A DNA stretch of 62,586 bases, the filler included, from Nemertoderma westbladi (taxonomy: Eukaryota > Animalia > Xenacoelomorpha), in the NCBI GenBank assembly GCA_032718475.1. It is 4 parts of 4 records of this genome, joined end to end, with 100 filler letters (N's around TTAATTAATTAA, not from the genome) between each part and the next. Parts side by side here need not be neighbours in the genome. Positions count along the whole stretch, not along the records: positions 54,306 to 62,586 come from JAUCBJ010000681.1; 3 more parts are not named here. One strand, written 5' to 3'. A program made the translations under genes and the position numbers. The notes below the pieces were generated by a model, which was not told where the DNA came from, did not search any database, and was given only the letters and a program-made list of their open reading frames with translations. Shown piece by piece: positions 1 to 62,586 of this stretch. Positions within the stretch are counted from its first letter, which is position 1, and each line of letters starts with the position of its first letter.

Positions 1-3000
1 AATATTAATAGTACCATAGTGGATAATTCTAACCAAACTTTTGTTGCAGGAAATAATATTTTGCCCGATAGTAGTAATTTAAATCCGAGCCATTTTAATA
101 TGAATGTAGGATTACTATTTAAATTATTTCCTACATTGTAGGAAATAATTTAAATAGTAATCCCGTTTCGAATTTACAAAATAATTCAAATATTTTATAT
201 TTAGATAAGCAAAATAATTTAAATAATAATCCCGTTTCTAATTTAGGTGTACAAAATAATTTAATTGATTTAGAGGATAATATTGGTAATGGTGCTATTA
301 ATATAAACGTGGCGGATGTGCGTGGCCCGGCAAATGAGAGCCTGGTAGGCCACGTAGTTAGTAGGCAGGAGGTGGCGGGGGTGAGAAACCCCAGTGAGGG
401 CCTGGTAGGCCGCGTAGTTAGTGGGCAGGAGGTGGCGGGGGTAGGAAACCCCAATGAGGGCCTGGTAGGCCACGTAGTTAGTAGGCAGGAGGTATCGGGG
501 GTGAGAAACCCCAGTGGGAGCCTGGTAGGCCACGTAGTTAGTAGGCAGGAAGTGACGGGGTTGAGTCAACCCGAGGCGGGCCTGGTAGGCCGCACAGTAG
601 TAGAGGGAGAGGCGGGGGTGAATGGACCCAGCCGCAGTGGGGTTAGTGTGTCGACTAGAGAGGGGTGTGGAGTGAAGCAAGAGATGGTGAAGTAATAGGT
701 GGCGAGTGGGGGGGGGGGGGGGGGGGGGGGGCTACAGGAGCCCCACAACGAGAGATTAGCGCGAGAGGGGGGGGGGGGGGGGGCAAAGAGTGTCCCACAA
801 GCGTCGGCGGATAATGCGCTGGGCAAATTAGGTGAACCGCAGCACCTGGCGATGGAGAATAGTAGGGGGGTTACGAATATCCCCAGCGGCGTGCGATCGA
901 GCAGAGAGAGACAGGTTGACGTCGCGAGAGGGCGAGCAACGAGACGTCGAGCCCAATCAGAAGAGGGAAGAAGAGCAGTGGAGTTTAACCGGGAGGTCGA
1001 TGAGAGATCTCACGAGCGGGGATACTGCACTGCAGAGAGAAAAAGGAAAGAGAGTAGAAGAAGTGTCGTCGCGAACGATAGGAGAGCGAGGACGGATAGC
1101 GAGCTGTTAGTAGTAGAGATGGAGATGGAGAGTCAGTGGGGTCGAACTCCGGGAGATTGCCGTCGTCCCGGGAGACGCGACCTGACGAGGCGTACTATGC
1201 ACCAAGAGAGGGGTACGGGATGTACCGGTACGAGGACGAGAGCAGTAGAGGGGATCGAAGAGAAACTTCCCAACGGGAAACACCTGCCGATCGAGAATAT
1301 GGTAGCCGCGGGGAGGATTATTCGAGAAGGTTAAACTTCGACCCCGAGCGACACATACAGACTGGAGGACATACTGTAGGCCTTACTGCACATACCATAG
1401 GCCACGCTGGAAGAGATAATGTAGGCGATAGGATAGCGCGGACCACGGGATTAAACCCGGAGGTCGCGGAGTACATACCGGCAGGTAGGCCAGAAGTGGA
1501 TAGGCCTATACCGGTACCAGCACAGCAGTATGACTACAGCATGCAAGGACATAACATATATCCAGGGGAGGGGAGAGTTATTGCGGATAGGTGCATGGGC
1601 CCCAATATATTAACATCCACCCCAGTATCAAACATACCGGTGGGGGGGGGGGGGGGGGACAGGGTGACATTCCCCCATCACAATATCAACAATACACCTC
1701 AATAGGAATAAGAACATCGAACCCCTTGGACGAGAATAGATCGTGCGACACCGAAATATGGAGGGGGCCGCTACCCCCGATGATATATCCAAGCCAAAGA
1801 TAGGCAGCGAATAGGACGAACGGGCCGCACCCAACAGGAGAATCTATACAGCATCCATCGAACCCATTGCAAGCACAAGCGATGGGAATGGCCACATTGA
1901 TCGATGCATTAAAAACCAGGATAGAGTTACCACCCGTGGAACCATTTAAATTCGATGGAAGCAGGCCGGAAGAATACCTGCAGTTTCGGCGCATGTATAG
2001 CAATGAAATACTAACGAAGAATTTGACACAAGCGGAGTGCCTAAAGTATCTGCAAGTGTATACAGGAGGCCCAGCATACGACATCGTGAGGCAATACCAG
2101 GGCATCGAGGGCGGCTTCACGACAGCATGGCGGGCACTAGACAGGGAGTACGGGCACCCGGCCAAGATCATCTGGCAGACCCTGAGAGGTATAACATCGG
2201 GTGGCCTACAGGATAACCCCGTCAGCAAAAAGACATTCGCGAACAAAGTTGAGAAGGCGCTAATCGTGCTAAAGACACTGGACGCACCATACGAACTCAA
2301 CGCGTCTAACAACATCACCACGATAGTGCAGGCACTGCCGATGTGGCTGCGCAACAAGTGGAGGAAGATCGCTTTCTCCGCTCGAGACAAGAAGGGTGCG
2401 GAACCGGGTTTAGAAGAAATGTCGAGCTTCTTAAACTATGAAGCCGAACTAATAACGGACCCAGTCTATAGCGAGGATAGCCTGGGAAAGGGACCAAAGA
2501 CCGAATACCACAGGCCGAAACCAGAACATAAAGCGGCGAACGCATTGCCAAAGCTCAGACAGTCACTGCCGTACGCAGCAACGCAGGGGACTACCAGTCC
2601 ACAAGTAGCCGGGGGTAAGACCACATCATGGAGCGGACAGGGGAAAAATAATAACACAAATAAACATAACCCCAGCACACCCAGTAGGCCGAACCCAAGC
2701 AATAAGAACAGTAGGGACTTTGGTACGAACGCAAGTGCGATATGCAGCGCACTGTATAAGGACGGCTACAACCCAAAGAACAAATGCCAATTATATACAA
2801 ATTCACTTCATCAGACCATGAACTGCAGGTATTGGCAAGCGCTACCCTGGTCGGAATACGCGAGGAGAAATAAAATTTGTTCTCGATGTGTGATGAGTGG
2901 ACACAAAGCTAGCCAATGCAAGGAAACACCAATCAAATTCGGTCAAAGTAAAGGGCAGACGATGGCAACGAGCACCATAGGGGCAAAGAAGAGAGGAACG

Positions 3001-3558
3001 GTACTACTCAGGGTAGTATCAGTGCGGGTGATTGGGGAAGGCAATCGATCAGTAACCACGCTGATGCTGGTCGACAGTGGAGCAGCCTTCACGTTGGTTG
3101 AGAATTGGGTGGCCGAAGAGATAGGATTGAGGACGGGGCCAAGTAGAATGGCGGTAACAACCATCTCCAGCAAAGATGAGGTCCTGGAGATGAGGACCGG
3201 TCGGTGCGGGATAGCAGCGATAGCACCAGGATGCGACTACGGGGCGACCATCGACCCCGTCCAGGTGATAGAGTCGATAAATATCAACGCCAGGCGACCA
3301 ACCAACATCGAGGTCGAACAATATAAATTCCTGGACAACATCGACTTCTCAATACCAGATGTGGACATTAGGAAGGTATCCATTATAGTAGGAATGGACT
3401 GCCCGACGGCCCACGAGAGAATGCAGACGGTCTTCCGATACCGTTTAGGATGTCAGAGACATCAGGATGCATATTCGCGGGAACTATGCGGGAGATGGAA
3501 GACAAAGGAGCGGAGGAGCAGCTCAGGAGACTGCTCAGGCAGGATTTTGAGGGATTGA
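1..3558 (+). pseudogene. gag: BEL/Pao gag + aspartic protease, broken into ORF pieces (309-695, 699-1334, 1136-1705, 1867-3558)
   Basis: BEL Gag core LPPVEPFKFDGS..YLQF..LKYL..AWRALDREYG, knuckle CSRCVMSGHKASQC, protease LVDSGA. The upstream part is N-rich, repeat-rich and RE/RS-rich and is split by stops and frameshifts. Confidence 0.85.
337..600 (+). repeat. 60-bp in-frame tandem repeat (~4.4 copies) in gag N-terminal region
   Basis: CCTGGTAGGCC recurs at 341, 401, 461, 521, 581. It encodes 20-aa units like EGLVGHVVSRQEVAGVRNPS. Confidence 0.9.
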
Positions 3559-3663
3559 AAGAGACCGGGCCGGGGTCGGAACCTCGGTAGAAGATAAACA
3601 GGCTTTACAGAGCGTAAAGGAATTGATGACATGCAATGAGGGGCGGTATACCATAGGGATGGT

Positions 3664-6600
3664 ATGGAAACTACGAAATTACCACTACCCAACAACAAAG
3701 GAATGGTACTCACGAGGCTTCGTAAGTTGAAGCAAACGCTAAAACGGAGCCCCGAAAAGAATGAGTACATTCATAAGACGATTAAGAAGTACGTCGAGAA
3801 AGGATGGGCCGTAGAGTTACCGGTCGATGAACCGAACACGGACAGGACCTATTACCTGCCACTCCATGTGGCTCTAGATCCGAAGAAAGGTATACTGCGG
3901 ATGGTAGTTGACGCGTCGGCCAAAACCGACGGCAAATGCCTAAACGATTATCTGTTGGAGGGTCCCAATATCTATAACTCAGGGATCGAGGTCCTACTCA
4001 TATTCAGGAACAGGAAACACGCCTTCACCTGCGACATCGAAGGCATGCTCAACCAAGTCCGTGTAACGGAAGAGGATAGCGACAGTCAGCGCTTCCTATG
4101 GTACAACGGTGACGAGGAACCGTCGACAATACCGATGTATAAGATGGTAGTACAGAATATGGGAGCCAAGTCATCTTCATTTACGATGACTGTGGCCGTA
4201 AGGGACACGGTAGAAGGGAAGGAAGATAATTATAGCGCCAAAGCCGTCAATATGATTCGACGCGGCTTCTATGTAGACGACGGGATGGAGTCTAGAAATA
4301 CGGTTAAGGAACTACTGGATACGGGGCGCGAGGTTCGCGACATCCTAAAAGGATCCGGGTTTAACCAACCAAGTTCCAATCCAGCTCGCAAGAGCTCATG
4401 AAAGCCATAGAGGACAGGAGGCCAGAGTCGACCATGGATAATCCCACGACAGCCAAGGGACAGGACATGGTGAACAAAAGGGTAGAGTCCCAGCAGAAGG
4501 CACTAGGGATCGTGTGGAACAGAGAGACAGACGAACTGAAGTACCAATTGAGCCAGGAGGGCGCAGACATCCACACAAAGAGGGGCTATGTGTCGTACAT
4601 AGCAAGGATATATGACCCCCTAGGCCTAGCATCCCCATTACTAGTCACAGGGAAACAGATACTTAAGAAAGTATACAAACTAAAGGAAGAATGGGACACA
4701 GAGGTCCCGGAAGAGATCAGCAAGCAATGGAGCAAGTGGACAGAGTTTAGAACAGATGGGGACATACAGCATGCCGAGGGTGTATTTCCCGAATGGGGAC
4801 ATGACGGACCTGGATCTACACATGTTCTCCGATGCGTCATTGGAGGCATATGGAGCGGCACTCTACCTAGTACAACGGGAGGGGGCTCATAAGCCCAGGC
4901 TTGCATTCAGCAAAGCTAAGTCGACGCCGCCAGATTCAGCATCAGTCCCGAAACTTGAGTTGACAGCTGCGAGGTTAGGAGTAAGGGCCACAGCCTACTT
5001 GATGGATGCTATTCCCAACATAGTGGAAACACACTACTGGATGGACTCCATGGTAGTGCTTGGTTGGCTACACAATGAGAGGACGAGATACCCTATATTC
5101 GTCGCAAATAGGGTGGACGAAATAAGAGCCATGACGGAATTGGAAAGGTGGCACTACTGCCCAACGGACGAGAACCCAGCAGACTTGTTATCGAGGGGCG
5201 TTAACACGCCACACTTTCTTGAAGAAGGAAGTATTGTGGCAACACGGGCCGCAATTTCTGAACGATAAGACAGCCTGGCCGCCGATGAGAAAGGTGGACC
5301 CGGGCTCAGGAGAAGTAGCATTAGAGGAAGAGGGAGGGGATTCAGAAGGTGAAGAGATATATAGCCAGATGGTGAGGGAGATAAGGGACGTGCAACCAAA
5401 ACCGGAAGAACTGTGCGATAACCCGACGGACAAACTCCTTAGCTACAGCTCAAGTTGGTATAAGACCAAGAAGTTAGTGGCGTACTGGAGAGCCTTCGGG
5501 GATTTCCCCAAGGGAGTCGGCAAAGACATAAAAAATAAACCGCACATTGATCTGGAGGGAGCGGCCAAGGCCATCATCTGCTACGAACAGAAAAAGAATT
5601 ACGGCGACGGGGTGGAACGCGTCGGTAAACAACAGCATCTCCGACCGGACAGTGAGCTGATCGCGCTGTCGCCACAACTCAATGATGATGGAATCTTAGT
5701 AATGAACTCTAGGGTGTTGAACAACAACAGTATCATCATTCCACCAAAGCCCATCATCATCCCTAATGGTTCGCCGATAGTCCACCAGATCATCTGGGAC
5801 TCCCACAAGTCGATATTGCACGGGGGCACCAACCGAACCCTCACGGAGATATGAAGGACCTTTTGGGTCAAACAGTTAAGAAAGAAGGTAAAGGCGGTAG
5901 TGGGGCAGTGCCAGACCTGCCGACGAACAAAGAAGGAGCGAGCCATACATACACATGGCGCCACTACCGATTAAGATTAAGGTGATGCGGCACACGGAGA
6001 AGCGCTACGGCATTATCTTTGTATGTAACAACACGCGGGCGGTAGGGATAGAACTCGCCCAAGACGCAACCGCGTCGGCATTAATCAATGCCCTTGAGAG
6101 GTTCAGAGACCACAAAGGTGGGACGATCGCAGTAATATACTCCGACAACGGAACCAACTTTGTGGGGGCAGAGAACGAGCTGGCGGATGCCTTGGACATC
6201 ATGGAAGGGGAGGAAGTCAGGGCAGCCATGAGAAGACAACAGGTGAAGTGGGAGAGGAGGACACCGTATGCTCCGCATACTCTAGGATGCGTCGAGAGAC
6301 TCGTGGGTAGGTCCAAGCGTCTGATGATGAAGTTGATGAACACCCACATGGTAACAGAGGACGTACTGAGGACGGTACTAGCAAAGTGTGAGGGTATCAT
6401 TAATAGCAGGCCGCTATATCCAGAAAATGATGACCCAGAGTTATTAGATGTGCTGACGCCCAGTCACTTTCTAATGGAGAGGCCGACGACCATCGACATG
6501 CGGGGTGTAGACCCAGACGATATACACTCCCGACAGAGTTGGAAAGTCGCCAAGGCGATAAGCGCAGAGTACTGGAGGAGGTGGGTCGAGGAATAGCAAG

Positions 6601-6857
6601 AAGATATAGAAGAGATAGGAGAAGCAAGTGGAGATATACAAATAGGGAGTTGAAGGAGGGTGATCGTCACGGACGATACCATCATCAACAACCAATGGAG
6701 ATTGGCGAGGGTTGTGGGCACTTACTCCGATGAGGACGGAAGAGTCCGATCGGTAGAAGTGCGGATAGGTGGTAAGATAGGAGCGAAAGATAGGAAGACC
6801 TACAGGAGGGCTGTAGGAAAGTGCTGCCTGCTAGAGGGCGCACCTTATTTGAGTTGA
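3664..6857 (+). pseudogene. pol: BEL/Pao pol (RT, RNase H, integrase), frameshifted
   Basis: Successive ORFs 3664-4401, 4398-4892, 4756-5268, 5219-5854, 5955-6596 and 6660-6857 carry collinear BEL pol motifs. There are several frameshifts and stops. The integrase lacks the usual GVDYFGP segment (it reads MAPLP|IKIKV). Confidence 0.93.
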
Positions 6858-7009
6858 GTTTAGTCGTCCAAATGTTGGACTGAGGGGGGTGGGATTGAGG
6901 GCGAGACGCCCTTGCCACACATAAATAAAAAAAAAAAAAAAAAAATAAATAAAGAAAGAGAAAGTAATAGTACGTAGTAGGTACGTAGTGAGTAAAATAG
7001 GCAGATAGA

Positions 7010-7420
7010 AGTTAGTAAGAGTTAGTAGTAAGAGGGTACGTAGTACCATTAGTTAGAGTTAGAAGTTAGTAAGAGGGTACGTAGTACCGGTTAGTAAGAG
7101 TTAGTGGAGTTAGAAGTTAGTAAGAGGGTACGTAGTACCGGTTAGTAAGAGTTAGTAGAGTTAGAAGTTAGTAAGAGGGTACATAGTACCGGTTAGTAAG
7201 AGTTAGTAGAGTTAGAAGTTGGTAAGAGGGTACGTAGTACCGGCTAGTAAGAGTTAGTAGAGTTAGAAGTTAGTAAGAGGGTACGTAGTACCGGTTAGTA
7301 AGTGTTAGTGGAGTTAGAGGTTAGTGAGAGGGTACGTAGTACCGGTTAGTAGGAGTTAGTTAGAAGTTAGTAAGAGGGTACGTATAGTACCGTTAGTAGC
7401 AAGAGTTAGTGGTAGGAAGG
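7010..7420 (+). repeat. 51-bp tandem array (~7-8 copies) between pol and ORF3
   Basis: AAGAGGGTAC(G)TAGTACC recurs at 7071, 7122, 7173, 7224, 7275 and 7326. Confidence 0.9.
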
Positions 7421-7914
7421 TATGTATGATATAAAATATAGTGAGAGTTAGTAGAGATTAGTTAGGAAGTTAGTAGAGATAGTAGTGAGTAGCGAGAGGG
7501 GGGCACGTGGGTATAGCTGGATAAATCGTGTAGGCCACGCGACGCATACTGTTGTACTGCACAGGCCCACAGAGTAGGCCAGAATGCGGATTATAGAATA
7601 GAATAATCCACTGGCGGAATACTGATAGCACAGTGGTAGGATTAAATTAAATTAAAATAAAATTAGAAATTAGACAAAATATGGTAACAGTAGGAGAAAT
7701 ATTCTGGAACATAATTAAAGTAACGGACAGAATTACGAAATTTAGTACAATTTGATAGATTTAGAAAATTAGGTAGGAAAATTAGGCGATAACTTAGGAT
7801 TCTGTGAGAGATAGGCCATTGTCGAACTGTATAAACCATCGTAACTTTATCACTCATCTGTACTGCGCCTTGGCAAGGCACTACCTTACAGGTTAGCGAT
7901 TGAGAGAGTTCGAA

Positions 7915-10499
7915 ATGGCGGAGAAACTTGTCCGAAAGAGAAAGGCGGAGTTAGGAGGAAAGGAGATACTGGTGGATTTCACCGAGAGGCATCCGGAAGA
8001 AAAGACGAGGGGATACTATGAGCGGTTAGAGAGAGGTCACAAAGCGCGAGTGCTACAGGACCATTTCAGTGAGGTGCATGAACAGCGGCTGGTCGGGACC
8101 TACGGGACGCCATCGCTGGACAACGCGATCTTCGAGCATTTCCACTACATGGTAAAGGGAGATGAGGCAAAGTTCGGGATTCCGAAGTACGCAAAGGAGC
8201 CACCGAGGAAGGATTGGAAGAGGTTCGTAGAGTCCATCAGCAGGGGAGGATACATGGTCCTAGACGATGAGGGGACCGTGGAAGATGAGGAAGCTTCGAG
8301 AAGAGGATCGGCGGGATCGGCCAGAACCATACTCCTACATTTGGCCGCGCCAAATGGGGACATTTTCCTATTTGACCTGGGAACGTATGGGAAGAAGAAC
8401 AGGCCAAAGTTGAACCAGTTGCCAAAGGCGGTGCAAACCCTAGTAAGAGAGAAGTCGACGACGAGAAGGTGGGATCGGCGATCCGCGACGATGCGGAGAG
8501 ATTCATCGGTCCGGACACCCCCAACCTCCTGGACATGCAGATGGTCTACATGGCTATGACAGCACCAGACGGGTTGGGACTAGTGGAGAACGCAGGCCAT
8601 TGTGGAGCGGTGGCGATGGGCCAGCTAATGGGGCTCGTGTGTCACAAACCAATGGACAAGGGTAAGTTCAGAGAGGAGTATGGAGTGGAGTTAGCGAACT
8701 CGCTGAAGTGGGGAGCGAGGCCAGGGAAACAAGAGGTGTATCAATTCTGGAGAGGAGCGATAAAGGTATATCAGAAGCAATATATCCTGCAGGAGGACTG
8801 GATAAGGATAGGTTTGCTAAACCTATTCATGACCGTCGTCATTGAGAGAGAACCAACGGCATTCCTGCTATCGGGATCACCCCTGAACTACAGAAGAGCC
8901 TTCAAGACGGCTTTTGAGGGTCTGGTAGACCACCCAGGGCTGAAGGGTGAGTCGGTATACTATAACTGCCGACATCTAGTAGACGGGGAGGTGGATATGC
9001 CATATCAGAGGTGGGAGCAGCTAGAGGCGGATAGACGAGAGGCGAAGCAATTGGAAGAAATCGCTAGGCGAGAAAGGAGGGAGACAGAAGAAAGGGAGGA
9101 GGAAGCAAGAAGGGAAAGCTACGGGTTCGAGGAACAGGCGACCTTAGATGAACTTCGTTGGACATCATCAGGGAGTTCGGGCGAGTCTCTAGGGCGAGAA
9201 TTAGGGTGGACGGTGGGATCACCGAAACAGTCGACATCGGGATTGCAGGCGACGCCCATACCAGCGGGCGCCGAGGGCGATTATACATTGAGGAGGCCAG
9301 GGGAGCTGGAAGGATGGAGGATCACGGGCGAGAGCCAAGGTGGGAAGGGACACAATGGGTCCACCGGTATACCGGGGTTGGAGTCACTCCCAGAGAAGGA
9401 CGAGGATGACGACGAGTTCGGAGAGATGCCGCCCATCGGGAGAATCGGCCACTCAGACACGGACTGGGTTGGCGGGAGGGTGGTGACGGCCAGTGGGGCG
9501 AGAGCCTTCTGGGACAGACCCGGCAAGCGGGCCTGGGTGCATGAGGAGCCGGCGATGGATTTCGCGGGGAGCACCATCAGGTTGGGCGAACAACCGGGAA
9601 CGGCACCACGAGTAGTATTCGGAGAGATGATGCCCGGGAGGGGCGAGGAGATAGACGTGGACAGGGATGCTAACGTCCAGAAGTTCGCTTACCAGCGACT
9701 CCACAGACCGCGGAGATCGCTTGGGACGAAAGACGACGTGGGGCGGGAGACATTGGTGCTCGGCTGTGATTACTGTGGGAGGCAACCCCACCAGGAAAAG
9801 AGCTGTTTGTACCGATTCCAGAAAGGGACTAGTTGTCTCTACTGCCGCGAGTCGAGCCACAGGATGGGGGCGTGTCCACGGTTGCACAACCGATGTTCCA
9901 TTGTTCCGATGTGCAACTTCCGGGGGCACTACGGACGCCAGTGCGACTGGATGGACAACGAAGAGAAGTTTAGGATCTTCGAGGAGTGGGCCGATGTCGG
10001 CGCCATGACACGGCAGCGTATGAAGGCCCAGGAGTTCAGGTGGGGCTTCTTTAATATTAACCAGGAGGCCCACCTGGAGATTATCAAACGAAGACTTCCG
10101 TTTACCTACCAGGAGGTATCAACGGCGGCGTCGTACGCCGGGGTGATAAATACGCAGAGGTAGGCCTATTTGGACAGGTGGACGCCACAGAACCGAGGGG
10201 AGTTCAGAAATTTCTTGGCGGAGCATGTGCCGCGGGCGATGAAAGTGATCCTATGGGACGCCACTAGGGGGAAACAACAGGGCCATTCGGAGGGGCCACC
10301 CGCGAAGCGATACCGGGAGCTGATAACACCAGCGCCCAAGGAGTCGACGACCGGGATTAGTAGAGAGGTGATGGCGAGGGTCAGGAGCCTGAAGGGAGAT
10401 AAGACCAAGTTAGCGGCAGTGGCCAGGAAACGACCAAGGGAGGAGGACGACAGAGGGAAGGACTTGAGATGGTTCCCAAAGTCAGGTGGAACGAACTAG
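7915..10499 (+). pseudogene. BEL ORF3: DEDDy 3'-5' exonuclease-like domain + acidic/coiled linker + three CCHC zinc knuckles (~860 aa once one frameshift near 8460 and one TAG at 10161 are repaired)
   Basis: ATG at 7915 in gaaATGg context. ExoI-like GYMVLDDEGT (D at 8263, E at 8269), then ILLHLAAPNGDIFLFDL, LPKAVQTLV..KVGSAIRDDAERF (ExoII-like), LLDMQ, and W....YQKQYILQED (ExoIII-like). Knuckles CDYCGRQPHQEKSC, CLYCRESSHRMGAC and CSIVPMCNFRGHYGRQC at 9765-9944. ORFs 8469-10163 and 10170-10499 share one frame. Confidence 0.8.
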
Positions 10500-11180
10500 A
10501 ACTTGGGTGTGGGATGCCTGGAAGGCACCACGTGAGAAGTATGAACTCCTAAGTGCAAAATTTAAATAATTAAAAGTGCAATTAGTATGTAAGTATGTAA
10601 TAATCATTAGTTTAGTAAGCAAATATAATCAAAGTAAGTACTATAGTCATATAACTTTTTCCAATTAGCTACTGGGACTGGGGACCAGTTGACTATGACA
10701 GACGAGACGTTGGACGACATCACACTTCTTGAGTGCGACGGCACAGGAGGGGGGTGAGACTCGTCAGGAGTGAGTGGGTGAGATAGGGGTTGAGTAATAG
10801 CGCGGAGAGAGTGCGGGTGCAATTCAAGTGTGGGGGGGGGGGGGGGAGAAGTAAGAGGCAGAGTGAGGGACTAGGAGGTCCGGGAGTTAGAGCGGAAGTA
10901 AAGAGAAGTAGAGGAGAGTCAGGGTGAGAGTGGAGGAGTTAGAGTGGAGTTAGAGTGGCGAGAGTGTTGGGGAAACAAAAATTGTGTGAGAGAAGCCCAC
11001 AATCAGCCCGACACGGGACGCCAGATGTCTTGGTGCAAGATAGATAAAGTTGCACCAAGGCAGGGTAGCGATATCATACCCATAGGGAGCGGCCTGGAAA
11101 GCCGGCTCCGAGTAAAATAATTCCACCCCACACCCGATAGTAAATCGGGATCCAGCGGAATTGTAGCGCACTAGAGGTGG

Positions 11181-11218
11181 ATGCTATCTTCTCACCGGGA
11201 AGATAGCATAGGGGGGAG
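11181..11218 (+). promoter_or_regulatory. Perfect 11-bp stem-loop followed by polypurine tract of the BEL element
   Basis: ATGCTATCTTC (11181-11191) pairs with GAAGATAGCAT (11199-11209). AGGGGGGAG follows, directly abutting the LTR TG at 11219. Confidence 0.85.
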
Positions 11219-11797
11219 TGTTAGCGAATTCAATTCTGCTAACCACCCCACAAAGTTGGACAAGCAGGGCCTTTAAGCAATATTGGGGAGTATGAGGTTG
11301 ATTGCCAATCGACCTCGTATCACTCCAATAAACGGGGACGACAAACCCCAAAGGGCCACACACACAACGGGGGTCAGAGGTTACACCTCCGGGAGAGGGA
11401 AAGTGACAGTGGAGGGGGAGAACACTCCCAGAGAGATGGGAGGGCGAGAATTAGGTTATTAGCCAATGGGGGGCAGGCATCCGCTGAGTAATATGGCCAA
11501 CCTAGAGCAGTATATTACCAGTTGTTGTTTCTCATATCATTTACTTAGTTAGTCAGTTCAGTTAGGGCGGAACGGCAACTTTTATTACCGTCCACTGCCG
11601 CCACCATCATGAACTATTTTACCGGTGTTTCATTCACTTACTTAATTCAATAACTGTGTCTATGCTTTATTCATTCACTATATTTATACATATTAATCAA
11701 CAACTTCAGAACTCTCAATCCAATAAACTCTTTTCACACACGGCGGGGACACGTAAATAAAACAACCAACCGGTCGGGATTCCTGGATCCCGTAACA
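11219..11797 (+). repeat. 3' LTR of BEL element (579 bp)
   Basis: Begins TGTTA right after the PPT and ends TAACA (inverted termini). Contains CCAAT near 11463, a TATA-like TATATTA near 11511 and AATAAA at 11722. Sequence after 11797 switches abruptly to another repeat. No second copy in the window to confirm. Confidence 0.8.
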
Positions 11798-13442
11798 ATT
11801 TCAGACATATCGCCATCTAGCGGCAGACTGGAGAACTGATGAGATGACAGATAACCTTATCACAAAGGGGTAAGCGTGGAAGATCAATTTCATGCATTTT
11901 TCCCTCTAGCAGCAGACTGGAGAACTGCAGACCAATCACCGACCCCACCAAGACACAGCAGCAGCACACTAGGCTACTGAACTGACACAGGACTGCAGGA
12001 TGTATTCTAAACAGAGCACATACTGATACATAGACAGACAGAAATACAACATATATATTTGACAAGTTTCAGCTTGAACGGATTATAAATAATGGAAAGG
12101 TTGTCTCACTTTAGGACATTTCGCCCTCTAGCGGCTGACTGGAGAACAGATGACCGATAACCTTCTTCACAAAGATTCAACATGTGGTATAGTAGGGCCT
12201 ATAGTACACACTTTGCTGAGATTCAACCATTCGGCTTAAGGTAAACCTGTAAACGAGTTAGAATCACGGAAATGGGAGAAGGTTTTCATCTTCAAACATT
12301 TCGCCCTCTAGCAGCAGTCTGGAGAACTGCAGATGAATCACCCTTCCTCAAAAAGACACAGTATGTAGTCATGGTCTGGTACTTATATTCCAAGACTCCG
12401 CTTAAACAGATTAAGATCAAGTAAAGATACAGGGGGGGGGGGGGGGGAGTGGAAGCTTATCACTTTCATACATTTTGCCCTCTAGCGGTAGAAAGGAGAA
12501 CTGCAGACCAATTACCGACCCCACCAAGATACAGCAGCCGCAGCAGCACACTAATGCAGGATATATTCTAGCTGAGCACATACTGGCAAACAGACAGACA
12601 TACAACATATTTTTGACAACTTTCAGCTTGAACGGATGAAAAATAATGGAATGAGCCAAGGATTTAACTTTCATACATTCGGCCCTCTAGCGGCAGACTA
12701 ATGAACTGCATACAGATTAGCCCCCTTTGAATGACACATGACAGCTAATGGTCGGACTAATACAAATATTACAAGTTTCAGCATGGTCTGTTGGTCGGAT
12801 CCAGACTGGAATCAATACACTTTGCGCCGGATTAACCCGGCGCACTTTACAATAAAAGCGCGCCAATGTGGCGCGTGGCGCGCTCGAAAATCGTAAAGTG
12901 CACCGGCTTTGGCACGTCTGCACGTGGCGCTCCCAAAAATAAAAACCGGCGCCAATTTGTTGGTTTAACAACTACGGAAGTGCCTTAAAAATTGCAATAG
13001 CTGTTCAAAAATTTCGGCTCGCTTCGCTCGCCTTTCTTTTTTCTGTTGTATGGTTACTGCTGAACAGGGACATGCAGACATGTACAGCTCTACAGCAATA
13101 CTGACATTGGCAGACTGGTTACACTCCTTCAAAATTGAAATTGCATTGGCGTGGCGCTCTTCAAAATTGTTTCAAATGTGCGGCGCACTTAAAAATTTCG
13201 TTGGCACAGGGTTTGCTTTGAAATTGCATTGGAGCGTGGCGCGCATAAAAATTGGTTGGCGCACTATCCGGCGCACTTTTTGGATGGATTCCATACAGGG
13301 GTCGGATTAAATGCAGAGATGGTATATGGTGGATGGGAGGACATTTATTAATGTTTGACATGTAGCCCTCTAGCGGGAGACTGTTGTACTGATGACAGAT
13401 GGTCTCGAACAGTCTCTAAAATCTCAACTTTTGGTCTTATTG
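11798..13442 (-). repeat. Repeat-element copy with 7 CTCF-type motifs (same family as 60850-61997)
   Basis: GCCCTCTAGC(G/A)GCAGACTGGAGAACTGCAG variants near 11811, 11901, 12122, 12302, 12477, 12682 and 13365. 13412-13442 is the reverse complement of the unit at ~61043-61075. Confidence 0.85.
12801..13299. mobile_element. Non-autonomous DNA transposon (hAT-like MITE) nested in the CTCF-motif repeat
   Basis: Exact 8-bp TSD GGTCGGAT (12793-12800, 13300-13307). Imperfect TIR CCAGACTGGAATC / GATTCCATACAGG. GGCGC-rich subterminal motifs. Confidence 0.75.
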
Positions 13443-13560
13443 ACAGATTGATGCATTGTACAATTTCTCAACAAAGTTTGTGTCAATTACAATGGACTAC
13501 TACTGTTCGAATTATGTTATGTCCCAAATTCCCCTAACTGTCCCAAATGCCAAATTACAC

Positions 13561-13776
13561 CAGGCTGGGGTAATTTGGGACACTGATGAATATTAATTAA
13601 AAAATGGTATATTATTATTTGAAAATAAAAATTAAGTAATTAGTTTGATAGAATGGTTACTGCTACTGGTTAGATGGTGCATACTTGATAAGGTCGGATT
13701 ATCAAAAAAATGTTTTTAAAATTCTGAAAATAGCTTTAAAGGTCGATTTTGTCCCAAATTAACCCAGTTTACCCTA
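13561..13776. mobile_element. Small MITE remnant
   Basis: Inverted ends CTGGGGTAATTTGGGACA ... TGTCCCAAATTAACCCAG. Confidence 0.55.
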
Positions 13777-14184
13777 ATGTATAAAATACATTATTTTCTA
13801 CATTATTTATTACATTATTTTTAATGGAATAAGCCACTTATAAACCATTTTGTTATTAAATCACCTAGGCCTACCGGTATGGCTTGGAACAATAATGTTA
13901 TTATTAGTTATTTATATCTAGCTAGCCCAGCACCCATGTCATAAATATTCATTCCAGAACATCTATTTCTTTAACATGCAGACATGGGGTGAAACAGTCA
14001 GCTCGTAGAGGCAGAAACAAGCTGGGCACAGGGGCATATTACAGTAGGCCTATTACTGTATTAAAGTCAGTGCTGTAGTCAGTTATGAGCTAGACACGCC
14101 TCAACATGCTGGCAGTGATGAGCATGGAGCAAGACATGCTGAGCGAAATGGAGTTCGACGAAATTGTGGCGGACTTTTGCTAGT

Positions 14185-15434
14185 CGGTCCAACGAATCTG
14201 TACAAAAAAGTACAAAATAGACAGTACAATACAGTACAAAAGAGTACCGGTACAATAAAGTGCAAAAATAGTACAAAAGACAGAAAGTGGAAAGAGTGCA
14301 AAATAGTACAAAAGAGTATAAACGAGTGAGAAACGCATACAAAACGTGTATACCAGTGTAGTTTACACTACACTACACTTGTATATATAAATATAATTAA
14401 TTGTAAGCAAATGCAACGGGACCGAAATACAGAAATATGCGCCGCTACAGTGTCAATCACTAGTGGCCTTGGTTCTGTGGTCAGTATGAAATGATTGACA
14501 TAACTTTGATTCATGTAGATTTTGACTGGCTTACAACTGTAGGCTACAAGTAGAAATAGGCTACAGTTCGTATAATACAATATAATGCAATACTATGCAG
14601 TGGGTAGATAAAAGTCCTATAACTGAGACTCAAAATTTAGGTCATAGTCTTAAAGTAGCCCTAGCCCATACTGTATGCTACTGTACATTATGTAGGCTAT
14701 GTATGTCTGTATGTACGCCTCTATCCTGCTCTGCAACTTTATTGAGTTCTCCCTCTGCAATTTTTCGGGCTTGGGACCGTTTTTTGTGTTTTTTGAACAC
14801 AAAAGGTTGCATTAACTCATAAGATTGTATTGTAATAAGGGCCTACTCTCTGACTGATAGACAGCTAGATCAGCCCCCGCTCAATGCAGTCAGAAACACT
14901 GGTCACTTTCTGGCTGAAGCTCAGCCAAAAATTATCCACATATTTACAGCCACGAAAGTGTCCGTGCAGCCACTATTTGTCCTTCACAGGCTGCTGATTA
15001 TATTTTCGGACATATTTTGGCTGTAACTTCACTAGTCCTCAACGCAGAACCGCTGGGCACATAAGGTGACAATTTTTACTTTTAATATTAACAGATTAAT
15101 GATAGTTATCCCAAAATCCCAACGATGAGATTCTAATTCTCAAATTAATTTATACAGAATTTTATGGCGGTTCTAATGCCGCATAATTTGTAGAATGCCA
15201 ATGTTAAAATTTCACTGCCGGTTTTCAAATGAAATTTAGCATTGTTTTCTATGGAAAAATTTCACTCTGAGAGCATTTTCCGCGGACACATTCTGGCTGT
15301 AAATTGGACAAATTGTGACCAGTGTTCCTGACTGCAATGCATGGCTCGCCCCACAATCAGACAATGCTTTGTTTTATTTTGCACATCATGTGTGCCCCTC
15401 TACAGCTCTAAACGATTTGAACTACACTTGGATA
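14185..15434. mobile_element. Truncated copy of the MITE at 15917-16881, with nested insertion
   Basis: Collinear similarity to 15917-16720, including the start CGGTCCAACGAATCTGTAC and the AGTACAAAA subterminal repeats. The right TIR is missing. Confidence 0.8.
14887..15334. mobile_element. MITE, 20-bp TIR, 5-bp TSD CAATG
   Basis: TIR CAGTCAG(A/G)AACACTGGTCAC matches 19/20. CAATG at 14882-14886 and 15335-15339. The empty site CTCAATGCAT is visible in the sister copy at ~16628. Confidence 0.85.
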
Positions 15435-15916
15435 CTAGGGTTCGACCGGAGCTATTTTTTGCTGGAGCCGGGTACCGGACCGGAGCAACTTAAAAGTACA
15501 GAAGTACCGGAGCCGGGGCCGGACCGGAGCAACATTGTTTGTTATTTAGCCTTGCAGCCTTGAGTTTGCTGTAGGCCCTAATTAATTTTGCAGATAGCTC
15601 AGGGGGGGGGGGGGGCTCTTTACTGCTTTACATAATCAATTAAGGGATATCTATCTGTCTATCTAGTACCGGTACGGTAGTAATAGCATATATTTACAGA
15701 CTGACAGACCTATACCTGTATAGGCCTACTGAGTACTGATATAACAGTATAATATAATCTATATTATATATACGGTCATTCGGGTACTGACTGCCTGACA
15801 GCTGGACAGCCTGGCCGATGTACTAGCTAACTGGCAGACTGGATTGGAATGGAACTAATTCTGTTACTGCAGTACTGGCTGACTGGTAGCAATTAAAGTA
15901 CATGTCTGCATGTGGC

Positions 15917-16881
15917 CGGTCCGACGAATCTGTACAAAAAAGTACAAAAAAATACAAAATAGTACAAAATAGTACAAAAGAGTACAATAAAGTGCAAAAA
16001 TAGTACAAAAGAGTGCAAAAATAGTACAAAAGAGTACAAATGAGTGAGAAACTCATACAAAACGTCAAACTGTCAAACGTGTATACCAGTGTAGTATACA
16101 CTACATACACTACACTTGTATACAAATATAATTAATTGTAAGCAAATGCAACAGCACCGAAATCTGCGCCGCTACAGTGTCAATCACTAGCGGCCTTGGT
16201 TCTGTGGTCAGTATGAAATGATTGACTTTGATTCATGTAGATTTTGACTGGAAAACAAGTAGAAATAGGCTACACTTCGTATAATACAATATAATGCAAT
16301 AGGCTCTACATAGGCCTACTATGCAGTGGGTAGATAAAACTCCTATAACTGAGACTCAAAATTTAGGTCATAGTCTTAAAGTAGCTCATACCGGTATACT
16401 GAAGGATAGACTGATAGACCAGTCTGCCAGTAGACTATGCTACGTTGTAGCGTACACAGATGTATGCGTCTGTATGTACGCCTCTATCTGCAACTTTATT
16501 GAGTTCTCCCTATGCAATTTTGCGGGCTTGGGACCGTTCTTTGAACACAAAAAGCTGCATTAAAACTCATAAGATTGTATTGTAATACTCTCCTCTCCGA
16601 CTGCTAGACAGCTAGATCAGCCCCCGCTCAATGCATAGCTCGCCCCACAATCAGACAATGCTTTGTTTTACTTTGCACATCATTTGTACCCTCTAAACGA
16701 TTTGAACTACACTTGGATACACGTTTTACAAGCGTTTCCCACTCGTTTGTACTCTTTTGTACTATTTTTGCACCCTTTTGTACTATTTTTGCACTTTTAT
16801 TGTACTCTTTTGTATTCTTTTGTACTATATTGTACTATTTTGTATTTTTTTTGTACTTCTTTGTACAAATTCGTCGGACCC
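15917..16881. mobile_element. ~965-bp MITE with long TIRs built of AGTACAAAA repeats
   Basis: Ends GGTCCGACGAATCTGTACAAA / TTTGTACAAATTCGTCGGACC. TSD CATGTGGC / CGTGTGGC matches 7/8. Confidence 0.8.
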
Positions 16882-17689
16882 CGTGTGGCTAAGTCACACG
16901 AATAGTTCCCAAAAGGCACTTTGGCATTTTGGAATTTTTTCCAGGTACCTAAATAATTGCAACCAGTGTAAATGCCAAAATGCCAGAGTGCTTTTGGGGA
17001 ACTGTAGTATAAATCCTTAAGAGTTCCCTAAAGGCACTTTGGCATTCTTGCATTTAATTGTAAATCATTATTAGTGATGATGTTACTAGGCCTACATTAT
17101 ACAGTATGCCTAAGTGTCTGATTGTGCATAGCATATTAACATAGTTTCAGTTCCCCCATCTCGGTGGGTGTACATTAAATTTAATTAAAGCTAGCATACT
17201 AGTATTAGCTTGATTGAACATGCTTAAATATTAAATGAATTACCCCGCATTTGTAGGTCATACCTTAATGTAAATCTTTTATAAAAAAGTTTTTATAAAA
17301 CGTTCCAGATTATAATATGAAAGTGTCAATACGGTATTACATTTGTATTATTTTATATACAATACTGTAATACTGTATTGTCGCTCCATTCATTTAAATT
17401 ATGTTTATTCCTTTATTATTACGTCACGTGAACGTGAAGTAAACAAAATTGCACCCTAACAATTAGTATTAATAACTAACTATTAGTAATTTCAATGAAA
17501 TGAAATGTAATATAGGTAGATTTTGAGAGTCAGGATCAGGGAAGGGAAACGGAAAGGCAGGTTAGCTAATTAGCAGTGCTGGTAGACGCTAGTGCTATCC
17601 AACGTATTCTGCATGATATGGGGGAGGCACTAATCAGACACAACAGACTCAGTCAATGAGACAGAGGGGAGGGGGGGGGGGGGGGATCT

Positions 17690-17899
17690 GAATGCAAAAT
17701 CCCATCTTGGCGAATTAATATCCCGCCTCAATGTTAAATTCTCAATTTAGGGAAAGGAGCAGGTTACAGTGGCACGTTATTCTAGCCAAAACAACAATCT
17801 AAACACAATAGAACAGGTTACAGTTTTATTTTTGAGAGTAATCAGCTGTTACTTGCGTCGAATTTCCCCTGGAGAGGGATTAATTTGTATTGCGTCGAA

Positions 17900-17900
<1 letters not shown>
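17690..17900 (+). repeat. Dispersed repeat fragment, also at ~25915-26135 and ~26245-26338
   Basis: Shared AAATCCCATCTTGGCGAATTAAT...GGAAAGGAGCAGGTTACAGTGGCACGTTATT. Confidence 0.75.
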
Positions 17901-17934
<34 letters not shown>

Positions 17935-18269
17935 TATCTGCAGTCAATACTGCGAATGAATATTAATACTATGTTTAGTTTAACTATAACTAAGTAATAC
18001 TTTATCAATTAAATATTATTGTAGGTCCTACACACTTTACACTTTACGTTATCTCAGTGAATAATGAATTTCAACTAAATGCCAGAATGCCAATGTAATG
18101 TGCCTTTGGGGAAATGTGAGAATCATTCTACAGTCAGACAGTTCCCCAAAAGCACTGTGGCATTTTATGTAGATAGGTAGAGTGACAAGCCGACTTAGTA
18201 TGCTTTAATATAATTTAATCGTACACCCACCGACCCTATTGAAAAGTTTTATTTTCTCCGCCGAACGCG

Positions 18270-18455
18270 GCGCCGGGTGCCAAAAATCCTGCGCCGGCTC
18301 TGAGCAAAACCACGCTGGGTGCAAAAAATCCTGCGCCAGCTTTGAGCAAAACCCACGCCCATGCCGGGTGCAAAAATCCTGCGCTGGCTCTGTGCAATGC
18401 AAAATGCTGCGCCGGGTGAAAAATCTTCCACCGGCTCTTCAAAGTTGCACCGGGC
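18270..18455. repeat. ~40-bp GC-rich tandem subterminal repeats, probable DNA-transposon end
   Basis: GGGTGCAAAAATCCTGCGCC is repeated 3-4 times. Confidence 0.6.
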
Positions 18456-19327
18456 TGACTGGTATAAAACATAAAATCTATGGCTGTTATACTGTTCAGT
18501 ACCTGTAGTTTGTTCTGTTATCTATACTGTAATACTGCTGCATATACTGTATACTGTATTTAATTTATAGAATATGTATGACGTATATAATGAAACATAT
18601 CCCCCATTACCCCCCCCCCCCCTCCCCCCTCCCCCCCACCCCCTGTCTTGAGTTGATGGTACGGGTACCTACAAGAGACATGTATTCATTTAATACATAT
18701 TATATTCATAAATACTGCATGATATCGTATTCGAATTCGACAAACTTATGTTCCGTAGAAAGTAATAATAAGATACCAAAATAAATGTATGGGGAAGGAT
18801 TTGGATATTTGAATATATTAAACTTTATATGATTTAATAATTATTATTTCTTGCATAAACTAAATCATCAGGTACAGCAGTACAGCGTGCCTTAATAAGT
18901 ATTCATGGTATTGGCATTTGTTTGTAAAGTAGCACTTTTGGAAATTGTGCTAATCCGAGTTGTTACTTAAACGAACGAAAGTTCGTGGTAAGTGGGTGGG
19001 TGAAATGAAAATAAGGATACAGAGACGGAAAACCTTAAAGACAAATGCAACAAGTACAGTAGTTTCGTTGTTTTATTCAAAAAGTGTAACATTACGAAAC
19101 AACTACTTAATAAACACTGCATGTAAATTTTTGTTATCAAGTAAGATATACATTTTTCGAAATTAGTCAAATGTTACAATAATGATTATAAATTATAGAA
19201 AGAATATTAAAGACTACTTCAGTAGGCCTAGTCCTTGTATTTATGTACTTAGACGCAATAGAGTTAAAATTACTAAGACGAGTTGGTAGAATGTTGAAAC
19301 CATAATAAAATGAGTTTACAGTGCAAG

Positions 19328-19367
19328 TACGGACGTTTCGTTATTTACTAATAACATCATCAGCGTA
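19328..19367 (-). ncRNA. Minimal type I hammerhead ribozyme of the PLE
   Basis: Minus strand reads UACG CUGAUGA U GUUAUU AGUA AAUAAC GAAA CG UC^ CGUA. Both conserved boxes are present, with a 4-bp stem I, 6-bp stem II, palindromic mini stem III and GUC cleavage triplet. Confidence 0.85.
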
Positions 19368-19475
19368 AATAAGCGGCACAAACAGACAATAAAACAGTTA
19401 TACAATTAAACCTAGTGTAGGACTACAACAAAAGTTCAAATTACCCGCCAATTCCTAACAAGAAGTACTGTAAGC

Positions 19476-20004
19476 TCAAAACAAAAATAAGGGAAAAGAT
19501 GATTCTTGGATGTTGAGAGAAGGTCTGTATTTTCGAATTAGTATGCTTTCCTTAATTAAGATGTCATAACTGTTCGAAGCACGGGAGAAAATTGAAAAGT
19601 CATCATAATGTACACTATGATTTGTTTCAAGTGAGTGATCACGTATAGCTGAGTGCTTGGGTGCGACAGGTTTTCCCGTGCGGGGTGATAACCCTAGATG
19701 CTCCGACACTCTGACCTTATAGTGGCGTATTGATTTGCCAAAATAAGTGGCCGCACAGCCACTGCACTTAAATTTATAAATGGTCAGGGGACGGAGCTCT
19801 GAGGGTAATTTATCCTTAAACGGGAAAAAGCTACTTAAGCGACAGGAGGGAAGGGAGATAATTCTCAGTTCAACTGATGGGAAAGCCTTAGATATAATAC
19901 GGAGTCGTTTATAAAGTAAATGTGACTGGGCACCCAAATATGGCAAGCACAACAGTACGCGTTTCTTGGGTACTGTAGTAACTAGAGGTTTAACAGGCCC
20001 AACT
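19476..20004 (-). CDS. PLE C-terminal region with GIY-YIG endonuclease (partial)
   Basis: LPYLG...FFPFKDKLP..TIYKFKCSGCAATYFGKSIRHYKVRVSEH...SAIRDH...IKESILIRKYRPSLN. Stop at 19476-19478. Confidence 0.88.
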
Positions 20005-20104
20005 NNNNNNNNNNNNNNNNNNNNNNNNNNNNNNNNNNNNNNNNNNNNTTAATTAATTAANNNNNNNNNNNNNNNNNNNNNNNNNNNNNNNNNNNNNNNN
20101 NNNN
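20005..20104. other. Assembly gap with artificial linker
   Basis: N44-TTAATTAATTAA-N44, identical at all three gaps. Confidence 0.98.
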
Positions 20105-20799
20105 CAATTAATTAAATTACTTCCGTCTGTGGACTGGCCTTATACCCCATATGTCACATATACACAGTGGTGACATATGTTACATATGCACAATGGTAAC
20201 CATAGTAACCATAGTAAGTGGGTGGGGCAACAATGGTAATCATAGTAAGTAGGTGGGGCAAGAGCCGTTCGGCAAACTCTTTAACATGGTAGACTATGGC
20301 AGACGCTGTTTTATTCCAGGTGTTTACCATACTACTGATATCCGCTAATAGCCGCTATTGCGCTAATCATTTATAACTAGTATAATTGTTTCGACCAATG
20401 TTATTCATAATCAGGATTTTACCATCATTATATGTTATTTAACCTTGTGACAAACATTCCATTACAGAGGTATTTGAGATAGATTATATCTCTATAGGAA
20501 TATACAGTGAACTGCTAACACCAATATTTGTAGATATAAAGTTCAGTTTCTAATAACATCATATATGTGGCATGTGAATCCACAGCGTCAGTAAACTTTA
20601 CGCGTCTAAAATCACAGTGTCGCAGAGTCGCTACAATTTATTCAGCTCCAAAGATCCTGACGTAAGAAAAAACTTATCTACAGTACAAATAAATGTAAGT
20701 TTATTACATAGTTCGGTTGCATTATTTTATTAGCACATAATTAGTCTAACCACCAGCAGGCTGCATACACAGTCATATCATATGTATGTACATACATAC

Positions 20800-20876
20800 T
20801 GATACCGTACTGGTATACAGGTATATCATTTAATGATCTCCAATCAGTCAGTACCGGTATATGATACCCGATAACA
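20800..20876 (-). repeat. 3' LTR (77 bp), PPT GGGGAGGG adjacent at 20877-20885
   Basis: Exact match to 24464-24540. Confidence 0.95.
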
Positions 20877-20978
20877 CCCTCCCCACAGTTTTAAAATTGC
20901 ACTAATACAAACAAAGTACCGGTATTGAAAATTAACATAAAACTCGTAAATGTAAATGAACATCGAACATTATTGTTT

Positions 20979-23060
20979 TTAGTTCTTGGGAAAACCATAG
21001 TAATCGGGGCTGTGTCGTTGACGAGTGCTGCGACGTGATTCACATGTATTGTTGTCTTGGGGCTTTGGAGTTGTTGGAACTGGTTCATCGTTGGGAACTA
21101 TTTCTGCCACAGGAGAGGAACTAGGTTTATCTATCACCTGGCGTACTGAAGTTGGGCGTATAGTGAGCGGAAAACTGCGGCTCTCATGTGGGGCCACAGA
21201 TTGGGGTGGAAGACGAGCAGTCCGGTTGACGGCAATGGTGTCCCCAGTTTCAATACGCACTACCTGAGGTGTTAGAACTTCAGTGATAGTAGTTTCCTTG
21301 TGAAGTGGCAGGTGACCTTTGAGAGTCGGTCCACTGTTACGAATCATAACTCGTTCCCCTACCTTTGGTTGCCATGATGATGCCCTCACCTTGGCTTGAG
21401 TCTCATGCATCTTCTTGATAGAGTTATGTCGAGCATCATGGAGTTGAGTCCTTGAACCTCGGTACAAAAGTTCCATAGGAGAAAATCTAGTAGCACTGTG
21501 AACTGTAGTACGATAGTCACGCAGTGCATCAGGTAGGCAATTATACCAGGATGAAGGGGGAAGGTTAAGATCTTGCTGAATATATTTTATCTTTCGTTGT
21601 ATGGTTCCATTAAATCTTTCACAAAGTCCATTACCACTTGGGTGATATGCTGTGGTTCGTTTCTTGATAATAGAGTGTGTCTCACAAAAATGTCTAAACT
21701 CCTGTGACTCAAATTGTGAGCCCCAGTCAGATAAAATTGACGAAATATTTCCATATCGAGAAAGATAATCCCTCAAACAACGAATTGCTTGAGAGGCTGT
21801 GATGGAAGTTAGTGGATAAACCTCAGGGAATCGAGTAAGTGTATCTATCATAACTAGCATGTACTCATAACCCTCCTGAGTGCGTGGTAGTGGACCCACA
21901 AAGTCAATAGCTACGAGCTCCTGAGGCTGTGAGCCAACTGGGGTATGGCCTGGTTTGGCAGTAGCCCATTGAGGTTTGAGACGTGCACAAGTGGGGCAAC
22001 CCTTTAAAAATTCTTGCACATCCTGGTGGTAACCTTTCCAGGTCACCTTCCGCTTAGCTAGTGTTTCCAACATGGCATCACGACCCTTATGAACACCATG
22101 CACATCCTTTAACAAGGCATATTTCCAATCTATAATTTGTTGCCGATTCTCCTGTGAATTAACATCTTGTACTGTGCAACAACGGGTTAATGCATCTGCA
22201 GCGACATTGTCACAACCCTTCCGTAGTTTGACATCATATGAATAATCATTAAGAAGCAATTTCCAGCGGATTAGCTTGGCTGAAGGTTTAGGGTTATCTA
22301 AAACGGCAGCAAGGGCAGCTGAATCAACATATAGATTAAAATGCGAGCTGTAGAGAAAATCTTTTAGCTTTTCAACGCAGAATACTACTGCCAGGGCCTC
22401 TCGCTCAGCGATGGGTAGTCGTTTCTCACACGGTATGAGCAAACGGCTTATAAAAGAGACAGGGCTTCCATCCTGTGATAATACCCCAGCGATGGCTACA
22501 TCAGAGGCATCAGTTTCTAAATCTAAAATCACAGTAGGGTCAGGTAATAGCAAAATAGACCGAGATAGAATGTCCTTTAATATATTGACAATGATAATGT
22601 GATCAGGTGACCAAAGAGAACAGAACAATGAGCCAGAACTATTTATCAGATCATAAAGTGGTTGCGATAGTGTAGCAAAGTCTGGAATATATATGCTCTG
22701 TACCAATTCATAAAGCCAAGAAACCGTGAAAGTTCATCTCTTGAAGTTGGTATTTTATAATCTACTACAGGCTGAATTCGATCAGGATCTGGACCAATAT
22801 GTCCATCTTTAAACACATGGCCAAGAGCATAGCCAGTATCAGTAAAGAACGTGCATTTGCTGCCACGGAGGGAGAGATTGTGCTCACGGATTCGATCAAG
22901 TAACAGCCGGACTCTTACATCCAACTCATCCAAAGTTTTCACACCAACTAAGCCATCATCATTATACGCACTAATGTGGGAACAATTGTTAAAAATAGCC
23001 TTACTAACACGTGGGCACAGGCACAAGCATTTTTTAAGCCAAACATAACCCTGTAAATTT
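20979..23060 (-). pseudogene. pol: Gypsy pol: N-terminally deleted RT, RNase H, integrase
   Basis: MFGLKNA, SAYNDDG, SKCTFF..LGH, RFLG; ETDASD..IAEREALA; HHCC, IDFVGPLP, LSDWGSQF, NGLCERFN. Frameshifts near 23015 and 22690. Confidence 0.9.
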
Positions 23061-24344
23061 CGCCCACGTAAATTTCCCAGCAACTGAGAGTTGGTTTCCA
23101 TCAGCCGCCATAACCCTATGTGGAGAACCAGAAGTGCTAAGGTGTATCCGAGTAGCAAACAATCTATTAAAATATTCTAAACTCATCAAAGTAAGATCAG
23201 CTGCTGAGTCAACAATCCCGGTAACTGATTCTAGGGGAAGCTTCAGAGTAAGATGTTTAAAGGAATTGTGTTTGGCAGAGGAATGGGAATCAATATTAGA
23301 ATTTTCCCCATCCTGGGTCACAAGGCCATAACTAGACCCAACCCAATAAGTACCAAAATAATCACAATCAGAACTGCAATCATCTGAATGTCCATCATAC
23401 CCAGTCACTAGATTTGCAGCTGTAGGCCTACCAGAGCGCCTGTCACTAGTTGCTGTCTTAGAAAAACTTCCTTTTTCAGAGCGAGGACAGCAAACTGCGA
23501 AGTGATTTTCCTCATGACAAAATTGACACCGTTTTCCATATGCAAGGCAGTGCTTTCTGCCATAAGCATGTAAGGTCCCACAAAATTTACAGTTGATCTG
23601 ATTAAACATAGGTCTCTGGGGTATTGCAGATTGTCGTTCATATACAACAGTGCCGGGCTGAATAGGTTTAGTGCCAGAGGACCGCCGATTATACTGAGTA
23701 TTTGAACCACCAGCTCGGGCAATTAGAATATTATCAGTCAATGTGATGCTGCTACCGGTAGGTTTTACCCCATTACCAATAACTTGCTGTGTAGAAGTAG
23801 CAGACTCATATACACGGGCAATGTCCAGAGCCTTATCCAGAGTTATCAGTGTCTCCTGGAGCTTGGCTTTCTGGGTAGTTTCACTATGGACCCCACACAC
23901 AACTCGGAAACAATAAATAGCAGTAAGCAATTCATCCTTTGACAAAGCAGAAAATTTGTAACTCTGGCCAAGATTAGTTAAGGCAGAATAAAAATCGTTA
24001 ATACTCTCACCACTTTTTTGGCTGAGTGAAAAAAATCGATGAAAGGCTAGCGATTAGTTTGAGGGTGGTATACAGAAGGTCTGAAACCTATCTAAGATGG
24101 CAGTATAGGTTGTGGCATCTGTATTAGGTAGATTGAAACTGTTATATACTTCAAGTGCAGCATCCCCTAACAAATTAAGCAGTGTTGCCTTTTTAATATC
24201 AGCGGAGACGTCAGTACCAGTTAAGCCAGCAGCAATAAAATATATTTCTACCTTTTGTTTCCACAGTTTAAACTCACGTTCTTTATCGATAGCATTGACA
24301 TTGAGAGGTGTAGGAACATTCAAAGTTCGTTTCCCAGTCGCCAT
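23034..24344 (-). pseudogene. gag: Gypsy gag + partial protease
   Basis: ORFs 24344-24054 and 23945-23034 share a frame and are separated by one TAA. FKLWKQK..ATLLNLLG, zinc knuckles, protease IVDSAAD. Confidence 0.88.
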
Positions 24345-24448
24345 TACAACAAAATAATTATTAGATAATTAATAAAACTGAGTTCAGATAAGCATTGTAG
24401 ACCGTAGTCGCATAGCCGTAGGCGGTAGGCAGTTAGCAAACAGTGTTT

Positions 24449-24461
24449 ACTTCTGACACCA
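24449..24461 (-). promoter_or_regulatory. Primer-binding site, tRNA-Leu type
   Basis: TGGTGTCAGAAGT, 2 nt from the 5' LTR, is complementary to the 3' end of tRNA-Leu (..ACUUCUGACACCA). Confidence 0.85.
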
Positions 24462-24463
24462 GA

Positions 24464-24540
24464 TGATACCGTACTGGTATACAGGTATATCATTTAATGA
24501 TCTCCAATCAGTCAGTACCGGTATATGATACCCGATAACA
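24464..24540 (-). repeat. 5' LTR (77 bp)
   Basis: Exact match to 20800-20876. Confidence 0.95.
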
Positions 24541-24683
24541 CATACCTAGACTTTACCATCCGTCTTTACGTAGATACCTAGACTTACCATCAGTCTGTAC
24601 TTTCATAACTAGGCCCTAAATACCTATCATCATTATTACTTACCAATAATTACTATCCGTTTGTAATTACTATATTATTTTAG

Positions 24684-24910
24684 CTTTATCAACGACACAG
24701 AAGATACAGAATACGAAGTGAATATAAACGAACCTCCACAGGTAACCAACATTCCGTGTTGTCCCATCCACCTTCAGTTCCAAAACGTAATAACAGTGAA
24801 TCAACCCTATGTAAGTTAAACTTTTGTTTTATTCTATAATATTACCTGTATTTTAGATGTGCGAGTTCAATAGATTTTATGAGGAATATAATCAATGTTT
24901 AGTCTTCAAG
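24684..24910 (+). CDS. Two candidate micro-exons (24684-24741, 24857-24910) of an unidentified gene
   Basis: TTTTAG acceptors, AG|GTAA donors and compatible phase. They read FINDTEDTEYEVNINEPPQ|MCEFNRFYEEYNQCLVFK. No family recognised. Confidence 0.3.
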
Positions 24911-25574
24911 GTAATCGAATCATGTCGAGAAGAGGACCTCTGCACCGTGCACAGTAGGCCTACTATTAGAAGGAAGACTGAGTGTATATAGTACTGCAAA
25001 ACAATAAGAAGTTGGTCAGTTTGGAGGGGGCCGCGCCGTGATGGATGCATTGAAGCACAGAGTTCCTATACTTCTTCCTCATAGGATGTAGGACTTATGA
25101 ATTACAGAAGGACTTTATTGAACTTACCAATAGGACAAAATGACCACTTGGGTCTGTGTGGGGGGGGGGGGGGGGGGGTATACAGTTTCTCAGGTTTCTT
25201 CTGAAACGTACATTTACCAGAATATTAATTGACATTGTTCTGGTTCCTGCTATACACCCAATGCATATTTCAGCTGAGGGGCTATTAAGTGGATTAGTAA
25301 CTAATCCACATATGCAAAATCTTATGTTAATCAAGTTAATCAAGTTATTGGTATTATTACCAATCTATTTGGCCTATATGGGAGAATTTTGTCCTAGGAC
25401 AAAACAACACGTGTTGTTTTTGAAATTCTTTCAGTTTGTTGATACCCTGTTGAGGTAGAGTACCGGTACAGAGCAGACAGCTACCGTTGTAGAACACTAC
25501 CGTACTGAAATACACTCTAAACACCAACTGCTATATAGTGGTTTAGTTTGACAGTCATTCTCTAACATTCAGAC

Positions 25575-25626
25575 AGTTTGCGCCTTAGCGTACTTCTATT
25601 GTTGTAAATTTGGCGCTATACAAATG

Positions 25627-25709
<83 letters not shown>
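25575..25709 (+). repeat. L2/SINE-type 3' tail with (ATT)n microsatellite (25628-25709)
   Basis: GCGCCTTAG...GGCGCTATACAAATGC followed by ~27 ATT units. Confidence 0.7.
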
Positions 25710-25710
<1 letters not shown>

Positions 25711-28059
25711 AGTTCAAAGCTATTCAGTATAGCTACTGTACCTATCGCTGCTCTATTTGTAGATGTACTGAGGTAGGCCTAATACTAAATAATATAGTAA
25801 TAAAGCCTACCGGTGTGGTACAGGTTTTTGAGCTGTTGAGTTTGATGACAGAAAATACTATATTTGCAGTACTATCTCAGATAGTGTTCTCGGACGAGGC
25901 AGGGAACGGGTCTGGACGGAAAGCCCATCTTGCCTCCTCGAATTAATATTTCGCCTCGGCGATTTATCAATGTTAATTATCAATTAATGGAAAGGAGCAG
26001 GTAACAGTTGCACGTTATTGTAATCAAAACAATAAAACGAAATCAATAACGCATCTTATAATAAATATTTTTGCGAGTGAGCGTTCTTTGCATCGAAATT
26101 CCCCTGGAGATGAATATATTTAGTGTGTGACGAAAGTGCCTGATCTGTCTCTGAATGGGTGGGGTATTACTCTTAGCAATGGCAGTAATTTGTACGAAGG
26201 AACTTTCCTATAGCTAAACCAGAAAACAGATAGGGGGAAAACTGGACGCAAATCCCATCTTGGCGAATTAATAACCTACCTTCATATTAAATTCTCAATT
26301 TAGGGAAAAGAGCGGGTTACAGTGGCACGTTATTCTAATTTAGTCAGTTCAGGTATTCTAGGTCATCGATCAAGAAACCTCCATGCAGCAAAAGCACCCT
26401 TCCCCAGTGTTGAGGTACGACTGAATACCCCCCCTCGGATAATATTATGTTATCGTGAAACATTTTACTATTACGTCTACAGGATATCCCAATTTTACCC
26501 CAGAAATAAAAAAATAAATTTGGATAACCCCAGATTGTTTCATTGCAAAAAACAGTAGGATATCTTAAATAAAACTAATTGCAAAATGGGGTATCCCCTA
26601 ATTAAACACCTTAATTAACACTGATTGCCATAAATATTTGTAATTAGTTACCAGATTCGATGGAAGAAATGAATTTACAGTTATTACCAATTCTCTATAT
26701 TAGTTTTTAAGTTGATATTATATCATTTAAGGAGTTCGGACGGAGTGAGGGTAGGGAGATCAAATGTCATACTAATTTGGTAACCCGTTCCTAAATTGCC
26801 AAATGGGGTGTCGTTTCAGTCTTCCCATAGGGTTAATGTTAAATTAATATTGAAAACTTAGTGCCTAGATGTAAAAATTGTACTGTAAATTGTGCTCCAA
26901 AATTTAGTTTATTGTTTTGGTTAGAAAAGCCTGCCATTATGACTTGCTACTTTCCTTTAAAATGTACCTTGCTTAAATGGTGAACTCATATCGACATTAA
27001 ATATTCGCGAAATTAAGTTAATAATATGTTAAAATAGGCTGAAACGACACCACAATATGCAAACCGGGCTCCAGGTCATTTGTTACGGATTATTTAGAAA
27101 AACCCTGGTCTTTGACTCAGCGAATAAGCCACACTTGGAATTGTCCATAAACGCTATTTAAACCTTTGAACGGTAGTTTGTTTTTTCAGTGATACAGTTA
27201 GTATAATTCAGATGGTTAGGTCAGGATATTAACTCAATCAGATACTCTAGACAGGAAAAAAAGATGACGCCGTATTCACAAATTCTGTTTACTAACTTAT
27301 TTCAACAATACAACAGAGAAACCACAGATGAATCAACAGAGCGAACCAATGAGAGTCAAATAAGAGACAACTGTTGAGTCAACCGAAAGAATATGTATGA
27401 GTATTGTCAGGACTCATTATCCTGAATAATAATGAATATGTGATACAATGCCCTCAGATACGGTCAAATTCTTACTGTTTATAGCGATGTAATTAAGCTC
27501 AATCTCCTGGTAAAATATAAGACGGGTATTGCCGATAAAATAGGAATCGTGTTGATCAAGTTTTTCGATTTGTAAATGTACAGTATGTGGTAGTCAGTTA
27601 CTGTAACTCTTGGTAACCGTAATTGGGTCCACGGCCCAAAGTAAGTCTTGTTTCGTTCGTCACCTCCAATAATATCGCATTCGTACAAAGTTAGTTTCTA
27701 AATTAGTTTTTTTCGTCTCCTGAACATTTCGTCGCTAAAACCATTTTGTTTTTTATCGAGATATAATCTTCAATAAAATTATTTAATAAAAGTCAAAACG
27801 TTATGACAATAAAGATGGAATTGTCAATAAAATTTATGCCCTGGCTATACTGTAAGCTTGGATTCTGACTAGTAAGGAAAATATTTAAAAATAATATTTG
27901 AAAAATTACTCTCGTATCACAAAAATTTAACAAAATACGAAATGAACAAAGTCACCGGATGGTCAGCTAGACATAGCCAATGTTATCCATTGATGAATCA
28001 GATCAATGAATCATTGATGATTCACTAATCATCGTTAAAATGTGATGTATATTAATGCT

Positions 28060-28975
28060 AAATTAACGTTAATAATGAACGTTAAAAATTAACGTTAAAT
28101 CAACGTTAAAAAATTTGTGAATGTCAGATCTCTGTTGATTTTTAACGTATAATTACAATAAAAAATTAACGTTAAAAATTAACATTAAAGTAACGTTAAA
28201 AAATATGGTATTGTCAGATATTTGTCTATTTTTGACGTATAATTACTGTAAAAAATTAACGTTAAAAATTGACAGAATTCTAACGTATTTAACGTAGGTT
28301 TATGGTTAAATTCTAACTGTCATTTTTTAACGAATGTCTAACATAAACCCAACGTTAGATTAACGTTGGTGGTTTGCAGGGTATTCACACCAAAATAAAT
28401 GACAAAACCCCCAAAATAATACAAATTTTCCCCAAATAAATACATTTTCCCCCAGAATAAATACATAATCCCCCAAATAAATACATTTTCCCCCAGAATA
28501 AATACATAATCCCCCAAAATAAATACATATTCCCCCAAAATAATTAAATATTGTACCAAAATAAACCGACAATATTTAGTTACTCTCAGTTACTGACTAT
28601 TGGTACGAGGATCGTCGGTATAATATGATGAAACATTTTGTTTGATTTCTGGAAATAAATAATGAAGGAATTTGTACTGTATAAATAAATTTTCCATAAA
28701 ATATTTGATGCTGGAAGAATTGTTCTTGGTTGACAAGTAATTATTTTAGGGAGATTGAATAATTGTACAGTATTTGGGGTATGAAAATTATTGTTTTTGG
28801 GGGAATCAATAATTTTTTTGGGGGGTGTAGGGCCTATAAATTGTTTTGGGGGATGAATTATTGTTTTTGGTGAGAGAGATATTCAAAGTGGGATGTAAAT
28901 TGGTGCTACAAAAAATATATTTCGTACTAAATATTAATTTATTTTGGTGTCAAATCATCTAATTTGGGGTGGCGT
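28060..28975. repeat. Degenerate foldback/MITE remains: AACGTTAAAAATT repeats, then CCCCAAATAAATAC repeats with inverted counterparts
   Basis: Direct repeats at 28060-28370 and 28400-28565; complementary TTTTGGGG motifs at 28740-28975. Confidence 0.55.
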
Positions 28976-30759
28976 TCTATTAGTGGCGGTAATAATATAT
29001 CCTTTTCAACAGGTTTGTTCTACCGGTATTCACAGTAATTTACTACAAAATCCATATATATAAGGTTAATTTGTTCAAATCCATGTGGTTTATATTTATT
29101 ATATATATTTGAACCTCATCAGAAGGTTTGGTTTAAATAATCAATAATAATAATGAAACATAAATTCTGATGACATACCTGGAATGTATAGGTTTTATGT
29201 ATGAAGTATATTATACCGAATAATATTAGATGTAACGGAAATTATCGCTTCATTGGTCACAATTCATTTCATTAAAAATAACATTTTTTTAAATATCGGT
29301 TTTGATAATGTTGACTGCAACTAAACAAATAGTTAGTGAATATTCGCGAATTTCCAACAAAATATCACTCCACTGCACTGCAATGGGTAATTTTGCGTAA
29401 AGTTATAAAAGTAACAATTATCAAAAAGAACTGAGTGTCAAAAACAACGCAAATATAAAGTACACCAATAAATGTGTTTTTAATACTCTAAAACATTACA
29501 TGTGATTGTAGTCAGCTTTCAACTTTCAAGTAAAATACAATTAGAATATTTATGGCTGGGGTTTTTAACCGTGACATATAGTTAGTTGTTTAAAAGTTGA
29601 ATGTTGACAGTTGAAACCTCATGTATCACAAGGGGTATGTTATACGGCTGCGAACCGAAAAAAAATGAAATGAAAGAAAAAAAATATACTAAATTAAATT
29701 AATAGCTAATAATTTAATAATAAAATAACAATTTTGGTTATAACCGTAAGAAGTTAATTAAGAATATTCATGAACTAATGATACTTAAGGTATGATAAAT
29801 AATACCGACTCCTATGCTGATAAATACTGTACTAAATGGTAGTTATAGTGCATTCGAGTTTGACAAAGTTCCAAACATTGTAATTACAGGGGAAAGTGCA
29901 GTACCGGTAGCCTGTATCACATATCACAAGTAAACCCTGGGTTTGTATATGCACGCACAGTACTTAGGTACTTCAGACATTGATTGGCCGGCCTAATCAC
30001 TTGTGTTTGTATTATTTGATATCATATTCTACACAATTATCACGAAAATAACTTAACTTAACTTTCGGCTTGCTTGCTTGTAGACTCTCTCTGTAAAGTA
30101 GCCGGACACAGTAATATTACGGCACCAGCATAAATGTCCAAATGTTATGGTACAGGTCTACTGTACTACAAACTTCTCTATAAAACAGTTAATAAATGAG
30201 AAAATGACTGACAATTTATAATATAAAACTCGAAATTAAAAACAAATTAAACAATAATTAAACCATTACAGTACTGCTTTAGGTTGACAGAAATTTGGTC
30301 ATTGTGTTTGTCTTTATTATACAAACATGATTATCTAATAAAATTAATCCTACCAGTGCAAGTGTAGGGTGTACATTACTGTAAAAATAGCAAATAATAG
30401 CCCCACAACTAATCTCATGGCTGGCTGCTCTTTCAAGTCAATGTATTTAACAATAATTTGCATAGTAAATCGTGTGTTGTCGTTGTCAAACAAAGTTAAG
30501 CAGAATATTATTATGTAAATATACGGGCAATACATCCCGTATCGTAGTAAAGGCTACTTACTCTACTATACAAGAGTTAGTAACCAATAGTCATTCTCGG
30601 TTAAGGAACAGGGCACATCTGTCACTATGCATAATATTAATAACTACTCTTATCTGGCTGTCGCCATGCTGCATTGCAGCTGTGTTATAATTATATATAT
30701 ATATATATATATTATTATATACATACATGCATATATAAAATGAAGAATGATATGCCGCT

Positions 30760-32240
30760 TTGTCGACAAAATTTAGCCCCACCTAACTTTCTATTACCCT
30801 TCATTTCACTAGATCATCTGCAAGGCCAGTGTTTTTTAAGATGCGTCCCAAAGATAAGTCATGGGCTGTCCACCACGCTTATTCTCTCCATGAAACGCTA
30901 AAGCACAAGATTGCCCATTGGCATGTCAAAACGGCGGAAGCAATGTCCTGTTAAGCGGAGGCGGCTCCGTTCAAGTATCAAGCCAGGGGAGACTAGTGAA
31001 ACACCTCCAAGGTTCTATAGTCGGAGAGGAGATGTGTTCATTGTATTTGACAGAATGAACCCGGCGTAGCATTTTTGTATAAGTCCCACCCTATGATTTT
31101 TAAATGTAACGACATACTGACTAACAGGGGGTTGTTATGTATATAGTAACTTAAAGGAATTAATTAAAGGATTAACTTAAAAAAACTTTGATGGCCATAG
31201 CGTTGAATTAATTTAGGCTTAATGTCCTTATTCTATACTTTTTTGTAGTTTTATATGAGGTGTAAGACTCTTGTGTTTACCTATACGTTAATTTCCTATG
31301 ATTTGGTGTTCTCAGCAGTTAGAGCCCAGCATAGACTCTCTAGTATAGACTGGTTCTACTGCTGTCCTAACTAATCGAACCTTTAGATTCCGTTTTATTC
31401 TATTGGACTTCCAAATCCTGGACAGACCATTCAATGCTGCCCATGCCTTCCTACCTGACTTCCGGATCCATGATTTCAAGTAGCAGAAGTCATCCACATG
31501 CTAATGCTTTTACGATCAGATATTTACTTAGGGCACTGTTCTGTTCAGTGTTCACTGTCGAAATGTTGGTCGTCTTGGAGTTGTCAAAAAGAAACTAGAA
31601 GCAGCCTGCATCATTGAGTAGAGCAGCCTTTGTGCTCCCTCTAGTGATTCTGACTGTACTAAAAAAAATATTTTCTTAAACAATTAATTATTTTAGTAGA
31701 ATGGTGGGTGGATATGGGGAATCCACCTATGCCAATTGTATATACTGTAATTTTAAATAAATATTGCCCTACATTAATTGTAGTCAATTTATTTTAAGTT
31801 AAACGCTCTACCAAGTGAGCAAAAGCAAATTGGAAATACACAAAACAACACCAAGAACAAACAGAGTTGCTACTAAAGGTTGCTACGCGTACCTAAAAAT
31901 TAAAGCATATATTATTAGGTGAAAACAAATGAGAAAACCACCGTGGATTACAAAAGAAAAAGTATCTATATATAATCGGCTGCTGCTGCTGCATTGCAGC
32001 TGCACATTGAGATGCTATGCTGTCTTAACAAAATAAATTTGTGCCACCACAATGCTGTGATGCAGCCGCGCATTAATTGAGAATGCTATGCCGACTTGTC
32101 GACAAAATTTCGCCGCCACAACTCCATATCCCCCATGACTTTGCGAGATTATCCGCATCTTCAAGGTCAGTGTCATTAAGTGGCGTCTTAAGAAAGTTAT
32201 GGTGTGTCCAGTCCACCATGCTTATTTTCTCCATGAAGCT
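30760..32240 (-). mobile_element. RTE-like LINE 3' fragments (30760-30990, 31310-31630, 32080-32240); same family at 52385-52577
   Basis: VDDFCYL..KAWAALNGLSRIWKS..LKVRLVRTAVEPV. Reverse-complement similarity to 35815-36590. Confidence 0.7.
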
Positions 32241-32419
32241 ATCGAGACGTGAAAAATTTGAATTATATTGATAATATCGCATAATATGTTAAAAAGATAT
32301 CGCAAATAAAAATATCTAGTGTAAAAAATATCGCGAGTAAAAGTAGCTGTTATTTTTGGAATGAAACACTAGCTAGCAATGAAAACTTTTGGAACTAAAA
32401 TAAACAGTGGTTTATTAAA

Positions 32420-33650
32420 AAATGCACTCTTGCCGCATCTAATCTCAATGCAGACCTCACTTCAATATCCAACTGGGGCGCGAGATGGTTAGTCCAATTC
32501 AACTCCTCGAATGCTGTATGCTCTTCTAATATCGCAGGTCTAGCGATCCTAATCATCTTCCTCTGTTTCTCAGTGTTATCATGATCCCCGAAGTTGAAGA
32601 GCACAAATACACTGGTCTTATTTTTTCATCCTACCTAAAACTCACACTCACACGCACACCCCCACTCACACGCACTCACAGGTTGAAAAAATGCTAAAGT
32701 CCACCAATAATAAGTTAAATATGTTACGAATCGTTAAATACAATTTTGGGAGGGATGCACTCATGAACATTTACAAATCTTTTTTCCGCTCATGTCTGGA
32801 ATACGCCAGTTCCGTTTGGGACAACTCCCGCAACTCCACGAACGTTCGCCCTCCTACGGCCCGTAGGAACTTCTGTAGAGATTTGTTCCTGCCTACTGTT
32901 AGATTGAGGAACACCCTTCCAATCGATTTGCGTTCTGCAGGCACATTATAAATTTTCAGGAAAGGTGTATTGCCAGTAATATATCCCTCCTTTCCTGTTA
33001 ACTATTCCATTATTATACCCTGGGATTAACATCAATTAACGGCCTATTAGCGCGACCCAGATGTACTGTAATTGCTCGTCACCGAATTTTGATATTTTCT
33101 CTAATCATGTTAAAACAGTAAATACGTGTTCCTGTGGTCATCAGAAAGACAACACATTCCTCTACTTCATGGAATGCTCCCGTTTTCACTCTCTTCATGT
33201 TGTCTTGCACGCGGCTATTCAAATTTAGGACTGAGGCCAACATTATCTAAAATTTTATATGGTCCTCCAACAGTGTTAATCACCCATCCTCCATACCATA
33301 ACTATGCAGCACAGCAAGGCACGCGATCTTATCGCCCTAATCTTCACAGCCATTGTTCCATTCGTTCGCATCTTTACCAACAGGACAAAATTAAATCTAG
33401 AACAGTAATTCCACACTGATCAATTTACTAAAACCTAGATGAACTCAAATAAACTTTGGTGTTATCGACCAATGTGACAACAATGTAAAAATATTGACAA
33501 CTCCAATTTTGTTATACCTGTGTATAAGATCTTCCACCATGAACGTAAAGACGGCGGCGTTCTTTTATATGTACCAGTAAATTTACCCAGCATGTTGCTT
33601 GACGATATTAAAGACACCAACTATAAGCTAGAAACAATCTGGGTTAAGTT
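32420..33650 (+). mobile_element. CR1/L2-group LINE remnants
   Basis: DLTSISNW..WLVQFN, IYKSFFRSCLEYASSVWD, and an APE-like piece RKDGGVLLYV..LETIWVKL. Confidence 0.65.
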
Positions 33651-34235
33651 GATGACTTTCTTATTAAACTCCAAGTTCGAAACAAGTTATCGAAGATTTA
33701 GGACAGGAAATTTATAACGCACTTCGACTTGAATATTAACCTTATTAATATTAATCTAATTTTAATTTTAAAATTTTAATACAAATTGCATGTGTTATTT
33801 TGTGAATTTTCGGACAACGAATACACTCAGCGCAAAATCAATAATCCAATTAAACCAGAACATTAAAAAAATCATAAAGAAAAAATCATAAAGAAAATAT
33901 CATAAAGAAAATATCATAAAGAAAATATCATAAAGAAAATATCGAGCTTGAAATATAACAGCAAAATATATTGTGACCCGATAAGTAAGATATTTCATGA
34001 AGTTTTTATTGACTTGGGCCAATTCGCAGGGGTTAATAACCCAATACAAATAACAAGTAATTCGAATATAAAGATACAATTGGCCATCCCGAATTTTCAT
34101 TCTCCTGGGTCGCGTTTCATCGATTGATGTGTTTGAAGCACTAATTATCACGCAATTAAACCACAGAGGGCATCAATAATAACGCCCTTAACGATTCAAT
34201 TACCAAATCTACTTTTACCGACCGTTTAAAAATAT

Positions 34236-34522
34236 CCGATGTAACACCGATGTACCACCGATGAAACACCGATGTACCACCAATGTAACACCGATGTACC
34301 ACCGATGTAACACCGATGTACCACCGATGTAACACCGATGTACCACCGATGTACCACCGATGTACCACCGATGTAACACCGATGTACCACCGATGTAACA
34401 CCGATGTACCACCGATGTAACACCGATGTACCACCGATGTAACACCGATGTACCACCGATGTACCACCGATGTACCACCGATGTACCACCGATGTCCACA
34501 GATGTACCACCGATATACCACC
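34236..34522. repeat. 11-bp minisatellite CACCGATGTA(A/C), ~26 copies
   Basis: Direct reading. Smaller arrays nearby: 33868-33945 (AAAATATCATAAAG) and 34601-34700 (33-bp period). Confidence 0.95.
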
Positions 34523-35189
34523 AGTTTACAGAGGTGCCGACAACGATCCCCTAAACTATCGCGAAGATCTATGAAAAAATATTAGTCCATCAAATTGAAC
34601 TTTATTACCGGCACAAAATACTAATTCCTTTCCTTTATTACCGGCACGAAATACTAACTCCTTTCCTTTATTACCGGCACGAAATACTAACTCCTTTCCA
34701 ATTCGGTTCAACATCTGATGATATCACATGCGTTGGTGAAAATTGTCACCAAGTCAACAATCGTCCACGTGGGAATATAATTCCTCGACCTCAGTACAGA
34801 CTTTAACGCGTGTGCGTGTTCTATTATAAAAAATTACCCCTCTGACAGATTTCAAAGAGTTACATCGGCACATGGTATTTTACCCCTCACAAGAGAGAAG
34901 AGCGCCGCCCCACATAAACGGAACCCTTCTTTCTCTTTACACCAATGCAATTCCAGATTCCATTCCCAAACATTATGTTAGCCTACAGTAATTCATTATG
35001 TCTATGATACTGCTAGAGGCGTAGCGAGCCCTTCTGGCGCCCAGGGGAATGAAACTGAGATAGACCCCCCCCTTCATTAATTTTAACTTTTCATTTATGA
35101 CGTTTTTTTTCTTAAATATTATATATCTAACAGTAAATAACTGGTGTAACGTAAATGGTATGTAAGTTAATTTAATAAAAACAAAGATA

Positions 35190-35510
35190 GCGATATGGTA
35201 AACATGATAAATTTAAATATGGAAATGAAGAAATTAAATTAGTAAACAATTACGATTACCTCGGAGTTACCCTTCAGACATCTTTATCATTCACTACCCA
35301 CATAAAGCTAAAGAAAATGAAAGCTTTCGGAATTATTGGGTCGTTGCATCATTTGCGTTTAATTTAAAAATATAATTTAATTATTTTAATTATAATTAAA
35401 AAAAATAATTTAAAAGAAATTGATAAAATTGAATCCGTCTTTGTTAAATCTATGCTCGCGCTCCATAAATCTGCTTCTTCTACAATGGCTCTAAAGCTTA
35501 TTGCTCAGGG
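35190..35510 (+). mobile_element. LINE RT-thumb remnant
   Basis: LKYGNEEIKLVNNYDYLGVTLQTSLSFTTHIK motif. Confidence 0.55.
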
Positions 35511-35714
35511 AACTTTCATCCAGTCAATTCTGGAACAAAACCCCAACACTTTCAAACGCGATGTAATATTAGCCCATAGGACTCACCGTACGGACTAATT
35601 AACCCAACAGACATGTTGTTACTCGATGCTTATATCTCGCTAAGGCTCCGCCAACTTCGTGGCTCGCCCCACATACTGACATGCAGACTCTTGTACTGTA
35701 CCTACAGTACTGCA

Positions 35715-35814
35715 NNNNNNNNNNNNNNNNNNNNNNNNNNNNNNNNNNNNNNNNNNNNTTAATTAATTAANNNNNNNNNNNNNNNNNNNNNNNNNNNNNN
35801 NNNNNNNNNNNNNN
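35715..35814. other. Assembly gap with artificial linker
   Basis: N44-TTAATTAATTAA-N44. Confidence 0.98.
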
Positions 35815-36590
35815 TAACTGATCTAGGCTTTGCTGATGACTTAGGAGTACTCTCAGAATCACGAGAGGGAGCCCAACAGCTCCTCGGCTCATTAGAACAA
35901 TCTGCTTCTAGTGTTGGTCTTTTTTGTTAACTCCAAAAAGACCAAGATTTTGACAGTTAACTTTGTAAGTCCTCAGCAAATCTCTGATCGGATGAGCATA
36001 AGATCTAAGGATTGGTGTGCTTGAGCATGTGGATGACTTCTGCCAGCTCCTGGGATCATGATCTTCGAATACGCAAGGGAAAGGCATGGGTAGTATTGAA
36101 TAGGCTTTCCAGGATTTGGGAGTCACTTAGAATTCATCGGAAACTTAAGGTCGATTATTTAGAGCAGCAGTAGTTCCAGTACTCCTCTATGGGAGTCCAT
36201 GCTGGGCTCTAACTGCTTAGGACACCAAATCACTGGATGGCACATTCACAAGAATGCAACGTCGGGTTCAGTGTGTCAAGTACAATGCACACATCTCCAA
36301 CCAAACACTATATAACATTGGAGGTGTCTCATTGGTTCCCCCAAGCTTGACACTAGAACAAAATCGCCTCGGCTTTGCAGGACATTGCTTTCGCCGTGAG
36401 GACCAGCCAGTGCACAATCTTGTGCTTTGCGGCCCCATGGAGAAAATAAGCATGGTGGACAGCCCATGACTTTCGTGAGACGCCTCCTAAAGGACACTGA
36501 CCTTGAGATGCGGATAATCTCGCGAAAGTCATGGACGGAGTTGTGGCGGTACAACTTTGTTGATATGCCGGCATAGCATTCTTAACGCAC
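35815..36590 (+). mobile_element. RTE-like LINE, decayed 3' part of RT
   Basis: TDLGFADDLGVLSES..AQQLL, VLLYGSPCW, LDGTFTRM, RLGFAGHCFRR. Confidence 0.8.
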
Positions 36591-36909
36591 GCTGCATTGG
36601 GCTTGTCAATTGTGGATTGTTTGGTGATGACAAAATGCTTTGTTAAGCTGGCACAGGTTACAACTTTTTTTAAGTCAAAAATATAAATTTTGCTTTAAAA
36701 ATGAATTATTTTTTGAAAATATTACAATTCAATATAGTGCACTCAAATTATATCTTACACTTTATCTATTTTTCGCTTTTAGGAGCAGTATGCAATACAT
36801 TTCAAAATGTTGACATCCAGGCCAGTCTCCCCCCCCCCCCCCCCCCTCCCTAAATACACTTAAAATTGCTACGTTTCACAGTCATGTAATTTCTTATATT
36901 ATTCATCAG

Positions 36910-36954
36910 GTACAGCTGTTGGAGAAGAAAAGTCTGATACTCAAAATGAGGAAG
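36910..36954 (+). CDS. Channel gene, candidate 45-bp N-terminal exon
   Basis: TTCATCAG|G..GAAG|GTTAGT, phase 1-1, reads TAVGEEKSDTQNEE. Confidence 0.5.
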
Positions 36955-39900
36955 GTTAGTTCCGTTAGTACTGTTCAGTTTATATGTTGCAGCTATATCT
37001 GCAACTCCCCCCCCCCCCCCACCCTTCCCCTGGACACTACACTATGTTCATTTTCTTATATTTCCTTCCCACATTATGCGAATCTAATGTAGGCCCTACT
37101 TATTTTACATTTACTCATCTTGTTTGGTGTTTTTTTTATTAGTTATAATTTGATTTTATATTTCTGGGTAAATAAATTTTAAAAATAAATTTTTATCCGA
37201 ATTCTAGATATTCCAATCCAATTTGACTCCTCAGTGATATATGTAGGCACCTTGATATGTCTGGTGTTAATATTAAAAGATCCAGTATTTGAGATGTCCG
37301 ACCCCGCAGCATTCTTTCGGACATTGCGATATGGCACGTTTTCAGCCGATTGCCGTTTTGTAAGAAACGTGGAGTCAACTGCGGAGATTACCACTATGCT
37401 AACCGTCGGTCTAGTTAGCTATCAAATTGCGGTGGCACCCAGATCAAATGCTGTGCATGTGAGTCTCATATTTACAGATATAATCCATCTGTGGTACATA
37501 GCAACGCGATTGATAACAGGCCGTGAAGTATACGGGTTGGAGATTCGCGATCGTAAGAAGGTCCGCAGTCTATACATAAAATCCTACGCGTTCGTTATGA
37601 ATATTATATCTATAGTTCCATTGGATACTCTTATAAGATTATTCCTTCCGGATACCGGCGGCACTAGTACAAGTAGTGTTGAAGCATTACTGGGGATACA
37701 TCGATATATACGACTCATAGAATTCTTCCGCATCCGTAGCAGATGGGAGGGGAGACCCGGAGCTAACATTACGTTACTTAAACTCAGCGGATTTGGTTTT
37801 TTACTTGTTCAGTGTGTCCATCAAATCGCTTGTCTCATGGTTTACATCGACTGCAACATTGTGTACCAGAAGAGTGATGCTGATGGGGGTATACATCATA
37901 TCGCAGTGTGCGACTCAAACTCTTGGGTTGAACTCATAAAGCAGAAACAAACCTTTGCTAAGTTAGACCTCCACTGGTCCCGTGATTGCTATGTGGTCGG
38001 AATTTACTGGGCTATAATAACAAGCATGTTGGTTGGCTTCGGCGATATAACCTTACCAAATAACAAAGAACAGATGGTAGCGATATTGACAATGCTATGG
38101 GGGTCATTTTGTATGACAGGTAGGTGGTATGTGTGTGTATACAATAGGATAGTACTCTATACGAAATTGGACCGAACTGCATCGAAAACGTGGCGAACTG
38201 GACCGCCAAATGAAAGATAATCTAAAAAAAACCAGCCATGGAGATAAGTGAAAATAAATAAAAATTGAAATTAATATGGTCAATTTATACATTGTAAATT
38301 TAATTGCGTTTAAAATATCGCTTAATTAAGATTATTTGCAGCTCCTCCACTGCTTTTACCAGTCTACCTGTTGAAGGTCTGCATGTGTATATATTGCAGT
38401 GCACAAAATACTGTATTTTGTGCACCGGTCTGCCGGTATATTGTTGAGTAGATACGTTCAATGAGAGGTAGACCTACAATATTGCAATATGCTGACATAA
38501 GTACGCTAAGGGTAGCTTACTTGTCAGACACATACAGACTGACAGACAAGTTAACATTATTATAAGGTATATGCAGGTAGGTCATAGGTGGGCCTACTTA
38601 GGTATGACTGCACTATTAAGCCCGGTACCGGTATCTTTTTATTATCTATACTACTGTACTTCGGCTTCCGGTACCGTCTTCCATTTCCATTGCTGCATTG
38701 AATACAACTACCGGTACGCACAATACTGCAATCTATTAACGCTATAAACCCAGATACCTGCTACCGGTACCCCTTCAGCAGTGTTTTATGTGAAGCAAGT
38801 AATTTTAATTTAGCGACATATTATAAGCAACTAAATTTACAATGTCTAAAAAAACCAAATGAAATTCAATATTAATTTTCACCTGTCTGCAAGGATGGTT
38901 GTTTTAGATTATCTTTCATTTGGCGGTTCAGTTTGGTCCATATCGCCACACTTTCGTTCCAGTTCGGTCCAGTTCGGCCCATATTCGTGTAGAGTACTAT
39001 CCTATACAATAGGACCATTCCAAACTTACGTACACACTTATATTTAATATATACATTTAATATAATTCGTTGAAAACAGAGAAGGTTAGCATGGTCCTGT
39101 TTGGCCATCCGTGCAGGGATGGGTATGTTCATGTTCAATACTGTAGTCAAACTGTATTGCTAAGTTAGGGTATTGCTTTTCGTAAAGGTGGGAGAAAATT
39201 CAAACGCGTTTTAGATTTTTTTTTACTTCTACTTTTTCGAATACGTTATTTTATTACATAAAACGCGCAGTTTTCAGTTAATATCTACGGATTTAGAGAT
39301 CAAGATATTTTACCGTAAATTAACTTAAACTCTTCCTTACATACATATGCTTCTAGTAACCGACGCATGGCACAGTGTGTTATGTACTTCTGTTAGGGCC
39401 TACTTTTAAATATTATATTGCTTCATTAAATTAATTCAAATACATACTGCTATGGCTAACGCCATAAATCAGGAAGATTTTCTCGATTTTATTGCTAATG
39501 ACATAGAGAAACTCGATAGAGCAACATTGCAGCTACAGTACATACCCAGGCATGCAGTTCACCTGTATACATTCATGGTTTCCCTGCAGAAACAACTGTC
39601 TGTAATCCTCGAGTCACAAGTCAAACTGAGGATCCTGCCAGATCCTTTGAGCTGTGGAACATTCCTTTAACAAATCGAACAAAGGCAAATAGAAGATGCA
39701 CAATGATGTAATCTCCGAGAGTAACAAGGGCATGGGAGGGAGGAACAATGATGTCACGAAGAATTGGCTGAGACACAACAATTGATAGACCACATCCAAC
39801 ACGAACCAGTTTCGGTTTATAGAGATATACACAGCATGTGCAGCGGCAACCTTGACGCAATCTCACTAGGTCAGCCTCTTCTAATTTAATACTTATGTTG

Positions 39901-42900
39901 AAGCATTTCTCTGTTGTCGCACAACTTGTTCCAATTCCAACAAATCTCTCTGGATTACGTTCATTTATTGAAATAGTGAATCAACCAAACAGCTTGGTTC
40001 TTTTTCAAAAAGATAAGTTCAGCTGCTGCACCCTCTCATCCACATCTCAAGAAGGCCAATATTTTGGACTTCATTCCCACATTAATGCTGTTAAACTTGC
40101 TCTTGTTTCCCCACAAGTTCTCACACCCTTTCATTCCAATCTTCAAGTGGCCTACATACTAACTCTTCTCGACTAAGATGACTTGGTTTCGCTTTATTAC
40201 AACCAATTTCCTCGGATTATCGTAATCGTACCCTGTGTGGATTGCAATTTTTACAGATATTTGGAATGGCAATATACAGTCATTGAACTTGAAACACTCG
40301 CAATCGCCTGGGCAGTAAAGAAATGTCACCTTATTGGCATCCCTGTAACATAATCGTGAGTGATCACAACACACTTATACCATTTTTCAATGATAAAACT
40401 CTCTCTTGACGCCATTGAGAATCCATGGTTGGGGCGACTCAAGGAGAAACATGCCTTCCTGGCAGATTGGAAGAAAGGTAAAGTTCACTATGCACCAGAT
40501 GCCTCTTGTGCTCATGCCCCAGTCTATAATCCCACATCGGGTGATGTTGTTTTTTAATATGGGATTAACACCAATATTTCTGAACATATTAATGCAACTG
40601 TCAATGCAATAACCGACTATAATTCCTGGCTTAATGACCATAATATTCAGGATTTGAAGGATAATGCTGTTGCTGATAAAATGTACTAGCAGTTAACAAC
40701 AATGTTGCTCAAGTAGGTCACCTTGAGAGGAAAATCCTAACCCTAAATCCAAAAACGGGGGTCCAGAAATTCAGAGTCTCTCAAAATAATTCACAGGGGC
40801 ACGCGTGTTCGACACCCACCAAACCATTACGGATATAAAAACTAACGCTGACTAAATCCCAGCAGGGATGACGCTCAAAACTTACTGCGAAGGGTTAAAA
40901 CTGCTCGACTGCCCGCACTCTCTTCCACCCACCATATTGCCTACGTGCCGGTCCACCTGCCCACCCACCCACCCAACCTACTACCCACCGTCCCTCATAC
41001 CCACCCACGCAACCTACTACCCACCCACCCTCATACCCAGCCACTTGCCTGACCACCCACCAATCCAACCACTCACAAGCCTTCCTGCCGGCCCACCTTC
41101 ATACCCATTCACCAGCAAGTACGCACACCCGCCCACCCATCAGTCAGCCAATAAAGTCTTCAATTCATTTAGGTTTGCTGAATGGAACACTTGCAGCAAT
41201 TATGGCTGACAGACATCAGAATACTGCAAGTTTTACAAAGCACAGCAAGAAAGTGAAGCAATATCTCAAAGCGATCAACTGTCCTGATGATATCAACAAA
41301 ACTGTTATGGATCATTACAGGTTTGTACACTTTTGTGATATTTATCATTATAATTTCACCCTGGCGAAGTAATATAAACATAATTTAACAGAAAACTATA
41401 CATTTCACGCAACACGGAATACACCGTGACAAGCCCCCAACCCCCCCCCCCCCCCCCAAACTGTTCTACAAATCTTAATAAAATTGCATGAAATTTGAAA
41501 CAGTTTCACTTTCATCCTCCTTAGTGGGTGAGCCAGGAATTGTGTCCATCGATATTGCGTCAGTCGTACTACAGTTATTCTCCAACCTTAATAGAGATTT
41601 ATAGTGGAAAAGCTGGCCGTGCAAGGATTCCAAATATCTACAAATATTTGAATTTTGTTGGTAAATAGCTGAGTTATGGGAATTCGAATGTTGCATGTAT
41701 TTGCTACCGCTGCAGGCCATTTATTCTATTTAATAATACACATGTTCTAGAACATTTTGTTTATGTATGAATATCCATGTACTAGTCATTAGGCATTGCT
41801 CCCAAGCTACTATGAGATAAACGATGGCATTTGGATGGAAGAAGTTGAGGATACGAAAATGAACTTACTGACTTGAACCGATTTTATTTCTAATTAAATT
41901 AATTAACTATTACGTGGATACTTAACAATTATATGGAGAATATCACTATGAGATAAGGCGTTCTAGAATTATAAGGCGATGCAGCCGTGCGGGACTGGAG
42001 GCGTTCTAGAATTATAAGGCGATGCAGCCGTGCGGGACTGGAGGCGGACTGGAGGCAAACTATTATTTGTTAATCTTCATAATTTATAATCACCCATTTT
42101 ACGAATACTAACAAATTTTAGACAATTATATTCTGGAAATATAATTATTATAAATTAATTATTGTGTTGTACGTGTTTTCGATAAGGCGTTCTAAACTGT
42201 AGATCATGACGGCGGAATTTAATAGCTAATTTGAGTGTTTAAGTTACAAAGCAAAAACACACTGGAAATACTGTATAATGTAAATGCAAAATCAAAACAC
42301 TTCTACATACTGTATTTATCAAAATGATCTTTAACTTTTGTTCTTATAACCCATCAAATTGATTGCATGTTAAACATTCGGCACTAGTGTGTTATAGGTA
42401 CACCCCCCCTCAATTTTTTTTACTAGCTAGTTTTTGCTATTTCTATTTATGAACATGTTCTAGAACATGTTAGCTATTAAAAAAATATATATATATGTTC
42501 TAGAAAAAAAATTTTTGTTCTAGAACAATTTTAAAAAAAATTAAGAAAATTAAAGTACTATTTTTATGTTTTAATAATGTTCTAGAACATGTTAGCTATT
42601 CAGAACTAGAAAAAAAAAGTTCTAGAACAAATAGTTTTTGTTCTAGAACAGTTCAAATGGTACTAGTGTGTTATAGCTACACCCCCCCTCAAATTTTTAT
42701 TACTAGCTAGTTTTTGCTATTTCTTTTTTTTTGAAATGTTCTAGAACATAAAATACATTTGAAAAAAAATAATAAAATGTTCTAGAACAAATATTTTTTG
42801 TTCTAGAACAAAAAATTAAAAAATCATACAAATTTTATTTTTTGTTAGTTTTTTTTATTTGATGTCAAGGAAAGTGAATTTTCTAGAATAATATAATTTC

Positions 42901-45900
42901 TATAGCTAAAATTTGTGATTGCTAACACGTAAATAATGACTGATTTGGGTATAGTGGAAATGTGTAAGAACTTAATGTGTGAGGAAAGTGCAATTTTTTA
43001 CGCACAGTCAATTGGCCTTTTACCATCCAATGATGACAAGATAATCCGACAATGTTCGAAAATAGGTTGTGATGCTCAAACACGCGTTACATTACTAAAG
43101 AATAAAAGTCGTCTACATTTGATTCACAGATGTAAAGGAAAAGGTAAACATATAGAATCTGCTCGCAAAGGTACCTGGTTTTCTAATTCGAAATTTATGA
43201 TACGTCAAGTTCTATGGATTGAGTACACTTTCGTCAATGCCATTGACTTTACAACAACTCACCGTATGTTAAAAGGAATTATAGGGCAAATCAATAATCA
43301 CAGCCTTGTAGATTGGCATAATTACACGCGGGAATTGTTACACAAAGAAAATCCATTTTCTGATCTATTGCATTTGATTATAAAATATTACCCGCTGCGC
43401 GACGTCTGCTACATATTAAATATTACACAGTATATGTATTCGAAGCATTAATCATTAATTTATCTATGTAACTATCATTAATTTCTGAATATAATGACCT
43501 CAATACAGTGAATTTTTATTTTTAATTAGCTATTAAAAAAATACTAGCTAACCCCCCCCCAAAACCCATCTTGCCAGCAACGATTAAAAAATTATATGAA
43601 ACAAATTCTAAATAAAATTAAAAAAAAAATTTCATTTTTTTAACTGTTCTAGAACAAAAACTATTTGTTCTAGAACTTTTTTTTTCTAGTTCTGAATAGC
43701 TAACATGTTCTAGAACATTATTAAAATAGAAAAATAGTATATTAATTTTTTTAATTTTTTTAAATATTGTTCTAGAACAAAAAATATTTGTTCTAGAACA
43801 TTTTATTATTTTTTTTCAAATGTATTTCATGTTCTAGAACATTTCAAAAAAAAAGAAATAGCAAAAACTAGCTAGTAATAAAAATTTGGAGGGAGGTGTA
43901 GGTATAACACACTAGTGCCGTTCAAATAATATAAAAAATTTTTTTTTAATTTTATTTAGAATTTGTTTCATATAATTTTTAATCGTTGCTGGGAAGAGGG
44001 GGTTTTTTTGGGGGGGGGGGGGGGGGGGGGGGGTTAGCTAGTTTTTTTTTTAATAGCTAATTAAAATTAAAAAATTCACTGTATTGAGGTCATTATATTC
44101 AGAAATTAATGATATGCTTAGAATACGTATACTGTATAATAGATATTATTTAGCAGACAGCGGGTAATATTTTCTGATCAAATCCAACAGAGCAGAAAAT
44201 TGGTTTTCTTTGTGTAGAAGCTTCCAACGAAACTCAGCAAGTCAAATCTTAGCTATAGAAATTCGAATATTCTAGAAAATTCAATTTCCTTGACATCAAA
44301 TAAAAAAATACTACCAAAAATATCATTTGTAAGCTTTTTTTAAAATTTGTTCTAGAACAAAAATTATTTGTTCTAGAACATTTTATTATTTTTTTTCAAA
44401 TGTATCTCATGTTCTAGAACATTTCATAAAAAGAAATAGCAAAAACTAGCTAGTAAAAAAAAGTTGAGGAGGGGTGTACCAGACACTAGTACCAAACATT
44501 CTAGAACGGTAGCTACTGTAGTACCAAATATTAAATATTTAGCTAAACATTTTGCGTTAATTTATATCGTTATAATGTGTCTCCACTTTTATGAACATTT
44601 TTTTGCTATTTTCAGAAGTATTTTGTGGAAATTGTCTTTCTAAATTGATAGGTGATTTTCTACAATAATGGTAGTAAATTTTTTTCTACAAAATCTCTTA
44701 GAATCCCATCCAGAATTATACAAGCTGTATACAAGCAAAGCTGTGCCCAAAAAAGGTTATAAGATTTATATGCACTGCGCTGTTTTTGACCCCCGCACAT
44801 GACGAGAATTTGAGAACACAGCTTTACCCGAATCGATACTGCTCGTATTGAACGAATGAACTGGAGTTTCCAAAGCACTGCGGGGAAGGTCGCATCTAAT
44901 CTTATAATCTAATCTAATCTTATAAAATTTTCTGCGCTTTTTTTTCGGCTTTTTTGCGGAATCTTGTCGATCTGCTGCCTGGTACTATAAACACCAACCT
45001 CTGTTTTTTTTCGGATTTATCTGAAGATAGTTATTTATCATCCAAGAGCATCTACTATCAGTTCTAGGACAAAATATTGTTCTTAATGCTATCGATCTCA
45101 GTGGCCTTCACAGAAACAAATTGAATGATAATTGTTCCAGCATGACAAAGAAATCAGTTGTATATGCATTATATAATGCGGGTCCCAAGATGATGCCCTG
45201 GGAACTCCTGTTTTTAGATGGTGCTTTGGAGAATGTTCATTTTCAATTACAACTACCTGACGCATGTTTTCCGGCCGTGTTAAGAAATCGCTGTTGTAAA
45301 CACAACAAACATTTATGGTGTGAACCTGTGAACACATTTAACATTTAGGTGTAACTAGTTATTATTTATTAGTCAGAATAGTACGATACCCCAAAAGGGA
45401 CATGATTTGACAAAAAAATACAACTTTCTAACATTTCTAAATGAATATTGTATTGAGGGATATTATTAAATAATGATTTTTCTTCAATTTAGTTATGTGT
45501 GGAATGTGTACCACGGGAGACAAGTGGATGTTTCTAAGGATACGATATTCTTTGACTACCTAGTGAATGCCGAAGCATATAACATCATTTTGCAGAAAAG
45601 TAAACTTTTGTACGACCTTCCGAAGGCATTTTCCAGGCATTTGCATCGGAAATTCAAGGAACAATTAGCGGTGCCCAATGAAATAATATTTGAGAAGGGC
45701 ACTATTAATGATGCCTTAATATTTGTGTCTAAAGGTTCGGTTGAAGAGGAACACGAAGGTTTAGAAGATAATGTTGAGTATATTGTTGGAGATATTTTAT
45801 GTGAGAAGGCACTTGTCGAGAATACTATTTGGGACTACAACATGCGTTCCACGAATTACACGCAGATTGTGGTTTTACATAGACGACATTTACATAATGC

Positions 45901-48900
45901 CATGGCGTCGTTTGACGATGTATGCAAAATTATCCAATCTCGACAAAGAACCTTATTAGATGAGATGCGAGCATCAGATGTCAAAGATATAGGTATCGAT
46001 AAAGATATCGATAAAGGTACGCGAAAGTCATTCATTCAAGAAATGCCAGATGTTCAGAAACCGCCTACTGTTAAAATGTCAATGCAATCATTCAATGAAA
46101 CAATAGTAAACTTAATCGATTATATAAGACAAATTAAAGCTAAATTTAAATGGTTTATAAATGAACTCGCATCTCCAAAGTCGCCAGTAACCAAGTATTA
46201 TGAATACTTTCTTTTCGCCGTGATTATTGCAAGTTCCTTATATATTCTCAACATTGTCACTCATAATCTTGATGGACATGCGGCATTGCCTGTATGTTGG
46301 ATATTTGAAGTATTATTTGCATTCGATATATATGTCAGGCTGCATATGGCCGTGTTCAGTTACAACGGGGATTTGTTGTTTGATAAGGTCACCATTCGTA
46401 ATGCTTACCTATATCGCCCTGTATTTATCATTGACCTCCTGCCAGCATTACCCTTTGAATACCTTCTTTCCATAGTTCATGCATTTGGCTTTATTGGGGT
46501 ATTAATTCTGGACAGATGGATAATACGCATTCATATTAACTGTGTATAGCAATAGCAGAGTTATTTTTTTGAAATTTTCTATATTTTTGAAAAATGTACT
46601 TTTTCTTGAAAATGTCCATTATTTTGAAAATAAAAATCCGATGTAATTGTTTATACTCTTAGATTAGAGATATGTGAACCGTTTTGTTACATTGAATGTA
46701 ACTAGAGATTATTGACTAGAGCCAAGTATAGGTAAGTGCAAGTGTTCCAACTCGGGCCACTGACCCCTTCCGTGAATTTTTGCAACAAATTTTATCCATA
46801 ACCTAAAATATTTCAAGGGGCAATGTTAAACAAGCAAATATTCGGAAAAATTTATTACAAAATGTAATGTAAAGTATAATGCTGCATGTTTCCTTTATCC
46901 AGAATTGATGCAATTATAGGAGGAAAATTACAAAGTTTTCGTGAATTTATCACTGTTGCATCTCATCCTTAAGATATTTAAGATTCCACGACTGTTTCGG
47001 TTACTGGATGATGATCTAAACGTATCTCCTTTGAAAACACTGTTATTTAAAATGGTTGTCTACACTTTCGTATACCTTCTCTACATTGTATCGGGCAGCT
47101 TGTATATTTCTGTTTGTGGTTTTGAGAAGTGTAACACAAAGTCATGGCTGCAAGAAATTCTCAAAATTGAACAAGTTGAAAAAGCGTTTGAAACAGGGGA
47201 AACAATAGAGCCAAATATAATTCTCAACTACACTTGGAGTTACTATTCTTCGTTGTACTATACAATATCCACAATAACTACAACTGGATATGGTGATATG
47301 ACCCCTAAATCCTTAGACGAAATGATTATTATTTGTCTTTGTATATTGTTTTCTCATTTTCTATTGGGATTTGTGCAAGCCAACATTGCCACATTGATAG
47401 TTAACAGGGAACGGAATGCTGTTAAGTTCAAAGAGACATTAACATACGCGACACATTTACTTGCGAGCAACAATATTCTAGAACAGACACAGGTAAGTCT
47501 TAAACAGAGCATGCGGGCCATATGGGATGAATTTCATGGGGAGGTTATACCGGGTCATACACATATAATGGATGACCTACCCTCGCCGTCGTTAAGATCT
47601 GCCGTGAAATATATCGAATGCCAATCTTTTCTGAATAGTAATGTAATTTTTCAAACATTGCCCAGGCACGTAGTATATAAATTGTTGGATCACATGAACT
47701 TGTACATATTTGCTCCACATCAAACAATAAAACATCATTCTGGTTTGAGAACAAGTTATTATATAATATGCAGTGGCATGGTTGAGGTGAGAAAACCTAT
47801 TCGTAAAATGCGTGGTTATAGACTTCGGTACAGAAGTGTATGCACACTGGCACAACGTGATTATTTTGGTCTCAGTATGTCATCAATTGGATTACAGTTT
47901 CGAGCTGTGTCAAAAGTGAAAGTTTACATAATTGGCTCAGAAGCGCTGTGGGCCCTTCAAAATGAGCATCCAGACACTGGGCACTGGGTCAATGACCTAT
48001 TTGGCGAACTGCAGGAGTTTAGAGAAGATAAGGTTGGAGATCATGTTGCCAAATTTGCTAATAAGATTGGTGGTGATACTGATGGGGGAATTAATAAAGA
48101 TAGGCTTGATCAGGTTGATATTGGTATTGATGATATATATGCTGATTCAGATACTGATTATGTTGCTGATGATGTTTCTGTAGGTTTATCATTTGTTTCG
48201 GCAAATGTGGAAATAGAAAAAACATCACTAGTTTCTCAAGAATCATTAATTGGTGAAGAGGAAGGTTTCAAAGGTAAAGGACCATGTGCTATAATTTTAC
48301 GATACATTACTAGCTGGATATCACTGCACATTATTCGCAAAGCCCTTATTATCACTGTCTATTTCACATCCATATTTTCAGTGACATCGAATTTCTACAT
48401 ATGGGCTTTTATGCACATACTACATCCAGATGATAAACAAAGAATTTTGTTCATATTTCTTTCATGGTATGTTGCTGATTTTATATTGTGGTTTGATATG
48501 ATCGTTCAGTGGCATAGTATTGAATCTTATCTTAATAGGATTATTCTTATTATTGCTAATTTTCCATTTGAATGTTTTGCTGGTTGTATTTATGGATTCC
48601 AGATGGATGATACACATGCTAATGTAGCAACATTGAGGTTAGTAAAGATACTTCATATAACCCGCTCAGTCCCATTCATTCAATCCACTCTAAATGATGT
48701 CAAACGAGATACTATTCGACTTCAAAAGATCGTTTTCTCTGTTGCTACACTTATCATAGTATTTATTTGCTCGTGTATCCTGTATTACATCTCCTGCCCA
48801 CCAAGCAATATTGCTTGTATACTTTTCCACTATGACTGCCCTGCCATCGAATACATATACGATGATGGTGGCGGGAAGTACAATTGGTCTATTCGGGTGT

Positions 48901-51900
48901 TAGACTATCTATACGACGAGGAGATTCGAGGGTCAGGGTTTTTAGGCGAAGGTTCCAGATGTTTCGCTCATACTTGGGTAGCTTCATTGTCTGATGATAT
49001 AGTTAAATCCTGGGACACAGTTAAACAATCATTTGCCTATACCGAACTTTCATTTTCAATATATTATGCGATGGCCACTGCAATGAATGTTGGATACGGA
49101 GATATACTACCACGGTCTGACATTGAGAGGGGTTTGTGTATGATTATGATGATAGGTGGAATGTTGTGCAACTATTACGCTTCCGGCGTATTGTCTGCTG
49201 CACTCTCTACAAACGAAGACAAAGATATGTACATTGAAAATGTAAAAAAGTCAAAAGAACTTATGAAAAAATCGAGGGTAAGTGAAAATACACGGAAAGC
49301 CGTGTCAAGGTTCTTTTCCTACAACTGGGATCGAACTGGCGGGATCAATCCGAAGAAAGTCTTCAGAGGCCTTAATCCGACACAGATTGAGGACTTGTGT
49401 TATAAGATGTACAAACCTTTTATGGATCAGGTTTTTGTTTTTAGGGACTCTGATGACACATTAATGAGACAGCTAGTAGTAGCTATAGATCTACAATACT
49501 ATATGGAGAGGGAAGTAGTTTTTCGTGAGGGGGACAGTGGAGAGTTTATATACTTTATTACTCGAGGTGAAGTTTCCCTCATAAATCAATTCGATAATAA
49601 AGTTTACTGTAAATTAGGTGTTGGTGAAAGCTTTGGAGAAGCGTCTGTATTGTTTAATATTACCCAATCTGAAACTGTGGTATGCTCCTCATACGTTGAT
49701 GTTTATGCGCTTTCTAAAGCAGATTTTGATAAAATATTTACTGCTGGAAAATATATGGAAGTCAGAACCTGTTTTGAAAACCGTGCCCATGACAGACTTC
49801 GTGAAGTTTACTTATACAAGAAATTCTTCGGATCAGACCGCGATCCCTCCAAAAATAATTTACCTCGCAATTGTGTTGATGAGTTAGTTAGAAATAATGA
49901 GGGAAGTAAATCTGTCGAGTTATTAAAACCTTCTTATACAGATTCAAAAAATGTTGAAGGTAAATCTACTGAGTTGAAAGGTCCTTCAAATGAGGACTTG
50001 CAAAAGATTACATCTACATTGAAGGTAGCTCAAGTATTTACTGAAAATGAGGAAGTTCAGAAAAGAATAGTTGATGATCGAAAATCTTTTCGAACAGAAA
50101 AATTGGGCGTTCTGATACCTCACTCAAAAAGTTCATTTGCCCTGAATGCATTGGTTTTCGTATTGAGTGTATTCTCAGTGTGGCTATGCTTGTACGATTA
50201 TACATTTACACCACAAAATAATGAGTGGGTTAAGATGGCGAGCGTATGCTTGGATGTTTTGTATACTCTACGCTTTGTTTCAAAATTATATACCGCTCAT
50301 CTAACAAAGAATCATGAATTGGTTACAGATAAGAAAGAAATCTGGGCCATGTATTGTAATGATGATAAAGGTTTGTATTGGGACATTGTTGCGTGGACAC
50401 CCATCAGCGTGATCGCATACGTTGTAGATTTAAATACAGGAGAGGTGGGAGGAATACTGGATTATAAACCAGCAATCAATGTTCTATCCTCTGTTAAGCT
50501 CTTTCATATATTTCGTCTTCATGGTATATTTCAATTTTGTGCTGAGTGGAGAGAATATCTTTACGCCAATCACTTTGCGGCAACGATTGTTACCCAGGCA
50601 ACATTGTTTCTGGTCGTTGTCAATATTTTGGCATGTTTCTGGTATTGCTACGCTTGTCCTCAAAGTTATGCTTGCTTTGCGCATTCCTGGATGGCAAAGG
50701 TTTCAGGAACACTGAGAAATACTTGGTCCAGAGTAAGTTACATTTTATAGACCACTACTTAATTCCAGTCGTATACTAATTATATTTACTGATTAATTTT
50801 CTTTTAATAAAATGTCGGTTCTTTTCTATATTGGTCCTACAATCCTGACTTGTTCTTGTTTAAAAACTGTGCACAGTAATCTTATGAAGTGTTAGATTAC
50901 CACGGAGTATGTAATGTTATGTGAAAATGGAAACCTTAACTTTCACTATATAAATTGTATAATAATTTTTGAATTTTGGATTCATATTATTGTTATAATT
51001 TTCAAAATTAAAATCAATTAAAGTCGGAATTGACTTATAGGTGGGACCTCCAGGTTGGATTCAGGTGGGATCGAACTGGTGACCTCCAGGTTGGATGTCT
51101 GTAGCTCTAACCATTCTGATAACAGCTCAGGTAAAACGTAGACCTGGAAAGACAACCTGATAATTTGTTAAACTCCTTTAGTAGGCCCTACAGAATATTT
51201 TTTATTTATCTTTTTTATCTATACTGATGATGTTTTAAATTTTGTGTGTGGTTGAAGCGGGATTATTCTTTCCGACTTACTATATATTAAATAGAACATC
51301 TGTACAGTGTATGATAATGAGATACCTGATACTTACCTAACAACTCAGGAATGAAAAATATTTGTTATCAGGACTGCTAAGCGTGACTACGCGTAGCACC
51401 TACGCGAATTCTATATGCGTAGTTTCAAAATACCTAGGCGTTGTCATAAAAATCATACGTGTAGTTTTAAAACATCTACGCCGCGTAGTTGTTAAAAAGG
51501 CACTAAGTCTGGCCCTGCGAATGACAAGAATGAAAGTTACAAATTACGTACTGAAATACGTTATTCCCACCACCATAAACAAAGAATACTGTACCTTATT
51601 ACTTAGGGCTGGCTGTGGCGGGAAATTAAAAAAAAACAATATATTTTAAAAACAATTTTCTCCAAAAACAATTTGTTTATTTTATCTAGAAACAACAAAT
51701 TATTTTATGGCAATAATATCAATATGACATTTTCTAAAATGAATCTGGTAAACTGCAATATACTGAAGCAATCAGTTTAACAGCTTATCTTTAATGTTTC
51801 AGTATATTGTGAGCTTATATTGGGCAACTGCAACAATTACCACTGTTGGGTATGGTGACGTGACTGCAACTCATAAAGACGAGGCCCTTTATTCCATTAT

Positions 51901-52077
51901 TGCAATGCTACTGGGTCATATGTTATTGTCTGTTGTGCTAGCCAATACAATGGTTGTGATTATAAGAACGACAGCCCTAAAGAACAGATTCGAAGTGAAA
52001 TTGTCTAATTACAGAACCTATATGAAGACAATTGGAGTAAAGGACAACTACATTCGGTCAACTATAACAAATATGAG
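36910..52077 (+). CDS. Four-repeat K+-type cyclic-nucleotide-gated-family channel (CNGK/tetraKCNG-like), partial; exons 36910-36954, 37208-38119, 41173-41320, 45493-46498, 46920-50732, 51803-52077
   Basis: All six exons have AG/GT sites and join in phase (1,1,2,0,0,2) into ~2065 uninterrupted codons. Four TM modules with pores GFGD (38035), GYGD (47286), GYGD (49092) and GYGD (51848), each followed by a C-linker. Three CNBD-like domains visible. Start codon and fourth CNBD not found. Confidence 0.85.
37208..38119 (+). CDS. Channel exon: repeat 1 S1-S6 and pore
   Basis: FVMNIISIVPLD, HRYIRLIEF, YVVGIYWAIITSMLVGFGDI. Donor AG|GTAGGT. Acceptor could be 37208 or 37235. Confidence 0.85.
38147..39002. 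mobile_element. Mutator(MULE)-type non-autonomous element in channel intron
   Basis: Exact 9-bp TSD TATACAATA (38138-38146, 39003-39011). Long TIRs beginning GGATAGTACTCTA. Confidence 0.88.
39880..40700 (+). mobile_element. Highly decayed Gypsy RT/RNase H remnant
   Basis: PTNLSGLRSFI, VKLALVSPQVL, IELETLAIAWAVKKC, LDAIENP, WKKGKVHYAPDA spread over shifting frames. Confidence 0.7.
41173..41320 (+). CDS. Channel exon: repeat 1 S6 end and C-linker
   Basis: TTTAG|GT TTG..TAC AG|GTTTGT. Reads LLNGTLAAIMAD..FTKHSKKVKQYLK..VMDHY. Confidence 0.85.
42659..43919 (+). mobile_element. Merlin-family element (inner, nested) with deleted transposase
   Basis: TIR GGTACTAGTGTGTTATA / TATAACACACTAGTGCC, exact 8-bp TSD GTTCAAAT (42651-42658, 43920-43927). 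Confidence 0.9.
42936..43451 (+). pseudogene. Merlin/IS1016-like transposase lacking the DDE core
   Basis: N-terminal GLL..C..C, SARKGTWFSNSK and LVDWHNYTRE are joined directly to the C-terminal NPFSDLLHLIIKYYP. Confidence 0.75.
45493..46498 (+). CDS. Channel exon: CNBD-like domain 1 and repeat 2 S1-S3
   Basis: PNEIIFEKGTINDALIFVSKGSVE, DIYVRLH, FIIDLLPALPFE. Acceptor TTTAG, donor GGG|GTATTA. Confidence 0.85.
46920..50732 (+). CDS. Channel exon (3813 bp): repeat 2 S4 to repeat 4 S5
   Basis: Open frame of 1271 codons with TTTGYGD, AMNVGYGD and VFREGDSGEFIYFITRGEV..SFGE. Donor AGA|GTAAGT. Confidence 0.92.
51060..51128 (-). mobile_element. tRNA-derived SINE head / tRNA-like remnant
   Basis: Minus strand shows A-box-like TATCAGAATGGTTAGAGC and B-box GTTCGATCC. 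No clean cloverleaf. Confidence 0.5.
51803..52077 (+). CDS. Channel exon: repeat 4 pore, S6, C-linker
   Basis: TTTCAG|YIVSLYWATATITTVGYGDV...NM AG|GTAAAT. Confidence 0.9.
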
Positions 52078-52577
52078 GTAAATTAACAATATTAATTTAC
52101 TTCTTAATTAACTTAAGTTAATATTAAAATAATAATATACTCATCACCACCCCCCCCCCCCCCCCCCCTCCATCGTGGGCAGGTCCGCGGAAAAATTCAC
52201 GGGCCCTATGGGCGCATTTCAGAATTAAGATTGGGTGAACCCTGACGTCCGTTATCACAAACAACGTCGTGACAACGACAGTAAAGTCTTCTGCTGATGC
52301 AGAATCAGTGTACTCATACCAAGGCTTCCTTTAAAACATGTAGTGAATATTACTACTAAGATCAGCATGCTGCATTTCAGCTGCATTTTTAAGAATGCTG
52401 TGCCGGCTTGTCGACAAAATTGCGCCGCCAAAACTCCCTATCACCCATGACATTTGCCAGATCATCCACATCTTCAAGGCCAGTGTCTCAAGAGATTCAT
52501 GGGCTGTCCACCATGCTTATTGACTCCATGAGGCCACCAAAGCACAAGATTATGCATTGGGTGGTTCTCACGGCGAA

Positions 52578-54205
52578 CTGCCCTACTGCTCTTTCGATGT
52601 CCTGTCTGCCCTACTGCTCTTTCGATATCCTGTTTGCCCTACTACTCTTTCGATGACCTGTCTGCCCTAATGATCTTTCGATGTCCTGCCTGCCCTACTG
52701 CTTTTACGATGTCCTGTCTGCCCTAATGCTCTTTCGATGTCCTGTCTGCCCTACTGCTCTTTCGATGTCCTGTCTGCCCTACTGCTTTTTCGATGTCTTT
52801 TCTGCCCTAATGCTCTTTCGATGTCCTGTCTGCCCTACTAGTTCTTTCGATGTCCTGTCTGCCCTACTGTTCTTTTGATGTCCTGTCTGCCCTACTGCTC
52901 TTTCGCTGTCCTGGCTGGCCTACTGCCCTTTCGATGTCCTGTCTGCTCTACTGCTCTTTCGATGTCCTGTCTGCCATACTGCTCTTTCGCTGTCCTGTCT
53001 GCCCTACTGCTCTTTCGATGTCCTGTCTTTCCTACGGTTCTTTCGATGTCCTTTCTGCCCTACTGCTCTTTCGATGTCCTGTCTGCCCTACTGCTCTTTC
53101 GATATCCTGTCTGCTCTACTGCTCTTTCGATGTCCTGTCTGCCATACTGCTCTTTCGATGTCCTGTCTGCCCTACTGTTCTTTCGATGTCCTGTCTGCCC
53201 TACTGCTCTTTCGATATCCTGTCTGCTCTACTGCTCTTTAGATGTCCTGTCTGCCATACTGCTCTTTCGATGTCCTGTCTGCCCTACTGCTCTTTCGATG
53301 TCCTGTCTGCCCTGCTGCTCTTTCGATATCCTGTCTGCTCTACTGCTCTTTCGATGTCCTGTCTGCCCTACTGCTCTTTCGATATCCTGTTTGCCCTGCT
53401 ACTCTTTCGATGACCTGTCTGCCCTACTGCTCTTTCGATGTCCTGTCTTCCCTACGGTTCTTTCGATGTCCTGTCTGCCCTACTGCTCTTTCGATATCCT
53501 GTTTGCCCTGCTACTCTTTCGATGACCTGTCTGCCCTAATGCTCTTTCGATGTCCTGCCTGCCCTACTGCTCTTTCGATGTCCTGTCTGCCCTGCTGCTC
53601 TTTCGATATCCTGTCTGCTCTACTGCTCTTTCGATGATGTCCTGTCTGCCCTACTGCTCTTTCGATATCCTGTTTGCCCTGCTACTCTTTCGATGACCTG
53701 TCTGCCCTACTGCTCTTTCGATGTCCTGTCTTCCCTACGGTTCTTTCGATGTCCTGTCTGCCATACTGCTCTTTCGATGTCCTGTCTGCCCTACTGCTCT
53801 TTCGATGTCCTGTCTGCCCTGCTGCTCTTTCGATATCCTGTCTGCTCTACTGCTCTTTCGATGTCCTGTCTGCCCTACTGCTATTTCGATATCCTGTTTG
53901 CCCTGCTAATCTTTCGATGACCTGTCTGCCCTAATGCCCTTTCGATGTCCTGTCTGCCCTACTGCTTTTTCGATGTCTTGTCTGCCCTAATGCTCTTTCG
54001 ATGTCCTGTCTGCCCTACTGTTCTTTCGATGTCCTATCTGCCCTACTGCTCTTTCGATGTCCTGTCTGCCCTACTGTTCTTTCGATGTCCTGTCTGCCCT
54101 ACTGCTCTTTCGCTGTCCTGTCTGCCCGACTGCTCTTTCGATGTCCTGTCTGCCCTACTGCTCTTTTGTTGTCCTGTCTGCCCTACTGCTCTTTCGCTGT
54201 CCTGT
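52578..54205. repeat. 28-bp satellite CTGCCCTACTGCTCTTTCGATGTCCTGT (~58 copies, runs into gap)
   Basis: Head-to-tail units with recurring variants. Confidence 0.97.
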
Positions 54206-54305
54206 NNNNNNNNNNNNNNNNNNNNNNNNNNNNNNNNNNNNNNNNNNNNTTAATTAATTAANNNNNNNNNNNNNNNNNNNNNNNNNNNNNNNNNNNNNNN
54301 NNNNN
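54206..54305. other. Assembly gap with artificial linker
   Basis: N44-TTAATTAATTAA-N44. Confidence 0.98.
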
Positions 54306-54592
54306 CAGTAACATCAATTAATTGCATAAAATGAATATGAATGTCATGTATATTTCTATACATTGTAATACAGTATTACTGAAAAATTAAGCATTCAGAG
54401 CGCCGATAAGTTTACATAATGTAACAAAATTATGTTATGTGTAAAAAGGGTAAAAAGGGCACTCACTAATTAACAATATAAATTAATTGCAGTTACTACA
54501 ATAACAATAACTGTACGCTAAATAATCCTTCACTTACCATATAATGCAGAATCATGGCCTACTATATTTATACGGCCTAACAGGTCACTTAG

Positions 54593-55470
54593 CTGGCCTC
54601 TTAAAAAGAGGCCAGTTTTTTTTAACAATATTTTGAGATTTTGATATGGGAAGAGTATTATAAATTTTCATTTGCAGCAATTTGGTCAACGGATGTAATT
54701 GAAGTCTCCTCATTAAGCAAGATACTAAATTTTATGGTAGCTAGTGTTTTAGGTAGGTTTAGCTAGTAATTTCCACACTGCACTGGTTCCGACATCCTAC
54801 TTCCTTCTATAATTTTTTTTAGTAGCTAGATTTTATTACTATTAGTATAGAAAATGTTCCAGAACATGTTAGCTATTCATTTTAAAAAAAAAATATGTTC
54901 TAGAACAAATATATTTTGTTCTAGAACATTTTTTTGAAAAAAATCTGGATTATGTTTAAAACGCATGGAATCGTTCTAAAACGTGTTGAATATATAAATA
55001 ATTTTCGAAATTTTTTTTTCCAAAAGATTTTTCAACAATATTTTTTTTCACAATTTTTTTTATTGATTTTCAACACGTTTTAGAACGATTCCATGCGTTT
55101 TAAACATAATCCAGATTTTTTTCAAAAAAATGTTCTCGAACAAAAAATATTTGTTCTACTGTAGAACATATTTTTTTTTATAAATGAAGAGCTAACATGT
55201 TCTGGAACATTTTCTATACAAATAGTAATAAAAACTAGCTACTAAAAAAAATTATAGAAGGAAGTAGGATGTCGGAACCAGTGTTGAAATTACTATCTAA
55301 ACCTATCTAAAACACTAGCTACCATAAAATTTTGTATCTTACTTAATGAGGGAACAGACTTCAATTACGTCCATTGACCAAATTACAGCAAATGAAAAAT
55401 CATAGAACTCTCCCCATATCAAAATCTCAAAATATTGTTAAAAAAAACTGGCCTCTTTTTAAGAGGCCAG
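54593..55470. mobile_element. ~880-bp foldback (near-palindromic) MITE; second copy starts ~62233
   Basis: Left and right halves are reverse complements (CTGGCCTCTTAAAAAGAGGCCAG ends). Carries TGTTCTAGAACA motifs. Confidence 0.85.
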
Positions 55471-56359
55471 GGCCAAGTAACTCAAAAAATCTTGAAATTG
55501 ACCTTGAAACTAACCTTGAATCTATTTTACTAGTATTCCTATCTGAAATATTTCAAGGCCAACCTTAAGGTAGACTTACGATTTTCCACAAAGTAAACTT
55601 CACATTTCAAGCCGGTAACACAAAATATCTTGACTTGAGTTGAAGTCAAGATTCGAAATAAATTTCAAGGTAGCCATGTAGGTACCTTCAAATTTCAAGG
55701 TATCTTCAAATCAATGTTTCAGCTGTTAGCTTTCCGCTACCGGTACCGTAAGCGGCATTTTTGCAGAATACCCCAGACCCGAAATTTCTAAATAAAACTC
55801 AGTTTATCATGAATATAATGAATGATATTGTAGCTAGAGTTATACTGTACAGCGGCACTTCTACGAGTATGTGTGTGTACCCATGACCGGGATTTTTTGG
55901 TAGTAGCTAGGTTTTGCTATTTTTTTTAAAATTTTCTATATCAAATTAGCTATAGTTTTGTAAAAAAAAAAATGTTCTAGAACAAATATTTTTTGTTCTA
56001 GAACATTTAAAAAAAATAAATTTATTAGAAATTATTTGTTATGTTAATAAATAGTTTAATTATCTATAAACATTAATAGCTACTAATTATTTTCAAGCTA
56101 GCTAGTGATTTTACAAGTTTAGCTATCATTAAAAAAAATTTCAGAAATTAATTGAAATTATGTGTAATAAATTGTTTTTTTTAATAATAGCTAACTTGCA
56201 AAATCACTAGCTAGCCTGAATATTAAAACAACACCAATAAAAACCTGTCCCGGAGATCCCCTACCTTCTACAATCCTGAAGGGTTGCATCCACTTATTAT
56301 ATTTCCAGTGTTTGTATTATTCATCAACTTGTCATTCTCTACTGCAAAAGTACGTCGAT

Positions 56360-57040
56360 CCTCTTCAAGGAGTCAATATTACGGCCCCTTAAGAAAGTGC
56401 GCCTTGATCCAAATGTTCTCAACAACTTCAGACCAATATCTAATCTGAAGTATATAGCTAAACTCACGGAGAGAGTAGTTGCCAGACAGTTAATGCATCA
56501 TTTAACTATAAACTCACTACATGAACCTTTTCAGAGTGCCTATCGTAGCGCACACAGTGTTGAGACCGCCTTATTGCGTGTAAATAACGACGTTTTACGA
56601 TGCATTGATGATGGTGAGAGTGTTATTTTGATAATGCTAGATCTATCCGCTGCTTTCGATTCGATCGATCACGATATATTGCTTTCCACTCTAAAGAACG
56701 ATTTTGGTATCTACGGCCAGACTCTAAATTGGTTCAAATCTTATTTGTCAGATCGGATACAGAATGTTCAGATAGGCTCAGCACAATCTGCTTCCAGAAC
56801 ATTGCGGTATGGTGTACCACAAGGTTCGGTACTTGGACCCCTGCTTTTCACACTGTATACTCGGTCATTATCCCGCGTTATTGCTAAATATGGTCTTGGG
56901 TATCATTTGTATGCCGACGATACACAAATATATATTTCGTTCAAGCGTGAAAACTTGTCTTATGCGATATTGTTAAGTGAAAAATGTATAATTGAAGTAA
57001 AGCAATGGATGACTAGACACTGGATGAAGATGAACCCTGT
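56360..57040 (+). mobile_element. L2/CR1-group LINE reverse transcriptase fragment
   Basis: LDPNVLNNFRPISNL, FQSAYR..HSVETAL, LDLSAAFD, GVPQGSVLGP, YADDTQIY, W...MKMNP. Truncated at both ends. Confidence 0.92.
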
Positions 57041-57662
57041 AAAAGCTTCTGTGGGATATAACTGGCCCCTTTTGCTTCGCAATCCAGTTTCCCCCCAGGC
57101 GCTGGAATACTCTAAAAAGGTTCTCTAACTGTATATATATTCCCCTCGCCCGCAAGGTACCGTTACAGGTGTTTTAACGGACATAAAAGTCATTCTTCTA
57201 TATACGTGCTTTGGCGGACATGGTAAGGCAAAAAACCTGCAATGCACCAAATACCTTTACACGGCTTGGCCTTGATGATTCAGATTGCGACATCTAGCAG
57301 CTGGTTGCTGGCATGGAAACAGCCATTGGACGCAGGGTTCTTTGTTTGGCTTGAGCCAATCAGAGCGATTTTTTCTGTCGACGTGTAGATATTCGGTCGA
57401 TCATACTAGGAGTGTTCAGTCTTACTGTTTTTCTTGATATAGTTTTGTTGTTGCTATCTAGGCCAGGAACACCGGCTCTAGAGTCAATTCGTTTCAGACT
57501 TTAGAAGAAACATTAGTACTGTAGGCTTAAGATTATAGAGCGTATAACTGTTATCGGTCCATATCAGTACATTGTCATATCATATCTTAACCTACCGTCT
57601 TAATGGTTTGCTGTTGTTTGGTTGAATATTATTTGGAGAACATTTATAAAGAACCCAAATTT

Positions 57663-57844
57663 CCGCTCGACCTAGTAGTAGTAGTAATACCGCCGCCCCC
57701 TGTCCGAGTCCGCTCGACCTAGTAGTAGTAGTAATACCGCCGCCCCCTGTCCGAGTCCGCTCGACCTAGTAGTAGTAGTAATACCGCCGCCCCCTGTCCG
57801 AGTCCGCTCGACCTAGTAGTAGTAGTAATACCGCCGCCCCCTGT
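57663..57844. repeat. 47-bp perfect tandem repeat (~3.9 copies)
   Basis: CCGCTCGACCTAGTAGTAGTAGTAATACCGCCGCCCCCTGTCCGAGT at 57663, 57710, 57757 and 57804. Confidence 0.95.
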
Positions 57845-59099
57845 ATACAGTATACCGTTACGCCATGTAATACCGGTATTTGGTTTTCTTTTATTCTTTT
57901 CAATTTCAGTTATTGTTTAGTGACAGTTTTTTTAATATGCAAGTAACAAAATAGGGTATTCTAGAATGTCATGTTTCATTAGATACTTCATCTTTTATTT
58001 TTTGAAAGAAATACAACTTCGCTTAAAAATAGCTAGTACCGGTACCGGTATTATTTTTTTTAAAACACTAGCTAGACAAAAAATACTAGCTACCATAAAA
58101 AATAAATATATTTTTTTGCCGCGGGATATGTTCTAGAATATTTTAATATATGTAAAAAAAACTGCTTAAAAATAGCTAGTAAAACAATCTGAATATGGGG
58201 CGGACGGGCGGAACTGTTGCCGAGATGGTATTTACATCTATGGTACTGTATGTATGGTGGTTGGTTATTTAGAATTTTTTATTATTTATCAATGAGTGAC
58301 TAAGTTATTAGCGTCCGCAAAATATTAAATTACCGACAAAGTCAACCAGGACGGTTCCCTAGTAGCCTATACGTTAAGGCTTACTAGTTCTTAGTCGTGA
58401 CCCAGAAGTGGTTAACAAAATGTTACTCACAATGAGGGGACCTACATAATGACCCTCAACCAGGTGCTCCACCAATTGTTGCTCGAGTGATGTCAGACTA
58501 ACTAAAGTAATTGTTCGTTTTATTGATTAAGGCTCAATACGAATGATGTGCGCTCTGTTTAGCTACTGTATGCAATGTATGTTTTGGCTAATGTTACTAT
58601 AGCATCAAGTTTTCCATAATATAATGAATAATTTAATACACAATACTTTTGTTACATTATGTCAATGACTTCTAGAACACAGGGTTTATTCGAAACAATA
58701 TAAGACGAATACTATGAATAAATACTATGTTCTGGAAGTCCGTGATTAATTATGTCAACTTATCACCGCTCTGTTGATATCTTCGTAAAGTTGCAAACTT
58801 CCTCTTTAAGGCTTTACGATCGGACGGACTTTAGGCCCACAGTATTGTTAAACATTATAAACTAGTCCTTTAAGCAACGGTAGTGTTCTGACTGAGTATA
58901 ATAAAAATGTACCGGTATATAATTTACATTTCTGAATAGTAAAAACTGTATTTTTTCGATATCTGCCTATTTTGTATAAAAAACTAGCTAGTGAATAATT
59001 ACTAGCTACTTTGACTATCAAATATAAATTACTAGCTACACCATGACTCATAAATTATTCCAGACAAATATAATATGATTGAGAATTAAATTATATCTT

Positions 59100-59550
59100 A
59101 AACCTTTTTTCTAGCTAATAAATAATTACAGGTACTAGCTAACACAAAATCAAATGTACTAGCTACCATCTTACTGTCAGAAGGTCAAATATTTGTTCTA
59201 GAACAAAGAACATCATAATAAAAACCGTTAAAAAAAAAAGTTGATCAAAGTTTTTTTTCAATTATAATTTTATTTACTAGCTAATAAATAGTACCGGTAC
59301 TAGCTAACACAAAATCAAAGGTACTAGCTACCATCTTACTGTCAGAAGGTCAAATATTTGTTCTAGAACAAAGAACCTCATAATAAAAACAATTTTTACA
59401 AAAAAAAGTTGATCAAAGTTTTTTTTCAATTATAATTTTTTTCACTAGCTAATAAAAAGTACTAGCTAACACAAAAGTACTAGCTACCATCTTACTGGCA
59501 GAAGGTTAAATATTTGTTCTAGAACAAAAAACCTCATGATAAAAGCCATT
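59100..59550. repeat. ~160-bp tandem repeat, 3 copies
   Basis: CTAGCTACCATCTTACTG(T/G)CAGAAGG..TGTTCTAGAACAAA occurs three times. Confidence 0.85.
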
Positions 59551-59603
59551 TTCATATGAAAAAAAAATGGCCAAAAAGAGGGTACCAAAAGGTGGGTAAT
59601 GGT

Positions 59604-60667
59604 CAAGGTGTACTAAATAACAGGTCATGCAGCGAGCGGATTGCTAAAATTAGCGTGGACCGATCTTTTCTCTATTTATGTCTCTATTTTATAATACAGT
59701 ATTTCCTTAGAAACTTCTTTTATGCTACCCTGTACTTTTGTTAGGTGGATATGATGAATAGGGTTCATAGAAATGTAATAAAATGTCTTTCTGGAATTTT
59801 TATCTTGTAGTTGCCAAGGTAACCGGGTGCAAATTTTAAACTTTGCGCGCCTGTATTTCAAGGCGACAATATATTCTTTCCTTGAGATTTGGTAGGTGAT
59901 TAAAGGAAATAAAAGACTATCAAAATATTTTACATTTGAATTAGTTTACATTCCCGTTGCCATGGAAATAAGTATAATGAAAAATTGTCTACCAATTCTA
60001 TAAAACACAATTTTTATTCGGTTTGTCAGTCTAAATAAAAAGCTAAAATTGCCAACATTTTATTTTATAATTCGTCAATTCTGAATAATATTTCTAAAAG
60101 TCAATATGTGCCAATAAACTGAACTGTCCAATCAGAGAGCAAGACCTGTGGTAGCATGATTTTGACATTCCAGAATATTAAATTCTGGTTAGCAATTATT
60201 AGAAATAAAGGACAGCCATCAGTCGTGTTTGTTGAAAATTATATAAGTAGTAAATAGTAGCCCAATTTCTATCTGGCGGTCATAATGGGAAATTATCGTA
60301 ATTCCCGTCACCATGGAAACGGCATAGAAAAAAAATTAAAATGTAAAATATTTTGATAGACTCTTATTTCCTTTACTCACATACCAAATCTCAAGAACAG
60401 AATCCCTTGTCGTCTTGAATTACAGGCGCTCGAAATTTAAACTTTGTACCCGGTTACCTTATGGCAACTACAAGATGAAAATTCCAGAAAGACATATTAC
60501 AGTATTACATTGCTATGAATCCTAGTCATCATATCCGCCGAACCAAAGTAGCACATACGAGGTTTCTAAGGAAATATTATGAAAAAAGTGCCATAAATAG
60601 GGAAAGATCGGCCCACGCAAATTTCAGCAATCCGCTCGCTGCATGACCTGTTATTTAGTGCACTTTG
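59604..60667. mobile_element. MITE with ~350-bp TIRs, P/hAT-like termini
   Basis: CAAGGTGTACTAAATAACAGGTCATGCAGCGAGCGG / CCGCTCGCTGCATGACCTGTTATTTAGTGCACTTTG. TSD GTAATGGT / GTAATGAT matches 7/8. Confidence 0.8.
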
Positions 60668-60849
60668 GTAATGATACACTTCTAGAACACGTCTTGAGTA
60701 TTATCCATTGCCCAGTAATAATACACTTCTAGAACACGACTTGAGTTTTCTCCGTGGCCCTAGAGTGGAATGGATGATAGCCATAGATTATTTACCGTAC
60801 AGTTGTTACAGTAACATCAATTAATTGCATAAAATGAATATGAATGTCA

Positions 60850-61997
60850 TGTGGGGCGAGCCACGAAGTTGGCGGAGCCTTAGCGAATTGACACTGTTAG
60901 GGGGTGGGTCAATTTATGCAAATAGTTGTCGTCGTCGTCGTTGTCGTCGTCGTCGTCGTCGTCGTTGTCGTCGTCGTTACGATTTTGACATGCTAATAAC
61001 TTTGTCGGATTTAAAGCTGCCAAGTTGAAAATTTGTAGGTATCAATATGAGCAAAAGTTGAGATTTTTGAGAGACGTTCAGACACCATCAGTGCAATGGT
61101 CTCCCGCTAGAGGGCCACATGTCTAAACATTAAATGCCCTCCCATTTCTTTGCTTTTAATCCGTTTAAGCTGAAACTTGGCAGATATGTATTAGACCATT
61201 AGCTGTGACTTTCAAAGGAGGCGAATCCATCTGCAGTTCTCCAGTCTGCCGCTAGAGGGCCAAAGGTCTGAAAGTGAAATCGTTGTCGTCGTTACGATTT
61301 TGACATGCTAATAACTTTGTCGGATTTAAAGCTGCCAAGTTGAAAATTTGTAGGTATCAATATGAGCTAAAGTTGAGATTTTTGAGAGACTTTCAGACAC
61401 CATCAGTGCAATGGTCTCCCGCTAGAGGGCCACATGTCTAAACATTAAATGCCCTCCCATTTCTTTGCTTTTAATCCGTTTAAGCTGAAACTTGGCAGAT
61501 ATGTATTAGACCATTAGCTGTGACTTTCAAAGGAGGCGAATCCATCTGCAGTTCTCCAGTCTGCCGCTAGAGGGCCAAATGTCTGAAAGTGAAATCGTTG
61601 TCGTCGTTATGATATTGACATGCTTATAACTTTGTCGAATTTAAAGCTGCCAAGTTGAAAATTTGTAGGCATCAATATGATCAAAAGTTGAGACGTTTGA
61701 GAGACTTTCAGACACCATCAGAGCAATAGTCTCCTGCTAGAGGGCCACATGTCTAAACGTTAAATGTCCTCCCATTTCTTTGCTTTTAATCCATTTATGC
61801 TGAAATTTGGCAGATATGTAATAGACCATAGGCTGTGGCTTTGTAGGGAAACTAATCCTTCCTTCTTCAGTTACCCAGTCTCCCGCTAGAGGGTTAACGT
61901 TTTCCGGGAAAATCTTCTCCTATGTTTTTATAATCCTTTCGAGTTGATACTTAGCATTAACTCATTTCACGTGCTGCGCGAAGGCCCCACTTCGTGT
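60850..61997 (+). mobile_element. DINE/HINE-like (Helentron-associated, tentative) non-autonomous element with 315-bp internal tandem repeats carrying CTCF motifs
   Basis: Absent from the matching sequence at 54306-54360. 5' hairpin GCCA-CGAAGT-TGGC, short sub-TIR GTGGGGC/GCCCCAC, (CGT)n at ~60927-60977, ~3 units of period 315. The same 5' end recurs inverted at 35635-35673. Confidence 0.75.
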
Positions 61998-62586
61998 ATA
62001 TTTCTATACATTGTAATACAGTATTACTGAAAAATTAAGCATTCAGAGCGCCGATAAGTTTACATAATGTAACAAAATTATGTTATGTGTAAAAAGGGCA
62101 CTCACTAATTAATAATATAAATTAATTCCAGTTACTACAATAACAATAACTGTACGCTAAATAATCCTTCACTTACCATATAATGCAGAATCATGGCCTA
62201 CTATATTTATACGGCCTAACAGGTCACTTAGCTGGCCTCTTAAGAAGAGGCCAGTTTTTTTTTTAACAATATTTTGATATGGGAAGAGTATTATAAATTT
62301 TCATTTGCAGCAATTAGGTCAACGGACGTAATTGGAGCCTCCTCATTAAGCAAGATACTAAATTTTATGGTAGCTAGTGTTTTAGGTAGGTTTAGCTAGT
62401 AATTTCCACACTGCACTGGTTCGGACATCCTACTTCCTTCTATAATTTTTTTTAGTAGCTAGTTTTTATTACTATTAGTATAGAAAATGTTCCAGAACAT
62501 GTTAGCTATTCATTTAAAAAAAAAATATGTTCTAGAACAAATATATTTTGTTCTAGAACATTTTTTTGAAAAAAATTTGGATTATG
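61998..62586 (+). repeat. Direct duplicate of ~54350-54954
   Basis: Collinear with scattered substitutions and small indels; 60809-60852 matches 54306-54349. Confidence 0.9.

Follow-up and report, generated by a model that had tools for sequence, protein, structure and literature searches.

Third open reading frames coding for a predicted 3'-5' exonuclease of the DEDDy type are known already from retroelements of bdelloid rotifers. In the available text of Rodriguez et al. 2017 (PMC5408684) they are described for Ty3/gypsy elements (Juno1/2, Vesta2/5) and for Athena/Terminon, and the available parts of PMC5718144, PMC6431247 and PMC6338049 cite these cases. The rotifer ORF3s lie separately downstream of pol, are predicted to be RNase D-like and show no envelope features; from abstract through discussion PMC5408684 makes no mention of BEL/Pao elements. 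For the Belpaoviridae the ICTV profile gives gag, pol and env only (PMC8742986). The main text of PMC3118150 has no occurrence of the word exonuclease, and its supplements may hold clade members. Open PMC and bioRxiv literature yielded no report of an exonuclease ORF in BEL/Pao. A sequence-only reading of the locus presented here had known of no characterised example at all; this stands for BEL/Pao in the literature just named but not for retroelements in general, and the published DEDDy ORF3s of rotifer Ty3/gypsy and Athena elements make the novelty lower than assumed. The concept of a nuclease as third gene is thus already known from gypsy and Penelope-like elements, and what appears undescribed is the BEL/Pao carrier, the EXD2-like nuclease, an unrecognised zinc domain and a split into active, DEDDh and dead forms.

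Here, we describe such a gene in a stretch of 62,586 nucleotides from Nemertoderma westbladi (assembly GCA_032718475.1), called the window in the following. Its features are collected in Table 1.

Table 1. Features of the BEL/Pao element and its third gene in the window
Feature	Position	Strand	Evidence
BEL/Pao LTR retrotransposon, decayed copy	1..11797	+	Pfam DUF1759 and Peptidase_A17 above cut-off, composition, LTR end
gag core and protease frame	1804..3558	+	DUF1759 E 3.5e-9, Asp_protease_2 E 7.4e-5
pol (RT, RNase H, integrase), several broken frames	3640..6857	+	Peptidase_A17, rve, RVT_1 matches
Non-coding spacer, 1.06 kb, A tract and 51-bp tandem array (6990-7397)	6858..7914	+	
ORF3, about 860 codons, two breaks	7915..10499	+	Frame analysis; third codon positions composed as in gag and pol
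EXD2-like DEDDy 3'-5' exonuclease domain (predicted)	8200..8860	+	Profile of relatives, hhalign, EXD2 match
Linker, charged, Gly/Pro/Ser-rich, poorly conserved	8861..9734	+	Composition
Cys/His-rich domain, three knuckle-like motifs and conserved helical extension	9765..10160	+	phmmer, 84-sequence alignment, AlphaFold2
Basic C-terminal tail past in-frame stop	10164..10499	+	Frame analysis, composition
Purine-rich stretch, polypurine tract at its end	10840..10964	+	Sequence
3' LTR, 833 bp, TGT...ACA	10965..11797	+	Limits inferred: termini and host repeat from 11796

The host element is BEL/Pao, as had been recognised from the sequence alone: gag carries DUF1759, and the domain order protease, reverse transcriptase, RNase H, integrase (PR-RT-RH-IN) is that of BEL/Pao by Pfam, the match to RVT_1 being weak. 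In pol, Peptidase_A17 is matched with E 2e-15 and 9e-21, rve with 1.9e-4 and RVT_1 with 0.18; the RNase H residues D-E-D-D are present and the frame closes with TGA at 6855-6857. A polypurine tract stands ahead of the 3' LTR, with the purine run stopping at 10964, and the purine-skewed composition reaches about 11 kb. No second copy of the LTR occurs within the window; the 5' LTR and the primer-binding site lie outside it. LTR, polypurine tract, gag-PR-RT-RH-IN order, Peptidase_A17, DUF1759 and, in relatives, DUF5641 are shared with the Belpaoviridae (PMC8742986), and the 3' LTR, the only one inside the window, compares with 0.2-1.2 kb for that family. In contrast, the element exceeds 11.8 kb against a stated 4.2-10 kb, its third gene encodes a nuclease-zinc protein instead of env, and the primer-binding sites of its relatives start with TGGCGCCCAAC whereas the profile names tRNA-Arg or tRNA-Gly as primer (PMC8742986).

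ORF3 lies where the sequence-only reading had placed it, on the strand of the element between pol and the polypurine tract and 3' LTR, and both its composition and the count of only two lesions agree with that reading: the frameshift falls near 8445-8465 and the TAG at 10161-10163. The window's copy itself is broken. Its linker is likely disordered; in the predicted structure of a relative the equivalent region has pLDDT < 50. Pfam found no nuclease or knuckle family in three ORF3 pieces of the window, phmmer of these pieces against the PDB gave nothing relevant, and word-indexed protein searches with ORF3 returned 0, 1 and 7 matches, none named, in clusters without informative names. An envelope gene was considered and rejected, as the window's ORF3 has no transmembrane-like segment (maximum 19-residue hydropathy 1.22) and, among the matches listed, Pfam found no envelope families in the ORF3s of 42 relatives; hydropathy above 1.8 occurs in 5 of 49 relatives' ORF3s among the matches listed, at scattered places. 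A spliced ORF3 message likewise gained no support from a scan for acceptor motifs in 21 loci among the matches listed and in the window, whose spacer contains none under the criterion used.

Relatives of ORF3 were collected through its C-terminal domain. Compared by phmmer with 1.84 billion representatives, the longest unbroken ORF3 piece had 28 matches at E <= 0.001, the best stretch always being the C-terminal Cys/His region; three of them (P0004, P0007, P0026) resemble ordinary knuckle proteins. Nine longer matches were aligned into a family profile. Loci were obtained by scanning metagenome contigs with a degenerate zinc-motif pattern, which produced at least 120 matches, 80 of them with flanks and 67 of these 80 from one series of assemblies; viral contigs gave 0 matches to the pattern, and two loci (L014, L071) had no profile match and were discarded as chance hits of the pattern. 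The zinc domain is constant across these relatives because the sampling went through it.

The linkage to BEL pol that the earlier reading had proposed as a check is found in most loci with enough upstream sequence. Among the matches listed, BEL gag-pol precedes ORF3 on the same strand in 36/39 loci with at least 3.5 kb of upstream sequence, in 31/33 with at least 4.5 kb and in 28/29 with 5.5 kb; the window's own pol pieces as only queries still detect it in 30 of 34 loci among the matches listed, although in local matches the relatives' pol shares no more than 25-44% identity with that of the window. Sixteen upstream ORFs scanned with Pfam, again among the matches listed, show DUF5641 in all 16 and Peptidase_A17 in 15. 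In many loci an unbroken gag-pol of 2,000-2,400 residues is followed by a separate unbroken ORF3, long open frames are present in 49 loci among the matches listed, and in L023 two LTRs of 797 bp with 95% identity enclose pol and ORF3. No pol match was seen in 3.1-3.3 kb upstream of the motif at L008 and L032 or in 10 kb upstream at L012, and of 129 ORFs listed beside the pol-less loci the 27 that were scanned showed no other element type. Outside the main assembly series there are 11 true loci, 4 of them with pol among the matches listed. Where 1.5 kb or more of upstream sequence was available, an exonuclease domain was found in 54 of 58 loci among the matches listed; L035, missed by the profile, has it by BLAST to L043, and in L047 and L059, which keep the zinc domain only, it is apparently absent.

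The replication machinery of the relatives looks conventional in two points. RNase H has its D-E-D-D residues intact in 23/23 elements among the matches listed, which excludes ORF3 as a replacement for that enzyme. Near the gag start, 10 of 17 loci among the matches listed have the primer-binding site TGGCGCCCAAC, presumably tRNA-Lys-like, and 2 of 17 a one-base variant; L023 has TGGTGCCGAAC. A site of the TGG type thus occurs in most relatives where it is readable, and a self-priming role of ORF3 was set aside on this ground.

All five motifs quoted for the exonuclease by the sequence-only reading are present and in order, with the correction that the in-register acid of ExoIII (Y-x3) is a Glu and not the next Asp. 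The catalytic codons are D 8263 and E 8269 (ExoI), D 8490 (ExoII) and Y 8781 and E 8793 (ExoIII). The resulting set D-E-D-Y-E has a conservative Glu in ExoIII, likewise found in P0022 and P0028. With an iterated exonuclease profile built only from natural relatives, which had themselves been found via the C-terminal domain alone, the window's domain is matched at E 2.4e-17 with a score of 57.5 bits. With the same profile, 1000 shuffles of this domain reached 2.5 bits at best, so that the match is beyond chance. The two exonuclease halves of the window each match the 9-sequence family profile (hhalign, P 3.8e-5 and 3.2e-5). Compared with the PDB, this family profile finds EXD2 (E 2.6e-9), Egalitarian (0.026) and also trypanosome RNase D and WRN, as well as Lin28 and nucleocapsid knuckles; a profile of 20 full-motif domains finds EXD2 (E 2.6e-12) and WRN (0.23). 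In these 20, which were picked for that motif, D56, E58 and D239 are invariant. Rrp6 is absent from the PDB profile matches of the family.

Judged by these profiles, the nearest solved sequence to the ORF3 nuclease is EXD2 and not a protein of the piRNA pathway. Human EXD2 (PDB 6k17) is the best profile match, with ExoI and ExoII aligned and ExoIII in register, but it is a host protein, whereas ORF3 is mobile, carries additional residues between ExoII and ExoIII and also comprises a long linker and the Cys/His domain. The Pfam family DNA_pol_A_exo1 (PF01612), named as a check in the first reading, was matched neither by the window's pieces nor by the ORF3s of 42 loci among the matches listed; the best score, that of the protein P0011, is 23.3 bits against a cut-off of 23.6. 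The HRDC domain has 0 matches in the ORF3s of these 42 loci, in which Pfam misses the nuclease as well.

The DEDDy fold itself was recovered by structure prediction. The model of P0028 is of low overall confidence (mean pLDDT 48), its N-terminal domain reaching 70-84, and Foldseek relates it with probability 1.0 to Egalitarian, trypanosome RNase D, RICE1, EXD2, RNase D, NrnC and Rrp6. Egalitarian, including an entry bound to I-factor mRNA, stands at the top, the ranks of the DEDD proteins being nearly tied (E 1e-6 to 1e-5). The DnaQ/RNase D fold is thus seen on this relative and not on the window's protein, which is tied in by the profile match given above.

The three zinc knuckles of the sequence-only reading are present as knuckle-like motifs, two exact CX2CX4HX4C and a third CX5CX4HX4C, but they form part of one conserved Cys/His domain of about 130 residues, whose helical extension reads F-E-x2-A-D-x-G-x2-T ... 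W-G-F ... Y. AlphaFold2, run on the window's own residues with an 84-sequence alignment, returns a compact model (pLDDT 86, pTM 0.81). Nine invariant columns of that alignment were imposed by the search pattern; eight of these show no variation among the nine aligned phmmer matches either, and the ninth hardly any. Beyond the imposed columns, conservation extends to five more Cys, to a Tyr and a Thr, to a Gly that is invariant, and to W-G-F. As the last Cys of the third knuckle is absent from 16 of 83 relatives among the matches listed, whereas an extra His ahead of it is kept, the third site may be a non-standard knuckle. Pfam zf-CCHC was not detected in the window and only in 3 of 84 family members at E <= 0.05 among the matches listed. 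A PDB profile search with this domain found no significant match, Foldseek of its model none better than E 1.7 (Lin28, not significant), and VIA-align a best Z of 2.7 among 48,161 chains, which is no proof of a new fold. RNA binding by the domain is quite probable by analogy with CCHC proteins and with the RNase D of Trypanosoma brucei (PDB 7c42/7c45). The available text on the latter describes a DEDDy nuclease with C-terminal CCHC zinc domain, a host enzyme, however, that acts on guide RNAs (PMC7797062). With Foldseek the zinc domain of ORF3 meets this protein at knuckle level only (E 6.7), which makes the shared pairing of domains likely convergent.

ORF3 and pol share their history. Among the pol splits with SH-aLRT >= 95, 11 of 13 recur in the ORF3 tree (23 elements among the matches listed), whereas none of 10,000 label shuffles recovers more than 3. 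In each of the two quick trees of the ORF3-bearing relatives the window sits on a long branch without firm placement. Estimates of dN/dS come from 11 pairs of at least 60% identity and are rough, with dS near saturation and pairs not independent. For the exonuclease domain, among the matches listed, 7 full-motif pairs lie at 0.09-0.19 and the 3 dead pairs, formed by 3 sequences, at 0.26-0.28; 1 further pair is saturated. For the zinc domain 9 pairs give 0.03-0.24 and 2 are saturated (among the matches listed). The expected dN/dS < 1 was thus obtained in the relatives, as was the claim of an integral third gene in the position of env, which linkage to BEL pol, co-descent and purifying selection all bear out. 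Because both trees agree and the exonuclease ratios stay at 0.09-0.28, ORF3 is, on this comparative evidence, an old and selected accessory gene inherited together with pol in one BEL/Pao group.

The catalytic state varies within this group. Of 45 non-redundant domains that span the five positions (among the matches listed), 21 are DEDDy, 4 are of DEDDh type with His replacing Tyr, and 20 miss at least one catalytic residue, P0010 among them being possibly misaligned. An entire clade of 9 members belongs to the dead set; it is supported in both trees and is under purifying selection. To judge from these residues, catalysis by ORF3 is optional. Nuclease activity is probable in the full-motif lineages, to which the window's family belongs. 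Hardly any doubt attaches to where ORF3 lies, to its two-domain make-up and DEDD fold, to its linkage and shared descent with BEL pol or to the purifying selection on it, nor to the fact that active-type, DEDDh and dead lineages exist. Compared by description, the rotifer ORFs differ in that the carrier here is BEL/Pao, a Cys/His domain is fused, DEDDh-type and dead lineages occur, and the motif is mostly D-E-D-D where the available text on rotifers speaks of DEED.

The window's element belongs to a multi-copy family with diverged copies that carry ORF3. Three sequencing runs from two studies contain 36-45% of the sampled words, and at 85% identity or more the 3-kb region of ORF3 is met by 6,531 and 4,279 contigs in two runs, with 30/30 bins covered; for the whole element all 30 bins are covered in four runs. 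Contig depth of this kind does not give the number of copies, and the window may itself stem from one of the runs. At either break in ORF3, both studies supply contigs that deviate from the window's copy, and the breaks are therefore not fixed in the family. No single contig of these runs bridges pol and ORF3.

For the function of ORF3 we tentatively favour an RNA-binding, trimming factor that most likely blunts host small-RNA silencing, a reading whose chance we put at somewhat less than even. Its zinc domain would bind single-stranded RNA and its EXD2-like domain would trim RNA 3' ends where the catalytic residues remain; active forms would degrade host silencing RNA, and dead forms would hold or compete for it. 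Loss of catalysis under continued selection argues for binding with optional cutting. This optional cutting, together with the domain pairing of trypanosome RNase D, whose overexpression depletes guide RNAs according to the available text of PMC7797062, favours host silencing RNAs as target. Inactive DEDD proteins, namely EXD1 and Maelstrom, take part in piRNA biogenesis (PMC5408684, in its available text). Egalitarian, EXD1 and Maelstrom resemble the dead lineages of ORF3 in having a DEDD fold without catalysis, but they are host genes with a sequence match much weaker than that of EXD2, and the window's own family, unlike them, keeps the full catalytic set. Core replication looks self-sufficient, with RNase H and the TGG-type site as described, which speaks for the silencing reading; against it, EXD2 as nearest solved sequence is not a known small-RNA trimmer, and strict co-descent with pol fits an arms race no better than it fits work on RNA of the element itself. 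The 3' ends of piRNAs are usually 2'-O-methylated and resistant to such enzymes. That the target is host silencing RNA rather than RNA of the element is the least certain part, and we would not call it an even chance. For the rotifer DEDDy ORF3s the available text of PMC5408684 reports no clear link to copy number. A wider picture, in which an undescribed ancient BEL/Pao clade has its own silencing suppressor made of a captured EXD2-like nuclease and a new-fold zinc domain, in DEDDy, DEDDh and pseudo-nuclease versions and parallel to independent captures by gypsy and Penelope-like elements, is rather unlikely to hold in its entirety.

Close behind the silencing reading comes action on the element's own RNA or on reverse-transcription intermediates, since EXD2 both digests and protects RNA-DNA hybrids in the available text of PMC13425236, a pair of properties that suits active as well as dead forms. 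The zinc domain would then be an extra nucleocapsid-like binder, as the matches of the family profile to Lin28 and nucleocapsid knuckles and the tight co-descent with pol would allow, and the EXD2-like domain would trim 3' ends or protect hybrids. However, described BEL/Pao elements manage with gag, pol and sometimes env (PMC8742986), RNase H is intact throughout and priming looks tRNA-type, and a protein from a separate frame needs its own route into particles. We consider such a role a serious possibility, yet one that is well short of probable.

A third explanation sees in ORF3 mainly an Egalitarian-like RNA-binding adaptor which would direct the element's RNA in the germ line, through export, localisation or delivery to the oocyte, nuclease activity being a leftover in some lineages. 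The first rank of Egalitarian in Foldseek with its I-factor mRNA-bound entry, the conserved 9-member clade without catalytic residues, the two loci that retain the zinc domain only (L047, L059) and the usual place of env, a gene for spread, would all fit it. But the Foldseek ranks are nearly tied, EXD2 is far closer by sequence than Egalitarian (2.6e-9 vs 0.026), and a full catalytic set is kept in 25/45 relatives among the matches listed, with dN/dS lower than in dead ones, all of which makes this explanation improbable.

Proofreading for the reverse transcriptase, one of the roles proposed from the sequence alone, could appeal to the DnaQ-like fold of the P0028 model and to the full D-E-D-Y-E set of the window. 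It is largely refuted for the dead lineages: the 20 of 45 relatives without catalytic residues among the matches listed often have intact gag-pol frames, the dead clade stays under purifying selection, ORF3 is not fused to RT, and its nearest relatives are stand-alone enzymes of the RNase D/EXD2 types; the role is thus very improbable. Passively carried host cargo, which the broken copy in the window and the likeness of the exonuclease domain to a host gene family might suggest, is hardly credible, being refuted by the long open frames in 49 loci (among the matches listed), dN/dS well below 1 and the congruence of the ORF3 and pol trees unless these were assembly artefacts.

ORF3 likely helps the element to handle RNA, possibly including silencing RNAs of the host. 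With it, a nuclease-zinc gene conserved over very divergent elements, a 3'-5' exonuclease as third gene is present in a second LTR superfamily, env being the only extra gene otherwise described for BEL/Pao. This would suggest that animal retroelements share a problem which they have solved repeatedly in this way. The zinc domain adds a confidently modelled domain without Pfam or PDB match. Full DEDDy, DEDDh, dead and nuclease-less forms constitute a natural comparison set which, together with the many unbroken genes, makes the question raised by the rotifer work, what such ORFs do, directly testable.

Among the relatives, the third gene of these elements (ORF3, with its EXD2-like DEDDy exonuclease and Cys/His zinc domains) shows variability in both domains and in length. 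In two BEL elements from metagenome contigs (L047:4079-6529 and L059:7012-9648) ORF3 includes the zinc domain, an exonuclease domain is undetectable, and a long C-terminal extension is common to both. The loci L010, L044, L077 and L079 form one lineage in which the ExoIII tyrosine is replaced by histidine, i.e. a DEDDh-type motif occurs within a DEDDy family. Very long N-terminal extensions of low complexity are found in the ORF3s of L005, L051, L043 and L015, which comprise 1,300-1,550 residues. Finally, in the protein relative P0001 (found with phmmer) the zinc domain is present twice in tandem, and the nuclease domain is degenerate.

Ten of the metagenome loci (L013, L029, L031, L037, L046, L062, L065, L066, L068 and L069) have in common an 11-base start of the primer-binding site, TGGCGCCCAAC, which is located near the gag start and is presumably tRNA-Lys-like. 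Downstream of it the sequences differ from one another. According to the ICTV profile of BEL/Pao elements (PMC8742986) the primer site has 18 nt, whereas the common start of the relatives is shorter, and the primer is tRNA Arg/Gly, from which this start also differs.

Further features of the window are listed in the table. The three host frames with ion-channel similarity comprise 343, 359 and 1276 codons, respectively, and contain between them Ion_trans, Ion_trans_2 and cNMP_binding domains; possibly they represent a multi-repeat cyclic-nucleotide-gated channel. The 43-bp host repeat has a CGCCCTCTAGCGG-like core, which we take to be similar to a CTCF site, and inverted copies are also present near 61.2-61.6 kb. 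The reverse transcriptase frame probably belongs to a LINE.

Repeats, host frames and other retroelements in the window
Feature	Position	Strand	Remarks
60-bp tandem repeats	273-632		within upstream gag-like frame of the BEL/Pao element
51-bp tandem repeats	6990-7397		within pol-ORF3 spacer
43-bp host repeat, seven copies	11796-13391		follows 3' LTR directly
Second LTR element, fragment	20982-24053	-	RNase H and integrase domains, gypsy type
Host ion-channel gene(s)	37189-38217, 45470-46546, 46920-50747	+	very long open frames, domain content
Long inverted repeat families, MITE-like	42400-44430, 54450-55470, 62089-62586		
Tandem array, 28-bp unit	from 52456		
Reverse transcriptase frame	56280-57125	+	RVT_1, E 2e-31
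315-bp tandem repeat	60967-61896		

Apparently, shortened forms also occur. In L022:5187-10931 a gag remnant, DUF5641 and pieces of ORF3 lie between two repeats and most of pol is gone; this is apparently an internally deleted element. In contigs from two studies (runs X1 and X3, which contain the family of the window element) position 232 is joined to 10212 with about 10 kb missing, and this junction suggests an internally deleted derivative of that family.

What the first reader, a model, noticed from the sequence alone, without database searches (positions are those of the whole stretch)
60850..61997. Mobile cassette delivering six same-orientation CTCF sites, with its empty site present in the same window
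Seen: 54306-54360 reads ..GAATGTCATGTATATTTC.., while the duplicate reads ..GAATGTCA-TGT-[~1.14 kb]-TGT-ATATTTC. The insert has a 5' hairpin, a (CGT)n tract and 315-bp units with two motifs each (cores at 61104, 61249, 61419, 61564, 61734, 61883). This shows the CTCF-motif array moves as a unit. Its sites point away from those at 11.8-13.4 kb, so the two clusters flank the channel gene divergently. Inference: a DINE/HINE-like element spreading ready-made boundary arrays, or self-insulating against silencing.
Basis: partly seen in the sequence, partly recalled or inferred. Interest (0 to 1): 0.7.

Follow-up and report, generated by a model that had tools for sequence, protein, structure and literature searches.

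The report
Jumping DNA carrying six CTCF motifs
A 1.1-kb non-coding repeat, present at this spot in the assembled genome but absent from the matching sequence of two other samples, carries six same-direction copies of a motif shaped like the binding site of the chromosome-organising protein CTCF, so each new insertion would likely drop a ready-made cluster of such sites, though binding and any boundary effect are untested.

Summary
The insertion is real. 1,145 bp sit between two TGTs, and the empty form is found at 54.3 kb and, independently, in public contigs of two other samples that join the flanks across one TGT. The element belongs to a high-copy family (roughly hundreds) with fixed ~35-bp and ~31-bp ends and exchangeable interiors.

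Its six motifs are two ancestral ~150-bp monomers triplicated in tandem. The 11.8-13.4 kb cluster is the same monomer family, not an independent partner. Across 8 diverged monomers the 12-bp core is 96% identical and an upstream module at CTCF's two-part spacing 77%, against 38-48% in the distal parts. Inside the element's own third unit, however, the motif decays as fast as the rest.

The interior is HINE-like (microsatellite plus central repeats), but the ends fail HINE criteria (no TT target, 7-8-bp inverted words), so the mobilising enzyme is only inferred. The 'divergent flanking' claim carries no weight: three scaffold gaps intervene and the channel gene's end is not seen. Host clade, CTCF gene and occupancy are untested. 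Transposon-borne CTCF sites are known in mammals, zebrafish and lamprey; a polymorphic multi-site array in a probable invertebrate was not found in my searches.

The parts
60850..61997 (+). Non-autonomous mobile element, 1,145 bp plus one shared TGT; exact boundary ambiguous over 4 registers
   Evidence: empty form in contigs of X2 and X3
60850..60852 (+). Left TGT, fixed across the family (element base or strict target)
   Evidence: 57 contigs in X3 and 17 in X4 diverge exactly before 60850; same TGT at 35673
60850..60884 (+). Left terminus (~35 bp) shared by families with different interiors; weak hairpin
   Evidence: loose ends behind 60884 in X2 (29), X3 (21), X4 (10); folds
60925..60978 (+). 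(GTY)n microsatellite; 13-bp remnants at 61282 and 61597 start units 2 and 3
60967..61281 (+). 315-bp unit 1 (monomers A1 and B1), cores at 61104-61115 and 61249-61260
   Evidence: 311 of 315 bases identical to unit 2
61282..61596 (+). 315-bp unit 2 (A2 and B2), cores at 61419-61430 and 61564-61575
61597..61899 (+). Diverged unit 3 (A3 and B3), about 88% identical to units 1 and 2; cores at 61734-61745 and 61883-61894, each with one mismatch
61087..61120 (+). Example two-part CTCF-type box: upstream module at offsets -17..-10 plus 12-bp core; same register at all 13 monomers
61967..61997 (+). Right terminus (~31 bp) shared by many families; 3' stem-loop 61976-61997 reaching into the TGT
   Evidence: joints to 61967; summed depth rises about 20-fold at 61967-61973; folds
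61995..61997 (+). Right TGT
54306..54954 (+). Second copy of the flanks without the element (single TGT at 54347-54349); allele or local duplicate unresolved
35637..35673 (-). Second, 37-bp identical left terminus followed by an unrelated interior; no right terminus found in the window
11778..13476 (-). Older array of 7 monomers of the same family (cores begin at 13376, 12693, 12488, 12314, 12134, 11912, 11823); no element ends found
   Evidence: nhmmer of the insert gives E 3.6e-31 to 1.5e-5; alignment
37189..52081 (+). Detectable part of a four-pore, cyclic-nucleotide-binding K+ channel gene (CNGK-like; label recalled); fourth CNBD not found in the window
   Evidence: Pfam; four G[YF]GD pores; tblastn

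Best explanation
This is a non-coding, high-copy mobile element that is present or absent at this site among samples, likely copied by a rolling-circle (Helentron/Helitron2-type) transposase encoded elsewhere, and its satellite-like interior carries two-part motifs predicted to bind CTCF, most likely as long-conserved cargo rather than as a boundary selected at this locus. Steps. (1) Shown: fixed ~35-bp and ~31-bp ends enclose exchangeable interiors. (2) Inferred: a trans-acting enzyme recognises these asymmetric ends and joins the strand at a TGT, one TGT belonging to the element and one to the target, so there is no true duplication. (3) Shown: the six motifs come from two old monomer types (A and B, 56% identical) triplicated in tandem, which is why they point the same way. 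(4) Shown, with an ascertainment caveat: across deep monomer splits the core and the upstream module are held while the rest drifts. (5) Inferred: CTCF binding was the constraint. (6) Untested: each insertion would add 4-6 co-oriented CTCF sites and could act as a local barrier.
For: Mobility: empty-form contigs in two studies. In X1 and X3 only one single-copy-depth contig covers 62013-62030 and it does not enter the element. The element's last 132 bp lie on one contig of depth 12,515 in X1 against 36 for the flank contig, and 5,286 against 27.8 in X3 (rough ratios 350 and 190, and the tool warns depth is no copy number). Modular ends: 57 + 17 contigs start at 60850; 29, 21 and 10 diverge after 60884; several joints lead to 61967; a second left end sits at 35673. 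HINE-like interior: microsatellite then 145/170-bp monomers, as in oyster Cg_HINE with 140-180-bp monomers (PMC7492417). End asymmetry: an 8-bp inverted word 12 nt from the left end and 1 nt from the right end, and a 7-bp word at 1 and 7 nt. A variant in an X4 loose end turns the G-T wobble of the 3' stem into A-T (one contig). CTCF shape: identity among 8 monomers is 0.96 core, 0.77 upstream module, 0.62 spacer between them, 0.70 at +12..+23 and 0.38-0.48 further out. There is no indel between module and core in 13 of 13 monomers, and 10 of 13 read CAGTnC there against a background of 0.001 per position. Module plus core span about 34 bp, as in the 33/34-bp two-part motif (PMC3368268; module letters and register recalled). 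A against B differs at 1 of 20 module+core bases and 34 of 94 other bases.
Against: No transposase was found or testable, because no genome is held. The ends fail HINE features, and neither terminal hairpin beats dinucleotide shuffles (z -0.09 and -0.76); the 3' stem alone gives 47 of 1000 in a post hoc mononucleotide test. The monomers were picked by their core, which inflates core identity. The control HMM built without the box found the same 12 monomers, all with a core, but was trained on them. The filled junction was seen in none of the three runs laid on it, so it rests on the assembly (contigs drop rare variants). The host clade is unresolved: channel homologues at about 25% identity include a nemertean, a crinoid, amphioxus and a tunicate, but also corals, and CTCF is bilaterian-specific (PMC7535936).
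Confidence: 0.55

Rival explanations
1. Self-insulating parasite: the CTCF boxes are kept by selection on the element itself, because CTCF binding keeps copies open or unmethylated and so able to transpose.
For: Several high-depth subfamilies with the same ends carry different monomer combinations that include the box, e.g. joints 61582 to 61967 (depth 2,365, X1), 60904 to 61548 (347, X4) and 61594 to 61802 (5,286, X3). In X1, 30 contigs start matching only at 61545, the start of the box. Units 1 and 2 differ at 0 of 40 module+core bases and 4 of 257 other bases (too few to test). CpG is not depleted in the insert (observed/expected 0.92).
Against: In unit 3 the box is not spared: A2 against A3 differs at 2 of 20 box bases and 11 of 150 others, B2 against B3 at 3 of 20 and 17 of 91. 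Elements with the same ends but unrelated interiors exist (35673 copy), so the box is not required for carrying the ends. The many loose ends behind 61594 are explained by the unit junction, not by box conservation.
Confidence: 0.2
2. Same cargo, different motor: a tyrosine-recombinase (Crypton-like) element using short terminal direct repeats, or a DDE element with a strict TGT target and a true 3-bp duplication.
For: The 3-bp direct repeat at both junctions is equally read as a duplication. Cryptons have 4-6-bp terminal direct repeats and no TIRs (PMC3212892). Some contigs (4 in X1, 1 in X2) join the reverse complement of the right end to the inner left end, so forms with symmetric ends may exist.
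Against: There are no terminal inverted repeats in this copy. The repeat is 3 bp, not 4-6, and animal Cryptons were reported without terminal repeats. A microsatellite plus central repeats is the architecture described for Helentron derivatives.
Confidence: 0.25
3. The box is not a working CTCF site: it is a conserved satellite box bound by another protein or by the transposase, or the host has no CTCF.
For: All 13 motifs descend from one monomer family, so the match arose once. Conserved boxes occur in oyster HINE monomers. Four further invariant bases at +15..+18 lie at the edge of or beyond the core. The host is unidentified.
Against: The two conserved blocks have CTCF's order and fixed spacing, with a less conserved spacer between them. 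The best-scoring named channel homologues are bilaterian.
Confidence: 0.12
4. A host-selected pair of boundary arrays placed divergently around the channel gene.
For: The clusters are on opposite strands with the channel exons between them.
Against: The 61-kb array is absent in the contigs of two other samples. Three gaps separate the clusters. The gene's 3' end is not seen. In echinoderms CTCF motif orientation shows no pattern at boundaries (PMC13317027), though an excess of convergent pairs was reported for amphioxus (PMC10013865).
Confidence: 0.04
5. Assembly artefact, or a deletion in the 54.3-kb copy.
For: The 54.3-kb copy starts at a gap, and the filled junction was not seen in the contigs laid.
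Against: The empty form exists in two other samples, and the insert's ends coincide with family ends defined by dozens of unrelated contigs. A 3-bp overlap would not be expected to drive a misjoin (inference).
Confidence: 0.03

Closest known systems
HINE / DINE-1 non-autonomous Helentrons (PMC4067079, passages read), especially oyster Cg_HINE (PMC7492417, part 2 of 7 read)
   Same: Non-coding; microsatellite near the 5' end; central tandem monomers of 140-180 bp, a few per copy; shared ends with different interiors; possible terminal hairpins.
   Different: No TT or T-rich target; inverted words of 7-8 bp, not 11-15; 3' stem at the very end instead of a subTIR 38-60 bp inside; fixed TGT at both junctions. 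CTCF was not linked to these elements in what I read or in the CTCF + Helentron search.
Helitron2 (PMC3627910, passages read)
   Same: Asymmetric short inverted repeats (8-15 bp), hairpins at both ends, 5' T in two of four registers.
   Different: No clean 3' inverted repeat 20-30 bp from the end upstream of the hairpin; the target differs from the reported TTTT|T/C; no RepHel partner shown.
Transposon-borne CTCF sites: mammalian B2 and other SINEs (PMC3368268), zebrafish non-autonomous DNA transposons such as TDR13B (PMC7182764, Table S3 read), lamprey hAT-Tip100 (PMC5504073); passages read
   Same: A repeat family spreads CTCF motifs, in rodent B2 with the upstream module.
   Different: Those are vertebrates with ChIP evidence. 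Here the motif is built into every monomer of a tandem array, up to six per insertion, the insertion is polymorphic, the host is probably an invertebrate, and there is no binding evidence. Table S3 lists no Helitron or Crypton names.
CTCF-bearing macrosatellites DXZ4 and ICCE (search listing and abstract starts only)
   Same: Tandem units in which CTCF motifs are reported as the conserved part (from titles and abstract starts).
   Different: Single-locus, kilobase units in mammals; not mobile.
Replitrons (PMC10288648) and Cryptons (PMC3212892); passages read
   Same: Short direct repeats at the termini and no terminal inverted repeats.
   Different: Their repeats are 4-6 bp; Replitrons were not reported from animals; no enzyme is identified here.
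Helitron minisatellite insulators in C. elegans (10.64898/2026.08.08.743475, passages read) and Helitron-marked loops in Xenopus sperm (title in a reference list only)
   Same: Helitron-type repeats linked to chromatin barriers or loops.
   Different: The worm case rests on DNA bending in a species without CTCF; the frog paper could not be read.

Membership tests
HINE / Helentron | subTIRs of 11-15 bp | tested here: not met
   longest exact inverted words between the ends are 8 and 7 bp; criterion
HINE / Helentron | 3' subTIR 38-60 bp from the 3' end, followed by a palindrome | tested here: not met
   inverted words lie 1 and 7 nt from the right end, or 12 nt from the left end if the strand is reversed
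HINE / Helentron | insertion in T-rich sequence with at least two T on each side | tested here: not met
   empty site reads ..GTCA TGT ATAT..; no TT in any of 4 registers
HINE / Helentron | 3' stem-loop | tested here: inconclusive
   stem 61976-61997 forms; z -0.76 on the 58-mer, 47 of 1000 post hoc; one variant contig improves the pairing
HINE / Helentron | microsatellite plus central tandem repeats | tested here: met
HINE / Helentron | no target-site duplication | tested here: inconclusive
   TGT on both sides; fixed at the left in 57 + 17 contigs; right side not resolvable from contigs
HINE / Helentron | autonomous Rep/helicase partner with the same ends | not testable with these tools
   no genome held; left-end pattern found 0 times in metagenome contigs
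Helitron2 | 8-15-bp asymmetric inverted repeats; 5' copy 0-2 bp from the end inside a hairpin; 3' copy 20-30 bp from the end | tested here: inconclusive
   7-8-bp words, asymmetric, 5' hairpin possible; only a gapped alignment reaches the 20-30-bp zone
Helitron1 | 5' TC, 3' CTRR, insertion between A and T | tested here: not met
   none of the 4 registers gives TC...CTRR on either strand
DDE TIR transposon / MITE with 3-bp TSD | terminal inverted repeats | tested here: not met
Crypton / Replitron | 4-6-bp terminal direct repeats | tested here: not met
   the direct repeat is 3 bp; criteria
Crypton / Replitron | tyrosine recombinase or Y1 Rep partner | not testable with these tools
   no genome held
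CTCF binding site (M1+M2) | core motif | tested here: met
   against a recalled consensus, no matrix available: 4 of 6 exact and 2 of 6 with one mismatch in the insert
CTCF binding site (M1+M2) | upstream module at fixed spacing, 33/34 bp in all | tested here: met
   fixed register in 13 of 13, CAGTnC in 10 of 13; spacing from PMC3368268; module letters recalled
CTCF binding site (M1+M2) | host encodes CTCF and it occupies the site | not testable with these tools
   no genome and no ChIP data; host clade unresolved
SINE or structured-RNA repeat | tRNA- or Rfam-related head | tested here: not met
   0 Rfam matches at E up to 1; 0 tRNA genes

The most novel reading that the evidence does not exclude
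An active family of invertebrate DNA parasites with undescribed TGT-targeting ends that is selected to carry tandem, full two-part CTCF sites to shield itself from silencing, and that thereby scatters hundreds of ready-made, polymorphic insulator arrays through the genome.
Probability: 0.18. Interest if true: 0.8.

Novelty: new variant of a known kind. Interest (0 to 1): 0.5.

Why it matters
Whether CTCF builds boundaries outside vertebrates is open: motif orientation shows no pattern in echinoderms, while a convergent excess was reported in amphioxus. A family that adds 4-6 co-oriented two-part sites per insertion and segregates as filled and empty alleles is a natural experiment for that question. 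It also warns that motif counts and orientation statistics in such genomes may be dominated by one repeat family. The fixed TGT junction and short modular ends should lead directly to the unknown transposase.

Tried and rejected
Whole-genome copy counting was impossible (no genome). The left-end pattern gave 0 hits in metagenome contigs and 1 chance hit in GC-rich viral coding DNA (L001). The box pattern gave 1 metagenome locus (L002) with no homology to the monomers (best E 0.014). Rfam and ARAGORN found nothing.

Terminal hairpins are not significant. A TGTAT target preference is suggested but rejected as a claim: contigs must overlap about 31 bases to be laid, which favours flanks that happen to continue like this site, and contig ends at 61995-61996 are explained by other families merging at 61967. 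The 12-14-bp matches to the left end at 15355 and 16649 lie inside another repeat and were not counted. The loose ends behind 61594 were dropped as evidence for box conservation.

Host identification through the channel failed (best identities 25-30%). The protein atlas did not answer. Three look-ups of earlier scan findings gave nothing relevant.

Literature searches without a direct precedent, judged from listings: CTCF + Helentron (2 papers held, 1 listed); CTCF + transposable element + tandem repeat + invertebrate + motif; CTCF + one candidate host taxon; CTCF + Helitron + binding sites; CTCF motif + DNA transposon + zebrafish; CTCF + satellite/Pearl/monomer (47); supersized/Helitron/CTCF; CTCF + invertebrate phyla. 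Repbase, Dfam, subscription papers and bioRxiv supplements could not be searched and may already hold this family.

Full report
1. The observation. The filled site has TGT at 60850-60852 and 61995-61997 with 1,145 bp added, and the copy at 54306-54954 has the same flanks with one TGT. Its left 44 bases are identical and its right flank matches at 577 of 587 aligned bases. It begins directly after a scaffold gap, so on its own it is a weak witness.

Public contigs settle the empty state. Record 12 of run X2 and record 19 of run X3 (different samples and studies) run through the junction with 110 and 170 bases on the left and 224 on the right, at depths of 29.8 and 27.8 and with 0 and 1 substitutions. 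Over 62089-62254 the 54.3-kb copy differs from the 62-kb flank by 3 substitutions and a 9-bp insertion just before it, whereas these contigs show no substitution there, so they represent this locus. In X1 and X3 only one contig covers 62013-62030 and it does not enter the element; X4 has no cover there. The filled junction is therefore seen only in the assembly. Contigs drop rare variants, so this does not show absence. Summed depth at 62088-62174 is near single-copy in X1 and X3, so the 54.3-kb copy may be the other haplotype or a local duplicate; this is unresolved.

2. The family. One contig covering the last 132 bp has depth 12,515 in X1 against 36 for the flank contig; in X3 the figures are 5,286 and 27.8. 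The tool warns that depth is no copy number, so I read this only as hundreds of copies. Fifty-seven contigs in X3 and 17 in X4 diverge exactly before 60850 into unrelated sequence (agreement 0.39 and 0.46), which fixes the left end including TGT. Others diverge after 60884 (29, 21 and 10 contigs) or join at 61967, where summed depth rises about 20-fold. A second left end of 37 identical bases with another interior lies at 35673. So short ends enclose exchangeable interiors. The listed joints are 15 of 324 and the listed loose ends 24 of 1,909, so these counts are partial.

3. The interior. A (GTY)n tract (60925-60978) is followed by 315-bp units, each made of a microsatellite remnant and two monomers. 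Units 1 and 2 are identical at 311 of 315 bases and unit 3 is about 88% identical. Monomers A and B are 56% identical. The six sites are thus two sites amplified three times, which explains their common direction. The 11.8-13.4 kb cluster is the same family: nhmmer with the insert gives E 3.6e-31 to 1.5e-5 there, and a family HMM finds exactly 13 monomers in the window. That array has no element ends, has an unrelated stretch of about 0.5 kb between 12.8 and 13.3 kb, and abuts an LTR retrotransposon-like element.

4. Are they CTCF sites? Against a 12-letter consensus recalled from memory (no matrix was available), the window has 9 exact matches where 0.06 are expected, but they share one origin. 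The stronger evidence is the conservation profile. Among 8 diverged monomers (A2, B2 and six of the seven older ones; B3 and one near-duplicate left out), identity is 0.96 in the core, 0.77 at offsets -17..-10, 0.62 in the spacer between, 0.70 at +12..+23 and 0.38-0.48 further out. With the near-duplicate included the first three are 0.93, 0.78 and 0.66. The upstream block keeps its register in 13 of 13 monomers and reads CAGTnC in 10. A two-part 33/34-bp motif is described for mammals (PMC3368268, passages) and upstream motifs for lamprey and zebrafish; the letters of the upstream module and the register of the core are my recall.

Against this: the monomers were selected by their core, the control was trained on the same monomers, and in unit 3 the box has changed as fast as the rest (2 of 20 against 11 of 150; 3 of 20 against 17 of 91). 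The constraint therefore shows in deep splits, not in recent divergence inside the element. The host is an animal of unresolved clade. Homologues of the neighbouring channel at 25-30% identity come from a nemertean, a crinoid, amphioxus, a tunicate and corals (4 of the 8 clusters looked up carry names), and CTCF is bilaterian-specific (PMC7535936, passages).

5. How it moves. There are no terminal inverted repeats. The ends share an 8-bp and a 7-bp inverted word placed asymmetrically. Both ends can fold but not better than shuffles. The 3' stem runs into the TGT, and one X4 contig carries a change that improves it. Four boundary registers are possible; none gives Helitron1 ends or a TT target. 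By the criteria of PMC4067079 and PMC7492417 the interior is HINE-like and the ends are not. By PMC3627910 the ends are compatible with, but not diagnostic of, Helitron2. Replitrons and Cryptons have 4-6-bp direct repeats. I commit to a rolling-circle enzyme acting in trans at TGT as the likeliest motor, by inference from architecture only. It works like a HINE; it is not filed as one.

6. The flanking claim. Four pore loops of a cyclic-nucleotide-binding channel lie at 38032, 47280, 49086 and 51842. No fourth nucleotide-binding domain is found after 52.1 kb with six homologues as queries, so the gene may run past the insert. Three scaffold gaps separate the clusters, one cluster is polymorphic, and motif orientation is not patterned at echinoderm boundaries (PMC13317027, passages). 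I give the arrangement no weight.

7. Novelty. Repeats spreading CTCF sites are established in mammals, zebrafish (non-autonomous DNA transposons; Table S3 read) and lamprey, and satellite-carrying HINEs are established in oyster. Eight searches, judged from their listings, showed no report of a mobile satellite array with a two-part CTCF motif in each monomer. Repeat databases, subscription papers and one paper on Helitron-marked loops in frog sperm (title only) were out of reach. I recall CTCF-like motifs in similar repeats of bony fish; this comes from no call and is a lead only. Verdict: observation confirmed, interpretation partly supported, new variant of a known kind, interest 0.5.

Noticed in passing
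window 60786-60826 and 62120-62166: Old inverted arms (76-91% complementary) on either side of the insert: it landed inside a small palindromic host element.
   Followed up: partly
window 54593-55470; also 42377-44507, 55894-56050, 62232-62586: Large foldback repeat family. The ORF at 42933-43451 beside the 43339-44216 palindrome looks, from recall only, like an IS1595/Merlin transposase fragment; Pfam gave no hit.
   Followed up: partly
window 60862 (loose ends): Contigs in X1 (4) and X2 (1) join the reverse complement of the right end to the inner left end at a shared 4-base word, suggesting end exchange or a symmetric-ended subfamily.
   Followed up: no
window 37189-52081: Four-pore cyclic-nucleotide-binding K+ channel gene with a 3.8-kb uninterrupted ORF, only 25-30% identical to its best homologues; fourth CNBD not in the window.
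   Followed up: partly
window about 123-11798: BEL/Pao-type retrotransposon (DUF1759, protease; label recalled), with extra ORFs at 7897-10163 lacking Pfam hits; it appears to end about 12 bp from the last motif of the older monomer array.
   Followed up: no
L002:2447-2527: Two exact CTCF-type cores in divergent orientation about 58 bp apart in an animal-like metagenome contig, not homologous to the monomers here.
   Followed up: partly
window 52578-54205: 28-bp minisatellite of 58 copies running into a scaffold gap, just after the last detected channel exon.
   Followed up: no
window 14185-16880: Two copies of another repeat with degenerate 10-bp tandem arrays and inverted ends, each with a 12-14-bp match to the element's left end nearby.
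   Followed up: partly
window 59604-60667: A 1-kb element with long inverted arms (about 82%) lies immediately left of the insertion region.
   Followed up: no
window 20979-24368 (-): Gypsy-type retrotransposon ORFs (RNase H, integrase) broken into several frames.
   Followed up: no
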